DNA from: an uncultured delta proteobacterium
GTDB lineage: Bacteria; Desulfobacterota; RBG-13-43-22
Assembly: GCA_963790475.1 (NCBI GenBank)
Contig: CAWBOS010000012.1
Span: 1 to 64,000, forward strand
Reading direction: 5' to 3'
Length of the DNA: 64,000 nucleotides
In this document: in pieces, positions 1-64,000 of the stretch
How positions within the stretch are numbered: position 1 is the first letter of the stretch
Layout of the letters: each line of letters starts with the position of its first letter
Notes under the pieces: generated by a model
Databases searched by the model: none
Told to the model about the DNA's origin: nothing
What the model saw: the letters and a program-made list of their open reading frames with translations, nothing else
Program-made: the position numbers and the translations under genes

Positions 1-1866
1 ATGACCTGCCTTTGGGAAGTTTCTATGGTTTCCAGGGCCAATCCCGAGGCCCATTCCCCTTTTTCCAGAATATGAAGAATCTTAAAAAACAATTCCTTCA
101 GCAACAGGGATTTCCAGTTGTTCCAGGCCCGGGTACTCGTGGCCAGGGCATCGGCATAGCTTAGCAGGTAGAGCATTTTCAGGGTTGCAGGATCTTGGAT
201 CTGTTGGGCCATGCGGACAATCAATTCTTCATCGTTCAAATCCCGTCGAAGGGCCGTCTCCACCAAAAGGAGATGATTTTTTACCAGAGAAGAAATGGCT
301 TTAGAGGTCTGGAGCGGCAGTTTGAGTCTTTCCGCTATACCCGGGATCATCAGGGCCCCTTGCTGAGCATGATTTTTTCCCTCACCTTTACCCAGGTCAT
401 GAAAAAGACCGGACAGGTAGAGGACCGAGAAATCTTCAATCTCTCCCCAAATGCCGAATAATAAGGGTTCTTCCTTCATATAGAATCCCTGGCCGATTTT
501 TTTCAGTTCCACCAGGGTCAGAAGCAGATGGATGTCCACGGTATAGACATGATAGGTGTCAAATTGAGTTCGGCAGACCGTGGCCTCGAATTCCGGAATG
601 TATTTGGTCAAAAACCCGGTTTGAAGCATGGTTTCCAATAATTCCCGCGGGGTTTTCAGGTCTTTGATGATGTCCAGAAAAAGCTCGCTGACCATTCGGG
701 AGTGTTGGAAACTCTCATCAACCAAGTATAAACATTGCCTGATCAATCGGATCGTTTCCTGGCTGAGTCGGGCTTCTTTCTTCAAGGCATACCAAAACAG
801 TTTCATCAGAACGGAAGGATTGTCCAAAATTACCTTGGCCGATTCGAGATAGATCCTCCCCCCTTCGAGAAATATTCCCGGCTCAATCTGTTCTCGGTGT
901 TTTTCCCCTTTTTGTCTCTGCTCGGTCAATCGTTCAAAAAAGTTTTGATGAATCGTCTGAACCGATTGAAGGTGCCGGTAAACATCCCGCATGAAGACCT
1001 CAACCGGAAGGATATCCCCCTGGTTTTTAATCCCGGCCCATTCGGCCATGGCTTCCTGAAATTCAAAAGAGAGTTGATCCGTTTTCCTTCCGGCCAGGTA
1101 ATGGAGTTGGTTGCGAAGCCGGAGTAAAAATTTTTGCGACTGGATCAACGTGTCCCGATCCTCCCAGGAAAGATAAGCCGTTTTTTTCCAAAGAGCGAAA
1201 GTCCGGGGCCTCTAAAAGGGCCTTCCCGATCCACAGGAGGATATGGATGTCCCGAAGCCCGCCACGCCCTTCTTTCAGGTGCGGTTCCAGAAAAAAAGCC
1301 GAGTCTCCGTATCGAAGATGTCGTTTCTCTCTTTCATTGAGAATCCACTCCTGCCACCTAAGGCCCTGCCCTTCTTTCAAAAGGGTTCCGATTTGTTTCT
1401 TAAGGGCCAGAGCCAGGGCAGGGTTGCCGGTTATTCGCCGGGCATCGAGCAAAGCGGTTAAAAACTGAGGGTCCGATCGGGCCATGGCCAGGCAATCGAC
1501 CATGGATTGCACCGTGTAGCCCAAATCATATCCTACATCCCATAAGGGATAAAGGACCTTTCGAATGGCTTCTTCGACCTGAGGGTCGTTCTTTTCAGGA
1601 TAAAGAAAAAGGAGATCGATATCCGAAAAAGGAGAGAGTTCCTTGCGGCCGTATCCCCCCAACCCCATGACCACACAGGATTGTTCCTCGCCCTCCAATC
1701 CGATAAGAGCCCTGACCTCCAAACTGTTAAAAACGGAAATAATAAAAACATCGATAAAGGAGGCATGCCGGCCGGCGATGGTCCCTCCCCCTTCGCCCTG
1801 GTCGTGCTGTCGCTTCAGCTTTTGACGCTGTTCAATGAGATATTTATTGTGCAGAGGTTCAGTCAT
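1..1866 (-). CDS. glnD: PII uridylyltransferase GlnD; one frameshift near 1175-1187; 3' end runs off the window
   Basis: ORF 1063..1866 has the nucleotidyltransferase motif GGYGRKELSPFSDIDLLFL and EPHLKEGRGGLRD. After a one-base shift the frame continues (YLSWEDRDTLIQSQKFLLRLRNQLH...YHVYTVDIH...LFHDLGKG, HD domain) with no stop to position 1. Lies downstream of a PII gene. Confidence 0.93.
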
Positions 1867-1876
1867 AATTATAAAA

Positions 1877-1980
1877 AGGTTCAGGGTTCAAGGTTAAGGT
1901 AAAATAAAAAACATAGGATGCAATGTCAAGGAATACGGTTTTACCCTTTTTTTTAACCTTTTACCTTGGATCTTTGAATC
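1877..1980. repeat. Degenerate 7-mer microrepeats in inverted arrangement (AGGTTCA-like vs TTAACCT-like) between glnB and glnD
   Basis: aggttca gggttca aggttaa gg at about 1877-1899 and ttaacct tttacct tggatct ttgaatc at about 1953-1980. Confidence 0.5.
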
Positions 1981-1995
1981 ACGACTCCTGTTTTT

Positions 1996-2388
<393 letters not shown>

Positions 2389-2422
2389 TCATATTTCTAA
2401 TCCAAATGATAATAGTAATCAG

Positions 2423-2438
2423 TGCAATTGATATGCCA
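2423..2438 (-). promoter_or_regulatory. Sigma-54 (-24/-12) promoter of glnB-glnD
   Basis: Minus strand TGGCAT-ATCAA-TTGCA matches the TGGCAC-N5-TTGC consensus. Confidence 0.85.
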
Positions 2439-2512
2439 CAGGCCTATCTTCTGTTTTTACTATAGAATTAGCCGCTTATAAAAATGAGGCCATCGGCCGA
2501 TAATAAATTAAT

Positions 2513-2552
2513 ACAAAAATGTTATTTTTTATCAAAAAACTTACATTAATGA
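2513..2552. promoter_or_regulatory. Tandem ACA-N4-TGT boxes, putative enhancer-binding-protein UAS
   Basis: acaaaaatgt (2513-2522) and acattaatga (2543-2552); the same arrangement recurs at three other sigma-54 promoters. Confidence 0.65.
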
Positions 2553-2632
2553 AATTTATCCAAAAGTTAAAATCCGGTTCATGTATCTTGAAGATTTTTT
2601 GAAATGAATTTCAATCAGAGCATCCGGACAAC

Positions 2633-3355
2633 TTAAGCGCCTTGCTCAAGCAGCTCCAGATAACGTCCGAAGAAAAGCCGTACCTGTTTTTGAAGCCTTT
2701 CCAAATAGATCCGGCTGTCTCGAAGGATATCCAGAGCGGTTAAAGGCTGAGGTTTGGCTTTTTTAATTTCTTCACTCCATTGGCCCAACCAGGTTTTTAT
2801 CATCGGCTCGGTTACCTCAAAGTGAAATTGAAGTCCGTAAGCCCATTCCCCGAACCGGAAGGCTTGAGAAGGATAGGCTTCGTTACCGGCCAGACAAATT
2901 CCTCCATTGGGAAGATCGAATGTCTCCCCATGCCACTGGAATACCAAAAAGCAAGGATCTAATAGGCAAAACAAAGGGTCCGATTTGGCCGAAGGGGTCT
3001 GATTCAGAAAATACCAGCCGATCTCCTTATGAGGGCCGGGGTACACCCGGGCCCCCAATGATTTGGCCATTATTTGCGCCCCCAGACAAATGCCCAAGAC
3101 CGGTTTTCCCAGTTTTAACATCTGGCGGATAAAGGGCAGTTCTCTTTTGAGAAAGGGATTACGATCCTCGTCGTTGGCGCTCATGGGGCCGCCCATAATC
3201 AAAATCAGGCCGTAGGAATCCACCGAATTCGGCAATACTTTTCCGGAATAAAGCGGTAGGATTTCCTGTTCCCACCCTCTTTCTTTTAAAATCTTTTCGA
3301 AAAGACCTCCCCCTTCCGAGGGATTATGCTTAATGATCAGAGAATTTTTTTCCAT
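2633..3355 (-). CDS. Type 1 glutamine amidotransferase (GMP-synthase-like GATase)
   Basis: MGGPMSA oxyanion strand, GICLGAQ nucleophile motif, QFHFE triad motif. Confidence 0.9.
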   Translation of the reverse strand: MEKNSLIIKHNPSEGGGLFEKILKERGWEQEILPLYSGKVLPNSVDSYGLILIMGGPMSANDEDRNPFLKRELPFIRQMLKLGKPVLGICLGAQIMAKSLGARVYPGPHKEIGWYFLNQTPSAKSDPLFCLLDPCFLVFQWHGETFDLPNGGICLAGNEAYPSQAFRFGEWAYGLQFHFEVTEPMIKTWLGQWSEEIKKAKPQPLTALDILRDSRIYLERLQKQVRLFFGRYLELLEQGA

Positions 3356-3361
3356 TAGTCT

Positions 3362-3615
3362 TTAATTTTGAAGGGTGATGGTGACCACATTTTGCCTGGC
3401 AATCATGAATTCCCCATCTTCTTTTTTGATGACTACGTGCATCAGGCCCAGGATCTCATACTCTCCATTTTTAAGGTTGCCAGCCCCAATTCCTCCAATT
3501 CCTTGGCCGGCAGTTGTTCGTCGAAATGTTCCCGTAACAACACTTTCCCTGAATAAGTCTTCAGGACTTCCGAAGGTACAATGAAATAGGGTCCCCAATT
3601 AAAAGACATGCTCAT
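3362..3615 (-). pseudogene. Small hypothetical gene, apparently disrupted (frame change or internal deletion)
   Basis: Strong RBS AAAGGAGGTGA precedes ATG 3615 (MSMSFNWGPYFIVPSEVLKTYSG...), which stops early; a plausible C-terminus (NGEYEILGLMHV...RQNVVTITLQN) lies in another frame ending at 3362. Confidence 0.5.
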
Positions 3616-3650
3616 TCACCTCCTTTCCGACGTAAATTCAGCGGCTCTGA

Positions 3651-4976
3651 TTACCTCAAGAATCCATAGCCTTCTTCCCCGTGCAGGCTTTCATCCATGC
3701 CCGCCAATTCATCTCCCTGCTCCATACGGAAGCCGATTATCTTGTTGATAACAAACAACAGCAGAAAAGTCAGTGCCCCGGCATACACCAGAGCCACCCC
3801 GACCCCCAGGGCCTGGATGCCAAACTGATTCCAAGCTGTCCAGATCCCCCCGGCCTTTTGGGCTGCCTCAGCCATCCAGCTGGGACGGATAAAAAAGGAA
3901 AGTAGAAGCACCCCCAGCGCACTTCCGACCCCATGAACCCCGAAGACGTCCAAGGTATCGTCATAGCCAAGTTTATACTTCAGGAGAATAGCGCAATAAC
4001 AAACCATAGCCGAAAGGGACCCAAGGATAAGTGCCCCGACCGGTTGAACCACCCCGGCCGCCGGGGTGATGGCCACCAAACCGGCCAATATGCCGGTGGC
4101 AAAACCCAGAGAAGTCGTCTTTTTTAAATGAATCCCTTCTATCAATACCCAGGTCAAAGAACCGGAAGCGGCCGAGAGTTGGGTCATGGTCAAGGCCCGG
4201 GCCGTATCCAGTCCGCTGGAAACGGTGCTGCCGGCATTGAAACCAAACCATCCCACCCACAACAGACCGGCCCCGGTCAGGGTCATAACCAGGTTGTTGG
4301 GCTGGATGGCTATCTTAGGATAGCCGTGCCGGGCACCAAGATATAAAGCGGCCACCAGGGCACTGACCCCGGCCGAGACATGGATGACCGTACCGCCGGC
4401 CAGATCGATCAGTCCCCGTGCCCCTGCTTGAAAAAGAAATCCATCTTCGGACCAGACCCAGTGGCATAACGGGCAATAAACCAATAAAAACCAAAGGGTG
4501 ATAAAAAGGGTGTAACTCCAAAAGCGCACCCGTTCGGCAAAGGCCCCGGCAATGAGGGCCGGGGTGATGATGGCGAATTTTCCCTGGAACATGGCCACCA
4601 CATATTCCGGCACCCGGGCCTTGTGAATGGTATCGTCAATTCCACTTAAGAAAAAATAATTTCCGTTCCAGCCGATCCATCCCCCAAGCATGTTTTTCCC
4701 AAAGGCCAGAGAATATCCGCAGACCGCCCACAGGACACCGATAACGGCCATGGCGATAAAACTGTGCATCATGGTGCCCAGGACATTTTTGGTTCGAACC
4801 AGCCCCCCGTAAAACATGGCCAGGCCGGGGACCATAAACAAGACCAACGCGGTGGAAATCAGCATCCAGGCCGTGGTACCGGTATCCACCGTCGGGGTTT
4901 CAGCGGCCCAGACCACCCGCTCCAAAAAAGTAAAAACCAGACAAAAGCAAACCGCCAGACCTTTCCTAAAGTTCAT
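3651..4976 (-). CDS. amtB: Ammonium transporter (Amt family), copy 1
   Basis: LVLFMVPGLAMFYGG, DLAGGTVIH, WFGFNAGS, DVFGVHG with both conserved His; start moved to ATG 4976 (RBS AGAGGGG) because TTG 5027 overlaps the promoter. Confidence 0.95.
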   Translation of the reverse strand: MNFRKGLAVCFCLVFTFLERVVWAAETPTVDTGTTAWMLISTALVLFMVPGLAMFYGGLVRTKNVLGTMMHSFIAMAVIGVLWAVCGYSLAFGKNMLGGWIGWNGNYFFLSGIDDTIHKARVPEYVVAMFQGKFAIITPALIAGAFAERVRFWSYTLFITLWFLLVYCPLCHWVWSEDGFLFQAGARGLIDLAGGTVIHVSAGVSALVAALYLGARHGYPKIAIQPNNLVMTLTGAGLLWVGWFGFNAGSTVSSGLDTARALTMTQLSAASGSLTWVLIEGIHLKKTTSLGFATGILAGLVAITPAAGVVQPVGALILGSLSAMVCYCAILLKYKLGYDDTLDVFGVHGVGSALGVLLLSFFIRPSWMAEAAQKAGGIWTAWNQFGIQALGVGVALVYAGALTFLLLFVINKIIGFRMEQGDELAGMDESLHGEEGYGFLR

Positions 4977-5022
4977 GTCAGCCCCTCTATCGATTATTTT
5001 TTTGCAACTATCGAGAGGCTTT

Positions 5023-5038
5023 TGCAAAAAAACGGCCA
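5023..5038 (-). promoter_or_regulatory. Sigma-54 promoter of amt copy 1
   Basis: Minus strand TGGCCG-TTTTT-TTGCA. Confidence 0.75.
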
Positions 5039-5115
5039 GGGCTGCCTGGTTATTTATTTCAGTTTAAAATCTGTCAGTTAACGAATAGGAATCAATAAGC
5101 CTCCTCCAATTAATT

Positions 5116-5157
5116 ACATTTTTGTCATTTTTTTTAAATATATAGATACTTTTTTGT
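5116..5157. promoter_or_regulatory. Tandem ACA-N4-TGT boxes, putative UAS
   Basis: acatttttgt (5116-5125) and acttttttgt (5148-5157). Confidence 0.6.
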
Positions 5158-5305
5158 AATTAGTCTTCGCGCGTTCCGGGTTAGAGCGGTATCAAGGCAA
5201 TTCCGTTTTAACCGCAATTCGTAACCATGAAATTTCCAATAGAGGAGAAAAGTCTTTCTTCTGACTTCTGACTCCTGGATTCTGAATTCCATGTTTATTT
5301 AAAGA

Positions 5306-6884
<1,579 letters not shown>

Positions 6885-6940
6885 GACCAACCTCCTCGTC
6901 TATAAAAGAATATCATGAAAATCACTTTAACACCTTATAA

Positions 6941-6956
6941 CGCAGGAAACATGCCA
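6941..6956 (-). promoter_or_regulatory. Sigma-54 promoter of amtB2-glnK
   Basis: Minus strand TGGCAT-GTTTC-CTGCG. Confidence 0.75.
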
Positions 6957-7035
6957 AATCAGTGATTTGAGTTTTATATTAATAAAAACTAATTGTTACA
7001 ATGACAGAGAGGCTCACGAGCTCAAGTAATAAATT

Positions 7036-7075
7036 ACAAAACTGTTATTTAATTAAATTTTATTTACAAAATTGT
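7036..7075. promoter_or_regulatory. Tandem ACA-N4-TGT boxes, putative UAS
   Basis: acaaaactgt (7036-7045) and acaaaattgt (7066-7075). Confidence 0.68.
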
Positions 7076-7160
7076 TTTTATCCAAGGACGATCTTTGCCC
7101 AGTCAACCGAAGAAACCCATTGTGGGCCGACCGGCAACAAACGATCGTCCTTGAATTGAT

Positions 7161-9186
<2,026 letters not shown>

Positions 9187-9261
9187 TGTTTCCTCCTAAG
9201 AGGTTCTCCGGAGTTTTTTTAAAAAAGACCTTCCCTCCGGAGAACTGAATTAAAAACTTGA

Positions 9262-10437
9262 TTACCAGGTATACATGACCCCCAAGGCGATGGTATGCTG
9301 GTTCTTATCCTTACCGCCGTTGAAACTGTTTTGGTCCGAGCAGTCATAGCGGTATTCGGGCCGGAGGATCAATCCTTTGGCTATCCGGAATTCCGGGGTA
9401 AAGGTGATTTCCTTAAGTATCTGGGCCGTTCCTGTCCTGGCCCCGTCCCGGTCGTTAAAATATTCCCCCCTCAGGGCCAGGCTGAAGAAATTATTGAAAT
9501 CATATTTGACGATCCCGGCTGCGCCATACCATAATGAATCCGCGCCACTGGCATTGGGGTCCTTCTGCTCGCTGCCATAATCGGTGTTCAAGATAAAACT
9601 CAAGTTCTTGATCGGCTTGATGGTCCCCACCCAGTCAAAGAGAAACCGGTTGTTGGAATTGTTGTCTTTCTGCTCCGGCCCGTACATGACGTTGAAACTC
9701 ATGGCCAGTTGCTCGATGGGGGTCCAGGCTAAACTCAGCCCGAGGGTCTTCCCGGTGTTGTTGTCATCCGTGTTATCCCAGCCATTTACTACATAAAAGC
9801 TCGTGGTCAGGGCCTCCGAAAAGGGATAGCTCACCATTAAACCGGTGTGGGTAAAAGGGATGGCAAAGTTAAATAGAAACGACCGGGAATAGTTGGGGTT
9901 GTCCCTGGCCTCGATGATCTCGGCCCCGTGATAGGTGGCCATTTTTCCGAAAGTGAACTTCAGTCCCTTGCCCAGAGGGACATTGTACTGGAGATAGGCT
10001 TCGGTCAGGTCAAAGGCCTCAGTGTCCGCCGGGGCCTGTCCGTCTTTGATACCCAGCCCGCGGGAGTGAATAAACTTGGCGGTCTCTCCGGCCGACAATT
10101 TAAGTTTGTAGCCCATTCCCCCTATTGGGGCATCTTTCAAAAACTGAATCTCAGCCAGGTCCAGGGTGAAGCTGCTGGCTTTATGGTCAAAGAGCCTTAA
10201 ATCATTCTCCTGGGAATCGGGGTTCCTGAAGTTATAGGTATATCCCCCCTGCAGATAGATACTCATCCCCAGGAGTTCCTTTATTTGATCGACGGACATG
10301 GCCGCCGGCTTGGCGGCCTCGGCCTTGGTCTCCTCAGGTTTGGCGGTCTCGGGCTTGGCTTCCTCGGCCATGGCCGTTACCGCGAGCCCCAAAAACATAA
10401 AAACAGCCATAGTCACACTCAAGAAACTCTTTTTCAT
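9262..10437 (-). CDS. Outer-membrane beta-barrel porin (OmpL/BBP2-like)
   Basis: Signal peptide; NPNYSRSFLFNFAIPFTHTG and VNGWD motifs; C-terminal aromatic residue (YTW); first gene of a porin-amt-glnK operon. Confidence 0.82.
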   Translation of the reverse strand: MKKSFLSVTMAVFMFLGLAVTAMAEEAKPETAKPEETKAEAAKPAAMSVDQIKELLGMSIYLQGGYTYNFRNPDSQENDLRLFDHKASSFTLDLAEIQFLKDAPIGGMGYKLKLSAGETAKFIHSRGLGIKDGQAPADTEAFDLTEAYLQYNVPLGKGLKFTFGKMATYHGAEIIEARDNPNYSRSFLFNFAIPFTHTGLMVSYPFSEALTTSFYVVNGWDNTDDNNTGKTLGLSLAWTPIEQLAMSFNVMYGPEQKDNNSNNRFLFDWVGTIKPIKNLSFILNTDYGSEQKDPNASGADSLWYGAAGIVKYDFNNFFSLALRGEYFNDRDGARTGTAQILKEITFTPEFRIAKGLILRPEYRYDCSDQNSFNGGKDKNQHTIALGVMYTW

Positions 10438-10510
10438 TCTCCTTGTTCCTTTCTCAGGTTGGTGATGCTGATTGGTGATTTAGATCCAACCCCTCTTGAC
10501 CCTATGAATG

Positions 10511-10526
10511 AGCAGAATCCATGCCA
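10511..10526 (-). promoter_or_regulatory. Sigma-54 promoter of porin-amt3-glnK
   Basis: Minus strand TGGCAT-GGATT-CTGCT. Confidence 0.75.
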
Positions 10527-10606
10527 ACCGAGTTTTATTTTTAATATTCCATTAATTACAATAAGTTGCTTGAGTTTTAGATAACGTCGGAGAATATCTT
10601 TAAATA

Positions 10607-10645
10607 ACAAATTTGTATTTTATTTTAAATTTTAAACATTATTGT
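10607..10645. promoter_or_regulatory. Tandem ACA-N4-TGT boxes, putative UAS
   Basis: acaaatttgt (10607-10616) and acattattgt (10636-10645). Confidence 0.68.
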
Positions 10646-10868
10646 ATTTTATAAAGAATTGCGGTAGTCACCCTTTTCTCAGAAATAGAAGCATAGAAGA
10701 GATTAATTAAAAAGAATTCAATACAAGTGCAAGACGACAGAAATAATGGATACCTATTCAATTTCATATAACTTTTACCTTTTATTAAATATGCTGGGGT
10801 GTTAAAATATCAGAGAAAATTGAGGAAAATAATCTTCGTATATTAATTGTTGGGCAAAAGGAGATAAT

Positions 10869-11596
10869 ATGAACAAGAATCACATCATCTCCGAAATCAA
10901 GCGCATAGCAAAAGAAAATAACGGTAACGCACCGGGCTTTAAGGTTTTTGAGCGTGAAACTGGAATCAGGGAATCTGATTGGTATCCATACATTTGGCTA
11001 CGCTGGGGTGATGCGCTTCTAGATGCTGGCTATGCTCCAAACAAGTTCAAAACAGCAATAGACAGTGATTTAATCATCCAAAGCTACATTGGCCTGGTGA
11101 GAGAATTGGGGAAGCTTCCCGTTGCAGGGGAGATTCGGCATAAATCTAAGAATGATAAATCATTCCCAAGTCATAATGTGTTTAACCGTTTTGGTGGGAA
11201 GGAAAATTTAATTGAAGCGGTTGTGCTTTATTGTCAGACACATCCAGGCAATGAAGATATTATTATACTTTGTTCAAAGTACACCCCTATTGCAACTCAC
11301 GAACAACAAGAAAATTCAAAGAAAACATCAAACGTGAATTCTGGCTTTGTCTACTTAATGAAATCCGGGAAGCATTACAAAATTGGTCGAACTAATTCTG
11401 TTGGTCGTCGAGAGCGAGAATTTGCAATCCAGATTCCAGTTCCACCAAAAACAATCCATAGAATCGAGACAGACGACCCTGTTGGATTGAAGCATACTGG
11501 CATAATAGATTTAAAGATAAACGAGGTGAGGGAGAATGGTTTGATTTGTCATCAAATGATATTGGGGGATTCAAGCGTTGGAAACGAATCTTCTAA
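10869..11596 (+). CDS. GIY-YIG (T5orf172/MUG113-like) nuclease with N-terminal helical repeats; frameshift near 11485
   Basis: [18 protein letters not shown]; after a one-base shift the frame reads [26 protein letters not shown]...KRIF* (stop 11594-11596). Confidence 0.8.
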
Positions 11597-11601
11597 AAAA
11601 T

Positions 11602-11658
11602 GCTCAATAAACGAATCCATCAGACGGCTGGTAGCCGCCGGTATCCGTAGCGTTGGGC
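11602..11658 (+). mobile_element. Degenerate integron attC site
   Basis: 57 bp imperfect palindrome GCTCAAT...GTTGGGC just after the nuclease stop; an identical core GTTGGGC lies at 10849-10855 before the gene. Confidence 0.6.
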
Positions 11659-11720
11659 GCAAAATGAAATATACTAACTTTATGCGATATCTGTCGGTTC
11701 TGGTATAATTAGATATTACC

Positions 11721-11993
11721 ATGAAATTTGAGTGGGATCACAAGAAAGCTGAGAAAAATATAAAAAAACATGGGGTTACATTTCAAGAGGCTTCTACAGT
11801 TTTTGGCGATCCTCTGGCTATTTCATTTCCAGACCCAGACCATTCCAAAGAAGAAGAAAGAGAATTGACTTTTGGGCAGTCTCTTCAAAGGCGTCTCGTC
11901 GTGGTCTCTCATACAAAACGTGGAGACCGAACAAGAATTATAAACGCGCGTCTTATGGACCGCAACGAAAGGGTGATCTATGAGGAAGGCTAA
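11721..11993 (+). CDS. brnT: BrnT-family toxin
   Basis: MKFEWDHKKAEKNIKKHGVTFQEA...DPDHS..EER...RIINAR signature. Confidence 0.92.
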   Translation: MKFEWDHKKAEKNIKKHGVTFQEASTVFGDPLAISFPDPDHSKEEERELTFGQSLQRRLVVVSHTKRGDRTRIINARLMDRNERVIYEEG

Positions 11994-12237
11994 GGAATCA
12001 GAAGAACTCCGCCCGAGGTATAAACGGGAGGACCTTGGCGTAGGAGTCCGTGGCAAATATTTTGAATCTTATCGCGAGGGAACAAACCTTGTTCTGCTCA
12101 ATCCAGAGGTCGCAAAAGTGTTCCCTACCGATGAATCAGTCAACGATGCACTTCGGTCTTTGATTGATCTCGCAGAAAAAGCAACAGGCCGAACAAGTCG
12201 TTCCCCCGGATCCCCCAAAAAAAGGGCTTCCAGATGA
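11980..12237 (+). CDS. Antitoxin partner of BrnT (BrnA-like)
   Basis: Overlaps the toxin; ELRPRY...GVRGKY...VLLNPEVAKVFPTDESVNDALRSL. Confidence 0.85.
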   Translation: MRKAKESEELRPRYKREDLGVGVRGKYFESYREGTNLVLLNPEVAKVFPTDESVNDALRSLIDLAEKATGRTSRSPGSPKKRASR

Positions 12238-12251
12238 ACTTTCCATTATAA
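12188..12251 (+). mobile_element. Second, more eroded attC-like site
   Basis: GCCGAAC-aagtc-gttc...gatgaac-tttcc-ATTATAA, overlapping the antitoxin 3' end. Confidence 0.45.
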
Positions 12252-12264
12252 TCGCAAAAATAAT

Positions 12265-12723
12265 ATGAAAAAAATTGAATTAAGACCAATCGGCTATGTG
12301 TCTTCGCCGGTAACCGAAAAGGTCGATGAAAATTGGGGAGGGGTCATTTCGCGTATCTTATTAAAACCTGAATATGCCGGTGCTTTGCTTGGGCTCGAAG
12401 ATTTCTCTCATGCCGTCATTGTCACCTATCTTCATCAAGCACATTATGAAAAAGAAAAACACCTGCAACGACGACCCCGGGGTTTGAAAAGCATGCCCAC
12501 AGTGGGAATTTTTTCGCAACGGGTAAAAGACCGACCTAATCCCATCGGCATTACTGCAGTTAAAATAATCAGTGTTGGTGATGATTATTTAGAGGTCCAG
12601 GGGCTCGACGCCATAAACGATACGCCGGTATTAGACATCAAGCCCTATTATCCCCAGTTTGATAGAATAGAGGACTCAATCGTCCCCGAATGGGTCAACC
12701 GATTGATGGAAAAGTATTTTTAA
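12265..12723 (+). CDS. TrmO/TsaA-family SAM-dependent tRNA methyltransferase (beta-barrel domain only)
   Basis: LRPIGYV...LLGLEDFSH...GIFSQR..DRPNPIG...GLDAINDTPVLDIKPY. Confidence 0.85.
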   Translation: MKKIELRPIGYVSSPVTEKVDENWGGVISRILLKPEYAGALLGLEDFSHAVIVTYLHQAHYEKEKHLQRRPRGLKSMPTVGIFSQRVKDRPNPIGITAVKIISVGDDYLEVQGLDAINDTPVLDIKPYYPQFDRIEDSIVPEWVNRLMEKYF

Positions 12724-12731
12724 ATACACAG

Positions 12732-13130
12732 ATGATGGCGAGAGGAACTGAAAGATTGGCTCACCCTTCGAAATGGAAGACCTATACTATTCAAGCGGCG
12801 GTCCTGAGGAGCCGAGGACCTCTCAAAATCGAGTCCCTCGAACTGGAAGGCCCTAGAGACGATGAGATCCTGGTAGGCATCGTCGCCAGCGGCATCTGCC
12901 ATACCGATATTAGTGTCATACAGGGAGATGCTGTGCCGCAGCGCTTTATCCCCAAGTTGATCGGACTGTACCAGACCGGGCGATTTCCCTTTGACCGCCT
13001 GGTGAAGTTCTATGACTTCAAGGAAATTAACAAGGCCATGGCCGATTCCAAAAAAGGCAGCACGATAAAGCCGGTGCTGCGAATCGGCTCGGTTTCGAAT
13101 AAAGAAGAATTCAGTGAGACTAGGTCTTGA
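12732..13130 (+). pseudogene. Zn-dependent (aryl-)alcohol dehydrogenase with a large in-frame internal deletion
   Basis: N-terminus (AAVLR...IVASGICHTD) joined directly to C-terminus (GDAVPQRFIPKLI..Y..GRFPFDRLV...IKPVL); catalytic and NAD-binding core missing. Confidence 0.8.
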
Positions 13131-13305
13131 AATATAAGTTTTATGGATAGGATATTCCCGCCTAAATATATTCTCTAAACGGTTGCCCTTTATTGAAAAA
13201 TTTTTTATATTACAGTTAAAATGGTGATAACAGAAGTAGGGGTAAAGAAAAAGTGATTTTTCAAGACCGGACCCCATGGCTCATAGGCATTGAGAAGGAT
13301 ACGCC

Positions 13306-13599
13306 ATGAACAAGCTATTACCAGCGTGGTTGTGGGCAACAATAGCGGGTGTAGGTGTACTCGTTCTCGGATTGGTGGATTGGCTGACGGGATATGAACT
13401 GAACTTCTTCCTGTTCTACTTTTTGCCTGTTTCGGTTGGCGCATGGTTTCTTGGATTAGGGGCCTCAGTAACTTTGTCTGTGCTTAGTGCCCTGGTGTGG
13501 TTCGGAGCAGACCCTTGTCAGGGCACGAATACTCCTCCCAGTTCTCTCACGGCTATTGTCCCGAATGAGCCAAGAAGGCCATCGAAGAGGCCGGTATGA
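13306..13599 (+). pseudogene. Truncated membrane sensor module (DUF4118-like N-terminus)
   Basis: Three hydrophobic segments (GLVDWLTGYELNFFLFYFLPV) followed by unrelated sequence; no output domain. Confidence 0.5.
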
Positions 13600-13865
13600 T
13601 CGGCAAGAAGACCAAACAATGAGGTCCACTGTATTTTCCTCAACCAGCGATGTATTCGGAAAAGGCGACCTCTAAAGTTCGGCTGAAAAGGAGGTAATAA
13701 GAATCGGAATAAATGTGTTTCTGGCGGTGAGGCTGTTCGACTGCTTTAGCCCGAGCAGGGCGCGGAAGGCGGCGGTACCGAAGCTGTATCAGGCCCTTTT
13801 TCAAGGCTTGGACACAAGACTCACCTAGCGGCAAGAGAAAACGGGAATTTACTTTAAAAGGAGTT

Positions 13866-15350
13866 ATGATCATGAAGGACGAAAAGCGACATCGCCAAAT
13901 CCTGCACGATATTGCGCATCGGGTAATGCTCGAACGGGGGCTGCTGCCTGATTTCTCCCCTGAGGTTTTGACAGAGTTAAACCGGTTATCCTCACCGGCG
14001 ACGGCCGACGGCCAAAAGGTCCGGGACCTCAGGACCCTTCTTTGGGCCTCCATTGACAATGATGACTCGCGGGATCTTGACCAACTGACGGTGGCTGAGG
14101 AAATGCCCGCAGGGGTGGTCAAGATACTGGTTGCCGTGGCTGATGTGGATGCCCTGGTCAAAAAAGGCTCGGCCATCAATGACCATGCTCAGCATAATAC
14201 CACTTCGGTCTATACGGCGGCCGCGATTTTCCCTATGCTTCCGGAGAGATTATCCACCGACCTCACCTCGCTCAACTTCCGCGAGGATCGCCTGGCCGTG
14301 GTCATCGAAATGATCCTCAGTGAAGACGGATCACTTCAGGGCTCGGATGTTTATCGGGCCGTGGTCCGCAATCAGGCGAAACTCGCTTACAACAGCGTCG
14401 CCGCCTGGCTCGAAACCGGCGGTCCCCAACCGGAAAGGATCACGGCCGTCGATGGCCTTGATCAGAACCTCCGCCTGCAGGACAAGGTAGCCCAGTGTTT
14501 GAAGGCCTTCCGGCATTTGCATGGGGCCCTGAATTTTCAAACGATTGAAACGAGTCCTGTATTTGAAGGCGATATGTTGCAGGATCTGGCTGTAACCCAA
14601 AAGAACCGTGCCCGAGATATTATCGAGGACTTCATGGTGGCCGCCAATGGGGTGACCGCCCGCTATCTCTCCGGAAAAAAGTTCCCCTCTCTGCGCCGGG
14701 TAGTCCGCACGCCAAAGCGCTGGGACAGAATCGTGGAGATAGCCCAGGAGCATGGCTTCACCCTCCCTGATCAGCCCGACTCCAAAATCCTGGAAGGGTT
14801 TCTGATGAAGGCCAAAGCGAATGATCCGGATCGTTTCCCTGATCTCTCACTCAGTATTATTAAACTCCTGGGGCCTGGCGAATATCTCGCCGAGCTGCCG
14901 GAGGAAACGACACCGGGTCATTTCGGATTGGCTGTCCGGGATTACACCCATTCCACGGCGCCCAACCGCCGCTATCCCGACCTGATCACCCAGCGGTTGA
15001 TTAAGGCGGCCATAGCCGGAGGGACATGGCCTTACAGCATTGAGGAATTGGAGGAATTGGCCAAACACTGCACAGAGGAAGAGGATGCCGCCAGAAAAGT
15101 GGAGCGACAGGTCGAGAAATCGGCGGCAGCCCTCCTTCTGGAATCGAGGATCGGCGAACAGTTTGATGCCATTGTCACCGGTGCTGCCCCCAAGGGCACC
15201 TGGGTCCGCCTCTTCCAGCCGCCGGTTGAAGGAAAACTGGTCCAGGGATTTGAAGGCCTGGATATCGGCCACCGGCTCCGCGTCCAGTTGATCTCTACCG
15301 ATGTCGATCGTGGTTTTATCGACTTCAAGAAGGTCGGTTCAAAGCATTAA
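13866..15350 (+). CDS. RNB-domain exoribonuclease (RNase II/R family)
   Basis: SIDNDDSRDLDQ catalytic motif, YTHSTAPNRRYPDL, C-terminal S1-like region. Confidence 0.92.
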   Translation: MIMKDEKRHRQILHDIAHRVMLERGLLPDFSPEVLTELNRLSSPATADGQKVRDLRTLLWASIDNDDSRDLDQLTVAEEMPAGVVKILVAVADVDALVKKGSAINDHAQHNTTSVYTAAAIFPMLPERLSTDLTSLNFREDRLAVVIEMILSEDGSLQGSDVYRAVVRNQAKLAYNSVAAWLETGGPQPERITAVDGLDQNLRLQDKVAQCLKAFRHLHGALNFQTIETSPVFEGDMLQDLAVTQKNRARDIIEDFMVAANGVTARYLSGKKFPSLRRVVRTPKRWDRIVEIAQEHGFTLPDQPDSKILEGFLMKAKANDPDRFPDLSLSIIKLLGPGEYLAELPEETTPGHFGLAVRDYTHSTAPNRRYPDLITQRLIKAAIAGGTWPYSIEELEELAKHCTEEEDAARKVERQVEKSAAALLLESRIGEQFDAIVTGAAPKGTWVRLFQPPVEGKLVQGFEGLDIGHRLRVQLISTDVDRGFIDFKKVGSKH

Positions 15351-15364
15351 AAGGAGCTGCACCC

Positions 15365-15772
15365 ATGGGGAATAAGTCTCCGATTTTCGTTCTGGTACTT
15401 TTCACCTTCCTCGGTTTTGCTCTGCCGGCCCCGGCCGATGATGCCGGGAAACTGCCGATGATTTCGGGCGCGAAGGAGAAACCGTGTGGTGAAGAAGAAA
15501 AGGGGACCTGCCGGGAAACCCCGAAGAAACGATTTGAGATTACTTCCTCCGCGGACATCGGTTCTGTGATCAAGGATCTTCTTGGGTTGTCGAAAGGAAA
15601 GGGATGGAAGATGTCCAGAATCACCGGCAGTAGTGACCTTCGCTATCAGAGCAGAAATACCAAAGGTTTCTCGCTGATGTGGTCGGTGGAAAAGGCACGA
15701 ACGGTCAAGAAACCGGGCGGCAGGGATCAAACGGTATATTATATCTACTATTGGCAGATCTACGGAGAGTAG
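15365..15772 (+). CDS. Hypothetical exported protein
   Basis: RBS AAGGAG; Sec-type signal peptide ending FALPAPA. Confidence 0.6.
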   Translation: MGNKSPIFVLVLFTFLGFALPAPADDAGKLPMISGAKEKPCGEEEKGTCRETPKKRFEITSSADIGSVIKDLLGLSKGKGWKMSRITGSSDLRYQSRNTKGFSLMWSVEKARTVKKPGGRDQTVYYIYYWQIYGE

Positions 15773-15945
15773 ATTTACTTTGAAGTTGCATCACGCCCGC
15801 TCTTTCTGGTAAAGGAAAATATCTTTTTGTAGTTCACTCTTTAATCCCCCGATCGAACCCTGAAGGATGTGGGAAGGTTACTTCCCTATCGGTATAACAG
15901 GCAGACTGCCTGAAACCGGCAGAATAAAAAGGACAAGGAGTTGTC

Positions 15946-16383
15946 ATGACTGAATTTGAAGAATTATCCCCCAATTTTAAAAAGGCCATGTTGACCAAGG
16001 TCAAAAACAATACCCCTTTCTGGTCTTTAATCAATATGGACTTGGTGGATGTTAAAAAAGGGTGGGCCAAGGTGAGGCTGCCCTATGACAAAAAACTGGA
16101 TCACGCTTATGGTTCGGCCCACGGGGCCGCAGTTTTCGCCCCGGCCGATTCCGCCGTGGCCATGGCCCTGCAGGGTATGGTCGAAAAAGACGAGGTCTTT
16201 ACCACCGTGGAAATGAAAATTAATTATATCCGGCCCTTTTCCAAAGGGGAAATCATCGCCGAAGCCAAAATAACCCATAAGGGAGGCAATCTTGCCATTG
16301 GGGAGGTTGACGTGCGAGATTCCCAGGGGAGGCTGGTAGCCAAGGCCCTGGCCACTTACATGATCATGAAAAGGGAGCGCTGA
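15946..16383 (+). CDS. PaaI-family hotdog thioesterase
   Basis: GSAHGAAVFAPAD, TVEMKINYIRP. Confidence 0.88.
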   Translation: MTEFEELSPNFKKAMLTKVKNNTPFWSLINMDLVDVKKGWAKVRLPYDKKLDHAYGSAHGAAVFAPADSAVAMALQGMVEKDEVFTTVEMKINYIRPFSKGEIIAEAKITHKGGNLAIGEVDVRDSQGRLVAKALATYMIMKRER

Positions 16384-16400
16384 TTTACAGGGGGAGGCCC

Positions 16401-17084
16401 ATGAATAAACCTCAATTTGAATCTCTGGATCAAATGGCCGAGGCTACGGCGGAGGCCTTGTCCCAGGCCTGTGCCCATTCCGCATTTGAATTGTTTCAAA
16501 ATGTACCCTTCAGGCGGGAGGCGGGGTTCGAAAAGATCAATCAGGTGGAGCAGGACCGGATCTTTAATGAACTGGTTGTTGCCTACCTCGTTCTCACTAT
16601 GCTTCTCCTGGAAGCCCCGGACCTCCGGGTGGATGAAGATTTCCGCGGGTACTTCAGGAAGCTGAACCGGCAAATCCCCAAGGCTTACGTCGATAAGTTA
16701 AAGACAATGGGGGTGGAATCCGCATATCTCAAAGATTGGGAAAAGCTTATAACCCTGCGCTACGAAGAATACGCCCGGGACCGGCATGAGGTCCGGGCCG
16801 CGGCCATGAAGCTTGAATCAACGGAAAAACCCCTTGATCTGGAGGGCCTGTCCAAAATTCAACTGCTTGTCCCGGTTCAGGCCGTGGCCATCGGCTGCCA
16901 CCATCATATCTGCCGGGGGGACACCGAGGGGCGGGATGACTTATTCAAAATTGTACTGCACTCGTTGTCCCAGTTCTATGTTCAATTCCGGGTCCATTTC
17001 GAAGGCGGAAAAATCACCCCGCTGACCAAGGCCAAGGTTGCCCTGAAACAAGCGATCCGCCGGAAAAGGAAGAAAAGGAAATAA
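16401..17084 (+). CDS. Hypothetical alpha-helical protein
   Basis: 227-aa ORF with GGAGG RBS, co-directional with the thioesterase; basic C-terminus. Confidence 0.7.
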   Translation: MNKPQFESLDQMAEATAEALSQACAHSAFELFQNVPFRREAGFEKINQVEQDRIFNELVVAYLVLTMLLLEAPDLRVDEDFRGYFRKLNRQIPKAYVDKLKTMGVESAYLKDWEKLITLRYEEYARDRHEVRAAAMKLESTEKPLDLEGLSKIQLLVPVQAVAIGCHHHICRGDTEGRDDLFKIVLHSLSQFYVQFRVHFEGGKITPLTKAKVALKQAIRRKRKKRK

Positions 17085-17396
17085 TAAGTGCCTTTGGGTT
17101 CATCGACTACCAGTTCATAACCCTCAAAAATAGACGCTGTCCTTTAATTCTTAAAGTGTAATTTCCCGGAACGATCTCCATATTGCCCCAAGATCACAAC
17201 CAAGAATGGCAAGAGAAAAGTCCTTAAATACGACAAGATATGAAAAGGATTTTCTGTCTCTTTCCTCCTCCAACGAGCTAAATAAAAAACAGAACCGTCC
17301 CTTTTTTTACTTTTTCTGTATGGCCATTGTCTTCTCCCCTGATGTTTTTTCTTGAACCACGAATTTCAGCGCAGAGTAATATCTCGTGTTTGGAAA

Positions 17397-17795
17397 TCAA
17401 TCCCCCGCTTCACTTGCCAAGGTCGCACCATTCGCCGACTGCGATTGACGGCTCCAGCCTTTTCTGCGGCTGGACTGCGCAAATACTTCGATGTCCTTCT
17501 CTCCCGATCGCAGGAAATCGAGGAAGTCCAATCCTTGATATTTGCAGGTCTGGCAGACGCTCAGCAGGATGAGGTAGTCTTCTGTGCCGACGCGTGTTGA
17601 TGTACCTCGCATGACGTTTCGGAGTGTCGCGTAGGCTTTGATCGCATGCTCGGCATTGTTGTTGTTCCACGGGACCCCATCGTAATCCAGGAAGGTGAAT
17701 AGTTTGCCCCGATTCTTCTGGAAACGTTCTTTGCACTTCATTGCCGTTTCACTCTGATAAACCATCTTTGCCAGTCCTTTATAGAACCGCCCCAA
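17397..17795 (-). mobile_element. IS66-family transposase C-terminal remnant
   Basis: LFTFLDYDGVPWNNNNAEHAIK...LLSVCQTCK...DFLDFL matches the IS66 DDE C-terminus; N-terminal part absent. Confidence 0.75.
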
Positions 17796-17919
17796 ATCAG
17801 AAATTAGTTTCCCGGATTACCCGTCGGGATGGCAAAAAAAGACCCTTGGCAGAAAGGTGGAGCTTATGCTATAGGAATCAAAGGTGCCATCCCATAAGAA
17901 TTAGAAAGGTCTCCCTATC

Positions 17920-20457
17920 TTGAAAACACAACCCGTCATCGCCTTAGTCGAGAGAAAAAAATCTCAAAAAAATTCTCCAAAACAAAAAAGAAAACCCCTC
18001 CACTTAAAAATCTCCCGGACCCTCAAGCCCGAGCATCTGGAGCTTGAAGAATGGCAGCGACTGCTCCGGAAGGAATTCGGTCAGAAACAAGACTTTATTC
18101 TCAAAAATCAGGGCGATCATCCCTTTTTTTCTGAATTTTCGGTTACTAATCCCGATTCCGGGAATACCTATAGGGTGGCAATCCGCGGGGCAGAAGAAGG
18201 GAAGAATTATTGTTCCTGCCCGGATTACAGCATCAATCATCTTGGGACCTGCAAGCATATCGAATTCACCTTGGCCCAGTTAACGAAAAAACGGGGGGCT
18301 AAGAAGGCCTTTCGAAAAGAATATATCCCGACTTTTTCCGAAATTTTCCTTCATTACGGCCCGAAACGGGAGGTCCGTTTCAAGGCCGGAAGAGAGGTTC
18401 CCCACCCAGTGCTTCTCTGGGCTAAAGAATTATTCGACGTTAACGGTATTCTAAAAGAAGACCATCTTCTGGATTTTTCAAAACATCTGTGCGGGCTCCC
18501 CTCGAATAACGGACATGAGGTCCGCTGTTATGATGATGTCATGGCCTTCGTTGCCGAACATCAGGATCAGGAATATCGGCAAGAAATCGTCCGCTCCCGA
18601 TTCAATCAGGGAATCAATAGCCCCATATTTAAAAATATTATCAAAACCCGCTTATACCCTTATCAACGGGAAGGGGCCTTGTTTGCCGTAAAGGCCGGCC
18701 GTTGCTTGATTGGGGATGATATGGGTTTGGGTAAAACCATTCAGGCCATAACCGCCACCGAGTTAATGGCCGACCTATTTCGCATAGAGAAGGTCCTGAT
18801 TATTTCTCCGACCACCCTCAAATACCAATGGAAAGGGGAGATCGAAAAATTCACTTCCCGAAAGGCCATGGTGATTGAGGGATTCAACCATCAACGGGAT
18901 CAACAATACCGGGAGCTTTCTTTCTATAAAATCATAAATTACGAGCTGGTCCTTCGTGACCTGGAAAAGATTAAGGCCTGGTCCCCTGACCTGATTATCC
19001 TGGATGAAGCCCAAAGAATCAAGAACTGGAAAACCCGGACCGCTCAAACCGTAAAACAACTCGATTCTCCCTTTGCCATTGTGTTGACCGGCACCCCCAT
19101 AGAAAATAAAATCGAAGAACTGCATTCGATTGTAGAATTTATCGACCGAAAACCACTGGGTCCGTTGTACCGTTTCCTCCATCAACACCGGATCACCGAT
19201 GAAGGGGGCAAGGTGATCGGCTATAAGGATTTGCAGAAGGTCAGGGAAACCTTGCGGACGGTTATGATCCGCCGGAAGAAAGGAGAAGTCCTGGAGCAGC
19301 TTCCTGAACGAATCGACAAAATCCTATTTGTCCCCCTGACCAAGGAGCAGGGGGAAATCCATGATGAAAATTATGAGATTGTGGTTAAACTGGTAGCCAA
19401 GTGGAGGCGTTATAAATTCTTGTGTGAGGCCGATCAACGTCGATTGATGATCGCCTTAACCAGAATGCGCATGGCTGCGGATAATACCTATCTGGTGGAC
19501 AAGAAAACGGTTCATGGCCCCAAAATTGAAGAATTAGAGATTATCCTGCAGGAGATCCTCGGGGAAGACGGCGAAAAGGTGGTCATCTTCAGTCAGTGGC
19601 TTAGGATGACCGAATTGGTGGAACAAATTCTTGACCGAAACAAGATCGGATATGTTCATTTAAACGGCGGCATCCCGGCCAAAAAGAGAAAAGACTTGCT
19701 GGTTCGCTTCAAGGATGATCCGGCCTGCCAGGTCTTTTTGTCCACTGATGCCGGTGGCGTAGGGTTAAACTTGCAGAGCGGTTCGGTAGTAATCAACCTG
19801 GATATTCCCTGGAATCCGGCTGTCCTGGAACAGCGCATCGGCCGGGTCCATCGGTTGGGCCAGCACAAACCGGTGCGGGTCATCAACTTGGTCTCCTCCG
19901 CTTCCATTGAAGAAAGGATTCTGGATCTCCTCAAATTCAAAAAATCATTGTTTGCCGGGGCCTTGGATCAGGATGGGGAAAATGTGGTTATGATCGGGGA
20001 GTCTCAAATGAAGCGGTTCATGCAATCCGTGGAAACCGTCACTGAAAATCTGGAAAAGGCCGGACCCTCCATAGAAAGGCAGCAAGGGATGGAAGAAGAA
20101 CCGGAACAGAAGGCGATCCTTCCGGAGGGCTTTGATCGGGGAGAAAGAAAACCGTTTCCCATTTTAGGGGATAGGGCAGGAAACGGGTTGGATCTTTTAA
20201 AGCCTCTATTGATAAGCGGAGCGGAGTTTCTGATGAATCTCAGTAAGAGCATCGGCCAACCCACCTCAACAGAAACTCAGACAGGCCCCAAATTCTCAAG
20301 TCCCCGAATTGGCCAAGATCCGGAAACGGGGGAATCTTTCTTGAAGATACCGCTTCCCGAAACCGGGACTATTCAGAAAATACTTTCGGCCTTAACCGGA
20401 GTATTGATGAACTTTCAGACCAATAGTTCATCAGAAACCGGCCGAGGGTCGAATTAA
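17920..20457 (+). CDS. SNF2-family helicase with N-terminal SWIM zinc finger
   Basis: CSCPD...TCKH; DDMGLGKT; DEAQ; LTGTPIEN; STDAGGVGLNLQ; QRIGRVHRLGQ. Confidence 0.93.
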   Translation: MKTQPVIALVERKKSQKNSPKQKRKPLHLKISRTLKPEHLELEEWQRLLRKEFGQKQDFILKNQGDHPFFSEFSVTNPDSGNTYRVAIRGAEEGKNYCSCPDYSINHLGTCKHIEFTLAQLTKKRGAKKAFRKEYIPTFSEIFLHYGPKREVRFKAGREVPHPVLLWAKELFDVNGILKEDHLLDFSKHLCGLPSNNGHEVRCYDDVMAFVAEHQDQEYRQEIVRSRFNQGINSPIFKNIIKTRLYPYQREGALFAVKAGRCLIGDDMGLGKTIQAITATELMADLFRIEKVLIISPTTLKYQWKGEIEKFTSRKAMVIEGFNHQRDQQYRELSFYKIINYELVLRDLEKIKAWSPDLIILDEAQRIKNWKTRTAQTVKQLDSPFAIVLTGTPIENKIEELHSIVEFIDRKPLGPLYRFLHQHRITDEGGKVIGYKDLQKVRETLRTVMIRRKKGEVLEQLPERIDKILFVPLTKEQGEIHDENYEIVVKLVAKWRRYKFLCEADQRRLMIALTRMRMAADNTYLVDKKTVHGPKIEELEIILQEILGEDGEKVVIFSQWLRMTELVEQILDRNKIGYVHLNGGIPAKKRKDLLVRFKDDPACQVFLSTDAGGVGLNLQSGSVVINLDIPWNPAVLEQRIGRVHRLGQHKPVRVINLVSSASIEERILDLLKFKKSLFAGALDQDGENVVMIGESQMKRFMQSVETVTENLEKAGPSIERQQGMEEEPEQKAILPEGFDRGERKPFPILGDRAGNGLDLLKPLLISGAEFLMNLSKSIGQPTSTETQTGPKFSSPRIGQDPETGESFLKIPLPETGTIQKILSALTGVLMNFQTNSSSETGRGSN

Positions 20458-20656
20458 ACCTGAATAGCGAGCCGGAAAAATCGGACTTGTTTTTTTCGTT
20501 TCTTTCCGGCGGATTTTTATATGGAACGCATCTGAAACGAAGAGGGCAAGCTGTTTTTTTCTCCTTGACCCCCCCTTGGTCTTCTCTTATACTCAACTCA
20601 TCTCAGAGGAAATTCTTATCAAATATATTCAATAAGTTCGACAAAGGAGATTTAAG

Positions 20657-21535
20657 ATGCCGGATGTGGACGATATAAAAGAGGGGAAAAGATATTTTAC
20701 CGATACCCCCCAACGATGTGAGGGATTTTTCCTGAAAGGTTCCAACGCCCTGGATTGGGGGATGAAAAACCGCCTGGCCCGGATCTTTAATCCGAAATCC
20801 GGCCGAACCGTCATGCTGGCCGTGGATCATGGTTATTTTCAGGGGCCCACCACGGGTCTGGAACGGATGGACCTCACTATCCTACCCATTGCCCCCTATG
20901 CGGACACGTTGATGCTCACCAGAGGAATATTAAGAAGCATTGTACCGCCTTCTTTTTCCCAATCCATCGTCCTTCGGGTATCGGGTGGGACCAGCATCCT
21001 GAAGGAGCTGAGCAATGAAGAAATCGCCGTTGATATAGAGGATGCTATCCGGCTTAATGTGTGTGCCATGGCGGTTCAAGTGTTTATCGGCGGGGATTAT
21101 GAACGCCAATCCATCATCAACATGACCAAAACGGTGGATATGGGGACGCGGTACGGCATTCCCACACTGGCCGTCACCGCCGTCGGCAAGGACATGGCCC
21201 GGGATGCCCGCTACTTCAGACTGGCCACACGTATCTGCGCCGAACTAGGCGCCCATTATATCAAAACTTATTACGTGGAAGACGGTTTTGAAACCGTTAC
21301 TGCCTCCTGCCCGGTACCCATCGTCATGGCCGGCGGTAAAAAGCTTCCCGAACTGGAGGCCCTGACCATGGCCTATCGTGCGGTACAAGGAGGGGCCTCG
21401 GGTGTGGATATGGGCAGAAATATCTTCCAATCGGAATCCCCGATAGCCATGATCCAGGCGGTAAAGGCCGTCGTTCACGATAATGAGACCCCGGAGAAAG
21501 CTTTCGACCTTTACAACACCATAAAAAATAAGTAA
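20657..21535 (+). CDS. lsrF: LsrF-like class I aldolase/thiolase
   Basis: [12 protein letters not shown]...[37 protein letters not shown] closely follow enterobacterial LsrF. Confidence 0.88.
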
Positions 21536-21541
21536 TTCAAA

Positions 21542-22579
21542 ATGAAAGTTGCCAGGTGGTATAACAACCGGGACATCCGAATCGAGGAGATGCCCAGGCC
21601 TAAACCCGGTCCTAATGACATCCTGATAAAAGTCATCTCCTGCGGGATTTGCGGCAGTGACATCGTGGAATGGTACCGGCTTCCCCGGGCCCCTTTGATC
21701 CCCGGACATGAGATCGGCGGGTTGATCGTTGAAACAGGCGAATCTGTGACCGATTACCTGCCGGGAGACCGGGTTTTTGTGGCCCCCAAAGTCCCCTGCC
21801 TGAAATGCGATTACTGTCAGAAAGGCTACTATCCTCTTTGCACGGAAGTTAAAGAACGGCTCCCTGGGGGATTTGCTGAATATATTCTGGTTCCCGGTGC
21901 CCTGGTCGCCAATGGAATGCGTAGGTTGCCCGATCGAATCACCTACGATCAAAGCACCTTTATTGAGCCGCTGGCTTGCGTGGTCAGGGCCCAGAAACTG
22001 GCCGCCATCCGAGAAGGACAGACGGTGCTGGTCGTCGGCTGCGGAATGTCCGGTTTGCTGCATGTTAAACTGGCTAAGGTTAAAAAATGTAACATTGTGG
22101 CCACCGATATCAACCCCAAAAAACTCGAATACGCGCGAAGGTTCGGAGCGGGAATAACGATTGACGCCGGTGAAAATGTGCCGGAGAGACTCGTGGCCCT
22201 CACCGGGAAGCAGGCCGATGTGGTCGTCCTCTGCACCTCGGCCCTTCCGGCTGTCCTACAGGCCTGGCAGTCTGTGGACAAAGGCGGAACCGTTGTTTTT
22301 TTTGCCGTACCCGATCCGGATAAAAAAGTGGAAATACCGATTAACTATTTTTGGATGAGAGAGGTCAAGATTCTCACCTCCTATTATTGCGGGCCGCTGA
22401 ATATTACCGAGGCCTTAAACCTACTTGAATCCGAGTCGGTTATCGTGGATGATCTAATCACCCATAGACTGCCCTTAAAAGAAATCGCCAAGGGATTCCA
22501 ACTGGTAATAGAGGGGAAGGACTCCATCAAAGTCATTATTGAGCCGAACACAGACCCAACTTCGTCCAAGGATCGATAG
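21542..22579 (+). CDS. Zn-dependent polyol/alcohol dehydrogenase (MDR family)
   Basis: CGICGSD, GHE, CxxCxxC...C, GCGMSG, THRLPL. Confidence 0.9.
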   Translation: MKVARWYNNRDIRIEEMPRPKPGPNDILIKVISCGICGSDIVEWYRLPRAPLIPGHEIGGLIVETGESVTDYLPGDRVFVAPKVPCLKCDYCQKGYYPLCTEVKERLPGGFAEYILVPGALVANGMRRLPDRITYDQSTFIEPLACVVRAQKLAAIREGQTVLVVGCGMSGLLHVKLAKVKKCNIVATDINPKKLEYARRFGAGITIDAGENVPERLVALTGKQADVVVLCTSALPAVLQAWQSVDKGGTVVFFAVPDPDKKVEIPINYFWMREVKILTSYYCGPLNITEALNLLESESVIVDDLITHRLPLKEIAKGFQLVIEGKDSIKVIIEPNTDPTSSKDR

Positions 22580-22615
22580 CAGTTCCAAAAAAGAGAATAT
22601 AATAGGATCATCAAT

Positions 22616-23560
22616 TTGACTTTAAATAAATTAATTAGATCCTGCCTTATTGGCACACTTTTCTTTTTCATGGCCCTTTCACCGACCTTTGCCCAATCCA
22701 AACCCGGGCCCTTTTTCCTCATGGGGGATGGCAAACTTCACATTCAAAATGTTAAGACCCAACAGGAAGCCGACGTGGGACTGATGCTTCCCGATGGCTC
22801 CCTCGATGAATCGGCCCTGGAACGGATCGATTCCGTTTTTGGTTTTTCCGGTCAAAGGAAGGGGGAACATATTTCTCCGAGATTGCTCTTTATGCTGGAC
22901 TATTTTTCAGACCTGGTCGCCCCGGGAAAGGTGATCTATCTGACCTCAGGCTACCGAAGTCCGGAATACAACGACGGGTTGAAAAAGGCCGGGGGGATTG
23001 TAGCCAAAACCAGTACCCATATGGATGGATTGGCCCTGGATTTTTATATTGAGGGCGTAAACGGAAAGGATCTCTGGGAACTCATCCGGGGGAAAAATTG
23101 TTGCGGGGTAGGTCATTACGGTGGAAAAGAAATTCATCTGGATGCCTCCCGCCCTCGGTTCTGGGAGGCGGCCACCTCCAAGGTAGATACCAACGAAAGC
23201 GATTTCAATCGCCGCATGTTTCTTTCCACCGACTTCGACCGTTATCAGGCCGGCCAACAGGTGCGCCTCTCTTTCTCTTCGGTGAGTAATTTCGGATTCG
23301 GCATCCGTAAAAAGGCGGTATTGATGGCCGAGCCTGAAGGAAGCAACTCCTTGATTGAGATCGACATTCAGGCCCAATCTGCCGGGAATTGTCTCCCGAT
23401 TAACGACCGGCAGACCTCTCACTGGATCAACCTCACTCTCCCCAAAAATATCAAGGAAGGGCGTTATCACCTGCGCCTTGATTTCTGCCGGCGGCTCTTT
23501 GAACAGATGCCCTTAAAAACCCTTTCCAATGAAATCGAGGTAATTCCTTTTTCTCCTTGA
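22616..23560 (+). CDS. YcbK/DUF882 peptidase M15-like exported protein
   Basis: Signal peptide; TSGYRSPEYN, STHMDGLALD, IHLD zinc-binding motifs. Confidence 0.82.
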   Translation: MTLNKLIRSCLIGTLFFFMALSPTFAQSKPGPFFLMGDGKLHIQNVKTQQEADVGLMLPDGSLDESALERIDSVFGFSGQRKGEHISPRLLFMLDYFSDLVAPGKVIYLTSGYRSPEYNDGLKKAGGIVAKTSTHMDGLALDFYIEGVNGKDLWELIRGKNCCGVGHYGGKEIHLDASRPRFWEAATSKVDTNESDFNRRMFLSTDFDRYQAGQQVRLSFSSVSNFGFGIRKKAVLMAEPEGSNSLIEIDIQAQSAGNCLPINDRQTSHWINLTLPKNIKEGRYHLRLDFCRRLFEQMPLKTLSNEIEVIPFSP

Positions 23561-23693
23561 CCCCTTCCTTACCCTGTCATATACTTTGTCAATTAAAAGC
23601 AAACTGTTATCAATAATCATCCAAAACGATCCTTCTGCCTGAGGAGGGGAAAATCTTGACATCTGCGCGAGAGAAAAGGAGAAACGGCTTTTA

Positions 23694-24158
23694 ATGCCTT
23701 CAGCGCTGCTTGTTCCTTTCCTTCTTGATGACCATCGATATGCCCTTCATCTGGGCGTTGTGGAACGCGTTATTCCCGCGGTTGAGATAACCCCTCTGCC
23801 CAAGGCCCCGGAGATCGTCCTGGGCCTGATCAATATCAGGGGAAAAATCATCCCGACCCTTAATATACGCCGTAGATTCCGCCTTCCGGAGCGGGAGGTG
23901 GAGTTGAAGGACCATTTCATCATTGCCAGCACCTCAAAACGAACCGTGGCGCTCCCGGCGGACTCGGTCAGCGGGGTCATCCAGATTTTCGAAGGGGAAA
24001 TAACCGAAGCAATGGACATCCTGCCGGGCCTGGAATATGTCGAAGGGGTTGTCAGGCTCAAGGACGGGTTGCTCTTAATCCATAATCTGGAAGGCTTTCT
24101 CTCTCTTGAAGAGGAAACAAACCTGGATGAGGCCTTAAATGGACAAGGGGAAGAATAA
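23694..24158 (+). CDS. cheW: CheW adaptor
   Basis: ITPLPKAPEIVLGLINIRGKIIP. Confidence 0.9.
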   Translation: MPSALLVPFLLDDHRYALHLGVVERVIPAVEITPLPKAPEIVLGLINIRGKIIPTLNIRRRFRLPEREVELKDHFIIASTSKRTVALPADSVSGVIQIFEGEITEAMDILPGLEYVEGVVRLKDGLLLIHNLEGFLSLEEETNLDEALNGQGEE

Positions 24159-25557
24159 AGGAAGCCGCCTCCCTGAGACCCTGCTCGCTCAAGCCGGCGA
24201 ATTCATTTCCGGCTCCCTGGGCCTCTATTTCCCCAAAGACCGCCGAAGGGAATTGGAAAGGGGCCTGCGTTCGGTTGCTCCTGAGTTCGGCTTTGAAGAC
24301 CCCGAAGCCTGCACCAGGTGGCTCATCTCCTCCCCCCTCAGCAAGTCCCAGATAGGGGTCCTGGCCGGTCATCTGACTGTTGGGGAGACCTATTTCTTCC
24401 GAGACAAAAAATACTTCGCAATTCTCGAAGAGAAAATCCTCCCGGAACTCATCGAACTTCGAAGAACCACCGGCAAATACCTGAGGATCTGGTCCGCCGG
24501 TTGCTGCACCGGTGAGGAACCTTATTCTCTGGCTATCCTTCTTCACAAAATAATGGGTGACACCAAGGACTGGAATATTACCATCCTGGCCACCGATATC
24601 AACCCGACCTTCCTGAGGAAGGCCTCTAAAGGGATTTATGGAGAGTGGTCTTTCCGCGACACTCCCGAGTGGGTCAGAGAAAGATACTTCACCAAGACGA
24701 AGGAAAACCGCTTCGAACTTCTACCAAAGATCAGAAAGCGAGTGTCCTTTACCTGTCACAACCTGGTCCAAAATGCCTATCCGTCCTCGCTTACGCAGAC
24801 GAATGCCCTGGACCTGATCCTCTGCCGAAATGTGCTCATGTATTTGACGCCCGACTATAAGGGCCATGTGGCCGGAAAACTGGTCCAATGCCTGGTCGAA
24901 GGAGGCTGGTTGATTACCGGTCCGAGCGAGACCACCGAAGCCCTTTCCTCGGAATTCGTCAGCGTCAACTTCCAGGGGCCGACCTTCTATAGAAAACAGG
25001 AAACCCGGGGACCGGTGATTGATGATGGGCGATTGTCGATTGAAAAACCCTCGTTTATTCCCTTTGACATTCAATCATCAATCCAAAGGTCATTCATTTC
25101 TCCAGAAGATCGGTTCACTAACAATCAGCACCCCGAGGTCTCTGCCTCTCAATCGACAATCAACAATCAACAATCAGCAATCCAGTTGGCTCGCAGTGCC
25201 GCTGATCAAGGAAGTCTCCCGGAAGCCCTGGGTTATTGTGAAAAGGCCATCGCCGTCGACCGGTTCAACCCCGGACATTATTACCTTCGGGCTTCCATTT
25301 TGCAGGAACAAGGCAGACTGTCCGAGGCAGTCGACGATCTCAGAAAGGCGCTCTATCTCGACCAGGACTTCATACCGGCCCATATCCTTTTAGGGAGCCT
25401 TACCCTTCGGCAGGGGAATAGAAGAGGATCATCAAAACACTTTCGGAACGCCTTAAGGCTCTTGGGCCATCGCCCTGTTGAAGAGGTCATTCCTGGGGCC
25501 GAAGGCCTTACCGCCGGCCGGCTCAAAGAGATCATTCGGTCAACCATGTGGGATTGA
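24139..25557 (+). CDS. cheR: CheR methyltransferase with C-terminal TPR (WspC/FrzF-like)
   Basis: TVGETYFFRD, IWSAGCCTGEEPYS, ILCRNVLMY; TPR segment A..DLRKALYLD. Confidence 0.93.
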   Translation: MDKGKNKGSRLPETLLAQAGEFISGSLGLYFPKDRRRELERGLRSVAPEFGFEDPEACTRWLISSPLSKSQIGVLAGHLTVGETYFFRDKKYFAILEEKILPELIELRRTTGKYLRIWSAGCCTGEEPYSLAILLHKIMGDTKDWNITILATDINPTFLRKASKGIYGEWSFRDTPEWVRERYFTKTKENRFELLPKIRKRVSFTCHNLVQNAYPSSLTQTNALDLILCRNVLMYLTPDYKGHVAGKLVQCLVEGGWLITGPSETTEALSSEFVSVNFQGPTFYRKQETRGPVIDDGRLSIEKPSFIPFDIQSSIQRSFISPEDRFTNNQHPEVSASQSTINNQQSAIQLARSAADQGSLPEALGYCEKAIAVDRFNPGHYYLRASILQEQGRLSEAVDDLRKALYLDQDFIPAHILLGSLTLRQGNRRGSSKHFRNALRLLGHRPVEEVIPGAEGLTAGRLKEIIRSTMWD

Positions 25558-25598
25558 TGATTGTTGATCAATGATTGATGAAGGACGAATATTAAAAG

Positions 25599-25955
25599 AT
25601 GAGACCTGAAGACCTAAAGAAGAGAACCAAGGACTTCGCCCACAGGATTGTCAAACTTGCCTTGATCCTGCCCAAGATAACTCTGTGCGACCACATACGA
25701 AAACAGTTGATCAGGTGCGCCACATCTGTAGCTGCGAACTATCGGGCAGCTTTGTTGTCCCAGACCAAAGCGTCCTTTATTTCAAAAATCAGCACCGTTA
25801 TAGAAGGGGCTGATGAATCTGAGTTTTGGTTGGAATTCATTATCGATGAGAGGTTAATTGAAACCGAACTTATTACTCCCCTTCTTCGAGAGGCTCACGA
25901 GCTGGCATCCATTTTTGTTGCGGCAAGAAGAACCGCCCAGGGAAAGAAGCAATGA
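25599..25955 (+). CDS. Four-helix-bundle protein (23S rRNA IVP/Avd-like family)
   Basis: DLKKRTKDFA...QLIRCATSVAANYRAA...FISKISTVIEGADESEFWLE. Confidence 0.9.
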   Translation: MRPEDLKKRTKDFAHRIVKLALILPKITLCDHIRKQLIRCATSVAANYRAALLSQTKASFISKISTVIEGADESEFWLEFIIDERLIETELITPLLREAHELASIFVAARRTAQGKKQ

Positions 25956-26572
25956 CCATTCCAATCGACAATCATCGATCATCAATCATCGATTGGAAAG
26001 AGGTGCACCGGCGCCTGGACACGGCCAAAGAGGCCCTGGAAAAGGGGTGGTCCCCCAGCGAAGAGGAGAAGAAGCGGATTCTCAAGACCCGTGCCGAGGT
26101 CTTGGCCCGAGAACCTGATAAAATTGAACAAGGAGAACAGATAGAGGTTGTCGAGTTTACCCTTTCTTATGAGCAATACGGGGTGGAATCGCTTTATGTA
26201 AGGGAAGTCTATCCTCTCAAAGAATTCACCCCGGTCCCCTGTACCCCGGCTTTCGTCCTGGGCATCATCAACCTGCGCGGAACGATCCTGTCCATCCTTG
26301 ACCTGAGAAAGTTCTTTGACCTTCCCGAAACAGGGCTTGGCGATCTGAACCGGGTCATTGTTCTCTCTTCCGAAGACATGGAGTTCGGGGTCCTGGCCGA
26401 CACTATTACCGGGGTCCGCAAGGTTTTGCGCGACGGGCTGCAACCGCCTCCCCCGACATTCACCGGGCTCAGGCGCGAATATCTCAAGGGCGTTTCTCCG
26501 GATAGGATGGCCATCCTGGACGCCGGCAAGATCCTGGCCGACACAAGAATCGTGGTCAATGAGTTTGTCTAA
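25952..26572 (+). CDS. cheW: CheW adaptor (WspD-like, N-terminal helical extension)
   Basis: ILKTRAEVLA; TPVPCTPAFVLGIINLRG. Confidence 0.9.
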   Translation: MTIPIDNHRSSIIDWKEVHRRLDTAKEALEKGWSPSEEEKKRILKTRAEVLAREPDKIEQGEQIEVVEFTLSYEQYGVESLYVREVYPLKEFTPVPCTPAFVLGIINLRGTILSILDLRKFFDLPETGLGDLNRVIVLSSEDMEFGVLADTITGVRKVLRDGLQPPPPTFTGLRREYLKGVSPDRMAILDAGKILADTRIVVNEFV

Positions 26573-26777
26573 CATTGTTGATTGATGATTGAAATGACTT
26601 ATACCAAACAAATGCCAAAAGGTAAATCAAGGGCTGAAAAATTCACAGAGGTGCCTTTCAATCGACAATCATCAATCATCTATCATCTATCCAAGAATCA
26701 TCTATCATCACTATTTTTGGCTTTTGCTTTTCATTCAACAATCGACATTCATCAATCATCAATCCAGTGAGGTGCCT

Positions 26778-29414
26778 ATGTCTTCCAATCGCCCATCATC
26801 AATCGTCAATCATCAATCCAAAGGAATGCAGACTCGGGGGAAACTCTTTCTCGGCCTTGGCCTGATCATGCTCATTCTGGCTGTGGTAATTGCGACGGCC
26901 TACGTAAGCATTGCCAAGTTAAGAAGGTCGGCGGAAATCATTTACTCCCAGCAATTCACGGCGACCGTAGCTCTCAAAGACATGCGGGCCAATCAGAATG
27001 GAATCCGCGAAGACATGCTGGTCATGATGCTTTCCGAAAAGAACTCTGCCGAGCAGAAGACCAGGCTCCAGGACATCAAGGGCAGACTGGGGGAGATCAA
27101 GGAGGACGCCGATTCCGTCCGCCGTTCATTAAAAGATTCTCCACCCCTTTTAGGCAAGTTTGAAGAACTGGAATCCTTAAGAAAAGAATTCGAAAAGACA
27201 AGGGATGAAAGGGTCGTGCCCCTTATCACCGCCGGGCAAATTGCTGATGCCAAGAATCTGTCCCTCGGTATCCAATCGGAACGTAACGCCAAGATTCGCG
27301 CCAAGGTGGGTGAACTCATCAACCTGGTGGAGAAGGCGATCCAAGAGCAGCTGACCCGGTCGACGGATTCGTCCAGGAGGTCTTCCTGGATGATCATCAG
27401 CCTGGGGATCATCGGACTGCTGATCATTTTGGGCATTGCCTTTTTCATGAACCGCTTGGTGGTGGAGCGCGAGAAGGCGGAAACGAGACTTCAAGAGACA
27501 TCAGTCTATTCCAGAAGCCTCCTCGAAGCCAGCCTTGACCCTCTGGTCACCATCAGTCCGGAAGGCAAGATCACGGATGTCAACGAGGCCGCCACCAAGG
27601 TTACCGGCCTTGATCGCCAGTCCCTTATCGGTACCGATTTTTCAAACTACTTCACCGAGCCTGAAAAAGCCCGTAAGGGTTATCAGCAGGTCTTCGAAAA
27701 GGGCTATGTCACCGATTATCCCCTGACGATCAGGCATGCCGCAGGGAATTTGACCCATGTGCTTTACAATGCCTCGGTCTACAAAGACAGGGAAGGTAAG
27801 GTCCTTGGCGTTTTTGCGGCGGCCCGCGACATAACCGCCCAGAGACAGGCCTCTCAATACGCCCGCAGTCTCCTTGAGGCCAGTCTCGACCCTTTGGTGA
27901 CCATCAGCCCCGATGGAAAGATCACTGATGTGAACCAGGCAACGATTAAAGTGACCGGTGTCTCCCGGGAACGGCTCCTGGCCACTGATTTTTCGGACTA
28001 TTTCACCGAGCCGGAAAAGGCCCGCCAGGGTTATAAGAAGGTCTTCGAAGAAGGTTTTGTCACCGACTACCCCCTGACCATCTGCCACACTTCGGGAGGC
28101 CTCACCCATGTCCTTTACAATGCCTCGGTTTACAAAGACAGGGAAGGTAAAGTCCTCGGCGTCTTTGCGGCGGCCCGTGACGTTACCGCCCAGAGACAGG
28201 CCTCCCAGTACGCCCGCAGCCTCATCGAGGCCAGCCTCGACCCCCTGGTGACCATCAGCCCTGATGGAAAGATCACCGATGTCAACCGGGCGACCGAGGA
28301 GGTGACCGGCATCTCCCGTGGCCGGCTCGTCGGCAGTGATTTTTCCGACTATTTCACCGAACCTTCACGGGCCAGGGAGGGATATACCAGAGTGCTGGCC
28401 GAAGGTTTGGTCCGGGATTTCCCCCTGACCGTTCGCCATGGGTCAGGAAGGACGACGGACGTTCTTTACAACGCTTCGGTGTATAAAGACGAAGGGGGGA
28501 ACATGCAGGGAGTCTTTGCCGCGGCCAGGGACATCACCGAAAGGAAGCGTGCCGAGGAGAACCTCAGGCAGGTCATGCTCGAGGTGCAGGAGTCGGTGAA
28601 CATCCTGGCCCCGGCTACGACGGAAATCCTGAGCATCACCGGCCAGGTGGCCGCTGCCGCGTCGGAAACCGCCACGGCGGTAAGCGAGACCACCACCACT
28701 GTCGATGAGGTAAAACAGACCACCATCATGTCCAACCAGAAGGCCCAATACGTGGCCGAGATCGCGCAGAAGACCGCCCAGGCCTCGGAGGCCGGTAGAA
28801 AGTCGGTCAGCGAGTCCATGGAGGTTATGAACCGCATCCGGGGGCAGATGGAGTCGATCGCTGAAAGTATCGTCCGACTGAGCGAGCAGGGTCAGACCAT
28901 CGGCGAGATCATTGCCACGGTCAACGACCTGGCCGAGCAGTCGAACCTCCTTTCCGTAAACGCGGCTATCGAAGCGGCCAGGGCCGGAGAGCAGGGCAAG
29001 GGTTTCGCCGTAGTGGCTCAGGAGGTCAAGAGTCTGGCTGAACAATCGAAACAGGCTACCGGCCAGGTGCGGGCCATCCTCGGAGACATACAGAAGGCGA
29101 CTAATTCAGCGGTCATGGCCACCGAACAGGGGAATAAAGCAGTGGAGGCCGGCGTGGCCCAATCCAAACAGGCCGGCGAGACCATCAGCCTTCTGGCCGA
29201 TAGCATCTCCGCGGCAGCCCAGGCCTCGACGCAAATCGCCGCCTCAAGTCAGCAGCAATTAGTCGGCATGGACCAGATCGTCGTGGCCATGGATAACATC
29301 AAGACCGCCAGCACGCAAAATGTAGAAGGGGCCAGACAGACCGAATCGTCCGCCCAGAACCTTAATGAACTGGGGCAGAAACTCAAAAAGCTGCTTGAAC
29401 AATATAAGGGTTAA
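26778..29414 (+). CDS. Methyl-accepting chemoreceptor: TM-periplasmic helical sensor-TM-3xPAS-signalling domain
   Basis: Two TM helices, three 117-aa PAS/PAC repeats, [33 protein letters not shown]; ATG 26778 after GAGGTG (26826 is an alternative start). Confidence 0.93.
27516..28568 (+). repeat. Three tandem 351-bp PAS-encoding repeats inside the MCP
   Basis: Units start at 27516, 27867 and 28218 (SL[L/I][19 protein letters not shown]). Confidence 0.88.
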
Positions 29415-29519
29415 TGATTTTCGATGAAAGGGAGAATCGGTGAACCGGAGAATCGGAGATGGGAAATCATAAGTCGTCTACCTCATTGACAATCATCCAT
29501 CATCAATCATAAATCGACA

Positions 29520-31844
29520 ATGGATAAAGATGCTGCATTTCTGAAAAGGCTTCTGACTACCTTCAAGGTTGAGGCGGCGGAGCACATCGCTGCAGTCTCA
29601 TCAGGACTTCTCGAGATGGAGAAGACCCCTGCCGGCGGCAGACGCCCCGAGTTGATCGAAGGCGTTTTTCGCGAGGCCCACAGTCTGAAGGGGGCAGCCC
29701 GCACCGTCAATCTGCCGGTCATCGAATCGGTCTGCCGGTCCATGGAGAACATCTTCTCCATCCTGAAGAAGCGGGACAGGGAAACCCTTCCGGATTTCTT
29801 CGATATCCTCTATAGGGGCCTTGATTTACTCCGCGATCTTCTCGATTCCCTTGATGCTGAAGGGAAAACCCCTGATAAATCCCTGGTCAAAAAGCTGATT
29901 TCCGACCTCGATCAGGCCGCTGCAAATCTGGAGGTAACGGCTCCTAAGGACAGGGACGATTCTCCAATCCTCAGTCAACCATCGCCAATCGCCGACCAAC
30001 AATCATCAATCGCCAATCCTGACGCTGTTCCTCGAATCATCCGTCAACAATTGTCCATAGTCAATCCCGAGACCATCCGGGTCGAAAAGACAAAGCTCGA
30101 CTCCGTCCTGCTCAAGGCTGAAGGACTGCTCCAGGCTAAACAGTCCCTGGAAGAAAGGATCTCCGAACAACGAGAAATTATTGCTGACCTGGGAAACATG
30201 GAAAAACGATGGTCCGCGGTGAGAAACGAGGCCCGGACCTTGGGTAAATTTCTGGGAAAGGGGGTTGCGAGCGACGGGGCGCCAAGGGTGCTTCCTCCGG
30301 CCGGCCTTCTCGATTTTCTAAAATCCGGCCGGGAGCTTATCCGAACCCTCCAGACCAGGCTATTGTCCCTGGAAAACAAAATGGAGGCTGACCGTCGTTC
30401 GGTCGGCCTCATGGTTGAAGGCCTGGTAGAAGATACCAAGCGGTTGGCCATGACGCCCTTCTCCACGCTCTTCGATTCCCTGCCAAGGACCGTGCGCGAC
30501 CTTCTGACCTTGCAGGGGAAGGAGGCGGAATTAATTATCTCCGGCGGAGAGGTGGAGGTCGACCGACGAATCCTGGAGGAAATGAATGATCCGCTGATCC
30601 ACCTGGTAAGAAACTGTGTGGATCACGGAGTCGACAGACCCGATGAAAGAATCCTAAGGGGCCGGCCACCGGCCGGAAGGATTTCGCTATCGGTCGCTTA
30701 CCGGGACAGCGGCAAAGTCGAGCTGACTATAACCGATGATGGACCGGGAGTCGATATCGCCAAGGTGAGGAACTCCGCCCTGAAGCTCGGCCTTCTTTCG
30801 CCTGAGGACGCCGAAAGGCTCGACGGAGAGAGGTTGCAGGCCTTTATCTTCCGTTCGGGAGTGAGTACCAGTCCGATTGTTACCGACATCTCCGGCCGTG
30901 GACTCGGGCTGGCCATCGTCCAGGAGAAGGTAGAGAAGCTGGGGGGCGTAATCTCCTTAGAGTCTTCGCCCGCAACCGGGACGGCCTTCCGCATTCTTTT
31001 GCCAATGAGTCTGGCTACGGTCAGGGGGCTTCTCATACGCCTCGGAGAAAGATTTTTTGTTATTCCTACGGCTCAGGTCAGGCGTACAATGAGGGTATCT
31101 CCCGATGACATCAAAACGGTCGAAGGCCGGCAGACGATTTCCCTCTTCGGCTCCACCCTGCCTTTCGTCCACCTGGAAGCCATCCTTGAGATTCCTCCTT
31201 CTGGAAAAACCAGAGAAGAACCGTCTCTTTTTCAGGTAATCGTGCTGGAAGCGGAAGAAAAGCTTATCGCTTTCAAGACTGACGTGGTGTTGTACGAGCA
31301 GGAGTTTCTGGTGAAGGGCCTGGGCCGGCATCTTAAGCGGGTCCGCAACGTCTCAGGCGCTACGGTGCTGGGTGGAGGGAGGGTGGTATCCGTCCTTAAC
31401 GTCCCGGATATGATGAAATCCGCTGTAGAAGCTTCTGAAGCCGTCTCTTCGGTAGCCCCCCGTTCTCAAGAGATCGAAGAGAGAAGAAGAATCCTGGTGG
31501 TGGAAGATTCCGTGACCGCCCGGGTTCTCCTTAGAAATATTCTGGAGGGAGCGGGATACGAGATCAAGACCGCCATCGACGGTATCGATGCCTATTCCAT
31601 ACTTAGGGGGGAGGACTTTGACCTGGTGGTCTCCGATGTGGATATGCCCAAGATGAACGGCTTCGAGCTGACGACCAAGATCCGCTCTGATAAGAGGCTG
31701 ACCGAACTGCCGGTTATCCTGGTCACAGCCCTTGATTCTCGGGAAGACCGGGAAAGGGGCATTGACGTCGGGGCCAACGCCTACATCATCAAGAGCAGCT
31801 TTGACCAGAGCAACCTGTTGGAGGTGATTAAAAGGTTAATATGA
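29520..31844 (+). CDS. cheA: CheA hybrid kinase (Hpt-HATPase-CheW-REC; WspE/FrzE-like)
   Basis: FREAHSLKGAA, HLVRNCVDHG, SGRGLGL, C-terminal receiver domain (VVEDS...SDVDMP). Confidence 0.95.
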   Translation: MDKDAAFLKRLLTTFKVEAAEHIAAVSSGLLEMEKTPAGGRRPELIEGVFREAHSLKGAARTVNLPVIESVCRSMENIFSILKKRDRETLPDFFDILYRGLDLLRDLLDSLDAEGKTPDKSLVKKLISDLDQAAANLEVTAPKDRDDSPILSQPSPIADQQSSIANPDAVPRIIRQQLSIVNPETIRVEKTKLDSVLLKAEGLLQAKQSLEERISEQREIIADLGNMEKRWSAVRNEARTLGKFLGKGVASDGAPRVLPPAGLLDFLKSGRELIRTLQTRLLSLENKMEADRRSVGLMVEGLVEDTKRLAMTPFSTLFDSLPRTVRDLLTLQGKEAELIISGGEVEVDRRILEEMNDPLIHLVRNCVDHGVDRPDERILRGRPPAGRISLSVAYRDSGKVELTITDDGPGVDIAKVRNSALKLGLLSPEDAERLDGERLQAFIFRSGVSTSPIVTDISGRGLGLAIVQEKVEKLGGVISLESSPATGTAFRILLPMSLATVRGLLIRLGERFFVIPTAQVRRTMRVSPDDIKTVEGRQTISLFGSTLPFVHLEAILEIPPSGKTREEPSLFQVIVLEAEEKLIAFKTDVVLYEQEFLVKGLGRHLKRVRNVSGATVLGGGRVVSVLNVPDMMKSAVEASEAVSSVAPRSQEIEERRRILVVEDSVTARVLLRNILEGAGYEIKTAIDGIDAYSILRGEDFDLVVSDVDMPKMNGFELTTKIRSDKRLTELPVILVTALDSREDRERGIDVGANAYIIKSSFDQSNLLEVIKRLI

Positions 31845-31911
31845 AACAAAATAGATGAAACGGCGAAACGGAGCACCGGAGAGATGTTAAGAGCGATTCT
31901 CCGATTCCTCA

Positions 31912-32137
31912 CATTGAAATATGGAGAAAAAGACGTTATAAGGCGGCCTTTATTGCCAAATTGAGTGATGCTGAAAGCGAAGCTTGTGAGACTCAAGTGT
32001 GGATTGAGTTGGCTGAGAAATGTGGCTATCGGGAGATTGAAACTGCAGAGAATTTAACCAACACTTATGAGATGATTTTAGGCCAAATCGTAAAGATGAT
32101 CGAGGAATCGGACAAATGGTTAATCAAGTCAAAGTGA
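31912..32137 (+). pseudogene. 5'-truncated second four-helix-bundle gene flanked by inverted octamer repeats
   Basis: IWRKRRYKAAFIAKLSDAESEACETQVWIELAEKCGY...MILGQIVKMI..SDKW*; no in-frame start; GAAACGGA-type units at 31857-31880 and reverse-complement units at 32161-32194. Confidence 0.8.
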
Positions 32138-32216
32138 TCACCACCCAATATATTTTCTTTTCGCTCATTCACCGATTCTCCCTTTCTCCGTTTCAAGAAA
32201 TAAAGAAGGCGGCCTA

Positions 32217-33299
32217 ATGATCAAGGTACTTATCGTCGAAGACTCTCCCACCGCCCGGGACTACCTGGTCCATATTTTCAGTTCCGACCCGGGGACGGAG
32301 GTAATCGGAACGGCCAATGATGGGGCCGAGGCGGTGAAGTTGGCTGAAAGGCTGAAACCGGATGTTATCACCATGGATATCCATATGCCGGTCATGGACG
32401 GCCTCGCAGCCACCCGAAGGATCATGGAAACCCACCCGGTGCCTATAGTCATCGTCAGCGGTATCTGGGACCCGAGGGAGTTGGAGACCACCTTCCGGGC
32501 CATCGAAGCCGGTGCCCTGGCCGTGGTGCAGAGACCGGCAGGTGTAGGCCACCCGGAGAGTGAGCGGCTGAAAGAAGAGCTTATCTCCAAGGTCAAGCTC
32601 ATGTCGGAAGTAAAGGTTGTCAGGAGATGGGACCGTTCACCCAAGATAAAAGAAGAGAAAAAAATCGAAAAGCCCCCTTTTTCTATTAAAGCCAGGCAGG
32701 ATATAGAAATAGTAGCCATAGGGGCCTCGACCGGCGGTCCCCTGGTCCTTCAAACGATCCTTTCCAAGCTTCCGCCGGATTTCCCCGTGCCGGTCCTGAT
32801 TGTCCAGCATATTGCCTCTGGCTTTATTCAGGGGATGCTGGAATGGCTCTATGGGACCAGCGGCCTTCGATTGCACATTGCCAAAGACGGGGAAGAAATA
32901 TTGGGAGGCCGGGCCTACTTTGCCCCCGACGGGTTTTATATGGGGGCAGGGAAAAGCGGATTTTTACGGCTTCAAAAAAAAGAAACCGAGGGCCAAAACA
33001 ACTTAGCGGTGTCTCACCTTTTCCGGTCCGTTACCGAGGTGTATGGCGCAAAATCAGCCGGCATCTTGCTGACCGGCATGGGCAGCGACGGGGCTGCAGA
33101 ATTGAAATTATTGAGGGAAAAAGGGGCCTTGACTATTATACAGGATAAGGAAAGTTCTGTTGTCTTCGGGATGCCGGGAGAAGCCCGGAAACTCGGGGCG
33201 GCCATGTACGAACTCCCCCCTGAAAAGATAGCATCGGCCCTTATTTATTTGGTTGGTCATGGCCCAAAAAAGAATATTGATGATATAATTGACGCTTGA
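32217..33299 (+). CDS. cheB: CheB methylesterase with receiver domain
   Basis: IGASTGGP, VQHI, LTGMGSDGA. Confidence 0.95.
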   Translation: MIKVLIVEDSPTARDYLVHIFSSDPGTEVIGTANDGAEAVKLAERLKPDVITMDIHMPVMDGLAATRRIMETHPVPIVIVSGIWDPRELETTFRAIEAGALAVVQRPAGVGHPESERLKEELISKVKLMSEVKVVRRWDRSPKIKEEKKIEKPPFSIKARQDIEIVAIGASTGGPLVLQTILSKLPPDFPVPVLIVQHIASGFIQGMLEWLYGTSGLRLHIAKDGEEILGGRAYFAPDGFYMGAGKSGFLRLQKKETEGQNNLAVSHLFRSVTEVYGAKSAGILLTGMGSDGAAELKLLREKGALTIIQDKESSVVFGMPGEARKLGAAMYELPPEKIASALIYLVGHGPKKNIDDIIDA

Positions 33300-33357
33300 T
33301 GATTGTAAAAAAAGGCAACGGGCCTTTAAATCATCGATGGTCAATAGGGAGATCTGA

Positions 33358-34701
33358 ATGGAATCTATTATCAATGAGCATACCAGACTATTGATCGTCG
33401 AAGATAGTCCGACTCAAGCCGAAAATCTGAGCTATAGGCTTGAACAGCAGGGCTATAAGGTCTATGTCGCCCCAAATGGGGAAGAGGCCTTAAAGATGAT
33501 CCACCGGATCAGGCCGGTCATGATCATCAGCGATATCCTCATGCCGAAGATGGACGGCTTTTTGCTCTGTAAGAAGATCAAGTCGGATGAATACCTGAAC
33601 AACATCCCCGTTATCCTGCTCACGGCCTTATCCGACCCCCAAGACGTGCTCAAAGGCCTTGAAAGCGGGGCCGACGATTTCATTACCAAACCCTATGATG
33701 AGGAATATCTCCTGGCAAAGATCCGGCACACCCTGATCAAAGCCGGAATACCCCGGGAATCGGAAGTCCCAAAGGGGGTGGAGGTCTTATTTAAGGGTGA
33801 GAAATATTGGATCACTGCCGAACGGCAACAGATCCTCGATCTTCTGCTTTCGACTTACGAAACAGCCGTCATCAAGAACCATGAGCTGAAGAAGGCTCAA
33901 GAAGAACTGCGCAGGTCCCGGGACGAGTTGGATGTCCGGGTTCGTGAACGAACAGCCGAACTTTTCCTTGCCAATGAAGGACTAAGAAAAGAAATTGCCG
34001 AACACCAAAAGGCGGAAGAGGCCCTCCAGGAATCAAAGAAACAACTGCGAATCCTGGCCTCCAAGATCCTAACCGCTCAGGAAGATGAAAGAAAACGGGT
34101 CGCCCTTGAAGTTCATGATATCCTGGGATCGTCTTTGAGTGCCATCAAATTCAAGGTAGAAGAGGTTTTAAGTAATATCCCCCAAGACCAGATGCCGGCT
34201 AAATCCAATCTCATAGAGGTCCTCATCCCCTTTATCAAGGAAACCATGGAAGAAGCCCGACGGATTCAGGCCGACCTGCGCCCCCCTCTTCTGGATGATC
34301 TGGGAATTATAGCCACCATTTCCTGGTTTTGTCGAAGATTTGAAACGATTTATTCGGCTATCCGCGTTGAAAAAATGATTACCATCCGGGAGGAGGAGGT
34401 GCCGGATCATCTTAAGATCGTCCTTTTTAGAATTATACAGGAAGCCATGGCTAATATCGGCAAACATGCCAGAGCCGACTATATGTGTCTGGGATTGCGA
34501 AAAGTAGACTCCACCATAGAGCTGAGTATCAGGGATAATGGAAAAGGTTTTGACCAGGCCACATTTTCTTCTGAGGAAAGTTTGAAAAAAGGTCTGGGGC
34601 TTTCCAGCATGAGAGAGCGAACCGAATTTTCAGAGGGCACATTTTCCATCGAGTCGGCCAAGGGATCTGGGACGCTGATCAAAGCCATTTGGCCGATCTG
34701 A
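33358..34701 (+). CDS. Receiver-histidine kinase (HisKA_3/NarX-type), likely output of the chemosensory operon
   Basis: N-terminal receiver domain; QEDERKRVALEVHD, LRPPLLDDLG, EAMANIGKH, DNGKGF, GLGLSSMRER. Confidence 0.9.
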   Translation: MESIINEHTRLLIVEDSPTQAENLSYRLEQQGYKVYVAPNGEEALKMIHRIRPVMIISDILMPKMDGFLLCKKIKSDEYLNNIPVILLTALSDPQDVLKGLESGADDFITKPYDEEYLLAKIRHTLIKAGIPRESEVPKGVEVLFKGEKYWITAERQQILDLLLSTYETAVIKNHELKKAQEELRRSRDELDVRVRERTAELFLANEGLRKEIAEHQKAEEALQESKKQLRILASKILTAQEDERKRVALEVHDILGSSLSAIKFKVEEVLSNIPQDQMPAKSNLIEVLIPFIKETMEEARRIQADLRPPLLDDLGIIATISWFCRRFETIYSAIRVEKMITIREEEVPDHLKIVLFRIIQEAMANIGKHARADYMCLGLRKVDSTIELSIRDNGKGFDQATFSSEESLKKGLGLSSMRERTEFSEGTFSIESAKGSGTLIKAIWPI

Positions 34702-34729
34702 TTGGGTCTTCTTTGACCTTGAACACTTT

Positions 34730-35723
34730 TCATCCCTTACTCAAGATACCCACGACTCGATCTCTGTAATCCTTGCTTTTTTCATCGGCAGCGATCAGAT
34801 CAATGGCCGCCGGCGACGAAGCCCCCAGTCCCATCTCTACAGCTCTGGCGATCTGTTCCTGATCGAATATCTTGGTTCCCATAATGGCCGTGTTGCTCCC
34901 CAGGTTTTTCAAAACAGCCACGCCGACGGCATCAATGGCCACCCGGTCGGTGGAGGCCAGAAAAACATCTCCCTTAGCAGTCTTTCCGGTGGCCGGCCCG
35001 CCGTCCACAAAGGCATCCACTCCATCGAGAACAATAAGGTGAGGCGTGAAGGGTTGATTCAGTTCGGCAATCAGCTTCCGTTGATGCGGAGAGGTATGAA
35101 GTTCCCTCATGTAATTGAACCCGTGCCGGGTGGTTGGGACCACCCCGACATGGAGTTTCAGGGACATGGTGAAAATCCCGCCGAATTGATGGGTTTTCAA
35201 ACAGCAGGTGGAGACCAGGCATTCGGCCTCCAGAATAGGCCGGGCAATCCTAAAACCATTTTTCCAATGACTGTCCTTGGGAATTACTTCAACCCAATCT
35301 TTTTTATCGAGATCATCAAAATCAATAATTTTTACATTTAATTTTTGCATGAGGGGGAGGACCCCTTTTTGCTCCATTACCTCCCGGGTGAGAGGATAAC
35401 TCCTTTCCCCCAGACTGATCGATTTGGCCCCCATGGCCCAAAACTCCTCAACCAGTGCGGTCAGCGTGTCGTTGTGAGTGGAGCCGGGAGTGATATCGGC
35501 GGTGTTGAAATTCGGTTTGATCAGGACATTTTTCCCCTTAACCGGATTGATCCCCAGGGCCTTTAGGGAACCCTGCACCCCTTCTTTACGATTACTTGGT
35601 CTTTTTTAAAGCCACTGCGGTTTTTTTGGCGGCCATAATTTCCTCCCCTTTGAGACCCAACAATACCGCCCCTCCGGCTATCCCGGTAAGTTTCAGAAAA
35701 TTTCTGCGGTTTAATCGAATCAC
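34730..35723 (-). CDS. DUF362-family protein with Tat signal; frameshift near 35596-35607
   Basis: GTG 35723 gives LNRRNFLKLTG (twin-arginine); after a one-base shift it joins VLIKPNFN...LKTH..G.FTMSLK...DRVAIDA. Confidence 0.8.
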
Positions 35724-35846
35724 TGAATGACAACCTTAAAATTAGAATATCCCGGACTTATAATTAACGCTCATATTACTATATTTATGGCGGAAGGAAC
35801 ACTTTTCTTTTTGCTCCGCTCTAATCAAAAGGGAGTGTACTAGTGT

Positions 35847-36431
35847 TTAACCTCCCAGTATCGGCCAATAGTGGTTTGAAATGGTCCCATAAAGACCCAT
35901 AACTCCAAAAAGAATAAATATCACTGCCGCCACCCACTTGACCAAACGCTCAGGTATGGTTTTCCCAAGGACTATACCAAAAATAATACCGACAGCATCG
36001 GCGATGATCATGCCCGATGTAGTCCCGAACCATATTGGAATAATTCTTGAATATTTGGTCGCCAGGACGATCGTTGCCAGTTGTGTTTTGTCTCCCATTT
36101 CCGCGAAAAAAAAAGCTATGGCCACGGTCCAAAAGGGGCTGTAATTAAAGCGTTTGTCCTCATTGTTGAGTTTATCCCCTCGCAAGGTCCAGAGTCCGAA
36201 GAGGATAAAAGAAGCGGAAGCGATGAGTTGAATGGTCTTGAGGGGAATAAGGCTTGTCAGGTAATTTCCCAGAAGGACGGCCAGCAAATGGTTGGCCAAT
36301 GTGGCTAGGAAAACCCCCCAGAGAACCGTCTGCCAGCGGTACCGTGAGGCAAAGGCCATGGCTAATAATTGGGTCTTATCTCCCATTTCAGCCAGAACTA
36401 CGAAGACAAGAGACGTGAGGTAGGCGGTCAT
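35847..36431 (-). CDS. TMEM165/GDT1 (UPF0016) Mn2+/Ca2+ exporter
   Basis: Two copies of AEMGDKTQL; ATG 36431 lies after the riboswitch terminator. Confidence 0.93.
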   Translation of the reverse strand: MTAYLTSLVFVVLAEMGDKTQLLAMAFASRYRWQTVLWGVFLATLANHLLAVLLGNYLTSLIPLKTIQLIASASFILFGLWTLRGDKLNNEDKRFNYSPFWTVAIAFFFAEMGDKTQLATIVLATKYSRIIPIWFGTTSGMIIADAVGIIFGIVLGKTIPERLVKWVAAVIFILFGVMGLYGTISNHYWPILGG

Positions 36432-36446
36432 GCTAGGCTTTTCCTT

Positions 36447-36501
36447 AAAAAAAAAACGAGACACTTTAGCTTGGACTCTATCAGTCACGCTAAAGGTCTC
36501 G
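36447..36501 (-). terminator. Riboswitch-controlled intrinsic terminator
   Basis: CGAGACCTTTAGC pairs with GCTAAAGTGTCTCG, followed by T10; its 5' arm is the aptamer P1 3' strand. Confidence 0.8.
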
Positions 36502-36580
36502 CTAATTGGTTTCCACCAACGACAGGGCCAGGAGTTAATTCCGGTATGTTGACCTTATCTGGTTAGCTACTCCCCTTCAG
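36491..36580 (-). ncRNA. yybP-ykoY (Mn2+) riboswitch
   Basis: Minus strand AAGGGGAGTAGC...GTCAACATAC...CTGGCC...GCGAGACCTT upstream of a UPF0016 gene. Confidence 0.9.
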
Positions 36581-36817
36581 GGATTCGGATTAGCATAAAT
36601 TTTATAACAGCCTCATAAAAAATTCAACACAAATTGCCAATCCTACAATTCTCTCGGTAAATATGATTCGATTGGATCGCCAGGAGAAATCATCGGGTCT
36701 TCAGAGGGGCCTCCTTAGATTAATTTCAAAAAACCCCTGAAACCACCTTCCATCTTTTTGAAGAATGTTGTAAGATTTTTACAGTTTTCATTTTTTATGG
36801 AAAGGAAGGACCGGCCT

Positions 36818-37405
36818 ATGTCGGAAATTGAAATTCCAAGCCCTGAAGAATTGGAAGAAGAGAGAGGAAAGACCTTTACCCGGAGATTGGCTTTGGTTAC
36901 AGCCATCTATGCCGTGTTTCTGGCTATTACCTCCCTGGGGGGAAGCAATGCCATGAAAGAAATGCTGCTGGCCCAACAGCAATCCTCGGATCAATGGAGT
37001 TTTTATCAGGCCAAGGTGATTCGGGAGCATCTCAATCGAAATGAAAAAAACCGAATAGAGGTAGAATTGTCCGAAAGAGGCGCCTCCATGAAACCGGAAG
37101 TTAGAAAACGTTTTGAAAACCTGTTAACAAAAATGGGGGAAGAAGAGAGCCGTTATAACACGGAAAAGAAAGAAATCGAAAAAGAGGCCAAATCACTGGA
37201 AAAGGAAAGGGATTTAAATCGGAGGAAAGACCCCTATTTTGATTTTGCCGAGGTCTTATTACAAATCTCGATTATCCTGGCCTCCATAGCTATACTTTCC
37301 ACCTCAAAGCCGGTTTTCATTTTCTCCCTGGTAACGGCCTGTTTGGGTTGTTTTCTTTCTTTCAACGGTTTTTGTTTTATTTTTCGAATACCATTTTTTA
37401 ACTGA
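36818..37405 (+). CDS. DUF4337-family membrane protein
   Basis: TM helix, SDQWSFYQAKVIR, FDFAEVLLQISIILAS, C-terminal TMs. Confidence 0.8.
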   Translation: MSEIEIPSPEELEEERGKTFTRRLALVTAIYAVFLAITSLGGSNAMKEMLLAQQQSSDQWSFYQAKVIREHLNRNEKNRIEVELSERGASMKPEVRKRFENLLTKMGEEESRYNTEKKEIEKEAKSLEKERDLNRRKDPYFDFAEVLLQISIILASIAILSTSKPVFIFSLVTACLGCFLSFNGFCFIFRIPFFN

Positions 37406-37690
37406 TCTGGACTTTAGGTGAAATACGCTTCCTAGCTCGGAGATTTCAGCCCCTGCGTGTAAAGGTTTTAGCAGGACATAGCAATTTATTATTCCGCATA
37501 AAAACCTTCGACTACATCCTTATATCGGGCATTATAGCCTTTCTTTTAACTTTTTAGTAACAGCCAAAAACATATGGAGATGGTCAAAATTCGCGCATAT
37601 TAGTGCCTAGTTATAGTTACGGCTTGCAACAAGTCCCATTGATGATTATCTTTAAATACAATTTTAATCTTTAACTTTCAGGGAGAAAGA

Positions 37691-38743
37691 ATGAAACCGT
37701 TTTTAAGATTAGCATCAAACCAAAGGTTCGGAAGTCAACGAATTAATGAAGGACAGGCCATACCTTCTGACGATGATATCCTGGATGCCTACTCCAACGC
37801 AGTGATAAACGCCGTGGATGTTGTAAGTCCATCCGTAGTTTACATAGATGTTTGCCGTAACATAAAGATAAAGCAACGTAACGGCACCCTACTTCCCCGG
37901 GAAATTAAGGCCAATGGCTCAGGTTTTGTCTTTACGCCGGATGGATTCATCCTGACTAATAGCCATGTTGTTCATGAAGCAAGCCAAATTGAGGTAATCC
38001 TGTCCGATGGCCGCACCTTTCACGGAGATATGATTGGGGACGATCCGGACACGGATCTGGCGGTCATCAGGATACATGCGCCAAAACTGATTTTTGCTTC
38101 TTTGGGAGATTCAGATAGAATCCGGGTCGGGCAACTGGCCATTGCCATCGGAAATCCTTACGGGTTCCAATGCACCGTAACATCGGGAGTCATAAGTGCC
38201 TTAGGCAGATCCTTAAGGTCCATGTCCGGCAGACTTATAGATAATATTATTCAGACCGATGCGGCGCTTAATCCCGGCAATTCGGGAGGACCTTTGGTTA
38301 CCTCCAGGGGCGAGGTTATCGGGGTAAATACTGCGGTCATTCAGTCCGCTCAGGGAATCTGTTTTGCCATCGGGATAAATACGGCCAAGTTCGTTGCCTC
38401 CCGGCTCATCAGGGAAGGAAGGGTCAGGCGAAGCTACATAGGTCTCGGAGGGCAAAACATACCTCTTCATCGCCGGGTAGTCCGTTTTTATAACCTTCCG
38501 GTCGAAACGGGGGTTTTGGTATTATCCGTTGATAATAACAGCCCGGCTAAACAGGCTGGTTTATGTAAGGGAGATATTATAATATTTTTCGACGATCATC
38601 CTATCAAGGGTATTGATGATCTGCATCGATTATTGACGGACGAAAAGGTGGGAGTTAATTTGAAGCTGACTGTTATAAGAAACTCGGAACGCCTGGACCT
38701 GAATATTGTTCCCGGGGAGTCTCGGAGCAGGACTATCCACTAA
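37691..38743 (+). CDS. HtrA/DegQ-like trypsin protease with PDZ, no evident signal peptide
   Basis: GSGF..TNSHVV, DLAVI, QTDAALNPGNSGGPL, one PDZ domain. Confidence 0.92.
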   Translation: MKPFLRLASNQRFGSQRINEGQAIPSDDDILDAYSNAVINAVDVVSPSVVYIDVCRNIKIKQRNGTLLPREIKANGSGFVFTPDGFILTNSHVVHEASQIEVILSDGRTFHGDMIGDDPDTDLAVIRIHAPKLIFASLGDSDRIRVGQLAIAIGNPYGFQCTVTSGVISALGRSLRSMSGRLIDNIIQTDAALNPGNSGGPLVTSRGEVIGVNTAVIQSAQGICFAIGINTAKFVASRLIREGRVRRSYIGLGGQNIPLHRRVVRFYNLPVETGVLVLSVDNNSPAKQAGLCKGDIIIFFDDHPIKGIDDLHRLLTDEKVGVNLKLTVIRNSERLDLNIVPGESRSRTIH

Positions 38744-38823
38744 AATAAAACCAAAGAAAATTCGGTCGGGAATATTTTTCTTCTTAACCGGGGGTTTGAG
38801 ACCTTTGAAATCGGTCTCCAGGA

Positions 38824-39216
38824 TTATCCTTGTTTTCTATTGGAATTGTTTTGGGAAAATTTCTCTATAACCTTTTCGCAATAAACCTGATTCTCTTCTA
38901 ACAGGGGGGAAGCCCGGCGCATCATGTTCAGTTTCATGATCTGGAAGTTGAGCCGTTTCATCAGGCGGTATTGCTTTTCCACGTCCTCCATACCCTTCAA
39001 TAAATCCCGCAATTGGACGATTTCTTTTTTCAGTTCCAGTTCGGGAGGCAGGCAATCGGCATTTTTCAATATCTTGTAGGCCAGACGCAACTCTTCGGGG
39101 ATACCGCTGTCATCATCCAATTGTAGGGGTTTTCCTTTGCCGGGCAGGTTATCCAGTTCTCCCTTCAGGATGGCTTCCTGGATTTTTCTTTCGGCGATGA
39201 TATGGGAGAAAAACAT
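38824..39216 (-). CDS. DUF1992 (DnaJ-C28-like) protein
   Basis: IAERKIQEAI..GELDNLPGKGKPL...LRLAYKILKNA. Confidence 0.85.
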   Translation of the reverse strand: MFFSHIIAERKIQEAILKGELDNLPGKGKPLQLDDDSGIPEELRLAYKILKNADCLPPELELKKEIVQLRDLLKGMEDVEKQYRLMKRLNFQIMKLNMMRRASPLLEENQVYCEKVIEKFSQNNSNRKQG

Positions 39217-39407
39217 TGGTAACGTAATAACTACAAATTATCCGATTACGGTTAAATATACAGGAATCCTTGGTCGGATTCATAACCTAAATTATAATAT
39301 TATTATAACATAATGAATTTCAAGGAAGTCAAAAAAAAATCCCCTCTCGTCAGGTGACGATCTTAAGGACTTTTTACGGAAACATCATAGCACGGCTGAT
39401 TAAAAGA

Positions 39408-40394
39408 TCAACCCCCAATTTTAGACATTTGCCGCTGACATTTTCGGGGAAGAGGATTCATTTGAATAGGATGTTCCTTGGGTTTCCGGGAGATGGTTTC
39501 TCGAATGATAGATTCCAATTCCGTATCCGAAGCGCCGTTCCTCAGAGGGGTTCGCAAATCGGTTTCGTCGTCGGAAAAGAGGCAGACCCTCAACCGGCCT
39601 TCGGCTGTAAGGCGAAGACGATTGCAGGAGGGACAAAAATGTTCGCTGATAGGGCTGATTAATCCGATTTCCCCCCTCGCCCCGGCATAGGACATCCGTT
39701 TGGCCGGACCATCCAAGCCTTGGCCGTTAATCGGGAAAAGGGGTCCCAGAACCTGTAATTTTTTTAAAATATCTTCCGAGGAGAGAAACCTCTCGGCACT
39801 CCAGCCGTTTTCCGCTCCCACCGGCATGAACTCGATAAAACGGATATGATACGGTTTTTCGTAAGACAATCGGCCGAAGGCCAGGATTTCATCATCGTTG
39901 ATCCCCTTTAGGGCTACGACATTGATCTTGATTGGGGAAAACCCGATTCGCTCGGCCCCTTGAATCCCTTCCCAAACTTGGTCAAAAAAACCGAATCGAG
40001 TAATCCTGGCAAAATTTTGTGGGTCAAGAGTGTCCAGGCTGATATTGATTCTTTTTACCCCGGCTTCCCATAAGGCTTGGGCCTGTTCTGCTAAAAGGAC
40101 ACCATTTGTGGTCAGGCTGATATCCCTGATGCCCGGGATTTCCCCTAATGCTTTAATAAGATCGACAATGTTTTTTCGGACCAGGGGCTCTCCTCCGGTA
40201 AGCCGGATCTTTTCAATACCCAGACCAACACTCAGCCGGGCCAGTCTCAATAATTCCTCATAGGTCAGGATATCCTCATGAATAAGCTTGGGAACCCCCT
40301 GTTCCGGCATACAATATACGCATCGCAGGTTGCAGCGATCGGTTAAAGACATCCGGAGATAATTGATAGGACGATTATAAGAATCAAGAAGCAT
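39408..40394 (-). CDS. moaA: GTP 3',8-cyclase
   Basis: CNLRCVYC radical SAM motif, FCPSCNRLRLT, C-terminal IGG. Confidence 0.96.
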   Translation of the reverse strand: MLLDSYNRPINYLRMSLTDRCNLRCVYCMPEQGVPKLIHEDILTYEELLRLARLSVGLGIEKIRLTGGEPLVRKNIVDLIKALGEIPGIRDISLTTNGVLLAEQAQALWEAGVKRINISLDTLDPQNFARITRFGFFDQVWEGIQGAERIGFSPIKINVVALKGINDDEILAFGRLSYEKPYHIRFIEFMPVGAENGWSAERFLSSEDILKKLQVLGPLFPINGQGLDGPAKRMSYAGARGEIGLISPISEHFCPSCNRLRLTAEGRLRVCLFSDDETDLRTPLRNGASDTELESIIRETISRKPKEHPIQMNPLPRKCQRQMSKIGG

Positions 40395-40621
40395 AAAAGA
40401 TTCCCCGATGGTTTTTTACAGTTGCAATAATATGTCTTTTTAAACATAATAATTACAAAAGGGATTTTGTCAACCTTTTACCCTCGGGGTATCATTGTGG
40501 GTCCCATAATAGCCTTGATATGAAAATGAAGATCTCGCCTTCGATGGGACCATAGCAGCAATTTTTTCGTCTATATTATCTTGAGACCTTAAAATAAGGT
40601 CGGGCAAAAAAAGAAATTTTC

Positions 40622-41848
40622 ATGAAGCCATTTTTTCAGGTAAAGACATCAGAAGAAATTTACAAAATCATTAAAACCCTGCCTCGTTTGACGAAGGAAA
40701 ACATCTGCTTAAATGATGGGTTAAACCGGGTTTTGGGCGATGATATTTTTTCCACCGAGGACCTCCCCCATTTCCCCAGGGCTACCATGGATGGATTTGC
40801 AGTGCGGGCCAGAGACACTTTCGGGGCCTCGGAGGCCGTTCCGGCCCTGCTGACTCTATCCGGTGAGATCAGTATGGGTCAGGAGGCAAAAACACCAATA
40901 CAGCCAGGACATTGTTATCGTATTGCCACCGGCGGAATGGTTCCGCCAGGGGCCGACTCGGTGGTCATGATCGAGCATTCCCAGCAACTCGACGCTAATA
41001 CTATAGAGATATTCAGACCCGTTTCTCCTTTGGATCATGTTATTCAAGTGGGAGAAGACATAAAAAAAGCCCAGCCTGTTTTAATGGCCGGACAGAGGCT
41101 TCGCCCCCAGGACCTGGGAATCCTAGCCGGCTTGGGGATTGTTGATTTGCCCGTATATCTTCAAGCCAAAGTGGCGATCATTTCCACCGGTGATGAGGTA
41201 GTCCCGGTAGAGGAGCAACCTCCCCCTGGTTTTATCCGGGATATCAATTCCTCGACTTTGCAGGCCTTGACCGCCAAGGCCGGGGCCATTCCGGAATTAT
41301 TAGGACGGACAGGGGATAATTTTGAGAAATTGAAAACCCTGTGTGAAAAAGGCCGGGATCAGGCGGATATGATATTGATTTCCGGCGGGAGTTCCGTGGG
41401 TGCCAGGGATTATACCCTTGAGGTCATTCACAGTTTTCCAAGGTCGGAGATTTTGGCTCACGGTATTTCCATCAGTCCCGGAAAACCCACCATTCTGGCT
41501 CGAATTGGGAATAAGATCCTCTGGGGTTTGCCGGGTCATGTGGTTTCGGCCATGATTGTTTTTACCCTTTTCGTCAAACCTTGTCTGCATCATTTGGAAG
41601 GAGAAACGATCGAAAGACAACCTCCGGGATTCAAGGCACAATTGTCCCGGAATATTGCTTCAGCTCAAGGCCGGGAGGACTATATTCGGGTCTCCCTTCA
41701 AAAGGGCAAGCAAGGGTGGGAAGCAATGCCCATCCTGGGCAAATCCGGGCTTATCTCGACCATGGTCCGAGCCGACGGGTTGGTTCGGATCGATCAGAAC
41801 TGTGAAGGGTTGGAGAAGGGGGAGTGGGTGGAGGTCTTGTTGTTTTAA
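40622..41848 (+). CDS. moeA: Molybdopterin molybdotransferase
   Basis: MDGFAV, IATGG, STGDE, SGGSSVG, PGKP. Confidence 0.94.
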   Translation: MKPFFQVKTSEEIYKIIKTLPRLTKENICLNDGLNRVLGDDIFSTEDLPHFPRATMDGFAVRARDTFGASEAVPALLTLSGEISMGQEAKTPIQPGHCYRIATGGMVPPGADSVVMIEHSQQLDANTIEIFRPVSPLDHVIQVGEDIKKAQPVLMAGQRLRPQDLGILAGLGIVDLPVYLQAKVAIISTGDEVVPVEEQPPPGFIRDINSSTLQALTAKAGAIPELLGRTGDNFEKLKTLCEKGRDQADMILISGGSSVGARDYTLEVIHSFPRSEILAHGISISPGKPTILARIGNKILWGLPGHVVSAMIVFTLFVKPCLHHLEGETIERQPPGFKAQLSRNIASAQGREDYIRVSLQKGKQGWEAMPILGKSGLISTMVRADGLVRIDQNCEGLEKGEWVEVLLF

Positions 41849-41863
41849 TATTTGTTTTCTTCA

Positions 41864-42008
41864 GACCGGACAAACAGGATTTATAGCTATATCCCTTCCA
41901 CCCTTTCCGGAAGAAAGGCTGAAAAAATCTTTTCGCCAAGGCGCAGCATTGGGTTTCCCCTTTCACGGGAAGGAGAAAATTAATCTTGTCTATCCTGTAA
42001 ATCGTGTC
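41864..42008. repeat. Inverted degenerate 9-mer microrepeats between the moeA genes
   Basis: gaccggacaaacaggattta versus aatcttgtctatcctgtaaatcgtgtc. Confidence 0.45.
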
Positions 42009-42052
42009 AGAACAATTTTCCAACTTAGTAGAGAGTCACGAGAAAAAAAACC

Positions 42053-43975
42053 ATGAAACGAAAAATATATCTTCACCTGAAATCACTGGAAGAAGCCCGG
42101 GAAATATTTTTGAATTGTCTGGACTACAGCCGAATGTTGGCCGGAGAACGGATCTCCACCTCCGAGGGTCTGGGACGGATTCTGGCTGAACCGGTCTTTG
42201 CCCGCTTTTCTTCGCCGAACTTTCATGCGGCGGCCATGGACGGCATCGCCCTTTTGGCTGATGACACCTTCGGGACAACGGTCGATCACCCCAAACAATT
42301 CCGGATCGGAAAACAGGCTTTTTGGATCAATACCGGTCAGCCCATCCCTGAGGAAACCAACGCGATCATTATGGTCGAACAGGTAAATATGGTCGAAGAG
42401 GATCTGGCTGAAATTGAAGCGGCCGCCTTTCCCTGGCAGTATGTGCGAAAAATGGGAGAAGACCTGGTGGCCACCGAACTCCTGCTGCCCCAGGGACACC
42501 GCGTCACCGCCTATGATTTGGGGGCCTTGATCGCCGGAGGCATTTTTGAGATTCCGGTGATCCAAAAACCCAAGGTGGTCCTGATCCCCACCGGATCGGA
42601 ACTGATAGAATGGGAAGGGACGGACCTGTCAGCCCTGCCCCCCGGCAAGGTCCCTGAATATAATACCCTGATCCTTTCCGCGTTGGTACGTGAATGCGGG
42701 GGAGAGCCGGCTCGTTGGCCCATCGTCCGGGACAAGAAAGAATTGATCCAGGAAGCTTTGGCCAAGGCGGCAGCCTCCGATTGTCAAATGGTTATCATCA
42801 ACGCCGGTTCTTCTTCCGGCAGCGAGGATTACAGCGTTACGGCCATTGAAAGCCTGGGGAAAGTCCTGGTCCATGGTGTGACCATCATGCCCGGAAAACC
42901 CACCATATTGGGGACCATTCAAGACAAACCGGTTATCGGAAATCCCGGTTATCCGGTTTCAGCCACCATCTCTTTTGAACAATTCGCCCGACCGGCGCTT
43001 TACAAAATGCAAGGCATTCTACCGCCGGAGCGAAAAACCATGTCGGTCTATCCGGCCCGTTCTTTCCCTTCCAAACTGGGCCAGGAGGAATTCCTACGGG
43101 TTAACCTGGGCCGGGTGGGGGATAAAATCATTGCCAACCCTCTGCCCCGCGGTGCCGGGACCATCACTTCTTTGACCCGGGCCGATGGGATGATTCGCAT
43201 CCCCACGAATTCGGAAGGGATCAACCTGGAGGAGCCGGTTCAGGCCGAACTCCTGCGAGAAGAATCGGTCCTGTCCCGCACGGTGGTCATTGTCGGCAGT
43301 CATGACAATACGCTGGACCTCCTGGGAAATTTTTTGACCCAGCATTATCCGGAGTTTCGTTTGACTTCCAGCAATGTGGGCAGTACCGGAGGCTTAATGG
43401 CCCTCAAGCGGGGAATCGCCCATCTGGCCGGCTCTCATCTCCTCGATCCGGAAACCGGGGGATATAATGTCAGCTATATTCGGCGGCTGATTCCTGAAGT
43501 ACCGGTCAAAGGGGTCAATTTAGTGCTGCGTCAGCAGGGGTTGATCCTGGCCAAAGGAAATCCTAAAAAGATTAACGGCCTGCGAGATCTGGCCCGAAAA
43601 GATCTGGCCTTTATCAACCGCCAGGCCGGATCCGGGACCCGTATACTCTTGGATTTCCGTTTAAAGAAATTGGGCATTGATCCGGCACTTATTAACGGTT
43701 ATGATGAGGAAGAGTTCACTCACATGGCCGTGGCTGTGGCCGTATTAAGCGGCCGGGCCGATGTGGGCTTAGGGATTTATGCCGCGGCCCGGGCTCTGGA
43801 TCTGGATTTCATCCCAGTGGTTCAGGAGGAATACGACCTGGTCATTCCAGATAAATTCTTTGAAGAAGAAAAGATCCAGGCCTTGTTATCCGTCATCCGT
43901 TCGAATGATTTTAAGGAGGCCGTAAAGTCCCTGGGGGGCTATGACCTTTCCCTGACCGGACAAACCGTTTTTTGA
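42053..43975 (+). CDS. moeA: MoeA fused to a C-terminal PBP (molybdate/tungstate-binding-like) domain
   Basis: MoeA motifs plus GSHD...GSTGGL...INRQAGSGTRILLD. Confidence 0.92.
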   Translation: MKRKIYLHLKSLEEAREIFLNCLDYSRMLAGERISTSEGLGRILAEPVFARFSSPNFHAAAMDGIALLADDTFGTTVDHPKQFRIGKQAFWINTGQPIPEETNAIIMVEQVNMVEEDLAEIEAAAFPWQYVRKMGEDLVATELLLPQGHRVTAYDLGALIAGGIFEIPVIQKPKVVLIPTGSELIEWEGTDLSALPPGKVPEYNTLILSALVRECGGEPARWPIVRDKKELIQEALAKAAASDCQMVIINAGSSSGSEDYSVTAIESLGKVLVHGVTIMPGKPTILGTIQDKPVIGNPGYPVSATISFEQFARPALYKMQGILPPERKTMSVYPARSFPSKLGQEEFLRVNLGRVGDKIIANPLPRGAGTITSLTRADGMIRIPTNSEGINLEEPVQAELLREESVLSRTVVIVGSHDNTLDLLGNFLTQHYPEFRLTSSNVGSTGGLMALKRGIAHLAGSHLLDPETGGYNVSYIRRLIPEVPVKGVNLVLRQQGLILAKGNPKKINGLRDLARKDLAFINRQAGSGTRILLDFRLKKLGIDPALINGYDEEEFTHMAVAVAVLSGRADVGLGIYAAARALDLDFIPVVQEEYDLVIPDKFFEEEKIQALLSVIRSNDFKEAVKSLGGYDLSLTGQTVF

Positions 43976-44033
43976 TTCCCAGACCTCCATCGAGGCCATC
44001 CCCATATAAGAAATGGGCAGAAAGGATATGTAA

Positions 44034-44882
44034 ATGGAAGCAAAGGAAGTAATCCAGATTATTGATGACTTCATACGAACCTCTCCGGAAAATTCGTTGA
44101 AAAACGAGGCCAATGAACCGGCCTGGGATGAGGCCTTGATCGGCTTCTCTTCCGGCGCCGATCCTGTTTACCAAAGTTACAAGGAACATGTTGGCCCTTT
44201 TCACTTCCTCCCTGAGGAAATTTTCAATTTGATCTTTCCGGATTCACCGGCAAAGCCCCAGGAGTTGACTATAATCAGTTGGATCCTGCCCCAGCGGGAG
44301 GTCACCAAGGCCGACAACCGCGCAGAGGACTTCTATCCCTCAGAACGATGGGTAAGGGCCCGTTTTCCGGGAGAGGATTTCAACATCCTGCTGCGGAAGC
44401 ATGTCGTTGAGGAACTGGGTAAAAAAGGGATTCAAGCCGTGGCCCCGGTCCTGTCCCCGGAATGGAAGATGGTGGTGTCGCCTAAGTTCGGCCTGGCATC
44501 GCGCTGGTCCGAACGCCATGCGGCCCATGCCTCGGGCCTGGGGACCTTCGGGCTTTGCGACGGCCTGATCACACCCAAAGGCAAGGCCCACCGGGTGGGG
44601 ACCGTCGTCGCCCGTCTTGAGATTCCTCCTACCCCCCGGCCTTATAAAGACCATCAGGAATATTGTCTTTTCTTCTCCAAGGGGGGTTGTATGGTCTGCG
44701 CCGAACGCTGTCCGGTCGGGGCCATCACCGAAGCCGGACACGATAAGAAATTGTGTTGGGATCATGCCGGCGGCACATGCGGAAAATACGTCAAGGAAAA
44801 ATTCGGATTTGCCGGTTACGGCTGTGGCTTGTGCCAGACCGATGTGCCCTGCGAGAGCGGCATACCGGAGAATCAGAGTTGA
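44034..44882 (+). CDS. QueG-like 4Fe-4S protein
   Basis: WSERHAAHASGLGTFG, CMVCAERCP, CGLCQTDVPC. Confidence 0.75.
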   Translation: MEAKEVIQIIDDFIRTSPENSLKNEANEPAWDEALIGFSSGADPVYQSYKEHVGPFHFLPEEIFNLIFPDSPAKPQELTIISWILPQREVTKADNRAEDFYPSERWVRARFPGEDFNILLRKHVVEELGKKGIQAVAPVLSPEWKMVVSPKFGLASRWSERHAAHASGLGTFGLCDGLITPKGKAHRVGTVVARLEIPPTPRPYKDHQEYCLFFSKGGCMVCAERCPVGAITEAGHDKKLCWDHAGGTCGKYVKEKFGFAGYGCGLCQTDVPCESGIPENQS

Positions 44883-45167
44883 AGGGATAACCTCGCTGAG
44901 TATAAACATATGGAGTGACGGCTCGTATATCCGGAACTCTATTTTTCCCTTCCTAAAATAAAGGTCTTTACCAAGCCAGCACAGTGGCCATCGAATGGTT
45001 TAAGACCTATCTGGCCGGGAATTGAGAGCAGGAGAGAGGATCGTGAGGAGGACCTAAGCCTATCCGCTATCCCCCGTCACCCTAAAGCGGATCAACGACT
45101 AACCCTTTTTTACCTTGACCCTTTTTCTTCCCTAATTTATACTTCTTCCATCATAAAGGAATATATC

Positions 45168-45752
45168 ATGTCTCATAAAATCCTTCTTGTAGATGATGAA
45201 CCTCACGTCACCGAAGCGTTGAAGCGGACTCTTCATAAGGAGCCTTACGAGATCTTGAGTGCCAATTCCGCCAATGAGGCCCTTCAGATTCTGGCCCGCG
45301 AGCCCGTGTCCGTGGTCATCAGCGATGAAAGGATGCCGGGCATGCCGGGGGCCGAGTTTCTGGCTCTTGTCTACCGGGATTATCCGGAAACCATTCGGAT
45401 CATGCTGACCGGGCATGCCAACCTCGACTTGGCCCTGCGGGCCATCAACGAGGGACAAATTTATCGTTTTTTATTGAAGCCCTGCAACGAACAGGAAATC
45501 CGCATTACCCTTCGCCAGGCGATTCAACAAAAAGAGCTGGCAGAAAAGAGCCGGCAGCTTTTACAAAAGGTCAAACAGCAGGACTTGGTCCTGAATCATC
45601 TGGAAAAGGACCATCCCGGAATTACTAAAGTGGAGAGAGATTCCACCGGGACCATCGTTATTGACGACTTTGGGTTTGATTTGGATAGGCTTATCCAGGA
45701 AATTAAAGAAGAATTGTCTGAGCCGATGCCGGTGTCTAATACTCGGCAGTAG
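45168..45752 (+). CDS. Response regulator (receiver plus short C-terminal coil)
   Basis: LLVDDE, ISDERMP, MLTG, LLKP. Confidence 0.9.
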   Translation: MSHKILLVDDEPHVTEALKRTLHKEPYEILSANSANEALQILAREPVSVVISDERMPGMPGAEFLALVYRDYPETIRIMLTGHANLDLALRAINEGQIYRFLLKPCNEQEIRITLRQAIQQKELAEKSRQLLQKVKQQDLVLNHLEKDHPGITKVERDSTGTIVIDDFGFDLDRLIQEIKEELSEPMPVSNTRQ

Positions 45753-45926
45753 TCCTGTATCCCTTTAAGCACAACGCCTCTGGTAAACTTTTGGCGGGCG
45801 TTGTTGCAGCAAAGGTCTTGCCTATAACCTCTTTAAATACCTAAAGTTTTTATTTCGCATCATGGACCTAAGACTGATTCCACCCTTTAAAAAATTCCTG
45901 ACAATTCAATGAAGCTCTTTTTTTTC

Positions 45927-45956
45927 TTGACAAAGAAAGGCTTATCGACTTAAATA
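45927..45956 (+). promoter_or_regulatory. Probable sigma-70 promoter of the aro operon
   Basis: TTGACA at 45927-45932 with TTAAAT/TAAATA 17-18 bp downstream, about 30 bp before the leader ATG. Confidence 0.55.
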
Positions 45957-45987
45957 TAAGCCATTAACGGGAACTCAAAACAAAAAA

Positions 45988-46083
45988 ATGGGTAGCAAAT
46001 TGTTCAATTTCAGTTCCAAATTTTGGTTTTATTTTTATTATTACTACTTCCTACCGGTCTGCCCATCGCTTAGGAGTTCATAG
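45988..46083 (+). CDS. Aromatic-amino-acid attenuator leader peptide (31 aa)
   Basis: MGSKLFNFSSKFWFYFYYYYFLPVCPSLRSS*; ten consecutive aromatic codons at 46021-46050. Confidence 0.85.
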   Translation: MGSKLFNFSSKFWFYFYYYYFLPVCPSLRSS

Positions 46084-46109
46084 AGAAACTTAAAAAAAGA
46101 AAGAAATCA

Positions 46110-46161
46110 AAAAAAGCCATGGGGAGACAGAAAGAGTGCTCCCCATGGCTTTTTTATTTTT
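46110..46161 (+). terminator. Attenuator terminator hairpin
   Basis: AAAAAAGCCATGGGGAG / CTCCCCATGGCTTTTTT; the 5' arm can instead pair with 46057-46071. Confidence 0.88.
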
Positions 46162-46220
46162 GAGAGTTGGCCAAGCCGTGAGCACCGACATCGGCCCTGT
46201 GTCTAAGGAAGGAGTTACCA

Positions 46221-47250
46221 ATGGTGATCGTAATGAAAAAACAGGCTACAGACGAAGAGATAAACAATGTCATCCAATGGATAGAATCCGTGGGCTACCA
46301 GACCCACCCCTCAAGGGGAGTTGCCCAAACCATCATCGGTGTGGTAGGCGACGACCGAGGGAAGGAGCAATTGAAGTCGGTAGAGTATCTGCCCGGGGTG
46401 GAAAAAGCCGTTAGAATTCTGAAGCCCTATAAGCTGGCCAGCAGAGAGGCTAAAACAGGAGACACCATCGTCCGGGTCGGGGATATACAAATCGGCGGTC
46501 CGGAATTTATCGTCATGGCCGGCCCCTGCTCTATCGAGAGTGATGAACAACTCATGGAGAGCGCCTATATTATAAAAAAAGGAGGCGCTCATATCCTGAG
46601 AGGCGGGGCCTACAAACCCCGGACTTCACCCTATAGTTTTCAAGGTCTGGAAGAAGAGGGGCTGAGGATGTTGAAAAAGGTCAGGGATAAAATGGGGACT
46701 CCCGGTGGTCACCGAGGTCATGAATACCACAGAGGTGGAGCTGGTCGAAGAAAACTGCGATATCTTGCAGATCGGGACTCGGAATGTCCAAAATTTTCCT
46801 CTCTTAAAAAAAGTAGGCCAGACCCGAAAGCCGGTCCTTTTAAAGAGGGGCATGATGACTACCATCGAAGAGCTCCTGATGTCCGCCGAATACATTCTTT
46901 CCGAGGGAAACAATCAAGTCATCCTCTGCGAACGGGGGATCCGAACCTTTGAAACCGCCACCCGCAATACCCTGGATTTGAGCGCCGTCCCGGTATTAAA
47001 GGAATTGACACACCTTCCGGTGATTGTCGACCCCAGCCATGCCACCGGCCATTGGAAGTATGTCCTGCCCTTATCCAAAGCCGCCATGGCCGTGGGTGCC
47101 GACGGGTTAATTATTGAAGTCCATCCCCAGCCGGAAAAGGCCCTCTGTGACGGGGCACAATCTTTAAAACCGGAAAAGTTTTACCAATTGATGGAGGAAT
47201 TAAGGATGCTCCAGGGAGTTTTAAGAAAAGAAACAGGAGTCCGGCAATGA
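46221..47250 (+). CDS. aroF: DAHP synthase, type I-beta with N-terminal regulatory domain; frameshift at G run 46694-46697
   Basis: [24 protein letters not shown], then in the second frame [28 protein letters not shown]. Confidence 0.92.
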
Positions 47251-48341
47251 ATCAGATCAAAGTCCAATTGGATTCTCAAATTTCTCATTCTTATAAAATT
47301 CATATCGGCCGGGATATTATCGATCGCGTCGGGGTCCTTTTAAATAAAGGGAATTGGATTAATCGCTATGTCATTATCACCGATTCCCGAGTTAATACTC
47401 TGCACGGGAAAAGGGTATTGGATAGCTTAAGACAGATGGATTTAAAAATTGATTTGATCAGTTTTCCTGCCGGGGAGCCCTCTAAAAATATTCAGACCTG
47501 CCTCCAGTTGGTGGAAAAGCTTATTGCCCTGGGTGTTGACCGGCATACGGCCCTGATTGCCCTGGGAGGAGGGGTGACCGGGGATATGACGGGGTTTATT
47601 GCCTCCATTTATATGAGAGGCCTGCCTTTTTTTCAGCTACCCACGACCCTGATGGCCCAGGTGGACAGCAGCATTGGCGGCAAAACCGGGATTGATATAC
47701 CGGCCGGGAAAAATCTCTTGGGGACCTTCTATCAGCCCCAGGCCGTTTTTATCGACCTGACTTTTCTCCAGACCTTGCCGGACTCTGAATTCAACAACGG
47801 CCTTTCTGAAATCCTGAAACACGGGATCATCGAAGACCCCCAGCTCTTAACCTCCCTTGAGGAAGAGACCCAGGCTGTGCGGAAAAGGGATTTTAAGCTG
47901 CTGGAAAAGATCATCACCAAATCCTGCCGGATCAAAAAAAGAATCGTGGAAATGGACGAGAAGGAAGGGGGCCTGCGCCGCATTCTCAACTTTGGCCATA
48001 CCCTCGGGCATGCCCTGGAATCCGAATCGGGTTATGCCCTCTCTCATGGCCAGGCGGTGGCCATCGGTATGGTCTATGCCGCTACCCTGTCTGAAAAACT
48101 AAATTATTTGCCATCGACGGACCGGGAGCGGATAGAATCCCTAATCAAGGCCTTCGAACTGCCTCATCGCATCCCCAAGGACCTGGAAACGAAAGCCCTG
48201 ATGTCACGACTGACGAAAGACAAGAAAAAAGAAGGGTCACATATTCCCTTCATCCTGTTGAAAAAGATCGGACTCCCTTTCATTAACGGAGACATATCCA
48301 AAACCGTTATCTGGGAAACCGTTGAGGCCCTGAAAGCATGA
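47247..48341 (+). CDS. aroB: 3-dehydroquinate synthase
   Basis: [38 protein letters not shown]. Confidence 0.96.
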
Positions 48342-49417
48342 TAAAGAATTCCATAAAAAAATTAAGAGAAGCCTTAAGAACAAAAGACCAGGAAATTGTT
48401 TCTCTTCTCAATGAACGGGCCGCATTGGCCCTTGAGGTGGGGCGGATTAAGAATGAGAACGGCCGGGAGGTCTATGATCCTTCTCGGGAAAGCCTGGTTT
48501 ATCAGTATCTATCCCAGATCAGCCAGGGACCTCTGCCCGATAAGGCGTTGCGGGATATCTACCGTGAGATTATCTCCGCCTCGCGAGCGCTTCAGGGACC
48601 TATTACCGTGGCCTATTTTGGTCCGGAGGCCTCTTTTACCCACTTGGCCGCCCTGGCCCATTTCGGCCAATCGGCGAGACTTTCACCGCAAACGACTATC
48701 GCCCTGGTCTTTGAACAAGCCGAAAGAGAGAGAAGTGCCTATGGCGTGGTGCCCATTGAAAATTCCGGTGAGGGATCGGTTAAACCAACTTTGGACCGTT
48801 TGATTTCCACCCCTCTTTCTATCCGGGCCGAGGTTTTTTTGAGGATTTCTCATTATCTTCTGGCTTCCCCTGAAAAGATGAAGAAGATCAAAAGGGTCTA
48901 CTCCCATCCCCAGGCCCTCGCTCAATGTCAGGGTTGGCTGGAGAAAAACTATCCTAAGTCCACCTTGCTGAAAGTAGAAAATACGGCCGAAGCTGCCAAA
49001 AAAGTTTTAGAGGACCGAGAGGGAGCGGCCATAGGCAGCTTGCAGGCCGCCCAATTGTATGGACTTAAAATCCTGGCCGACCGGATTGAGGATCACCCTT
49101 TAAACACCACCCGATTCCTCATCCTGGGCAAAGATCAAAGTGAACCTACCGGAAAGGACAAGACCTCCATCCTCTTTGGGACCACCCATGTGCCCGGGGC
49201 CTTGCTTCAGGCCCTGGAACCCTTTGCCCAGGAGGGGCTTAATCTCCTCAAGATTGAGTCCTATCCCTGGCCGGATCGGATGTGGGAATATCTCTTCTTC
49301 GTTGATTTCGCCGGACATAAAGAGGATGAGAAAGTCCAAAGCTGTTTAAAAAAAATCGGCCAGGTTACCCATTATGTCAAAGTCATGGGGTCTTATCCCC
49401 GGGGAGAAACACCTTGA
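48338..49417 (+). CDS. pheA: Chorismate mutase/prephenate dehydratase
   Basis: N-terminal chorismate mutase, PIENS, SHPQALAQC, NTTRF, ACT domain. Confidence 0.95.
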   Translation: MIKNSIKKLREALRTKDQEIVSLLNERAALALEVGRIKNENGREVYDPSRESLVYQYLSQISQGPLPDKALRDIYREIISASRALQGPITVAYFGPEASFTHLAALAHFGQSARLSPQTTIALVFEQAERERSAYGVVPIENSGEGSVKPTLDRLISTPLSIRAEVFLRISHYLLASPEKMKKIKRVYSHPQALAQCQGWLEKNYPKSTLLKVENTAEAAKKVLEDREGAAIGSLQAAQLYGLKILADRIEDHPLNTTRFLILGKDQSEPTGKDKTSILFGTTHVPGALLQALEPFAQEGLNLLKIESYPWPDRMWEYLFFVDFAGHKEDEKVQSCLKKIGQVTHYVKVMGSYPRGETP

Positions 49418-50109
49418 GGATCTGTGTTCCCATTACCTCCACCACGACAGCCGAGGCCTTACACAAGATGGAGGAAGGCTTTGGTCTGGCAGATATTTTA
49501 GAACTGAGGATCGATGGAATCCGAAAAGTTGATTTAGAAAAATTACTGGCTGGCCGCAAAGGGGAACTCATAGTCACCAACCGGGTCAAAGAAGAGGGTG
49601 GGGCTTTTATTGGTGGAGAAAATGAACGGGTGGCCCTTCTAACCAAGGCCGTGGCCCTGGGGAGCGAATACGTGGATCTGGAAATCAGGACCGAAGAAGC
49701 CCTGGTTTTAAAATTGAAGAAAAAAATCGAAGCTTATCAGAGGAAATCCCGATTGATCCTTTCCTATCATAATCTGGAAAGGACACCAAGCCTTAAAGAT
49801 TTAAGAAAGAAAATAGAAGAAGGACACAGGGCCGGAGCGGATATCATCAAGATTGTCCCCCAGGCCCGACAGATGGAAGACAATCTCAAGGTCCTATCCC
49901 TCATCCCCTATGCCCAAAGAAAAGGTCTGCAAATTATAGCCTTTTGCATGGGGGGCCCGGGAAAGATCAGTCGGATCATGGCCCCGCTCCTGGGTTCTTA
50001 TCTGAGTTACGCTTCGTTAACGAAGGGGGAGGAGTCGGCCCCGGGGCAAATGACGATTGGGGAGATCAAAAAGGTTTTCAAAATACTGAATGTTCCGGTG
50101 AGAAAATAA
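49414..50109 (+). CDS. aroD: Type I 3-dehydroquinate dehydratase
   Basis: ELRID, TNR..EEGG, SYHN, ADIIK, MG..G..SR, SAPGQ. Confidence 0.93.
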   Translation: MRICVPITSTTTAEALHKMEEGFGLADILELRIDGIRKVDLEKLLAGRKGELIVTNRVKEEGGAFIGGENERVALLTKAVALGSEYVDLEIRTEEALVLKLKKKIEAYQRKSRLILSYHNLERTPSLKDLRKKIEEGHRAGADIIKIVPQARQMEDNLKVLSLIPYAQRKGLQIIAFCMGGPGKISRIMAPLLGSYLSYASLTKGEESAPGQMTIGEIKKVFKILNVPVRK

Positions 50110-50216
50110 AAAAACGGTTACGGGTTACGCGTTTCGAGTTAGAAGAAAGAGTCTTTTGAGTTATCAATCCACAACCCGTAACTGGCAACCCGCAACAAGA
50201 AAAGAGAAACAAAGGA

Positions 50217-51044
50217 ATGATGTCTTCATCGGATATAAAAATATTCGCCGTTTTCGGAAACCCAATCGCCCACAGTCTTTCACCGCTGATGCATCAGGCC
50301 GCGTTAGACCGATTGGGTCTCAAGGCCCGCTATGTTCCCTTTTGCGTGAAAGACATCGGAAAGGCCGTGGACGGAATCCGGGGCCTGGACATTCAGGGGG
50401 TAAGTGTGACCCTGCCTTTCAAAACGGAGGTCATGAAATATCTGGACGAAGTTGAGGAAAATGCCATTCGGATCGGGGCCGTCAATACCATCCGGAATCA
50501 TCAGGGAAGGTTATGGGATACAATACCGACTGGCTTGGTTTTGTCCTTTCCTTGAAAGAGGGCCTGGAAATCAGAGGGAAAAGATTTGCCGTCCTCGGGG
50601 CCGGGGGTGCGGCCAGAGGCGTTGTTTACGGCCTGATTCAGGAAGGGGCGCTGCCGATTATCCTTAACCGGACCCTTTCCAAAGCAGAGGCCCTGGGAGA
50701 GGAATTCGGCTGCCCATTTTTTCCTTTATCCGAAAAGAAAAAAATTGAAGCGGACTGCCTGATCAATACTACCTCTCTCGGTATGGCCCCGGAGCAAGGG
50801 ATGTCCCCTTTCCCAAAGGGACTTCTTAACCGGTTCCCTTGGGTAGTGGATATCATTTATAATCCCTTACAAACAAAACTACTGAAAGAGGCCGCGGAAG
50901 CAGGATGTAAAACCCTTTCCGGGCTGGGGATGTTTGTTCAGTCAGGGGGCCGAGCAATTGAAGATCTGGACCGGTCTGGAACCCCCCCGGGACTACATGA
51001 AAGAGGTGGTTGCCTCGAAGCTCAAAGAATATGATCGAGATTAA
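50217..51044 (+). CDS. aroE: Shikimate dehydrogenase; two frameshifts (about 50512 and 50940)
   Basis: GNPIAHSLSP, SVTLPFK, GAVNT | GYNTD, GAGGAA, DIIYNP, GLGMFV | QGAEQLKIWTG. Confidence 0.9.
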
Positions 51045-52293
51045 ACCCCTAGGTCAGATCAAGGCCCGGGTCACCATGCCCGGCTCTAAAAGTTACACTC
51101 AGAGGGCCATGATCATGGCCTCCCTGGCCAAAGGAGACTCCCGTCTGCAAGGCCCCCTTATTTCCGAAGATACCGGTTATCTGGCCGAGGCCCTTCGTCT
51201 GCTTGGGGCAAATATGGAGGTCCAAAACGGAGACCTGCTGGTCCAGGGAACTGCAGGGCGAATCAACAATCCACAAAAAGCAATCTATCTGGGGAACAAT
51301 GGCACAGCCCTGCGTTTACTGACCACCGTGGTCTGTCTGGGAAAAGGAGAATTTCTCCTTACCGGTGCCCCCCGTCTTTTGGAAAGACCGGTTCAGCCTT
51401 TGCTGGAGGCCCTGAAGACTCTGGGAGTGAAAGCCATTAGCAAAGGTCAACCTGGATTTCCTCCGGTCCTTATCGAGGCCGATGGTCTTCAAGGCGGCAA
51501 GGTCATTTTGAAAAACATTGAAAGCAGTCAGTATATCTCCTCTCTTTTAATTTCCGCCCCTATGGCCAGGGACGATTTTGCCTTGGAGCTTGAAGGAGCT
51601 ATCCCTTCCCTGCCCTATGTGGAGATGACAATCGCTTTGATGAAACAATTTGGAGTGAAGGTTTCCAGAGAAAATACAACCCGTTTTTTTATAAAAAGCC
51701 GTCAAAAATACCAGGGTATTGATTGCCGGATCGAAGGCGATGTCTCCAGTGCCTCTTACTTTTTTTTAGCCGCCGCCTTGTGCCGGGGGACGATAAAGGT
51801 TCAGCCCATACCCTCCGAAACCCTTCAGGGAGACATCCGCTTTCTCAAGGTCCTGGAAGCGCTCGGATGTACTGTTGTCCGAGGAGATCATTGGGTGGAG
51901 GTTACAGGGAAAAAACTGATTTCAGGAGAATTCGTCTTTGACCTTGGCGATATGCCCGATATGGTCCCTACCCTGGCTATCTTGGCGGCCTGCCGTCCCG
52001 GACGTACGATCATTAAAAATGTCGCCCATCTCAGAATAAAGGAAAGCAACCGTCTGGAGGCCCTGATTCGGGAATTGACCAAAACCGGGATCAAGGCCGA
52101 AGAAACCGAAGACGGTCTAAAAATTGAAGGGGGTAAACCTCAAGGGGCGGAAATCGATACCTATAATGATCACCGGATAGCTATGAGTTTTGCAGTTCTG
52201 GGATTGGTTGTTCCGGGTATTAAAATCAAGGACCCGGATTGTGTAAAGAAATCCTTCCCCGGATTTTGGGAAGAATTGAAGAAACTCTATTAG
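51031..52293 (+). CDS. aroA: EPSP synthase
   Basis: PGSKSYTQR, LGNNGTALR, SSQYISSLL, RIKESNR, DHRIAM, KSFP. Confidence 0.96.
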   Translation: MIEIKPLGQIKARVTMPGSKSYTQRAMIMASLAKGDSRLQGPLISEDTGYLAEALRLLGANMEVQNGDLLVQGTAGRINNPQKAIYLGNNGTALRLLTTVVCLGKGEFLLTGAPRLLERPVQPLLEALKTLGVKAISKGQPGFPPVLIEADGLQGGKVILKNIESSQYISSLLISAPMARDDFALELEGAIPSLPYVEMTIALMKQFGVKVSRENTTRFFIKSRQKYQGIDCRIEGDVSSASYFFLAAALCRGTIKVQPIPSETLQGDIRFLKVLEALGCTVVRGDHWVEVTGKKLISGEFVFDLGDMPDMVPTLAILAACRPGRTIIKNVAHLRIKESNRLEALIRELTKTGIKAEETEDGLKIEGGKPQGAEIDTYNDHRIAMSFAVLGLVVPGIKIKDPDCVKKSFPGFWEELKKLY

Positions 52294-52325
52294 CTTCTAG
52301 CCAAAGATATTTGAAATTTTGAAAG

Positions 52326-52540
52326 GTCCAAGGGGGTCTTATTTTTGGGGGTTGTCCTAAGGGTAACTTATCGCCCTATCCCGGCCCGTCCGGCAAAGTT
52401 TGATTCGAGGCAGGGCCTAAACCTTAGCTTGTTGCGGACATAGGTGAAGGCCTGCTACTGATTTAGTTAAAATATTTGGCCTGGCCCTGAAGCTCATGGC
52501 TTCAGGGTGGACAACCCCCAAAAATAAGACCCCCTTGGAC
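52326..52540. mobile_element. 215-bp MITE-like element with perfect 32-bp terminal inverted repeats
   Basis: GTCCAAGGGGGTCTTATTTTTGGGGGTTGTCC at 52326-52357 and its exact reverse complement at 52509-52540; no coding capacity. Confidence 0.72.
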
Positions 52541-52615
52541 AGGAGACGCCACGAATCATGAAAATAGGTTTCGACGAACGATGAACGACGAACAACGAAG
52601 GTTATTTTCGTATTA

Positions 52616-53242
52616 ATGACAATGAACAACATTATCCTGATAGGTTACCGCTGTACGGGAAAAACCTCTGTCGGGAAACGGCTGGCTGAGAAACTGGAGC
52701 TCCCTTTTTACGACACGGATCCAATGATCACCGACCGTATTGGGAAATCGATCAAGGCCTGGGTGGAGGAAAAGGGATGGGATTCCTTTCGTCAGGAAGA
52801 AAAAGCGGTCATTAAAGAAATTGCCTCCCGGGAACCTGGTGTTATTTCCCTGGGAGGGGGCGCGGTGATGGATCCTGAAAACAGGGAAACATTAAGACCA
52901 ATGGGCTTGATCGTCTGGCTGACCGCCGATGTCGGCACCCTCTTGACCAGAATGAAAACCGATCCCCATACTATCGACAACCGCCCTCACCTGTCAGACA
53001 AGGATTGGGAAAATGAAACCCGGGAAATCCTGACCCGGCGATCGCCGATCTACCGGCAATCATCTGATTTTTCCATAGACACGGAAGGGAAAACGGTCGA
53101 ATCCATTGCCGAAGAACTGGTTGCTCTTGTCAAGAGACAAGGCATCGGGGGCAAAAAACTTGAGGCCACAAACCCAACAAACTCGATGAACACAATGAAC
53201 CGAACAGACCAAACTGACTGGAAAGACGAAACGACTAAATAA
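52616..53242 (+). CDS. aroK: Shikimate kinase (C-terminal tail encoded by microrepeats)
   Basis: GYRCTGKT, DTD, FRQEE, LGGG, RP. Confidence 0.93.
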   Translation: MTMNNIILIGYRCTGKTSVGKRLAEKLELPFYDTDPMITDRIGKSIKAWVEEKGWDSFRQEEKAVIKEIASREPGVISLGGGAVMDPENRETLRPMGLIVWLTADVGTLLTRMKTDPHTIDNRPHLSDKDWENETREILTRRSPIYRQSSDFSIDTEGKTVESIAEELVALVKRQGIGGKKLEATNPTNSMNTMNRTDQTDWKDETTK

Positions 53243-53283
53243 CCAAATAGACCAAACAGACATGAAAGGCCAGAGGAGCGATT

Positions 53284-54339
53284 ATGTCCGGCAATTCAAC
53301 AGGGGTTTTATTTAAGGTTACGACTTGGGGGGAATCTCACGGGCCGGGTTTGGGTGCGGTAGTGGAGGGGTGCCCGCCTTTGATCCCGTTGACCGAGGAA
53401 GACATTCAGAAAGATTTGAAAAGGAGAAAGCCCGGACAAATTCAAAGCGCTTCTTCCCGAAAGGAAGATGATCAGGTGGAGATCCTTTCCGGGGTCTTTG
53501 AAGGCCGGACCACCGGAACCCCCATTGCCCTGCTCATCCGCAATAAAGATGCCGATAGCTCCGCCTATGATGAACTGAAAGATATTTTCCGCCCCGGTCA
53601 TGGGGATCTGACCTATTATAAAAAATACGGGGTCAGGGATCACCGGGGAGGCGGCCGGGCTTCGGGAAGGGAAACGGCGGCCCGCGTAGCGGCCGGGGCC
53701 ATTGCCAAAAAAATCCTGGCCCGGGAAAATATTGAAGTCCTGGCTTATACCCTGGAATTAGGCGGCATCAATGCCGAAATAATTTCCCTTGAGGCCACTT
53801 CCCAAAACACCCTTAGCTGTCCCGATCCTCAGGCGGCCTTAAAAATGGAAGCAAAGTTACGAGAGACCGCCGAGAAAGGGGATTCGCTGGGAGGGATTGT
53901 GGAAATCCTGGTCCGTGGATGCCCTCCGGGTCTGGGGGAACCGGTCTTTGATAAAATGGACGCCGATCTGGCCAAGGCCTTGATGAGCATCGGATCGATC
54001 AAAGGGGTGGAAATCGGTGCCGGATTTAAGGCCGCCCGGATGACCGGGTCCGAGTGTAACGATCCCATCACCCCTGACTGCTTTTTAACCAACCATGCCG
54101 GCGGGATACTGGCCGGTATAACCAATGGGGATGATCTGGTTATCCGGGTGGCTTGCAAACCCATAGCTTCCATCAGGAAAGAGCAGAAAACCATCGATCT
54201 TTCAGGGAAGCCGGTCTCCTTAGCGATCAAAGGCCGACATGATGTTTCAGTCATACCCCGCATCATCCCCGTATGCGAAGCCATGGTCAGCCTGGTGTTG
54301 GTCGATCACCTGTTAAGACAAAAGGCGATAGTCCAATGA
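53284..54339 (+). CDS. aroC: Chorismate synthase
   Basis: TWGESHG, RPGHGD, GGRASGRET, GRHD. Confidence 0.97.
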   Translation: MSGNSTGVLFKVTTWGESHGPGLGAVVEGCPPLIPLTEEDIQKDLKRRKPGQIQSASSRKEDDQVEILSGVFEGRTTGTPIALLIRNKDADSSAYDELKDIFRPGHGDLTYYKKYGVRDHRGGGRASGRETAARVAAGAIAKKILARENIEVLAYTLELGGINAEIISLEATSQNTLSCPDPQAALKMEAKLRETAEKGDSLGGIVEILVRGCPPGLGEPVFDKMDADLAKALMSIGSIKGVEIGAGFKAARMTGSECNDPITPDCFLTNHAGGILAGITNGDDLVIRVACKPIASIRKEQKTIDLSGKPVSLAIKGRHDVSVIPRIIPVCEAMVSLVLVDHLLRQKAIVQ

Positions 54340-55109
54340 AAAAACATCAGATCGGTATTATCGGCGGGACCGGCGGTATAGGAAAATGGTTTGCCCGTTT
54401 TTTTCAGAATGAAGGTTTCAAGGTCCAGATCTCCGGAAGAAAAACCGGACTGGACATTCCCACCTTGGCCCGGGAATGTCCCATCGTGATCGTCAGTGTT
54501 CCCATCAAGGTGACCTGCCAGGTAATTGAACAGGTAGGGCCTTTGATGCCGGCCGAATCCCTGTTGATGGACCTGACCTCTCTCAAGGAAGAACCGGTTA
54601 AAACCATGCTCAAATACTCTCGGTCCGAGGTCATCGGTCTGCACCCCCTGTTCGGCCCTGAAATTAAGGCCCTGACCGGACATAATATTGTCATCTGCCC
54701 GGCCAGGGGGCAGAAATGGCTCCCCCGGATAAAGGCTGTTTTTATAAAAAACCAAGCCCGGATTATCGAGACCACCCCTGAGCGACACGATGAATGGATG
54801 GCCCTGGTCCAGGTTTTGAATCATCTGAATTCCATCACCATGGGGCTGGCCCTGAAGCGGTCCGGTTTTGATCTAAAGGAACTCAATCCGGTGTCCACAC
54901 CGGCCTTCGATGCCAAGATGGATATTCTTAAAAAAATCTTTGGACCTAATTCAGGACTTTACGCCCAAATCATCACCCAGAACCCCCATATCGACCGGGT
55001 CTTCAAGGATTATCAGCAAAGTCTTTCTGAACTGAAAAAATGGATTGACCGGAAGGATAGCGAAGGGCTCCAAAAACGGATTGAGGGCACAAAACTTTTT
55101 TCACAGTAA
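54336..55109 (+). CDS. tyrA: Prephenate/arogenate dehydrogenase
   Basis: IIGGTGGIG, DLTSLK, HPLFGP, HDEWMA; ATG overlaps the aroC stop. Confidence 0.92.
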   Translation: MKKHQIGIIGGTGGIGKWFARFFQNEGFKVQISGRKTGLDIPTLARECPIVIVSVPIKVTCQVIEQVGPLMPAESLLMDLTSLKEEPVKTMLKYSRSEVIGLHPLFGPEIKALTGHNIVICPARGQKWLPRIKAVFIKNQARIIETTPERHDEWMALVQVLNHLNSITMGLALKRSGFDLKELNPVSTPAFDAKMDILKKIFGPNSGLYAQIITQNPHIDRVFKDYQQSLSELKKWIDRKDSEGLQKRIEGTKLFSQ

Positions 55110-55170
55110 ACGATCATGCTTCTGGAAGCGACACGAAGCATGAAAATTTTGTATAACCGGTGAGTTAAGT

Positions 55171-55262
55171 CGTCATTCCGGTCCCGCATTAGGTGCGGGA
55201 TAGACTCCAGCCGGAATCTAGGCTGAAAAACCTCTGGATGCCGGATCGAATCCGGCATGACG
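55171..55262. repeat. REP-like palindromic extragenic repeat
   Basis: CGTCATTCCGG...CCGGAATC...GATGCCGGATCGAATCCGGCATGACG nested hairpins. Confidence 0.65.
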
Positions 55263-55321
55263 GATAAACAACAAGCCTGGAGATTAATCCAGGAGATTTT
55301 CGTATAAAAAGGTAATAACTT

Positions 55322-56350
55322 ATGAGCTTCAATTATATTCGAGAAGTATCGACTCCTCAGGAGATCCTGGCGGCCATCCCGCTCTCTCAGGACCTGTCTT
55401 TGATCAAGAAAGCGCGGGATCAGGAGATCATGGCCGTCTTTACCAGGGAAAGCAAAAAGTTTCTGCTCATCATCGGCCCCTGTTCGGCCCACGATGAAGA
55501 TGCGGTTTGCGATTACATAACCAGGTTGGCCCGGGTGCAGGCTGAGGTCCAGGACAGGATCATCATTATCCCGCGAATCTATACCAATAAGCCCCGCACC
55601 AATGGTATGGGATACAAAGGGATGGTTCATCAGCCGGATCCGCTAAAAGCGCCTAATATTGTCGAGGGGATTCAGGCCATCAGGAGAATGCACATCCGCG
55701 CCCTCCGGGAATCAAACCTTCCCGCGGCCGACGAAATGCTCTATCCCGGAAACTACCCTTATCTCGAAGACGTCTTAAGTTATGTGGCCGTGGGGGCCCG
55801 TTCGGTGGAGAATCAGGCCCATCGTTTGACCTGCAGCGGTCTTGAAGTACCAGTGGGCATGAAAAATCCGACTTCCGGAGAACTCGAAGTGACTCTTAAT
55901 TCCATTCAGGCCTCTCAAGCCTCCCATGTATTCAACTATAATGGTTGGGAAGTCAAGACCACCGGCAATCCCCTGACCCATGCCGTACTCCGTGGTGCGG
56001 TGGATCACTCTAAACTGGCAGTCCCCAATTACCATTTCGAGGATCTGAACCTTTTTGCCAAGGCCTACCAGAAGAGGGAACTGCTCAACCCGACGATTAT
56101 CGTGGACACCAACCATGCCAATTCCAACAAAAAATTCGCCGAACAACCCCGCATCGCCAAAGAGGTCTTGCACAGTCGCCGTCACTCCACCCTGCTCAAG
56201 GACCTGGTTCGGGGCTTGATGATTGAGAGTTTTATTGAGGAAGGGTCGCAGCCGGCAACTGGCACCGTGTATGGAAAATCCATCACCGACCCCTGCCTGG
56301 GGTGGAAGGACAGCGAAAAGCTGATTCGTGATCTGGCCGGGATGTTGTAG
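55322..56350 (+). CDS. DAHP synthase, type I-alpha (AroF/G/H family)
   Basis: IGPCSAH, RIYTNKPRT, VGARS, GMKN, DTNHANS, GLMIES, YGKSITDPCLGW. Confidence 0.94.
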   Translation: MSFNYIREVSTPQEILAAIPLSQDLSLIKKARDQEIMAVFTRESKKFLLIIGPCSAHDEDAVCDYITRLARVQAEVQDRIIIIPRIYTNKPRTNGMGYKGMVHQPDPLKAPNIVEGIQAIRRMHIRALRESNLPAADEMLYPGNYPYLEDVLSYVAVGARSVENQAHRLTCSGLEVPVGMKNPTSGELEVTLNSIQASQASHVFNYNGWEVKTTGNPLTHAVLRGAVDHSKLAVPNYHFEDLNLFAKAYQKRELLNPTIIVDTNHANSNKKFAEQPRIAKEVLHSRRHSTLLKDLVRGLMIESFIEEGSQPATGTVYGKSITDPCLGWKDSEKLIRDLAGML

Positions 56351-56400
56351 GCCGAGTTTCAGGAAAGAAATTGCAGATATTGGAAGGTGCTGAATTAATC

Positions 56401-57107
56401 ATGGAAACATACGCCATGACCCACCCAGGGTTGAGAAGAAAAGAAAACCAGGATCGATATTTTATCCGGGAATTTGAAGACCAAACCGTTCTATCGGCCG
56501 TGGCTGACGGCATGGGTGGCGAGGCGGGTGGCGGATTGGCCGCCCAGACAGCCATTGAGGCCTTCAAAGATTTTAATACCAACTTGGCCAATGTTGAAGA
56601 CTCATTTGCTGCTGTCTTCCAGGTCGCGGACCGAGGATCAGGGAAGAAATCAGAAAGGGTCCCCAATTGGAAGGAATGGGTACGACCCTGACCTCGGCCT
56701 ATTTAAAAAAAGGGGAAATCCATTGGGCCCATGTAGGCGACAGCCGGCTTTATCTCTTCCGGGCCGGGGGGCTGACTCAAGTTACGGAAGACCATACCTT
56801 CGTAACTCGGCTGGTCAAAGAAGGAGCGATAACCAAAGATCAGGCCAGGGTCCATCCCCTGCAAAATATTTTAATTAACTGTCTCGGATGCAAGCCGATG
56901 ATAATGAGCTCCGGCAGATTCAAGATTCAAAATAAAGATTTGGTGCTCCTTTGCACGGATGGGCTTTATCACCAAGTAAGAGACGAGGAATTAGTATCCA
57001 TACTGATCAAAAAAATCAGCATCAAGGAGAAGCTTGAGGGCCTCCTTCAGACCGCCCTGGAGGCTGGGGGGTGGGACAACATCACCCTGGTGGGAGTAAC
57101 GATTTAA
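56401..57107 (+). CDS. Stp1/PrpC-type PP2C phosphatase; frameshift near 56632
   Basis: G..R..NQD, VADGMGG | GMGTT, HVGDSR, TEDH, LCTDGL, GGWDNIT. Confidence 0.88.
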
Positions 57108-57192
57108 TCCTAAGCCCGTATTGTTCTATAAAGGCATCTTCCGTAGGAAACTCCTGCAGAAAAAGCAAATTGGAACAGGTTCCAGTCTCCGT

Positions 57193-57320
57193 TTGAGAGT
57201 TTCATTGAGGAAGGATCCCAGCTGGCAAAAGGCACCGTGTATGGAAAATCCATCTCTGACCCCTGTTTGGGTTGGAAAGACAGCGGAAAACTCATCCGGG
57301 ATCTGGCCGGTCTGCTGTAG
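57193..57320 (+). repeat. Diverged 128-bp direct copy of the 3' end of the type I-alpha DAHP synthase gene (56223-56350)
   Basis: 20 mismatches in 128 bp by manual alignment; reads ESFIEEGSQLAKGTVYGKSISDPCLGWKDSGKLIRDLAGLL*. Confidence 0.9.
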
Positions 57321-57455
57321 CTTGGGGCGGTTTACTGTGTAAATATTGGGTAGAGCAGAGAGCTGGCGCCGGAAATTTAGGAACCCCAACCATTTCTCAA
57401 AATAAATAGGCATAGTGTCCCCGGATTGAGCGGCCCAACTCGTTATGCGTAAACC

Positions 57456-58844
57456 CTAATCTTTCTTGGGAACTTCTTTAAGTGCAGAATTAAATAATTT
57501 TAAAAAATCATCATCATTTAACTGCGTCATGTCTACGCCAACAAAGGATTCCGTACCGTTTAGGATGAAATTAGCAATATTGCCTTCTTTATTTGTAGGT
57601 GTATACCAAATTTGGTCACCTTCTTTTTGGATCAAAAGGTCGTGAAATTTTTTCCATTGATGTTTTGGTAAATGATTATTCCTAAATATTGCTGTAATCT
57701 GACGAGCTGGATCATGTACAATTACAATAGCTTTTTTTCTTTCGTCATTCATGCGAGCGAGTATCCCACGTTGTGGAAATTTATCTAAAGGTTCTTTCTG
57801 ATAATAAATAAGAGCATAGTTCCCAGGAAGCTCACGGAGAGGGAGTTGTTTCTTCTGCATCTCGAAAAACGATTGTTGCGCTTGTATCATTGCCTCGAAG
57901 AGAAAACCCATTATAAAAGATACAACTAGTGGATGCCAAACCTGTTGGAGGGCAAACAGTATCCTTCTATGAGTGAAATTACTTTGTTTGCCATTTATTT
58001 CAAGAATATTAGGTCTGAGGATCATTTCCCTAACATAAACTGCTGCTTCTGGTTCGGTAGGATCAATAAAACCATTCTGTGTTAACTTTTCAGATTTTTT
58101 GAGGTACCGATTCCATTCCTGCTCCAAGGCATCAATAGCCTTTTGATTGCTAAAATTGTCGAATGAACTTATCGAGACACATACTGACATTAACACAGCT
58201 TCAATAATAGCCCTCTTCCATTGGGCATCCAAAGATTCTGAAATAAACCCTGGTTGGCGGAATTGCGCAACATGAAGATTTCTTACAATAGTGAAAATAT
58301 GGTCAAATGCTGCGCCTCCAATAGCATCAATTTCGTCAATTTCGCGACGTATCGGTTCTATCGCCTGAATACCAGGATTATCTATATGACATTCTAAATG
58401 TTCTTGAAAGACGATATCGCTTGCAGAGTTGGCGGTACGGGTCCCATGTCCCTTGTGCTCGTCATATACTTTTTTAAAATCTGGGTTGCTACTCATCCCG
58501 CCGATACCAATGAGAACCGCGCTAACAAGTCTAGGGTTTAAGTCGGAGGGTAATTCTTCTTGAGAACCTCTGATTACATGTTCTTCGTAGGCTGGTAAGT
58601 AATCTACTGGTAAATAACAAGCTCGCAGTATTAAATCCGCAAAATAATTATCAAGGCTAGGATTTTTTCGAGTGACGAACTTGGGGATAGGTCCGGGGGA
58701 CGTGTCATTGTCCCGCAATCCTAAGAATTCACGAAGGAGATTAGACGAAGCCAAGACTATATTCTCTACTATTGAAAATCCTTCATACACATCAGGCGTG
58801 AGGTCAGCTGGTTGAATTTGTTTCCCATCCAAGCGTCTATTCAT
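57456..58844 (-). CDS. Hypothetical protein with MYG1/DHH-like motifs (putative phosphoesterase/nuclease effector)
   Basis: FVTRKNPSLDNYFA...VLIGIGG...YDEH pattern resembles the DHH/MYG1 motif order (fold call is tentative); overlaps the upstream PP2C gene by 8 bp. Confidence 0.55.
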   Translation of the reverse strand: MNRRLDGKQIQPADLTPDVYEGFSIVENIVLASSNLLREFLGLRDNDTSPGPIPKFVTRKNPSLDNYFADLILRACYLPVDYLPAYEEHVIRGSQEELPSDLNPRLVSAVLIGIGGMSSNPDFKKVYDEHKGHGTRTANSASDIVFQEHLECHIDNPGIQAIEPIRREIDEIDAIGGAAFDHIFTIVRNLHVAQFRQPGFISESLDAQWKRAIIEAVLMSVCVSISSFDNFSNQKAIDALEQEWNRYLKKSEKLTQNGFIDPTEPEAAVYVREMILRPNILEINGKQSNFTHRRILFALQQVWHPLVVSFIMGFLFEAMIQAQQSFFEMQKKQLPLRELPGNYALIYYQKEPLDKFPQRGILARMNDERKKAIVIVHDPARQITAIFRNNHLPKHQWKKFHDLLIQKEGDQIWYTPTNKEGNIANFILNGTESFVGVDMTQLNDDDFLKLFNSALKEVPKKD

Positions 58845-59706
58845 CTTTTTCTCCTTCTATATGTCCCGAGATAAGTCCCTTGGTTGTAGCCGCTTTAACG
58901 ACGGCTAGTGCAATGTCGTCCGAAAAATGGCGTAAATGCCGCTTAAAAACTGATCGACGAAATGCTTGTATCGTGGTATCTTCCCCCTTTTTATTGTGTC
59001 CGCAGGTGAATTCGTCCCGGAGGAAATCTTGAAAATCCTGTTTGCCCACCGGAGATGACAAGACGTCATTGATTCCATCACTCGCAATCCATAGGAATTT
59101 CAACGTTTCAATCTCCCCGCTAACATGGATGTCAACTTTTAGTTTCGGCGATCCATATTTCTCAAGTAATGATTGGTTAAAATATAGAGTGGGTGAGTTA
59201 TCAATGGGTGTTATACCATCGTCAATTCCGAAGCAGCCATCACCGAGGCCAAATACCCAGTACCGATTACGTACGACTGCAAGTCCCAGGATAGTAAATA
59301 GAAGTTTGTTAAGAATGAAATCACACCATTCTTTTGAAAGAAATGCCAGTCCTAAGCCTTTGCAGAACCTCTTAAAAAAAGTTATTGTCCTGCTGCCAGT
59401 AATTCGTAGGGCTTTTTCAAATTGAAGATCGTTAATATTGTCGCCATCACGCAATTCTTTTTCAAGAAAGTTCGCCCAACAATATGCCCCCAAAACAGCT
59501 CCAACTTGATTTTGTGTAAAACCAAAATCTGTAGTGCTGCATCCATCGCAGACTACTGCTACTTTCAAATTCGATGATTGGACTATGTGGCATGCGTCTT
59601 GACATCCAAGAGAAACCTCCTTGTGAAGCTTACCTTCCATAACAAAGGATCCAACAAGCAAGTTCGGACTCTCAGGAGCATATACGGAGTAGCTTGGTAT
59701 AGTCAT
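58837..59706 (-). CDS. PP2C-like phosphatase (TerY-triad type)
   Basis: G..H....GCQDA, VAVVCDGCS, GLGDG, IASDG, SDDIA. Confidence 0.85.
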   Translation of the reverse strand: MTIPSYSVYAPESPNLLVGSFVMEGKLHKEVSLGCQDACHIVQSSNLKVAVVCDGCSTTDFGFTQNQVGAVLGAYCWANFLEKELRDGDNINDLQFEKALRITGSRTITFFKRFCKGLGLAFLSKEWCDFILNKLLFTILGLAVVRNRYWVFGLGDGCFGIDDGITPIDNSPTLYFNQSLLEKYGSPKLKVDIHVSGEIETLKFLWIASDGINDVLSSPVGKQDFQDFLRDEFTCGHNKKGEDTTIQAFRRSVFKRHLRHFSDDIALAVVKAATTKGLISGHIEGEKDE

Positions 59707-59732
59707 TTAAACCTCTTTTGCTGCCTTAATTC

Positions 59733-60824
59733 TCATGCAGAATACATCATGTCTAAGAGACGAATGCGTGCTTTATCGCGTTCTAATGTTTTCTTCCTTG
59801 CTCTCTCAATCATATCGTTCCAGAGTTCCTCCCAAAATCGTCTTTGACGATCATCTTGAATCAACCTAGCCATCAGGTTATCGGCTCTTTGGGTCCGCTG
59901 GAGAGCTTCTTCCCTTGGGAAATATGAATCCAACATGTCGACCAAAGGGACACGACCTGTTGGGTCTGATGAAAATATTTTTTTAAAATAAGCTTTAAGC
60001 TTAGGTTTACTCTCAAGCCATTTAGGGTTCCTTATATCAAACTTTGGGGGCTGGACCATAGGATCAAGCAATACTGCAGAATAATTATATGATCTAAATA
60101 CGTAAGGATCTTTGCGATATTTCGGGTGAATTCCTGCCCAAGGTGATACACCCATAAAGAGCTCAAAGGCGATGACAGCTAAAGCCCACCAATCGGTCAG
60201 AGCTGAAAACTCTTCATTAGGGCCAACTGCGTCTGGAACGCGATCCCTGATGCGCGGATCGAGATATTGAATCGTGAAACTTTCACCTGGATAATTAGGA
60301 ATTGAACAGGAGTCAAAATCGATTAAATATGGTCTAAGGTTTGAAACAAGGATATTTTGAGGTTTAAGATCGCACATGAAGACACGATTAACGTGCAGGC
60401 TTCCCAAAGCGTCGTTTATCTCATATATGAAATTGGCAATCATCTGATCAAATAGGGGTTCTTCGTTAGGAGCAATTGAAGGCTTCCAACTCATGGAATT
60501 AATCGGTTTCGCATCAGGTAGGTACTTCATAATAAAGCCAACAGCTTGGTTAGTTGGTAACCCTTCAAGGAACACCATCTGCAGCGGAGCCACGACCAGT
60601 TCGTGGAAATTCCTCTTCTGTCCGCAAAGAGTACTCAGTTTCTCACTCATTGAGGAATTAATGGGATAGTCGGGGTACATCTTGACGGCAAACTGATTAT
60701 TCAACTTAAAAACTTCGCCATCCTTACCTCCATCTATGTAATTTGAATTGGTGAGCGTGTAACGCTGTCCGTCAGCGTCAAAAATGGTGATGCCATCGAA
60801 TTTGGATTGGTAAGTAATGCTCAT
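59733..60824 (-). CDS. Hanks-type Ser/Thr protein kinase
   Basis: GGKDGEV, AVKMY, H....CDLKPQNILV, IDFDS, TDWWALAV..FEL..G..P. Confidence 0.9.
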   Translation of the reverse strand: MSITYQSKFDGITIFDADGQRYTLTNSNYIDGGKDGEVFKLNNQFAVKMYPDYPINSSMSEKLSTLCGQKRNFHELVVAPLQMVFLEGLPTNQAVGFIMKYLPDAKPINSMSWKPSIAPNEEPLFDQMIANFIYEINDALGSLHVNRVFMCDLKPQNILVSNLRPYLIDFDSCSIPNYPGESFTIQYLDPRIRDRVPDAVGPNEEFSALTDWWALAVIAFELFMGVSPWAGIHPKYRKDPYVFRSYNYSAVLLDPMVQPPKFDIRNPKWLESKPKLKAYFKKIFSSDPTGRVPLVDMLDSYFPREEALQRTQRADNLMARLIQDDRQRRFWEELWNDMIERARKKTLERDKARIRLLDMMYSA

Positions 60825-61564
60825 TGTCTATCCTTAATTACATGACTAGAGATCAAATCCATTGCCTTGCGAATTTCTTTAGGGTCGGCGTTTCCTTCGA
60901 TGACGTCCTCAATACCGATTGATTTACCTATCGCTTTAAAATCAAAATCGCCAAGCCCAACAAGAGAGATTCGATGAATAATGCCAGTTTCCAATACGAA
61001 CTCAATGACATTTCTCAATGTTTCTGCTCTTGTCTTGCTATGTTCGTCTTTTCCATCTGTAATTACCGCGACATGAGCCATTACTTGTTGACCCAATTCC
61101 TCCGCTCCGAGTAGTATTGGTGATAACATCGCCAGTGCATGCACAATGGTATCGTATAATGCGGTTCCCCCGTCAGGAACATAGTTCTGGTCATCAAGAA
61201 GTCTAACCTTGGGATGAGCCTGGCGGATGTTGGAAGGATCTCGAAATGGGGTCACATCTTGAAAGTACGGATCCTGGACTTCATGGTTGAAAAGAATTTG
61301 ACCAAAATAAATATTAAGGGCAGAGCTTGCGCCCAACAATGAATTAATGAGGTGGTGTTGCCCATCGATCATTCCAGCCTTAAGAGGTACCATTGACCCA
61401 GATCTATCCAACAGTAACACTAAGGGACGTACGGACACGCCTTCAAGGGGTTGAATATCTTGGGCCTTATCCCGGGCCAGTGTTTGGATAATTTCCGCTA
61501 TCTCTGGCTTCATCACCCCTAAAGATACTAATTGATCGAGCGCTTGTTTTTCTGAAACCGACAT
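60821..61564 (-). CDS. vWA-domain protein (TerY-like)
   Basis: MIDAS motif LLLDRSGSM...GGTALYD...ITDG; stop overlaps the kinase start (ATGA). Confidence 0.88.
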   Translation of the reverse strand: MSVSEKQALDQLVSLGVMKPEIAEIIQTLARDKAQDIQPLEGVSVRPLVLLLDRSGSMVPLKAGMIDGQHHLINSLLGASSALNIYFGQILFNHEVQDPYFQDVTPFRDPSNIRQAHPKVRLLDDQNYVPDGGTALYDTIVHALAMLSPILLGAEELGQQVMAHVAVITDGKDEHSKTRAETLRNVIEFVLETGIIHRISLVGLGDFDFKAIGKSIGIEDVIEGNADPKEIRKAMDLISSHVIKDRQ

Positions 61565-61574
61565 ATCTTCCTCC

Positions 61575-63473
61575 TTACAGCGTAAATCTTTCGTATCCTT
61601 TGCCTATAATATATCCATTCGCCGATTCTATCAGCCAATCCTCAGAGCCAAATCCATAAAATGTGGATAGGATCTTATTAGTTTCGGTATTACGGATTTC
61701 TATTTTTCTGTCAAAATCTGCAATTGCTAAAAAGTTATCTCCAATGAGTGTCAGGGATAGAGGCTCGTTTGATAGAGATTCTTGATAACAAATTATTGGA
61801 AAAATAATGTCTCGGACGATAAGTGTATTATCCTCTAGACACAACCAAATTTTTCTGGTAGCTTCGTGGTAAATGGCGCAAACAATACCTTTTGCAAATG
61901 AAATGTTGTTCAGTAATCGACCTTCTGTGCATCGGCTAATGACCAATAAACCATCTTCACCGGAAGATATATAGGCAGGCCGCGTTGGCAATCCAATCAG
62001 GGTGGAAACCGGACCACGGTGATCATTTCTTGAATTAATAAGTTTTTTGGATGCTATTTCCCAAACAAATGTCTTACCCAATTTGCTACCAGCGATGACA
62101 TAACGATTGCTATCACAAAATGATCCTGTTGTAAGATTTTCATTGCAGTTGAATCTTCGTACCAGTTCCCCATTATCTGTCCGTCTAATCTGTAAAAATC
62201 CTTCCAATGTCACTATAAGCAGAAGATTCCCATTTGTCGAAAACTGAACCTGTATCAGATTTGGATATGAATTGAATTCTATTAGGTTATATGTTCCAAC
62301 TGAATCTATATGCCAGCATTCGATTCCCTGAGATAGACCAAGGAGAAGTTCCCATCCTTTTGATGTTTTCCGCATCGCACTCGAAATGAAGTATCCATCG
62401 GTGGTGCGCGGTGTGATAGCAATATGCTGTGACAATTCATTTATTGCCCAGAGATGTACCGTTTGGTTTGCATGAAGTGTTGCCAGCCAATATCCGTCAG
62501 GCGAAGCGCAGATAGTGGGTGCGTAAGATGCCTCTTTTAGTAGACCAGTTAGGTCAAGCCGTATTGGTGTTGATTTTTGTTTTTGAACCTGATCGATTTG
62601 TTCATTTTGTTTTAATGAAATGCTTTCGGAGGTTTTATAACTAGCATACTTTTTGCGAATCCTTTCTGCCTGCTCTGATGTGATAGTGTTGAACCCGGTA
62701 CTTACCCGTATCCCTTCATTAGTCGCACCTTTAATGGTTTGTTTGATTTCGATATTTAATTCCTCTGCTAACTCATAAATTCTTATCTTTTCCCGATGTT
62801 TAATCGACTGAGGTGATTTAGGTCCTGTTAATAAAGGTTTTGATTTTGACCCTTGATCGCTAGTTAAGGGTGGAGTTCTTCTTGAATGATGTATCTTTTT
62901 AATATAATTTTGTTGATCTTGCTGTATCTTGAGATCCCTTCGAAATTTATTTTTAAGATTGATACCTACAGGAAGTTTTCTTGGTTTACCAATTTTGGGC
63001 TTTTTTATTAGAGGTTGTTCCGTTAGTTTCCGATAAAGATCTTTATAGCCTGTATTGCTGTTTAAATCGTAGTACTGAAAAGGTTTAAGAGGTCTGGGAA
63101 CAAATTTCGTATTATTTGGATCAAAAATAATTGGAATAAACTTTTCATTTATTGAATCATTATCGTAGATTTCTTGGTAGGTTAGTAATGATTCAAAACG
63201 ACCACCTTTCCCCTTTCCAGGAGTTTCATCACCTCCGGCACGTTTATCGTATGTTTCTGTGCAAATCACCAAAACATAGTCAGAATTACGGATTTGTTGC
63301 TCCATCCACCGTGGCCACCCCTGTCGAGGAGATTCCTCATATTGATCCAGATTACAATCAAGACCGTCTCGACAGAGACGATCAGCAAGTGCAAGGACGC
63401 TTCTATCGTGCTCTTTGGACTCATGACAGTAACTTATAAAGACCTTCAAATGTTTCTCCAAATTAGTCACCAT
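61575..63473 (-). CDS. SEFIR/TIR - IF2_N-like helix-turn-helix - WD40 propeller protein
   Basis: KVFISYCH...LADRL...DQY...GWPRWM...VLVICT...GKGGRFE...KFIP (SEFIR); KIRIYELAEEL...TITSEQAERI (IF2 N-terminal-like); repeated WD40-like strands (SPDGYWLAT, FSTNG, VWEI, SSGEDG). Confidence 0.85.
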   Translation of the reverse strand: MVTNLEKHLKVFISYCHESKEHDRSVLALADRLCRDGLDCNLDQYEESPRQGWPRWMEQQIRNSDYVLVICTETYDKRAGGDETPGKGKGGRFESLLTYQEIYDNDSINEKFIPIIFDPNNTKFVPRPLKPFQYYDLNSNTGYKDLYRKLTEQPLIKKPKIGKPRKLPVGINLKNKFRRDLKIQQDQQNYIKKIHHSRRTPPLTSDQGSKSKPLLTGPKSPQSIKHREKIRIYELAEELNIEIKQTIKGATNEGIRVSTGFNTITSEQAERIRKKYASYKTSESISLKQNEQIDQVQKQKSTPIRLDLTGLLKEASYAPTICASPDGYWLATLHANQTVHLWAINELSQHIAITPRTTDGYFISSAMRKTSKGWELLLGLSQGIECWHIDSVGTYNLIEFNSYPNLIQVQFSTNGNLLLIVTLEGFLQIRRTDNGELVRRFNCNENLTTGSFCDSNRYVIAGSKLGKTFVWEIASKKLINSRNDHRGPVSTLIGLPTRPAYISSGEDGLLVISRCTEGRLLNNISFAKGIVCAIYHEATRKIWLCLEDNTLIVRDIIFPIICYQESLSNEPLSLTLIGDNFLAIADFDRKIEIRNTETNKILSTFYGFGSEDWLIESANGYIIGKGYERFTL

Positions 63474-63586
63474 CGAAACCCCGCATTTATAAATATTTTA
63501 TAGAGATCGAATTCAGGGAATTCAGGGGACATATTACTTATTTTTCAATGCCTTCGGCATGAACGTCCTGCTTTACATTTTTGCTA

Positions 63587-64000
63587 TCATTCTTTCATGG
63601 AATGGACCGCATCAAGATATGCCCGTCCAGCAGGTAGTATTTCATATCGAACTTTGTCGCCCTTGGCGTTTATCCGCCTAGCCAACTCCGGGAAATCCTT
63701 TAGAACCCAATTCACATGTCTGGCACTAATCCGTTCTACATGTTCCGCGTCATTGACGGGAACATCCCGTTCAGTCAGTTTGGCGATGTCAGGACACGCT
63801 GCTGGTCCAGAGATTTGATCCAATGCTCGCAGACATCTGAACATACGCGCCTCTTGGAGAACTTTTCGCTTAAGTTTTATGTTTGATACTCCGGGGAGCT
63901 TACTAAACGCATCCCCCAATAATGCATTTATCTGAGTATGGTAGTCTTCAATCGTTCCCTCATTCTCTATCTTGATATCTGCCAAATCTTGTGCAACCGG
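63587..64000 (-). CDS. 5'-partial gene: C-terminus of a P-loop nucleotide-kinase-like domain plus a probable winged helix
   Basis: Frame is open to the window edge; ADIKIENEGTIEDY resembles dephospho-CoA/NMP-kinase C-termini; RYEILPAGRAYL resembles a wHTH wing. Confidence 0.5.
   Translation of the reverse strand, partial: PVAQDLADIKIENEGTIEDYHTQINALLGDAFSKLPGVSNIKLKRKVLQEARMFRCLRALDQISGPAACPDIAKLTERDVPVNDAEHVERISARHVNWVLKDFPELARRINAKGDKVRYEILPAGRAYLDAVHSMKE

Follow-up and report, generated by a model that had tools for sequence, protein, structure and literature searches.

The 64,000-nucleotide stretch of DNA analyzed here (the window) carries on its plus strand a large operon for aromatic amino acid biosynthesis, with a short leader open reading frame (ORF) at its 5' end. 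By NCBIfam assignment, the genes 3' of the leader follow the order aroF-aroB-pheA-aroD-aroE-aroA-aroK-aroC-tyrA-aroG, all on the plus strand, so that the aro operon which the first-pass annotation had placed here is a ten-gene supraoperon. The first gene, aroF (46221-47250), encodes a type I-beta DAHP synthase (DAHPS) with an N-terminal ferredoxin-like domain and is preceded by a GGAG resembling a Shine-Dalgarno (SD) sequence (46211-46214, recognized by eye). A one-base insertion near 46698-46699 breaks aroF, as assembled, into an ORF at 46221-46952 and another at 46705-47250. The rest of the operon occupies 47247-56350 and consists of aroB, pheA (chorismate mutase/prephenate dehydratase), aroD, aroE, aroA, aroK, aroC, tyrA and, as the last gene, a second DAHPS of type I-alpha; aroE is split by a one-base deletion near 50512/50513. 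The complete common pathway is present together with pheA and tyrA, and the aro cluster contains no trp genes. The 5' neighbor of the leader is a response-regulator gene, which ends at 45752.

A putative promoter of the leader and the aro genes can be recognized by eye. The hexamer TTGACA at 45927-45932 (plus strand), with a run of T just 5' of it, is the putative -35 element, and TTAAAT at 45950-45955, at a spacing of 17 nt, would be the -10 element. The sequence CTTGACAA is invariant in all six members of an alignment of the window with its five closest relatives (alignment A5, loci L001-L005), and the relatives have TTATAA, TTTAAT, TTAAAT or TTATCC at the spacing of the -10 element. A consensus promoter scan does not list this promoter because its -10 hexamer lacks an A at position 2. 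Transcription would start about 25 nt 5' of the leader AUG if this promoter is used.

The leader ORF (45988-46083, plus strand) comprises 31 codons, translated as MGSKLFNFSSKFWFYFYYYYFLPVCPSLRSS, and the stop codon TAG (46081-46083). Codons 12 to 21 (46021-46050) form an unbroken run of ten aromatic codons, FWFYFYYYYF, made up of four Phe, five Tyr and one Trp, and two further Phe codons lie 5' of the run; the composition given by the first-pass annotation is exact. This is the sole aromatic run of more than five codons in all six frames of the window, where the next longest, of five codons, occurs twice. When the window was simulated 200 times with a first-order Markov model, the longest aromatic run reached 4-6 codons, and when the 468-nt intergenic spacer was shuffled 2000 times it reached 2-5 codons. 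A chance ORF, or a by-product of an A+T-rich spacer, is rejected because the ten-codon run exceeds all of these simulations and shuffles.

Alternative RNA structures of the leader

The RNA that surrounds and follows the leader stop codon can fold in two ways. Region 3 (46110-46129, plus strand) is the 5' arm of a terminator, and region 4 (46137-46161) contains the 3' arm, which extends to 46155, and the U-tract (46150-46161). In the G+C part of the stem 46116-46126 are paired with 46139-46149, and A:U pairs lengthen the helix; in the fold of 45975-46165 the result is a long hairpin followed by UUUUUUAUUUUU. The hairpin alone has a free energy of -30.6 kcal/mol (z = -7.3), and none of 200 shuffled sequences is as stable, which bears out the proposal of a strong terminator after the leader. 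A simple terminator scan returned no sites, apparently because the loop region 46127-46138 exceeds the 3-8 nt limit of the scan.

The alternative partner of the terminator 5' arm is region 2, GUCUGCCCAUCGCUU (46057-46071, plus strand), which lies within the last codons of the leader. Pairing of 46057-46071 with 46114-46128, as suggested by the first-pass annotation, involves 13 of the 15 positions with two mismatches. This antiterminator is the minimum free energy structure of the nascent RNA 46051-46137 (-19 kcal/mol, z = -2.8, a value equaled by 4 of 200 shuffles). When the alternatives were folded, a check which that annotation had proposed, both the terminator and the antiterminator were found to form and to be mutually exclusive. 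At -19 to -21 kcal/mol against -30.6 kcal/mol, the antiterminator is the weaker of the two and is therefore dependent on kinetics.

Region 1, AUGGGUAG (45988-45995, plus strand), is the start codon with the next 5 nt and is complementary to a part of region 2. It can form eight pairs, one of them G-U, with CUGCCCAU (46059-46066), and this helix is present in the minimum free energy structure. The proposed pairing of the start codon therefore stands as far as complementarity is concerned, but its stability does not exceed that of shuffled sequences (z = +1.0). In 14 relatives 78.6% of the cells of the helix are paired, compared with 25-45% in slid controls, although only one pair is changed on both sides and covariation is thus almost absent. 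Because the fold is no better than the shuffles, the region 1:2 helix is regarded as possible.

Conservation of the leader and its switch

A single scan of species-representative genomes, in which the query was the N-terminal 160 residues of the DAHPS of the window, gave 80 related loci. A leader was recorded where at least 7 of 10 codons in a 10-codon window were aromatic within the 450 nt 5' of the DAHPS gene. By this measure an aromatic-rich leader is present in 38 of the 80 loci at a position matching that in the window, 185-408 nt ahead of the DAHPS start; 37 of the 38 lie within 185-245 nt and the exception, L072, lies at 408 nt. The homologous leaders that the first-pass annotation had recommended looking for are thus present in relatives, with the aromatic tract conserved as a class. 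Ten further loci reach 6 of 10 and count as weaker candidates, so that 48 candidates have at least 6 of 10. The 81 upstream regions of 450 nt, read on one strand, contain 39 windows with at least 7 of 10 aromatic codons; as a control, 45 such windows occur on both strands of the other ~1.23 Mb, mostly in A+T-rich loci.

The closest carriers (L001-L005, DAHPS 84-94% identical) are labelled as Thermodesulfobacteriota or Deltaproteobacteria metagenome-assembled genomes, and L006-L013 are of Syntrophales type. The other carriers are 17 loci of Geobacteraceae, Geomonas or Desulfuromonadaceae type and eight of Methylomirabilota or Rokuibacteriota type. Nothing comparable was found upstream in most of the other 42 loci (Firmicutes, Hydrogenedentota, Bacteroidota and others). 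Examples of the leader peptides are MNSNRFYIAFSFYFWFGFYFRPSARVEV in Geobacteraceae, ..FWFSYYYIYGQVCPSLRRT in Syntrophales and ..GWRFYFFYFPRVCPPALKR in Methylomirabilia. A terminator follows the leader in 43 of the 48 candidates, and the element is always directly 5' of the DAHPS gene on the same strand. In L001-L013 the gene order is that of the window as far as the contigs reach (aroB in 13 of 13, tyrA in 10 of 13), whereas the leaders of Geobacterales, Methylomirabilota and Rokuibacteriota are followed by a DAHPS gene that stands alone or is duplicated. The leader is therefore tied to the DAHPS gene, and the supraoperon is a lineage-specific extension.

The manner in which these sequences vary bears on whether the ORF is translated. 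In an alignment of the window with L001-L013 (alignment A1), all 32 internal gap runs in the columns of the leader ORF are multiples of three, compared with 11 of 49 outside it, and the aromatic tract is kept by amino acid class, with F, Y and W interchanging, and not by nucleotide. Translation of the leader ORF is predicted from this pattern of gaps, a strong evolutionary signal of coding. However, the region 5' of the leader AUG in the window is A-rich and has no SD-like sequence, and in the family such a sequence is found at -16 to -7 in only 11 of 39 leaders. The gap pattern and the conservation by amino acid class stand against the reading in which the ORF is incidental and what is conserved is RNA that is not translated, for example a riboswitch, a relative of the T-box or a leader bound by a protein. 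That reading could draw on the lack of an SD-like sequence before the AUG and on the listing of the Geobacter element among 'possible promoters and riboswitches' in the accessible part of Aklujkar et al. 2009 (PMC2700814). A search of 45500-46600 against Rfam gave 23 matches at E <= 10, with no T-box or riboswitch among them, and the T-box was rejected for this reason. The Phe leader, RF01859, scored 28.5 bits (E = 0.022), below its gathering score of 55; the Trp leader, RF00513, was not listed, and the remaining matches are chance hits. At gathering thresholds nothing was found at the leaders of seven related loci, T-boxes and riboswitches included. A non-translated element is, on this evidence, highly improbable.

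Still harder to credit is a second reading, namely that a small hydrophobic or aromatic peptide with a function of its own is the product of the ORF, the hairpin being merely the terminator of this ORF or of the response-regulator gene. The leader peptide is indeed hydrophobic, and there is one weak Pfam match, to 'Small hydrophobic protein', at 14.7 bits against a cutoff of 27. A search of NCBIfam and Pfam with four leader peptides gave no family above threshold, however, and an exact look-up of eight found none of them in a collection of ~15 billion proteins. Only the composition of the peptide is conserved, not its sequence, and the position of the element, always in front of a DAHPS gene, is not that expected from this reading. 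A terminator belonging to the upstream response-regulator gene was rejected since the element travels with the DAHPS gene in 38 loci.

Region 2 contains a short conserved word. The core GTCTGCC is invariant in all 32 sequences of a wider alignment (alignment A4), and the exact word is present in 36 of the 48 candidates and absent from 12. The core, GUCUGCC in the RNA, is read in frame 0 at 18 loci, in frame 2 at 15 (Geobacterales, giving RPSA..) and in frame 1 at three (Rokuibacteriota type, giving RLPG..). As the core occurs in all three frames across clades, it is conserved as RNA and not as peptide, and the C-terminal VCPSL.., which resembles a peptide motif, was rejected as such on the same grounds; with it goes the apparent conserved end of a functional peptide. 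As judged from the alignments, the constraint on the aromatic tract is at the level of codons and that on the core at the level of RNA. Among the 18 frame-0 leaders, 16 have a core that starts 26 nt before the end of the stop codon, and in the window the last base of the TAG is likewise 26 nt after the first base of region 2. With this offset a terminating ribosome would sit on the core.

Both helices of the switch are preserved in the relatives. Pairing of the terminator helix in 14 close relatives amounts to 86%, compared with 41-55% in slid controls, and five pairs are changed on both sides; the antiterminator is 85% paired, compared with 29-47%, with three pairs changed on both sides. Across 32 sequences from three clades the antiterminator remains 80.7% paired (26-45% in slid controls). 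In these 32 sequences 35 cells are changed on both sides against 15.7 in shuffles, and none of 500 shuffles reaches 35. RNAalifold applied to the 32-sequence alignment recovers five core antiterminator pairs only. The terminator 3' arms look misaligned across clades, and the terminators were therefore judged locus by locus.

A duplex test was made on the 43 terminator-bearing candidates individually. In 28 of them the terminator 5' arm pairs best with a segment of the final 40 nt of the leader ORF (z <= -3 relative to shuffles), and in the other 15 the test is weak (z > -3). Four of these 15 (L003, L008, L012 and L037) have a partner in this position, with z between -2.1 and -2.8, and L043 and L078 perform poorly. 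In the remaining nine, of Methylomirabilota type, the arm pairs best with a segment beyond the stop codon (eight loci) or across it (L044). Folding of two loci, L017 and L052, places the GUCUGCCC:GGGCAGAC helix in a separate hairpin. The folds of these two loci suggest that in leaders of Methylomirabilota type a separate hairpin may relay, by way of one more segment, to the terminator.

A covariance model, R1, was built from the 32-sequence alignment with the antiterminator as its structure. In the window, which is itself among the training sequences, it has one match, at 46005-46161 with 121.4 bits. Three loci outside the training set are also detected, namely the Geomonas loci L041 and L043, at 52-55 bits, and L020, at 37 bits (E = 6e-4), with E values from 3.7e-07 to 6e-4. 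The model has the spacing of the Desulfobacterota type and misses the leaders of Methylomirabilota type, except for L017 at E = 0.3. The features that define the family, an aromatic-rich ORF, a switch core of the form GUCUGCC:GGG(N)(R)GA(Y) and a terminator, all immediately 5' of a type I-beta DAHPS gene, are found in the window.

Proposed mechanism and the amino acids sensed

The leader ORF with its regulatory codons, the terminator and the mutually exclusive antiterminator have the geometry of an attenuator, as the first-pass annotation had recognized, and the comparative evidence agrees with it. Very probably, the element in the window is a classical ribosome-mediated attenuator, in which the supply of aromatic aminoacyl-tRNA controls transcription of the operon. 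Counting against it are the lack of an SD-like sequence before the leader AUG and the frameshifts of aroF and aroE in this assembly. The sequence of events may be envisaged as follows. A ribosome would translate the 31-codon leader while RNA polymerase moves ahead of it. When Phe-, Tyr- and Trp-tRNA are all ample, the ribosome would reach the TAG at 46081-46083 and either cover region 2 or be just off it. With region 2 masked, regions 3 and 4 would pair, and the terminator with its U-tract would halt transcription ahead of aroF.

When any of the three charged tRNAs is scarce, the ribosome would stall within 46021-46050. A stall on approximately the first seven or eight aromatic codons, the Trp codon included, would leave region 2 exposed. 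Region 2 would then capture the newly made 5' arm of the terminator, the terminator would not form, and RNA polymerase would read through into aroF and onwards to aroG. Since the usual footprint of a ribosome reaches ~12-15 nt beyond the A site, stalling at the final two or three aromatic codons would probably cover a part of region 2. If no ribosome is loaded, region 1 could pair with region 2, and termination would again be favored. The ORF, the aromatic run, the two alternative helices with their conservation and the coding constraint are shown by the sequences, and in this description we infer the ribosome footprints, the timing, the promoter and the identity of the amino acids that regulate.

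Sensing of Trp in addition to Phe and Tyr is plausible from the codon content. The Trp codon is kept in 36 of the 39 leaders with at least 7 of 10 aromatic codons, which argues for selection. It is also possible, though rather unlikely, that the attenuator effectively senses Phe, Tyr or both only, and that the lone Trp codon has no regulatory weight, so that the device does not integrate three inputs. The leader of the window, after all, has six Phe and five Tyr codons and just one for Trp; the operon includes pheA and tyrA and lacks trp genes; and Trp is absent from three of the 39 strong leaders (L010, L013 and L068). In the Corynebacterium glutamicum aroR leader, moreover, the one analogue that has been tested, the presence of a Tyr codon did not guarantee a response to Tyr, according to the part of PMC11802643 available to us. 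Against this reading, TGG is kept across clades while the neighboring codons vary, it stands early in the run, where a stall would free region 2, and Trp synthesis is also fed by DAHPS.

Relation to known attenuators

The mechanism itself is that of the textbook, and the understanding of attenuation is unchanged by it. The Escherichia coli leaders pheL (of pheA) and trpL, represented in Rfam by RF01859 and RF00513, follow the same logic as the window: codons for the end product stand in a row, a terminator comes after them, and its 5' arm is also used by an antiterminator. They differ in that each senses a single amino acid; furthermore, region 1 of the window overlaps the start codon and not the end of the ORF. 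Leaders that respond to several end products of a branched pathway are equally well known, as in ilvGMEDA (Ile, Leu and Val) and thr (Thr and Ile). These resemble the window in that one leader serves several end products, but the pathways and amino acids are different, and we know of no sequence relationship between them and the window.

The closest precedent in function is the aroR leader, which lies 5' of the aroF (DAHPS) operon of C. glutamicum and contains Phe-Tyr-Phe (Neshat et al. 2014, as cited in PMC11802643). In the accessible text of that review, read-through increases under Phe limitation and Tyr availability has no effect. Like the element in the window, aroR is a leader-peptide attenuator with mixed aromatic codons that controls the first enzyme of the shikimate pathway, so the earlier statement that a single aromatic amino acid is what such leaders normally sense makes the window look more novel than it is. 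The two also differ: the host is an actinobacterium and aroR has three regulatory codons with no Trp, whereas the window has a ten-codon run with Trp ahead of a ten-gene supraoperon. Another small ORF, uORFC-13-1, is located 5' of aroF in Acholeplasma beside an intrinsic terminator and has been proposed as a sensor of Phe incorporation (Brewer et al. 2021; PMC8632094). It shares with the window the arrangement of an upstream ORF and an intrinsic terminator 5' of a DAHPS gene; going by the available part of that description, it belongs to another phylum, responds to Phe only and is regarded by its authors as a separate motif.

A full-text literature search, beyond whose reach Lopatovskaya et al. 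2010 and Vitreschak et al. 2004 lay, returned no description of a Phe/Tyr/Trp leader 5' of DAHPS in these phyla, and no such leader is described in the accessible portions of PMC545781, PMC1173090, PMC1262725, PMC4833913, PMC11109978 and PMC4007540. The attenuator of the window is well supported; what is new is a widespread, uncatalogued family, for which the searches described above gave no entry in Rfam, Pfam or NCBIfam, and the interest lies mainly at the level of the family. It is one that Rfam and gene callers have missed. It also offers a clean natural case in which an RNA structure has been conserved whatever the frame of the ORF overlapping it.

A broader reading appears to us evenly balanced between being right and being wrong. 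The leaders would constitute an old attenuator family that spans Syntrophales-like Thermodesulfobacteriota, Geobacterales, Methylomirabilota and Rokuibacteriota and was never described as such. Each member would act as a three-input OR gate, in which shortage of Phe, Tyr or Trp opens the entry to the shikimate pathway, and one RNA would replace the three separately regulated DAHPS isoenzymes of enterobacteria. The GUCUGCC:GGGCAGAC core would have been kept while the leader ORF drifted through three frames, and the wiring would differ by clade, the core pairing directly with the terminator arm in Desulfobacterota and acting through an extra relay hairpin in Methylomirabilota. Quite apart from this broader reading, attenuation would explain how one small device of RNA and ribosome could control the committed step in organisms with few known regulators of the aromatic pathway. 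In the lineage of the window the same device would cover the whole common pathway and the Phe and Tyr branches.

In Geobacteraceae a part of this family has probably been noticed before. A conserved element 5' of aroG-2 (Gmet_0346 = GSU3142), designated Gmet_R0069 = GSUR082, was reported by Aklujkar et al. 2009 (PMC2700814), where it is a short RNA element, identified by prediction, which 'may participate in regulation'; the accessible text mentions no leader peptide, terminator or mechanism for it. Like the leaders described here, it lies 5' of a Thermotoga-type DAHPS gene in Geobacteraceae, and from the same position of the leaders in other Geobacteraceae it is likely to be the same element. 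The 17 loci of Geobacteraceae or Desulfuromonadaceae type share the GUCUGCC:GGGCAGAC switch core with the window, the exact GTCTGCC being present in 15 of them; in Geobacter the leader precedes a single gene and not a supraoperon. If the identity holds, attenuation would supply a mechanism for a conserved Geobacter element that has been without interpretation since 2009. The family might also provide a ready-made biosensor of aromatic amino acids for Geobacter engineering.

A conserved AGGAG(G) before the leader stop codon

Shortly upstream of the stop codon of the aromatic leader, the window carries the word AGGAG(G) (46073-46077), which in alignment A1, containing the window and the related DAHP synthase loci L001-L013, includes columns G100, G101 and A102. 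The word is invariant or almost invariant across 14 relatives. It could be a Shine-Dalgarno-like pause site that keeps the ribosome over region 2, the 5' strand of the antiterminator (46057-46071). The same positioning of the ribosome could instead be due to rare arginine codons (AGG AGG). Alternatively, AGGAG(G) could pair with the CUCC of the terminator 3' arm.

Variation among related loci

In many relatives, the first terminator is followed by another strong hairpin and a T-run. This is the case in L007, L009, L010, L012 and L013, and in Geobacteraceae loci such as L021, L024, L026, L028 and L029. The counterpart in the window, at about 46170-46197, is weak. The second hairpin may represent a tandem terminator or an additional regulatory layer.

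Judging from the folds of two loci, L017 and L052, leaders of the Methylomirabilota type appear to have the same family core wired differently. The conserved GUCUGCCC:GGGCAGAC helix stands as a hairpin of its own (L017, 4480-4625; L052, 9780-9915), and in both loci an extra segment on its 3' side is able to pair with the terminator arm.

The Geobacteraceae loci, when read by eye, have a conserved TATGAT or TGTGAT word close to the leader start, 13-19 nt before its ATG (for example, L027, L045 and L055), and the same reading found no Shine-Dalgarno sequence at these leader starts. If the word is a -10 box, the Geobacteraceae leader mRNAs would be almost leaderless.

The F/Y/W leader is absent from the Firmicutes-type loci. 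About 1.1 kb past the DAHP synthase start, two of these contain a frame rich in Trp, NYWRWSYWWF (L053, 11102-11131; L059, 11028-11057), and in a MAG of the Halanaerobiaceae the frame KWGWIWYHYY precedes the DAHP synthase gene (L040, 369-452). The frames of all three loci may be unrelated leaders of the Trp type.

Organization of the aro operon and split genes

The string of aro genes starts with a type I-beta DAHP synthase and ends with a second, type I-alpha (AroF/G/H-like) enzyme (55322-56350), which is preceded by a 212-nt spacer (55110-55321) and is also found in L002-L005. The aroA-aroK spacer inside the operon is unusually long, about 320 nt (52294-52615).

Three genes lying in a stretch of about 11 kb are apparently split by single-base indels. 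The aroF gene is broken at about 46698-46699 by one extra base compared to L001-L004, and aroE, broken at about 50512/50513, has one base fewer than L002-L004. The third, a PP2C-like gene (56371-57107), consists of two overlapping ORFs, one matching the N-terminal and the other the C-terminal part of PP2C. The counterparts of these genes are unbroken in the relatives, and the three breaks look more like assembly indel errors than like gene decay.

Follow-up and report, generated by a model that had tools for sequence, protein, structure and literature searches.

The Locus

The window analyzed here is a 64,000-nucleotide stretch of DNA from an uncultured delta proteobacterium. Toward its end lie five genes, all on the reverse strand; gene and domain coordinates below are positions in the window. 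The first gene (61575..63473) specifies a 632-residue protein, called P0001, that Pfam and PADLOC searches identify as a fusion of a SEFIR domain, an IF2_N domain, and a WD40-type β-propeller. The second gene, which begins 10 nucleotides past the stop of the first, encodes a vWA-domain protein of 247 residues (60821..61564). It overlaps by 4 nucleotides the gene for a Ser/Thr protein kinase of 363 residues (59733..60824). Next come a PP2C-type phosphatase of 289 residues (58837..59706; Pfam PP2C_2, 36.2 bits, cut-off 24) and, overlapping the phosphatase gene by 8 nucleotides, a gene for a 462-residue protein whose modeled fold is DHH/DHHA1-like (57456..58844). Because the P0001 gene is followed, after 10 nucleotides, by four same-strand genes separated by overlaps or short gaps, the arrangement suggests an operon that the P0001 gene heads.

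The vWA assignment combines a weak Pfam VWA match (15.1 bits, below the cut-off of 23.8), a match to phrog_7371 (E 4.3e-9), and a D-x-S-x-S motif visible in the translation (LLLDRSGSM). The kinase scores 61.2 bits against Pfam Pkinase and weakly matches the PADLOC kinase models mad6, MkoA, and PD-T4-6. No PADLOC model matches the vWA, PP2C, or fifth protein at E≤0.1.

The region from 58 to 64 kb has a GC content of 0.40–0.42, compared with 0.46–0.57 in most of the window. Genes for aromatic amino-acid biosynthesis flank the locus on one side, and in the parts scanned, no phage, integrase, or restriction genes were seen adjoining it. Scans of 56300–64000 returned 17 promoter candidates, against 17.3 expected from shuffled sequence, and 6 terminator candidates, against 7.1 expected. 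A search of public sequencing runs returned one DNA run, containing 0.36 of the words, and no RNA run.

Architecture of P0001

The families that a Pfam scan finds in P0001 are SEFIR, TIR_2, IF2_N, and WD40-type repeats. The SEFIR domain occupies residues 10–140 (63054..63446) and is presumed to be an NAD+-consuming effector head. Specifically, the SEFIR family scores above TIR_2 (63.2 versus 59.9 bits), the PADLOC bSEFIR model PDLC03957 matches P0001 with E 1.2e-57, and a phmmer search of the PDB connects the domain to the Bacillus cereus SEFIR structure 5y8e (E 2.7e-13). Glu94 is kept in 29 of 30 alignment rows. By analogy with characterized SEFIR proteins, the head would possess NADase activity.

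A Pro/Lys-rich linker follows at residues 151–227 (62793..63023). Its 77 residues include 20 K/R and only 4 D/E, giving a net charge of +16, a composition that suggests the linker may be disordered and may bind nucleic acid. Beyond the linker and the IF2_N domain, residues ~304–632 (61578..62564) form a WD40-type β-propeller, presumably a sensor or an assembly platform. Many propeller families match residues ~320–630, each below its own Pfam cut-off; these repeated matches, together with a PDB match to WDR5 (phmmer E 2e-9), identify the segment as WD40 blades. P0001 carries none of the GTP_EFTU, IF-2, and EF-G_D2 families at E≤1 in Pfam, and so it is not an IF2 protein.

The PADLOC bSEFIR match spans residues 6–276, which raised the suspicion that the bSEFIR model itself reaches over IF2_N. 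That idea was rejected because neither the IF2_N segment alone nor residues 151–303 match any PADLOC model at E≤1.

Identity and Fold of the IF2_N Domain

An earlier note, made from the letters alone, had proposed that a domain resembling the N terminus of translation initiation factor 2 (IF2) lies between the SEFIR and WD40 parts of an immune-type protein, within 62640–62800. The peptide carrying the pattern is there exactly, at residues 229–276 of the open reading frame (~62646..62792), and the Pfam matches place SEFIR (residues 10–140) before it and the propeller (~320–630) after it. Pfam IF2_N (PF04760) aligns to residues 228–276 (62646..62792) over profile positions 2–50 of 53 with 33.2 bits (E 4.4e-8), above the curated gathering cut-off of 25.3 bits that decides the match. 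The same site scores 37.8 bits (E 1.1e-8) in a six-frame search of the whole genome.

The structural evidence agrees. An AlphaFold2 model of residues 215–290, built from a 42-row alignment, has a mean pLDDT of 77.5, with 10-residue blocks across model residues 11–60 averaging 80–92. The modeled fold is strand-helix-helix-strand-helix. Two aligners return the N domain of Thermus thermophilus IF2 as the best PDB match: Foldseek finds 4b43 (E 6.3e-3, rmsd 1.7 over 56 columns), there being no Foldseek match at E 1e-3 or better, and VIA-align finds 4b3x_A (residues 1–65) with Z 8.6, the next row scoring 6.6. Foldseek also superimposes the model on the ribosome-bound N2 sub-domain of IF2 (7uiu) with an rmsd of 1.3 over 48 columns. 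After IF2, the structural neighbors are winged-helix domains that bind DNA: pSK1 Par (Z 6.6, rmsd 2.1 over 50), RacA (Z 5.2), and MerR-type domains.

Compared with the host's own IF2, the domain has 35% identity to N1 (17/48) and 23% to N2; compared with true IF2 N1 domains of another lineage, it has 50–54%. Residues 228–276 of P0001 are confirmed as a genuine N1-type IF2_N domain. The identification made in the earlier note stands, by profile and by structure. The companion suggestion that the domain is an integrated decoy fares poorly for the P0001 gene, for reasons given below.

A Relative with an Exchanged Head

The sole full-length relative found for P0001 is P0002, a protein of 593 residues (E 6.1e-115). 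The two proteins diverge unevenly. Specifically, their heads are 27% identical (34/124 aligned) and their linkers 24% (residues 151–227, 46 aligned) and 23%, the WD40 parts are 47% identical (156/329), and the IF2_N domains are 71% identical (35/49). The P0002 head matches the PADLOC ThsB TIR model with E 2.3e-21 and bSEFIR with E 0.0028. The genes tell the same story as DNA: inside the gene, conservation is highest over IF2_N (74.5%), and the heads do not align. The head is exchanged between the two proteins, SEFIR in one and a ThsB-like TIR in the other, and the IF2_N domain is retained. With P0002 as the sole full-length relative found, the case for a head swap is built on two sequences.

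The open reading frame after the P0002 gene, on the metagenomic contig of locus L058, is 91% identical to the N-terminal 123 residues of the vWA protein (112/123). Only 561 bases of that contig remain past the P0002 gene, and its resemblance to the window ends at position 12157.

Occurrence of IF2_N in Other Proteins

In the host genome, IF2_N scores above the cut-off in two places: IF2 itself, on contig C15, which has two copies (59.5 and 58.8 bits), and the P0001 gene. Across a sample of 401 genomes from the phylum, matches at E≤1e-5 number three in the host genome and zero to two in every other. Searches of 13 genomes of the same genus and 7 others of the same family did not turn up the IF2_N+WD40 part.

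Wider searches reveal the domain in diverse contexts. A phmmer search with residues 215–290 against 1.84 billion representative sequences returned 100 proteins at E≤1e-3, and 30 of these, chosen from among the longer ones, were scanned with Pfam. Four are true IF2, 12 carry IF2_N only, one (with Calx-beta) lacks IF2_N, and 13 combine IF2_N with other domains. The partners include a protein kinase domain in P0122, which has two IF2_N copies (E 3.1e-12); a kinase domain plus S1 in P0135 and P0194; the RNA polymerase α-CTD by itself in P0218, with RRM in P0140, and with an IF1-like domain in P0169; four S1 domains in P0164; TPR in P0171; TIR_2 in P0199; and GAF plus Mrr_cat in P0210. P0140, P0218, P0210, and P0169 have a common N-terminal region, and a check of that region for likeness to TIR gave sub-threshold matches only (CAP12-PCTIR_TIR, E 0.012, in P0210; Nuc_deoxyrib_tr, E 0.23, in P0218).

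Searches from the SEFIR side and with genomic profiles show how seldom the P0001 combination arises. Among the best 120 SEFIR homologs listed, PF04760 occurs in P0001 and P0002 only; SEFIR heads in that list are joined to WD40, TPR/STAND, PNP, and FGE-sulfatase tails. A profile scan of a genome collection gave 5 loci, all matching the SEFIR part alone and none with IF2_N+WD40. A scan of metagenomes gave 62 loci, of which 47 match the SEFIR region only, one is the P0002 locus, and 14 match the IF2_N part only. Those inspected among the 14 fit IF2 N termini, with two exceptions. L064 contains a stand-alone IF2_N open reading frame of 67 residues. L066 encodes an IF2_N protein with a sub-threshold CAP12/Pycsar-TIR match, in an island with genes for TIR_2, SLATT_2, TPR-S, a trypsin-like peptidase, CHAT, and EEP. 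The P0001 locus is rare, and IF2_N itself is a mobile module that recurs in several signaling and defense proteins.

The Fifth Gene

The protein encoded by the last gene of the set has no match in Pfam, NCBIfam, or PADLOC. A homolog search assembled 57 proteins including the query, one of which (P0276) carries PP2C_2. The AlphaFold2 model has a pLDDT of 91.8 and a pTM of 0.91, and its best VIA matches are PggH (7d62_A, Z 12.5, 265 residues), PAP phosphatase (11.3), and RecJ (11.0). The best 50 VIA entries listed are all DHH-family, and the best Foldseek E is 2.6e-5. As modeled, the fifth protein is a two-domain DHH/DHHA1 fold and is phosphoesterase-like. In the alignment of the family, the triplet that never varies is D128-E129-H130 rather than D-H-H, a departure from the canonical DHH motif.

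The family was not found in the 400 other genomes of the phylum sample. P0222, which is 81% identical to the fifth protein, comes from the same set of sources as P0002 and lies on a different contig; our guess is that P0222 and P0002 may belong to one genome. The ESM Atlas returned unnamed clusters and low-share leads only. A by-product of the analysis is a conserved, previously unannotated protein family with a DHH fold.

A Possible Docking Role for IF2_N

What could an IF2 domain accomplish inside an effector protein? Clues come from the behavior of IF2's own N domains. In E. coli, IF2 N1 (residues 1–50 plus the next strands) is reported to bind the KH2 and AR1 regions of NusA, as judged by pull-down and in-cell crosslinks (PMC12297416). 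The authors of that study state that neither the IF2 N terminus nor the NusA C terminus is well conserved across bacteria (PMC12297416). In Pseudomonas aeruginosa, IF2 N2 is reported to bind helix h16 of 16S rRNA on the 30S shoulder, with its tail in the minor groove (PMC9192638).

We predicted the complex between residues 285–462 of the host NusA and the IF2_N segment. The result is a weak pass, with a score of 0.45 (runs 0.45, 0.35, and 0.47) against 0.00 for the best of three controls, and it belongs to a class that, according to the tool, is wrong more often than not, save where the pairing was already probable. Of 80 solved complexes, 58 attained the mark used, as did 2 of 110 mismatched pairs; however, just 7 of the 80 passed with a score no higher than 0.60, and both passing mismatches fell in the same range. 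Partner pLDDT in the prediction is 67 or higher, and the runs share 77% or more of their contacts. The earlier note had also raised a tether to ribosomes or RNA. This suggestion is plausible by analogy: IF2_N is fused elsewhere to S1, RRM, IF1-like, and α-CTD domains, and in P0001 a basic flank precedes it.

The interpretation we favor, with confidence somewhat short of even, is that IF2_N is the adaptor, or address, of a modular conflict protein that would dock on the transcription–translation apparatus, sense through its WD40 part, consume NAD+ through its SEFIR head, and be switched by the triad of vWA, kinase, and PP2C proteins. From the features described above we infer a partner for IF2_N, an NADase activity for the head, a switching role for the triad, and any function in defense; the last is suggested by domain content. 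P0001 would consist of a swappable TIR-superfamily head, an IF2_N domain set amid low-complexity linkers, and a WD40 tail. The notion, modeled on the behavior of IF2's own N domains, is that IF2_N and its basic flank would dock P0001 on NusA and elongating RNA polymerase, and/or on the 30S subunit or RNA. There, at the site where transcription and translation meet, the WD40 part could sense. Infection or stress that perturbs the machinery would release the SEFIR head, and NAD+ would be consumed. The vWA/kinase/PP2C triad, acting as a TerY-P-like phospho-switch, could set or reset the switch.

A broader version of this idea, tentative and in our view unlikely, is that N1-type IF2_N acts as a general tag by which SEFIR, TIR, and Mrr effectors, Ser/Thr kinases, and modules that bind RNA are brought to NusA on RNA polymerase during elongation. 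The P0001 system would then survey coupled transcription–translation and respond by depleting NAD+. The tag would lead to the point at which a nascent transcript receives its first ribosome, and the system would kill or arrest the cell on phage takeover, with the vWA/kinase/PP2C switch in control.

Several other explanations must be weighed against docking on the transcription–translation apparatus. The first, which we consider unlikely but which accounts for much of the conservation, is that IF2_N is a dock internal to the system, bound by the vWA protein and/or by the kinase and PP2C proteins, which would hold, phosphorylate, or release the head-bearing protein, with no link to translation. 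Within the first gene, no part is as well conserved as IF2_N (71%, against 47% for the WD40 part and 27% for the head), and the gene after it shows 91% identity across the two loci; if IF2_N bound a partner that is itself conserved, high conservation of both IF2_N and vWA would result. Moreover, apart from P0002, the IF2_N protein closest by sequence to the P0001 domain is P0122, the kinase with two copies, and the further IF2_N kinases P0135 and P0194 add a Rosetta-stone type of link between kinases and the domain. However, P0122 is only distantly related to the operon kinase (29% over 126 residues), many fusions (S1, RRM, α-CTD, TPR, Mrr, and TIR) have no kinase domain in the same protein, and the L066 neighborhood has no triad.

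A second explanation, which we regard as quite improbable, is the integrated decoy already mentioned: the domain would be a bait that mimics the IF2 N domain, and the immune protein would be triggered by binding a phage factor whose target is IF2 or its contact with NusA. The combination of an effector head, a small foreign domain, and a repeat sensor does recall integrated-decoy immune receptors. Close mimicry of IF2 also occurs, as indicated by P0199, an IF2_N–TIR protein of another lineage whose first 60 residues differ at only 3 positions from IF2 N termini such as that of P0165; yet P0199 stands alone in its cluster, on a single contig, and may be a chimeric assembly. A bait is expected to track the host protein, and the P0001 domain, at 35% identity (17/48) to host N1 and 23% to N2, does not, which makes a decoy of the host's IF2 unlikely. 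The same type of domain is also fused to kinases and to S1, RRM, and α-CTD domains, that is, to kinases and RNA-binding proteins that do not resemble immune receptors. Furthermore, no phage factor directed against IF2 N1 is described in the parts of the literature consulted, and a search of PHROGs with the IF2_N domain gave nothing at E≤0.01.

The neighboring folds bring up a third explanation, to which we assign a low probability: that IF2_N is a plain winged-helix DNA binder, acting on foreign DNA or on its own promoter independently of the translation and transcription machinery. The structural neighbors below IF2 (pSK1 Par, RacA, and MerR-family regulators) are winged-helix domains that bind DNA, which lends direct DNA binding some plausibility; the flanking linker is strongly basic, and an Mrr-type nuclease domain is among the fusion partners (P0210). 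In opposition, the top match by both aligners is IF2, the sequence is N1-type with 50–54% identity to true IF2 N1 domains, the commonest nucleic-acid fusion partners (S1, RRM, and IF1-like) bind RNA, and the literature consulted gave no report of DNA binding by IF2_N. Last and least probable, a stress or developmental signaling module in which the phospho-switch and the TIR-family enzyme would modulate the cell's own translation or transcription, rather than defend it, would suit the biosynthetic flank and the lack of phage, integrase, or restriction genes seen adjoining the locus, but it sits poorly with the strong bSEFIR match (E 1.2e-57), with the report that SEFIR proteins are enriched in defense islands and protect against phage (10.1101/2022.05.11.491447), with the accessory character of this low-GC island, which is missing from the relatives searched, and with the SEFIR/ThsB-like TIR head swap, a trait that we take to be typical of conflict systems.

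Implications

Until now the N domain has been studied as a part of IF2, and NusA was reported as its partner only in 2025. Here, the domain is found copied into TIR-superfamily immune proteins, kinases, and RNA- and RNA polymerase-binding proteins, and its reuse across such proteins points to a reusable docking function. IF2_N probably docks signaling and defense proteins onto the transcription–translation machinery. If so, the site at which transcription and translation meet may be monitored by bacterial immune and signaling systems. Another outcome of the analysis is a compact five-gene system in which the effector head is exchangeable between SEFIR and TIR. In the literature searched, no paper ties IF2_N to SEFIR or TIR, and the supplementary tables of papers on SEFIR and conflict systems may list such architectures.

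Comparison with Known Systems

The P0001 domain resembles the N-terminal domains of IF2 in its PF04760 score above the cut-off, in its small strand-helix-helix-strand-helix fold, and in hanging on long low-complexity linkers, an arrangement described for IF2 (PMC12297416). It differs in its surroundings: the P0001 copy neighbors SEFIR and WD40 parts and lies outside any IF2.

At its N terminus, P0001 resembles bSEFIR of Bacillus sp. NIO-1130. In both, an N-terminal SEFIR scores above TIR, which is the criterion given by the authors of the bSEFIR study, and P0001 shares with it the HMM match and Glu94. The single-gene SEFIR system is reported to deplete NAD+ by means of the SEFIR domain at its N terminus (bioRxiv 10.1101/2024.02.11.579819; 10.1101/2022.05.11.491447). 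Whereas bSEFIR is described as a single-protein system, the P0001 gene heads a five-gene set, and the C-terminal parts of the two proteins differ.

The genes for the vWA protein, Ser/Thr kinase, and PP2C phosphatase adjoin one another on a single strand, overlapping or separated by short gaps, and are reminiscent of the TerY-P triad, which is described as an add-on, presumably a phospho-switch, to other conflict systems (Anantharaman et al. 2012 and Gao et al. 2020, cited in PMC11090510). The TerY-P kinase is described with a C-terminal zinc ribbon or OB fold (PMC11090510); Pfam finds neither in the operon kinase at E≤1, and the C-terminal 60 residues have no family match at the cut-off level. 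Against PADLOC, the kinase matches other kinase models only, and the vWA and PP2C proteins match none. The triad here also differs in being joined to TIR-superfamily/IF2_N/WD40 and DHH-fold proteins, a combination that the accessible text of the TerY-P and conflict-system papers (PMC11090510 and PMC7159879) does not mention.

The P0002 locus has a ThsB-like TIR head, as in Thoeris. Unlike in Thoeris, no ThsA-type partner is present. Finally, P0001 is comparable to the TIR/WD40 and TIR/TPR conflict proteins of multicellular bacteria (Kaur et al. 2020, PMC7159879), in which a TIR-family head is likewise followed by a repeat sensor; in the accessible text of that paper, the word IF2 appears in the reference list only. 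The feature that sets P0001 apart from these proteins is the IF2_N domain placed between head and sensor.

A SEFIR protein with an N1-type IF2_N domain

The first gene of the operon (window 61575..63473, minus strand) encodes, by ORF analysis and translation, a 632-residue protein of three parts. Residues 10-140 form a SEFIR domain (Pfam 63.2 bits, versus 59.9 bits for TIR_2), and HMM comparison assigns this head to the bSEFIR family. Residues 228-276 (window 62646..62792, minus strand) match IF2_N (PF04760) at 33.2 bits, above the curated cut-off of 25.3 (E 4.4e-8). A run of matches to WD40-type propeller families covers residues from about 320 to 630, none of them reaching the family-specific cut-off. 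In phmmer searches of PDB sequences, the protein matches the Bacillus cereus SEFIR domain 5y8e (E 2.7e-13) and WDR5 (E 2e-9). An earlier note had recognized the IF2_N pattern from the sequence: the peptide it quoted is present exactly in the ORF, its coordinates are correct, and the Pfam HMM confirms its observation. The middle domain belongs to Pfam IF2_N; the whole protein is not an IF2.

Structural comparison gives the same assignment. Residues 215-290, modeled from a 42-row alignment, yield a mean pLDDT of 77.5 (10-residue blocks over model residues 11-60 average 80-92) and, in order, a strand, two helices, a strand, and a helix. The top Foldseek match in the PDB is Thermus thermophilus IF2 (1-363), 4b43, with E 6.3e-3, rmsd 1.7 over 56 columns, and 25% identity; no Foldseek match reaches E 1e-3. 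The ribosome-bound N2 sub-domain from Pseudomonas aeruginosa IF2, 7uiu, is also among the matches (rmsd 1.3, 48 columns). An independent all-against-representatives alignment places 4b3x_A residues 1-65 first (Z 8.6), followed by DNA-binding winged-helix domains: pSK1 Par (Z 6.6), RacA (Z 5.2), and MerR-type regulators (Z 3-4). The Thermus IF2 N domain therefore leads both comparisons, and the structure check that the earlier note proposed is passed.

When the host genome (6.34 Mb in 20 contigs; the window is C12:1-64000) is searched in all six frames, IF2_N exceeds its cut-off at three sites only. The true IF2, encoded on contig C15, accounts for two of them with its two copies (59.5 and 58.8 bits), and the SEFIR gene for the other (37.8 bits). 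At E<=1e-5, the host is the only genome with three IF2_N domains; all 400 others sampled in the phylum have 0-2. In a small domain alignment, the window domain is 35% identical to host N1 (17/48) and 23% identical to host N2 (11/48), versus 50-54% to N1 of true IF2 proteins from another lineage (P0150 and P0147, both complete). It is 44-50% identical to copies in three non-IF2 proteins (P0122, P0199, and the protein of metagenome locus L066) and 71% identical to that of P0002, the lone full-length relative found. Because of these identities, we classify the domain as N1-type, yet as no recent copy of the host IF2.

Relatives with other heads

At E<=1e-3, the protein has 705 homologues, almost all of which have the SEFIR head alone in common with it. 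Their tails vary: sigma-70, cold-shock, STAND/TPR, PNP, FGE-sulfatase, and WD40. Among the best 120 of the 705, PF04760 occurs only in the query and P0002. Seven homologues (P0003, P0004, P0017, P0054, P0005, P0023, and P0028) have SEFIR heads 45-74% identical, fused to sigma-70 region 2/4 or cold-shock domains; the alignment of SEFIR homologues reveals a common short conserved segment right behind their SEFIR domains.

P0002 (593 aa) aligns with the 632-residue protein over 99% of the length. The two are most alike in IF2_N (71% identity), followed by WD40 (47%), the head (27%), and the linkers (24% and 23%). The P0002 head is a ThsB-like TIR (PADLOC E 2.3e-21, versus 0.0028 for bSEFIR). At its metagenome locus, L058, the adjacent ORF is 91% identical (112/123) to the N-terminus of the vWA protein encoded by the second gene of the operon. 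The L058 contig ends just past this ORF, and the DNA comparison covers the first gene and the vWA start: identity to the window is 83% in the vWA start, 74.5% in IF2_N, and 64% in WD40, and the heads yield no DNA-level alignment at all. The picture that these two loci, and one relative, suggest is of a constant downstream block behind a first gene that has swapped its head and retained its IF2_N. The L058 vWA ORF (11796-12277) stops after 122 codons, and DNA similarity to the window ends at 12157, 120 bases short of the contig end; gene truncation, an insertion, or a break in the assembly could explain this. Searches of 13 genomes of the same genus and 7 others of the same family did not find the IF2_N+WD40 part, and the one match elsewhere in the phylum is weak and covers WD40 only.

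IF2_N as a mobile domain

A phmmer search with residues 215-290 against 1.84 billion representatives returned 100 proteins at E<=1e-3. Inspection of the sequences indicates that most are IF2 N-termini from one lineage. Thirty of the 100, the longer ones, were scanned with Pfam: 4 are true IF2, 12 have IF2_N only, 1 lacks it, and 13 combine IF2_N with other domains or repeat it. Specifically, P0122 joins a protein kinase to two IF2_N copies, and P0135 and P0194 carry a kinase plus S1. RNA polymerase alpha-CTD accompanies IF2_N in P0140 (with RRM), P0169 (with an IF1-like domain), and P0218. The partners are four S1 domains in P0164, TPR in P0171, GAF plus an Mrr nuclease in P0210, and TIR_2 in P0199 (ThsB-like, E 2.6e-50); the rest are repeats of IF2_N alone. 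A survey of DGR targets also mentions a protein with IF2_N and FGE-sulfatase (PMC5758913).

At least three proteins (the 632-residue protein, P0002, and P0199) combine IF2_N with a TIR-superfamily domain above Pfam cut-offs, and one further protein does so below cut-off. Otherwise, the domain is joined mainly to kinases and to modules that bind RNA or RNAP. On the sequence evidence, IF2_N is a mobile domain. P0140, P0218, P0210, and P0169 have a common conserved N-terminal region whose matches to CAP12/Pycsar TIR (E 0.012) and to nucleoside 2-deoxyribosyltransferase (E 0.23) stay below threshold. If this region is TIR-like, the architecture would read TIR-like, alpha-CTD, IF2_N, RRM. A metagenome scan found a 342-residue protein at L066 that has IF2_N at its N-terminus and matches CAP12/Pycsar-TIR below threshold (21.7 bits, cut-off 24.7). 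Across L066:9368-11011 and its neighbours, the gene for this protein starts 4 nt past a SLATT_2 gene, and the surrounding island (6092-17465) has TIR_2, TPR-S/trypsin, EEP nuclease, metallophosphatase, and CHAT-TPR-S genes.

The operon and its surroundings

Four genes follow the SEFIR gene on the same strand. After a 10-nt gap comes a vWA gene (60821..61564); its product scores 15.1 bits for Pfam VWA, below cut-off, has a visible D-x-S-x-S motif, and matches phrog_7371 (E 4.3e-9). A Ser/Thr kinase gene (59733..60824; Pkinase 61.2 bits) overlaps it by 4 nt, a PP2C phosphatase gene (58837..59706; PP2C_2 36.2 bits) follows after 26 nt, and the fifth gene (57456..58844), overlapping by 8 nt, encodes 462 residues.

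The fifth protein has no Pfam, NCBIfam, or PADLOC match. Counting the query, homology search gives a family of 57, one member of which (P0276) bears PP2C_2; the family is absent from all 400 other genomes sampled in the phylum. Every structural match listed for its model (pLDDT 91.8, pTM 0.91) is a DHH/DHHA1 enzyme, including PggH (Z 12.5), PAP phosphatase (Z 11.3), and RecJ (Z 11.0). The invariant triplet of the family is D-E-H, versus D-H-H. The model assigns the protein a predicted DHH/DHHA1 phosphoesterase fold, but by sequence it falls outside the DHH family.

G+C at 58-64 kb is 0.40-0.42, below most of the window, and shikimate-pathway genes lie downstream of the operon. Just beyond the operon, overlapping short plus-strand ORFs (56371..57107), one of which (56667..57107, 146 aa) matches part of the PP2C profile PF00481 at 39.6 bits, may represent a second PP2C gene that is broken or frameshifted. 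On the upstream side of the SEFIR gene, a reading frame of about 534 residues (window 63587..64000, on to G000:C12:65188; L075:1-1188) combines a Ham1-like (non-canonical NTP pyrophosphatase) domain with a P-loop kinase-like part (AAA_17/18). Behind it, L075:1185-4226 (minus strand) holds a GHMP-kinase-like gene, an unknown 282-residue gene, and a gene with a weak N6_N4 DNA methylase match. This group may constitute a distinct module for nucleotide modification or defence.

Possible function

We propose that IF2_N would act as an address or adaptor module placing the protein at the transcription–translation apparatus. WD40 would serve for sensing or as a platform for assembly. SEFIR would be an NAD+-consuming effector, as its counterpart in the Bacillus SEFIR system suggests, and the vWA/kinase/PP2C triad would be the switch. 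In E. coli, IF2 N1 and the strands after it bind NusA KH2/AR1. Pull-down, crosslinking in cells, and single-molecule tracking showed this contact, whose regions, its authors warn, are not well conserved (PMC12297416). In P. aeruginosa, IF2 N2 sits on 16S rRNA helix h16, on the shoulder of the 30S subunit, and a tail reaches into the minor groove (PMC9192638). The 77 residues ahead of IF2_N in the 632-residue protein include 20 K/R and 4 D/E.

Host NusA (462 aa, L076:2821-4209) is encoded upstream of infB as usual. When its residues 285-462 are paired with the IF2_N segment, the predicted complex is weakly supported: it scores 0.45 (runs 0.45, 0.35, and 0.47), and the best of three controls scores 0.00. 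Partner pLDDT is no lower than 67, and at least 77% of contacts agree between runs. Of 80 solved complexes, 58 reach the mark for such predictions, as do 2 of 110 mismatched pairs; among these, 7 of the solved complexes and both mismatches pass at scores of 0.60 or below. The prediction alone is no proof, and raises the odds of NusA docking a little.

The main rival to the address reading is that IF2_N serves as a handle for the conserved downstream operon proteins; this would explain the conservation of IF2_N equally well, and the kinase fusions of the domain fit it. That IF2_N is a decoy of IF2 is improbable for the window protein because it is only 35% identical to the host N1; in another lineage, however, only 3 of the first 60 residues of P0199, an IF2_N-TIR protein, are different in IF2 N-termini, P0165 for example. 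This near-identity suggests either a very recent capture of the infB 5' end or a chimeric contig; P0199 is a singleton, present on one contig.

Comparison with known systems

Literature searches found no description of SEFIR or TIR combined with IF2_N, and among the IF2_N papers listed, no title or abstract opening deals with TIR or SEFIR; papers on SEFIR, conflict systems, and CoCoNuT may list such architectures in their supplementary tables. A search for "bSEFIR" likewise found nothing. The SEFIR/IF2_N/WD40 combination appears to be new; its component families are known. What makes it interesting is that immune-type and signalling proteins have reused the IF2 N1 module. In composition, the vWA, kinase, and PP2C genes correspond to the TerY-P triad. 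That triad is described as a presumed phosphorylation switch, joined to other conflict systems and also able to defend alone (PMC11090510); the kinase–PP2C–vWA theme also appears in Kaur et al. (PMC7159879). Published TerY-P kinases carry a zinc ribbon or an OB fold, whereas by Pfam the operon kinase has neither. The three middle genes thus share the composition of TerY-P but not its kinase-fusion feature.
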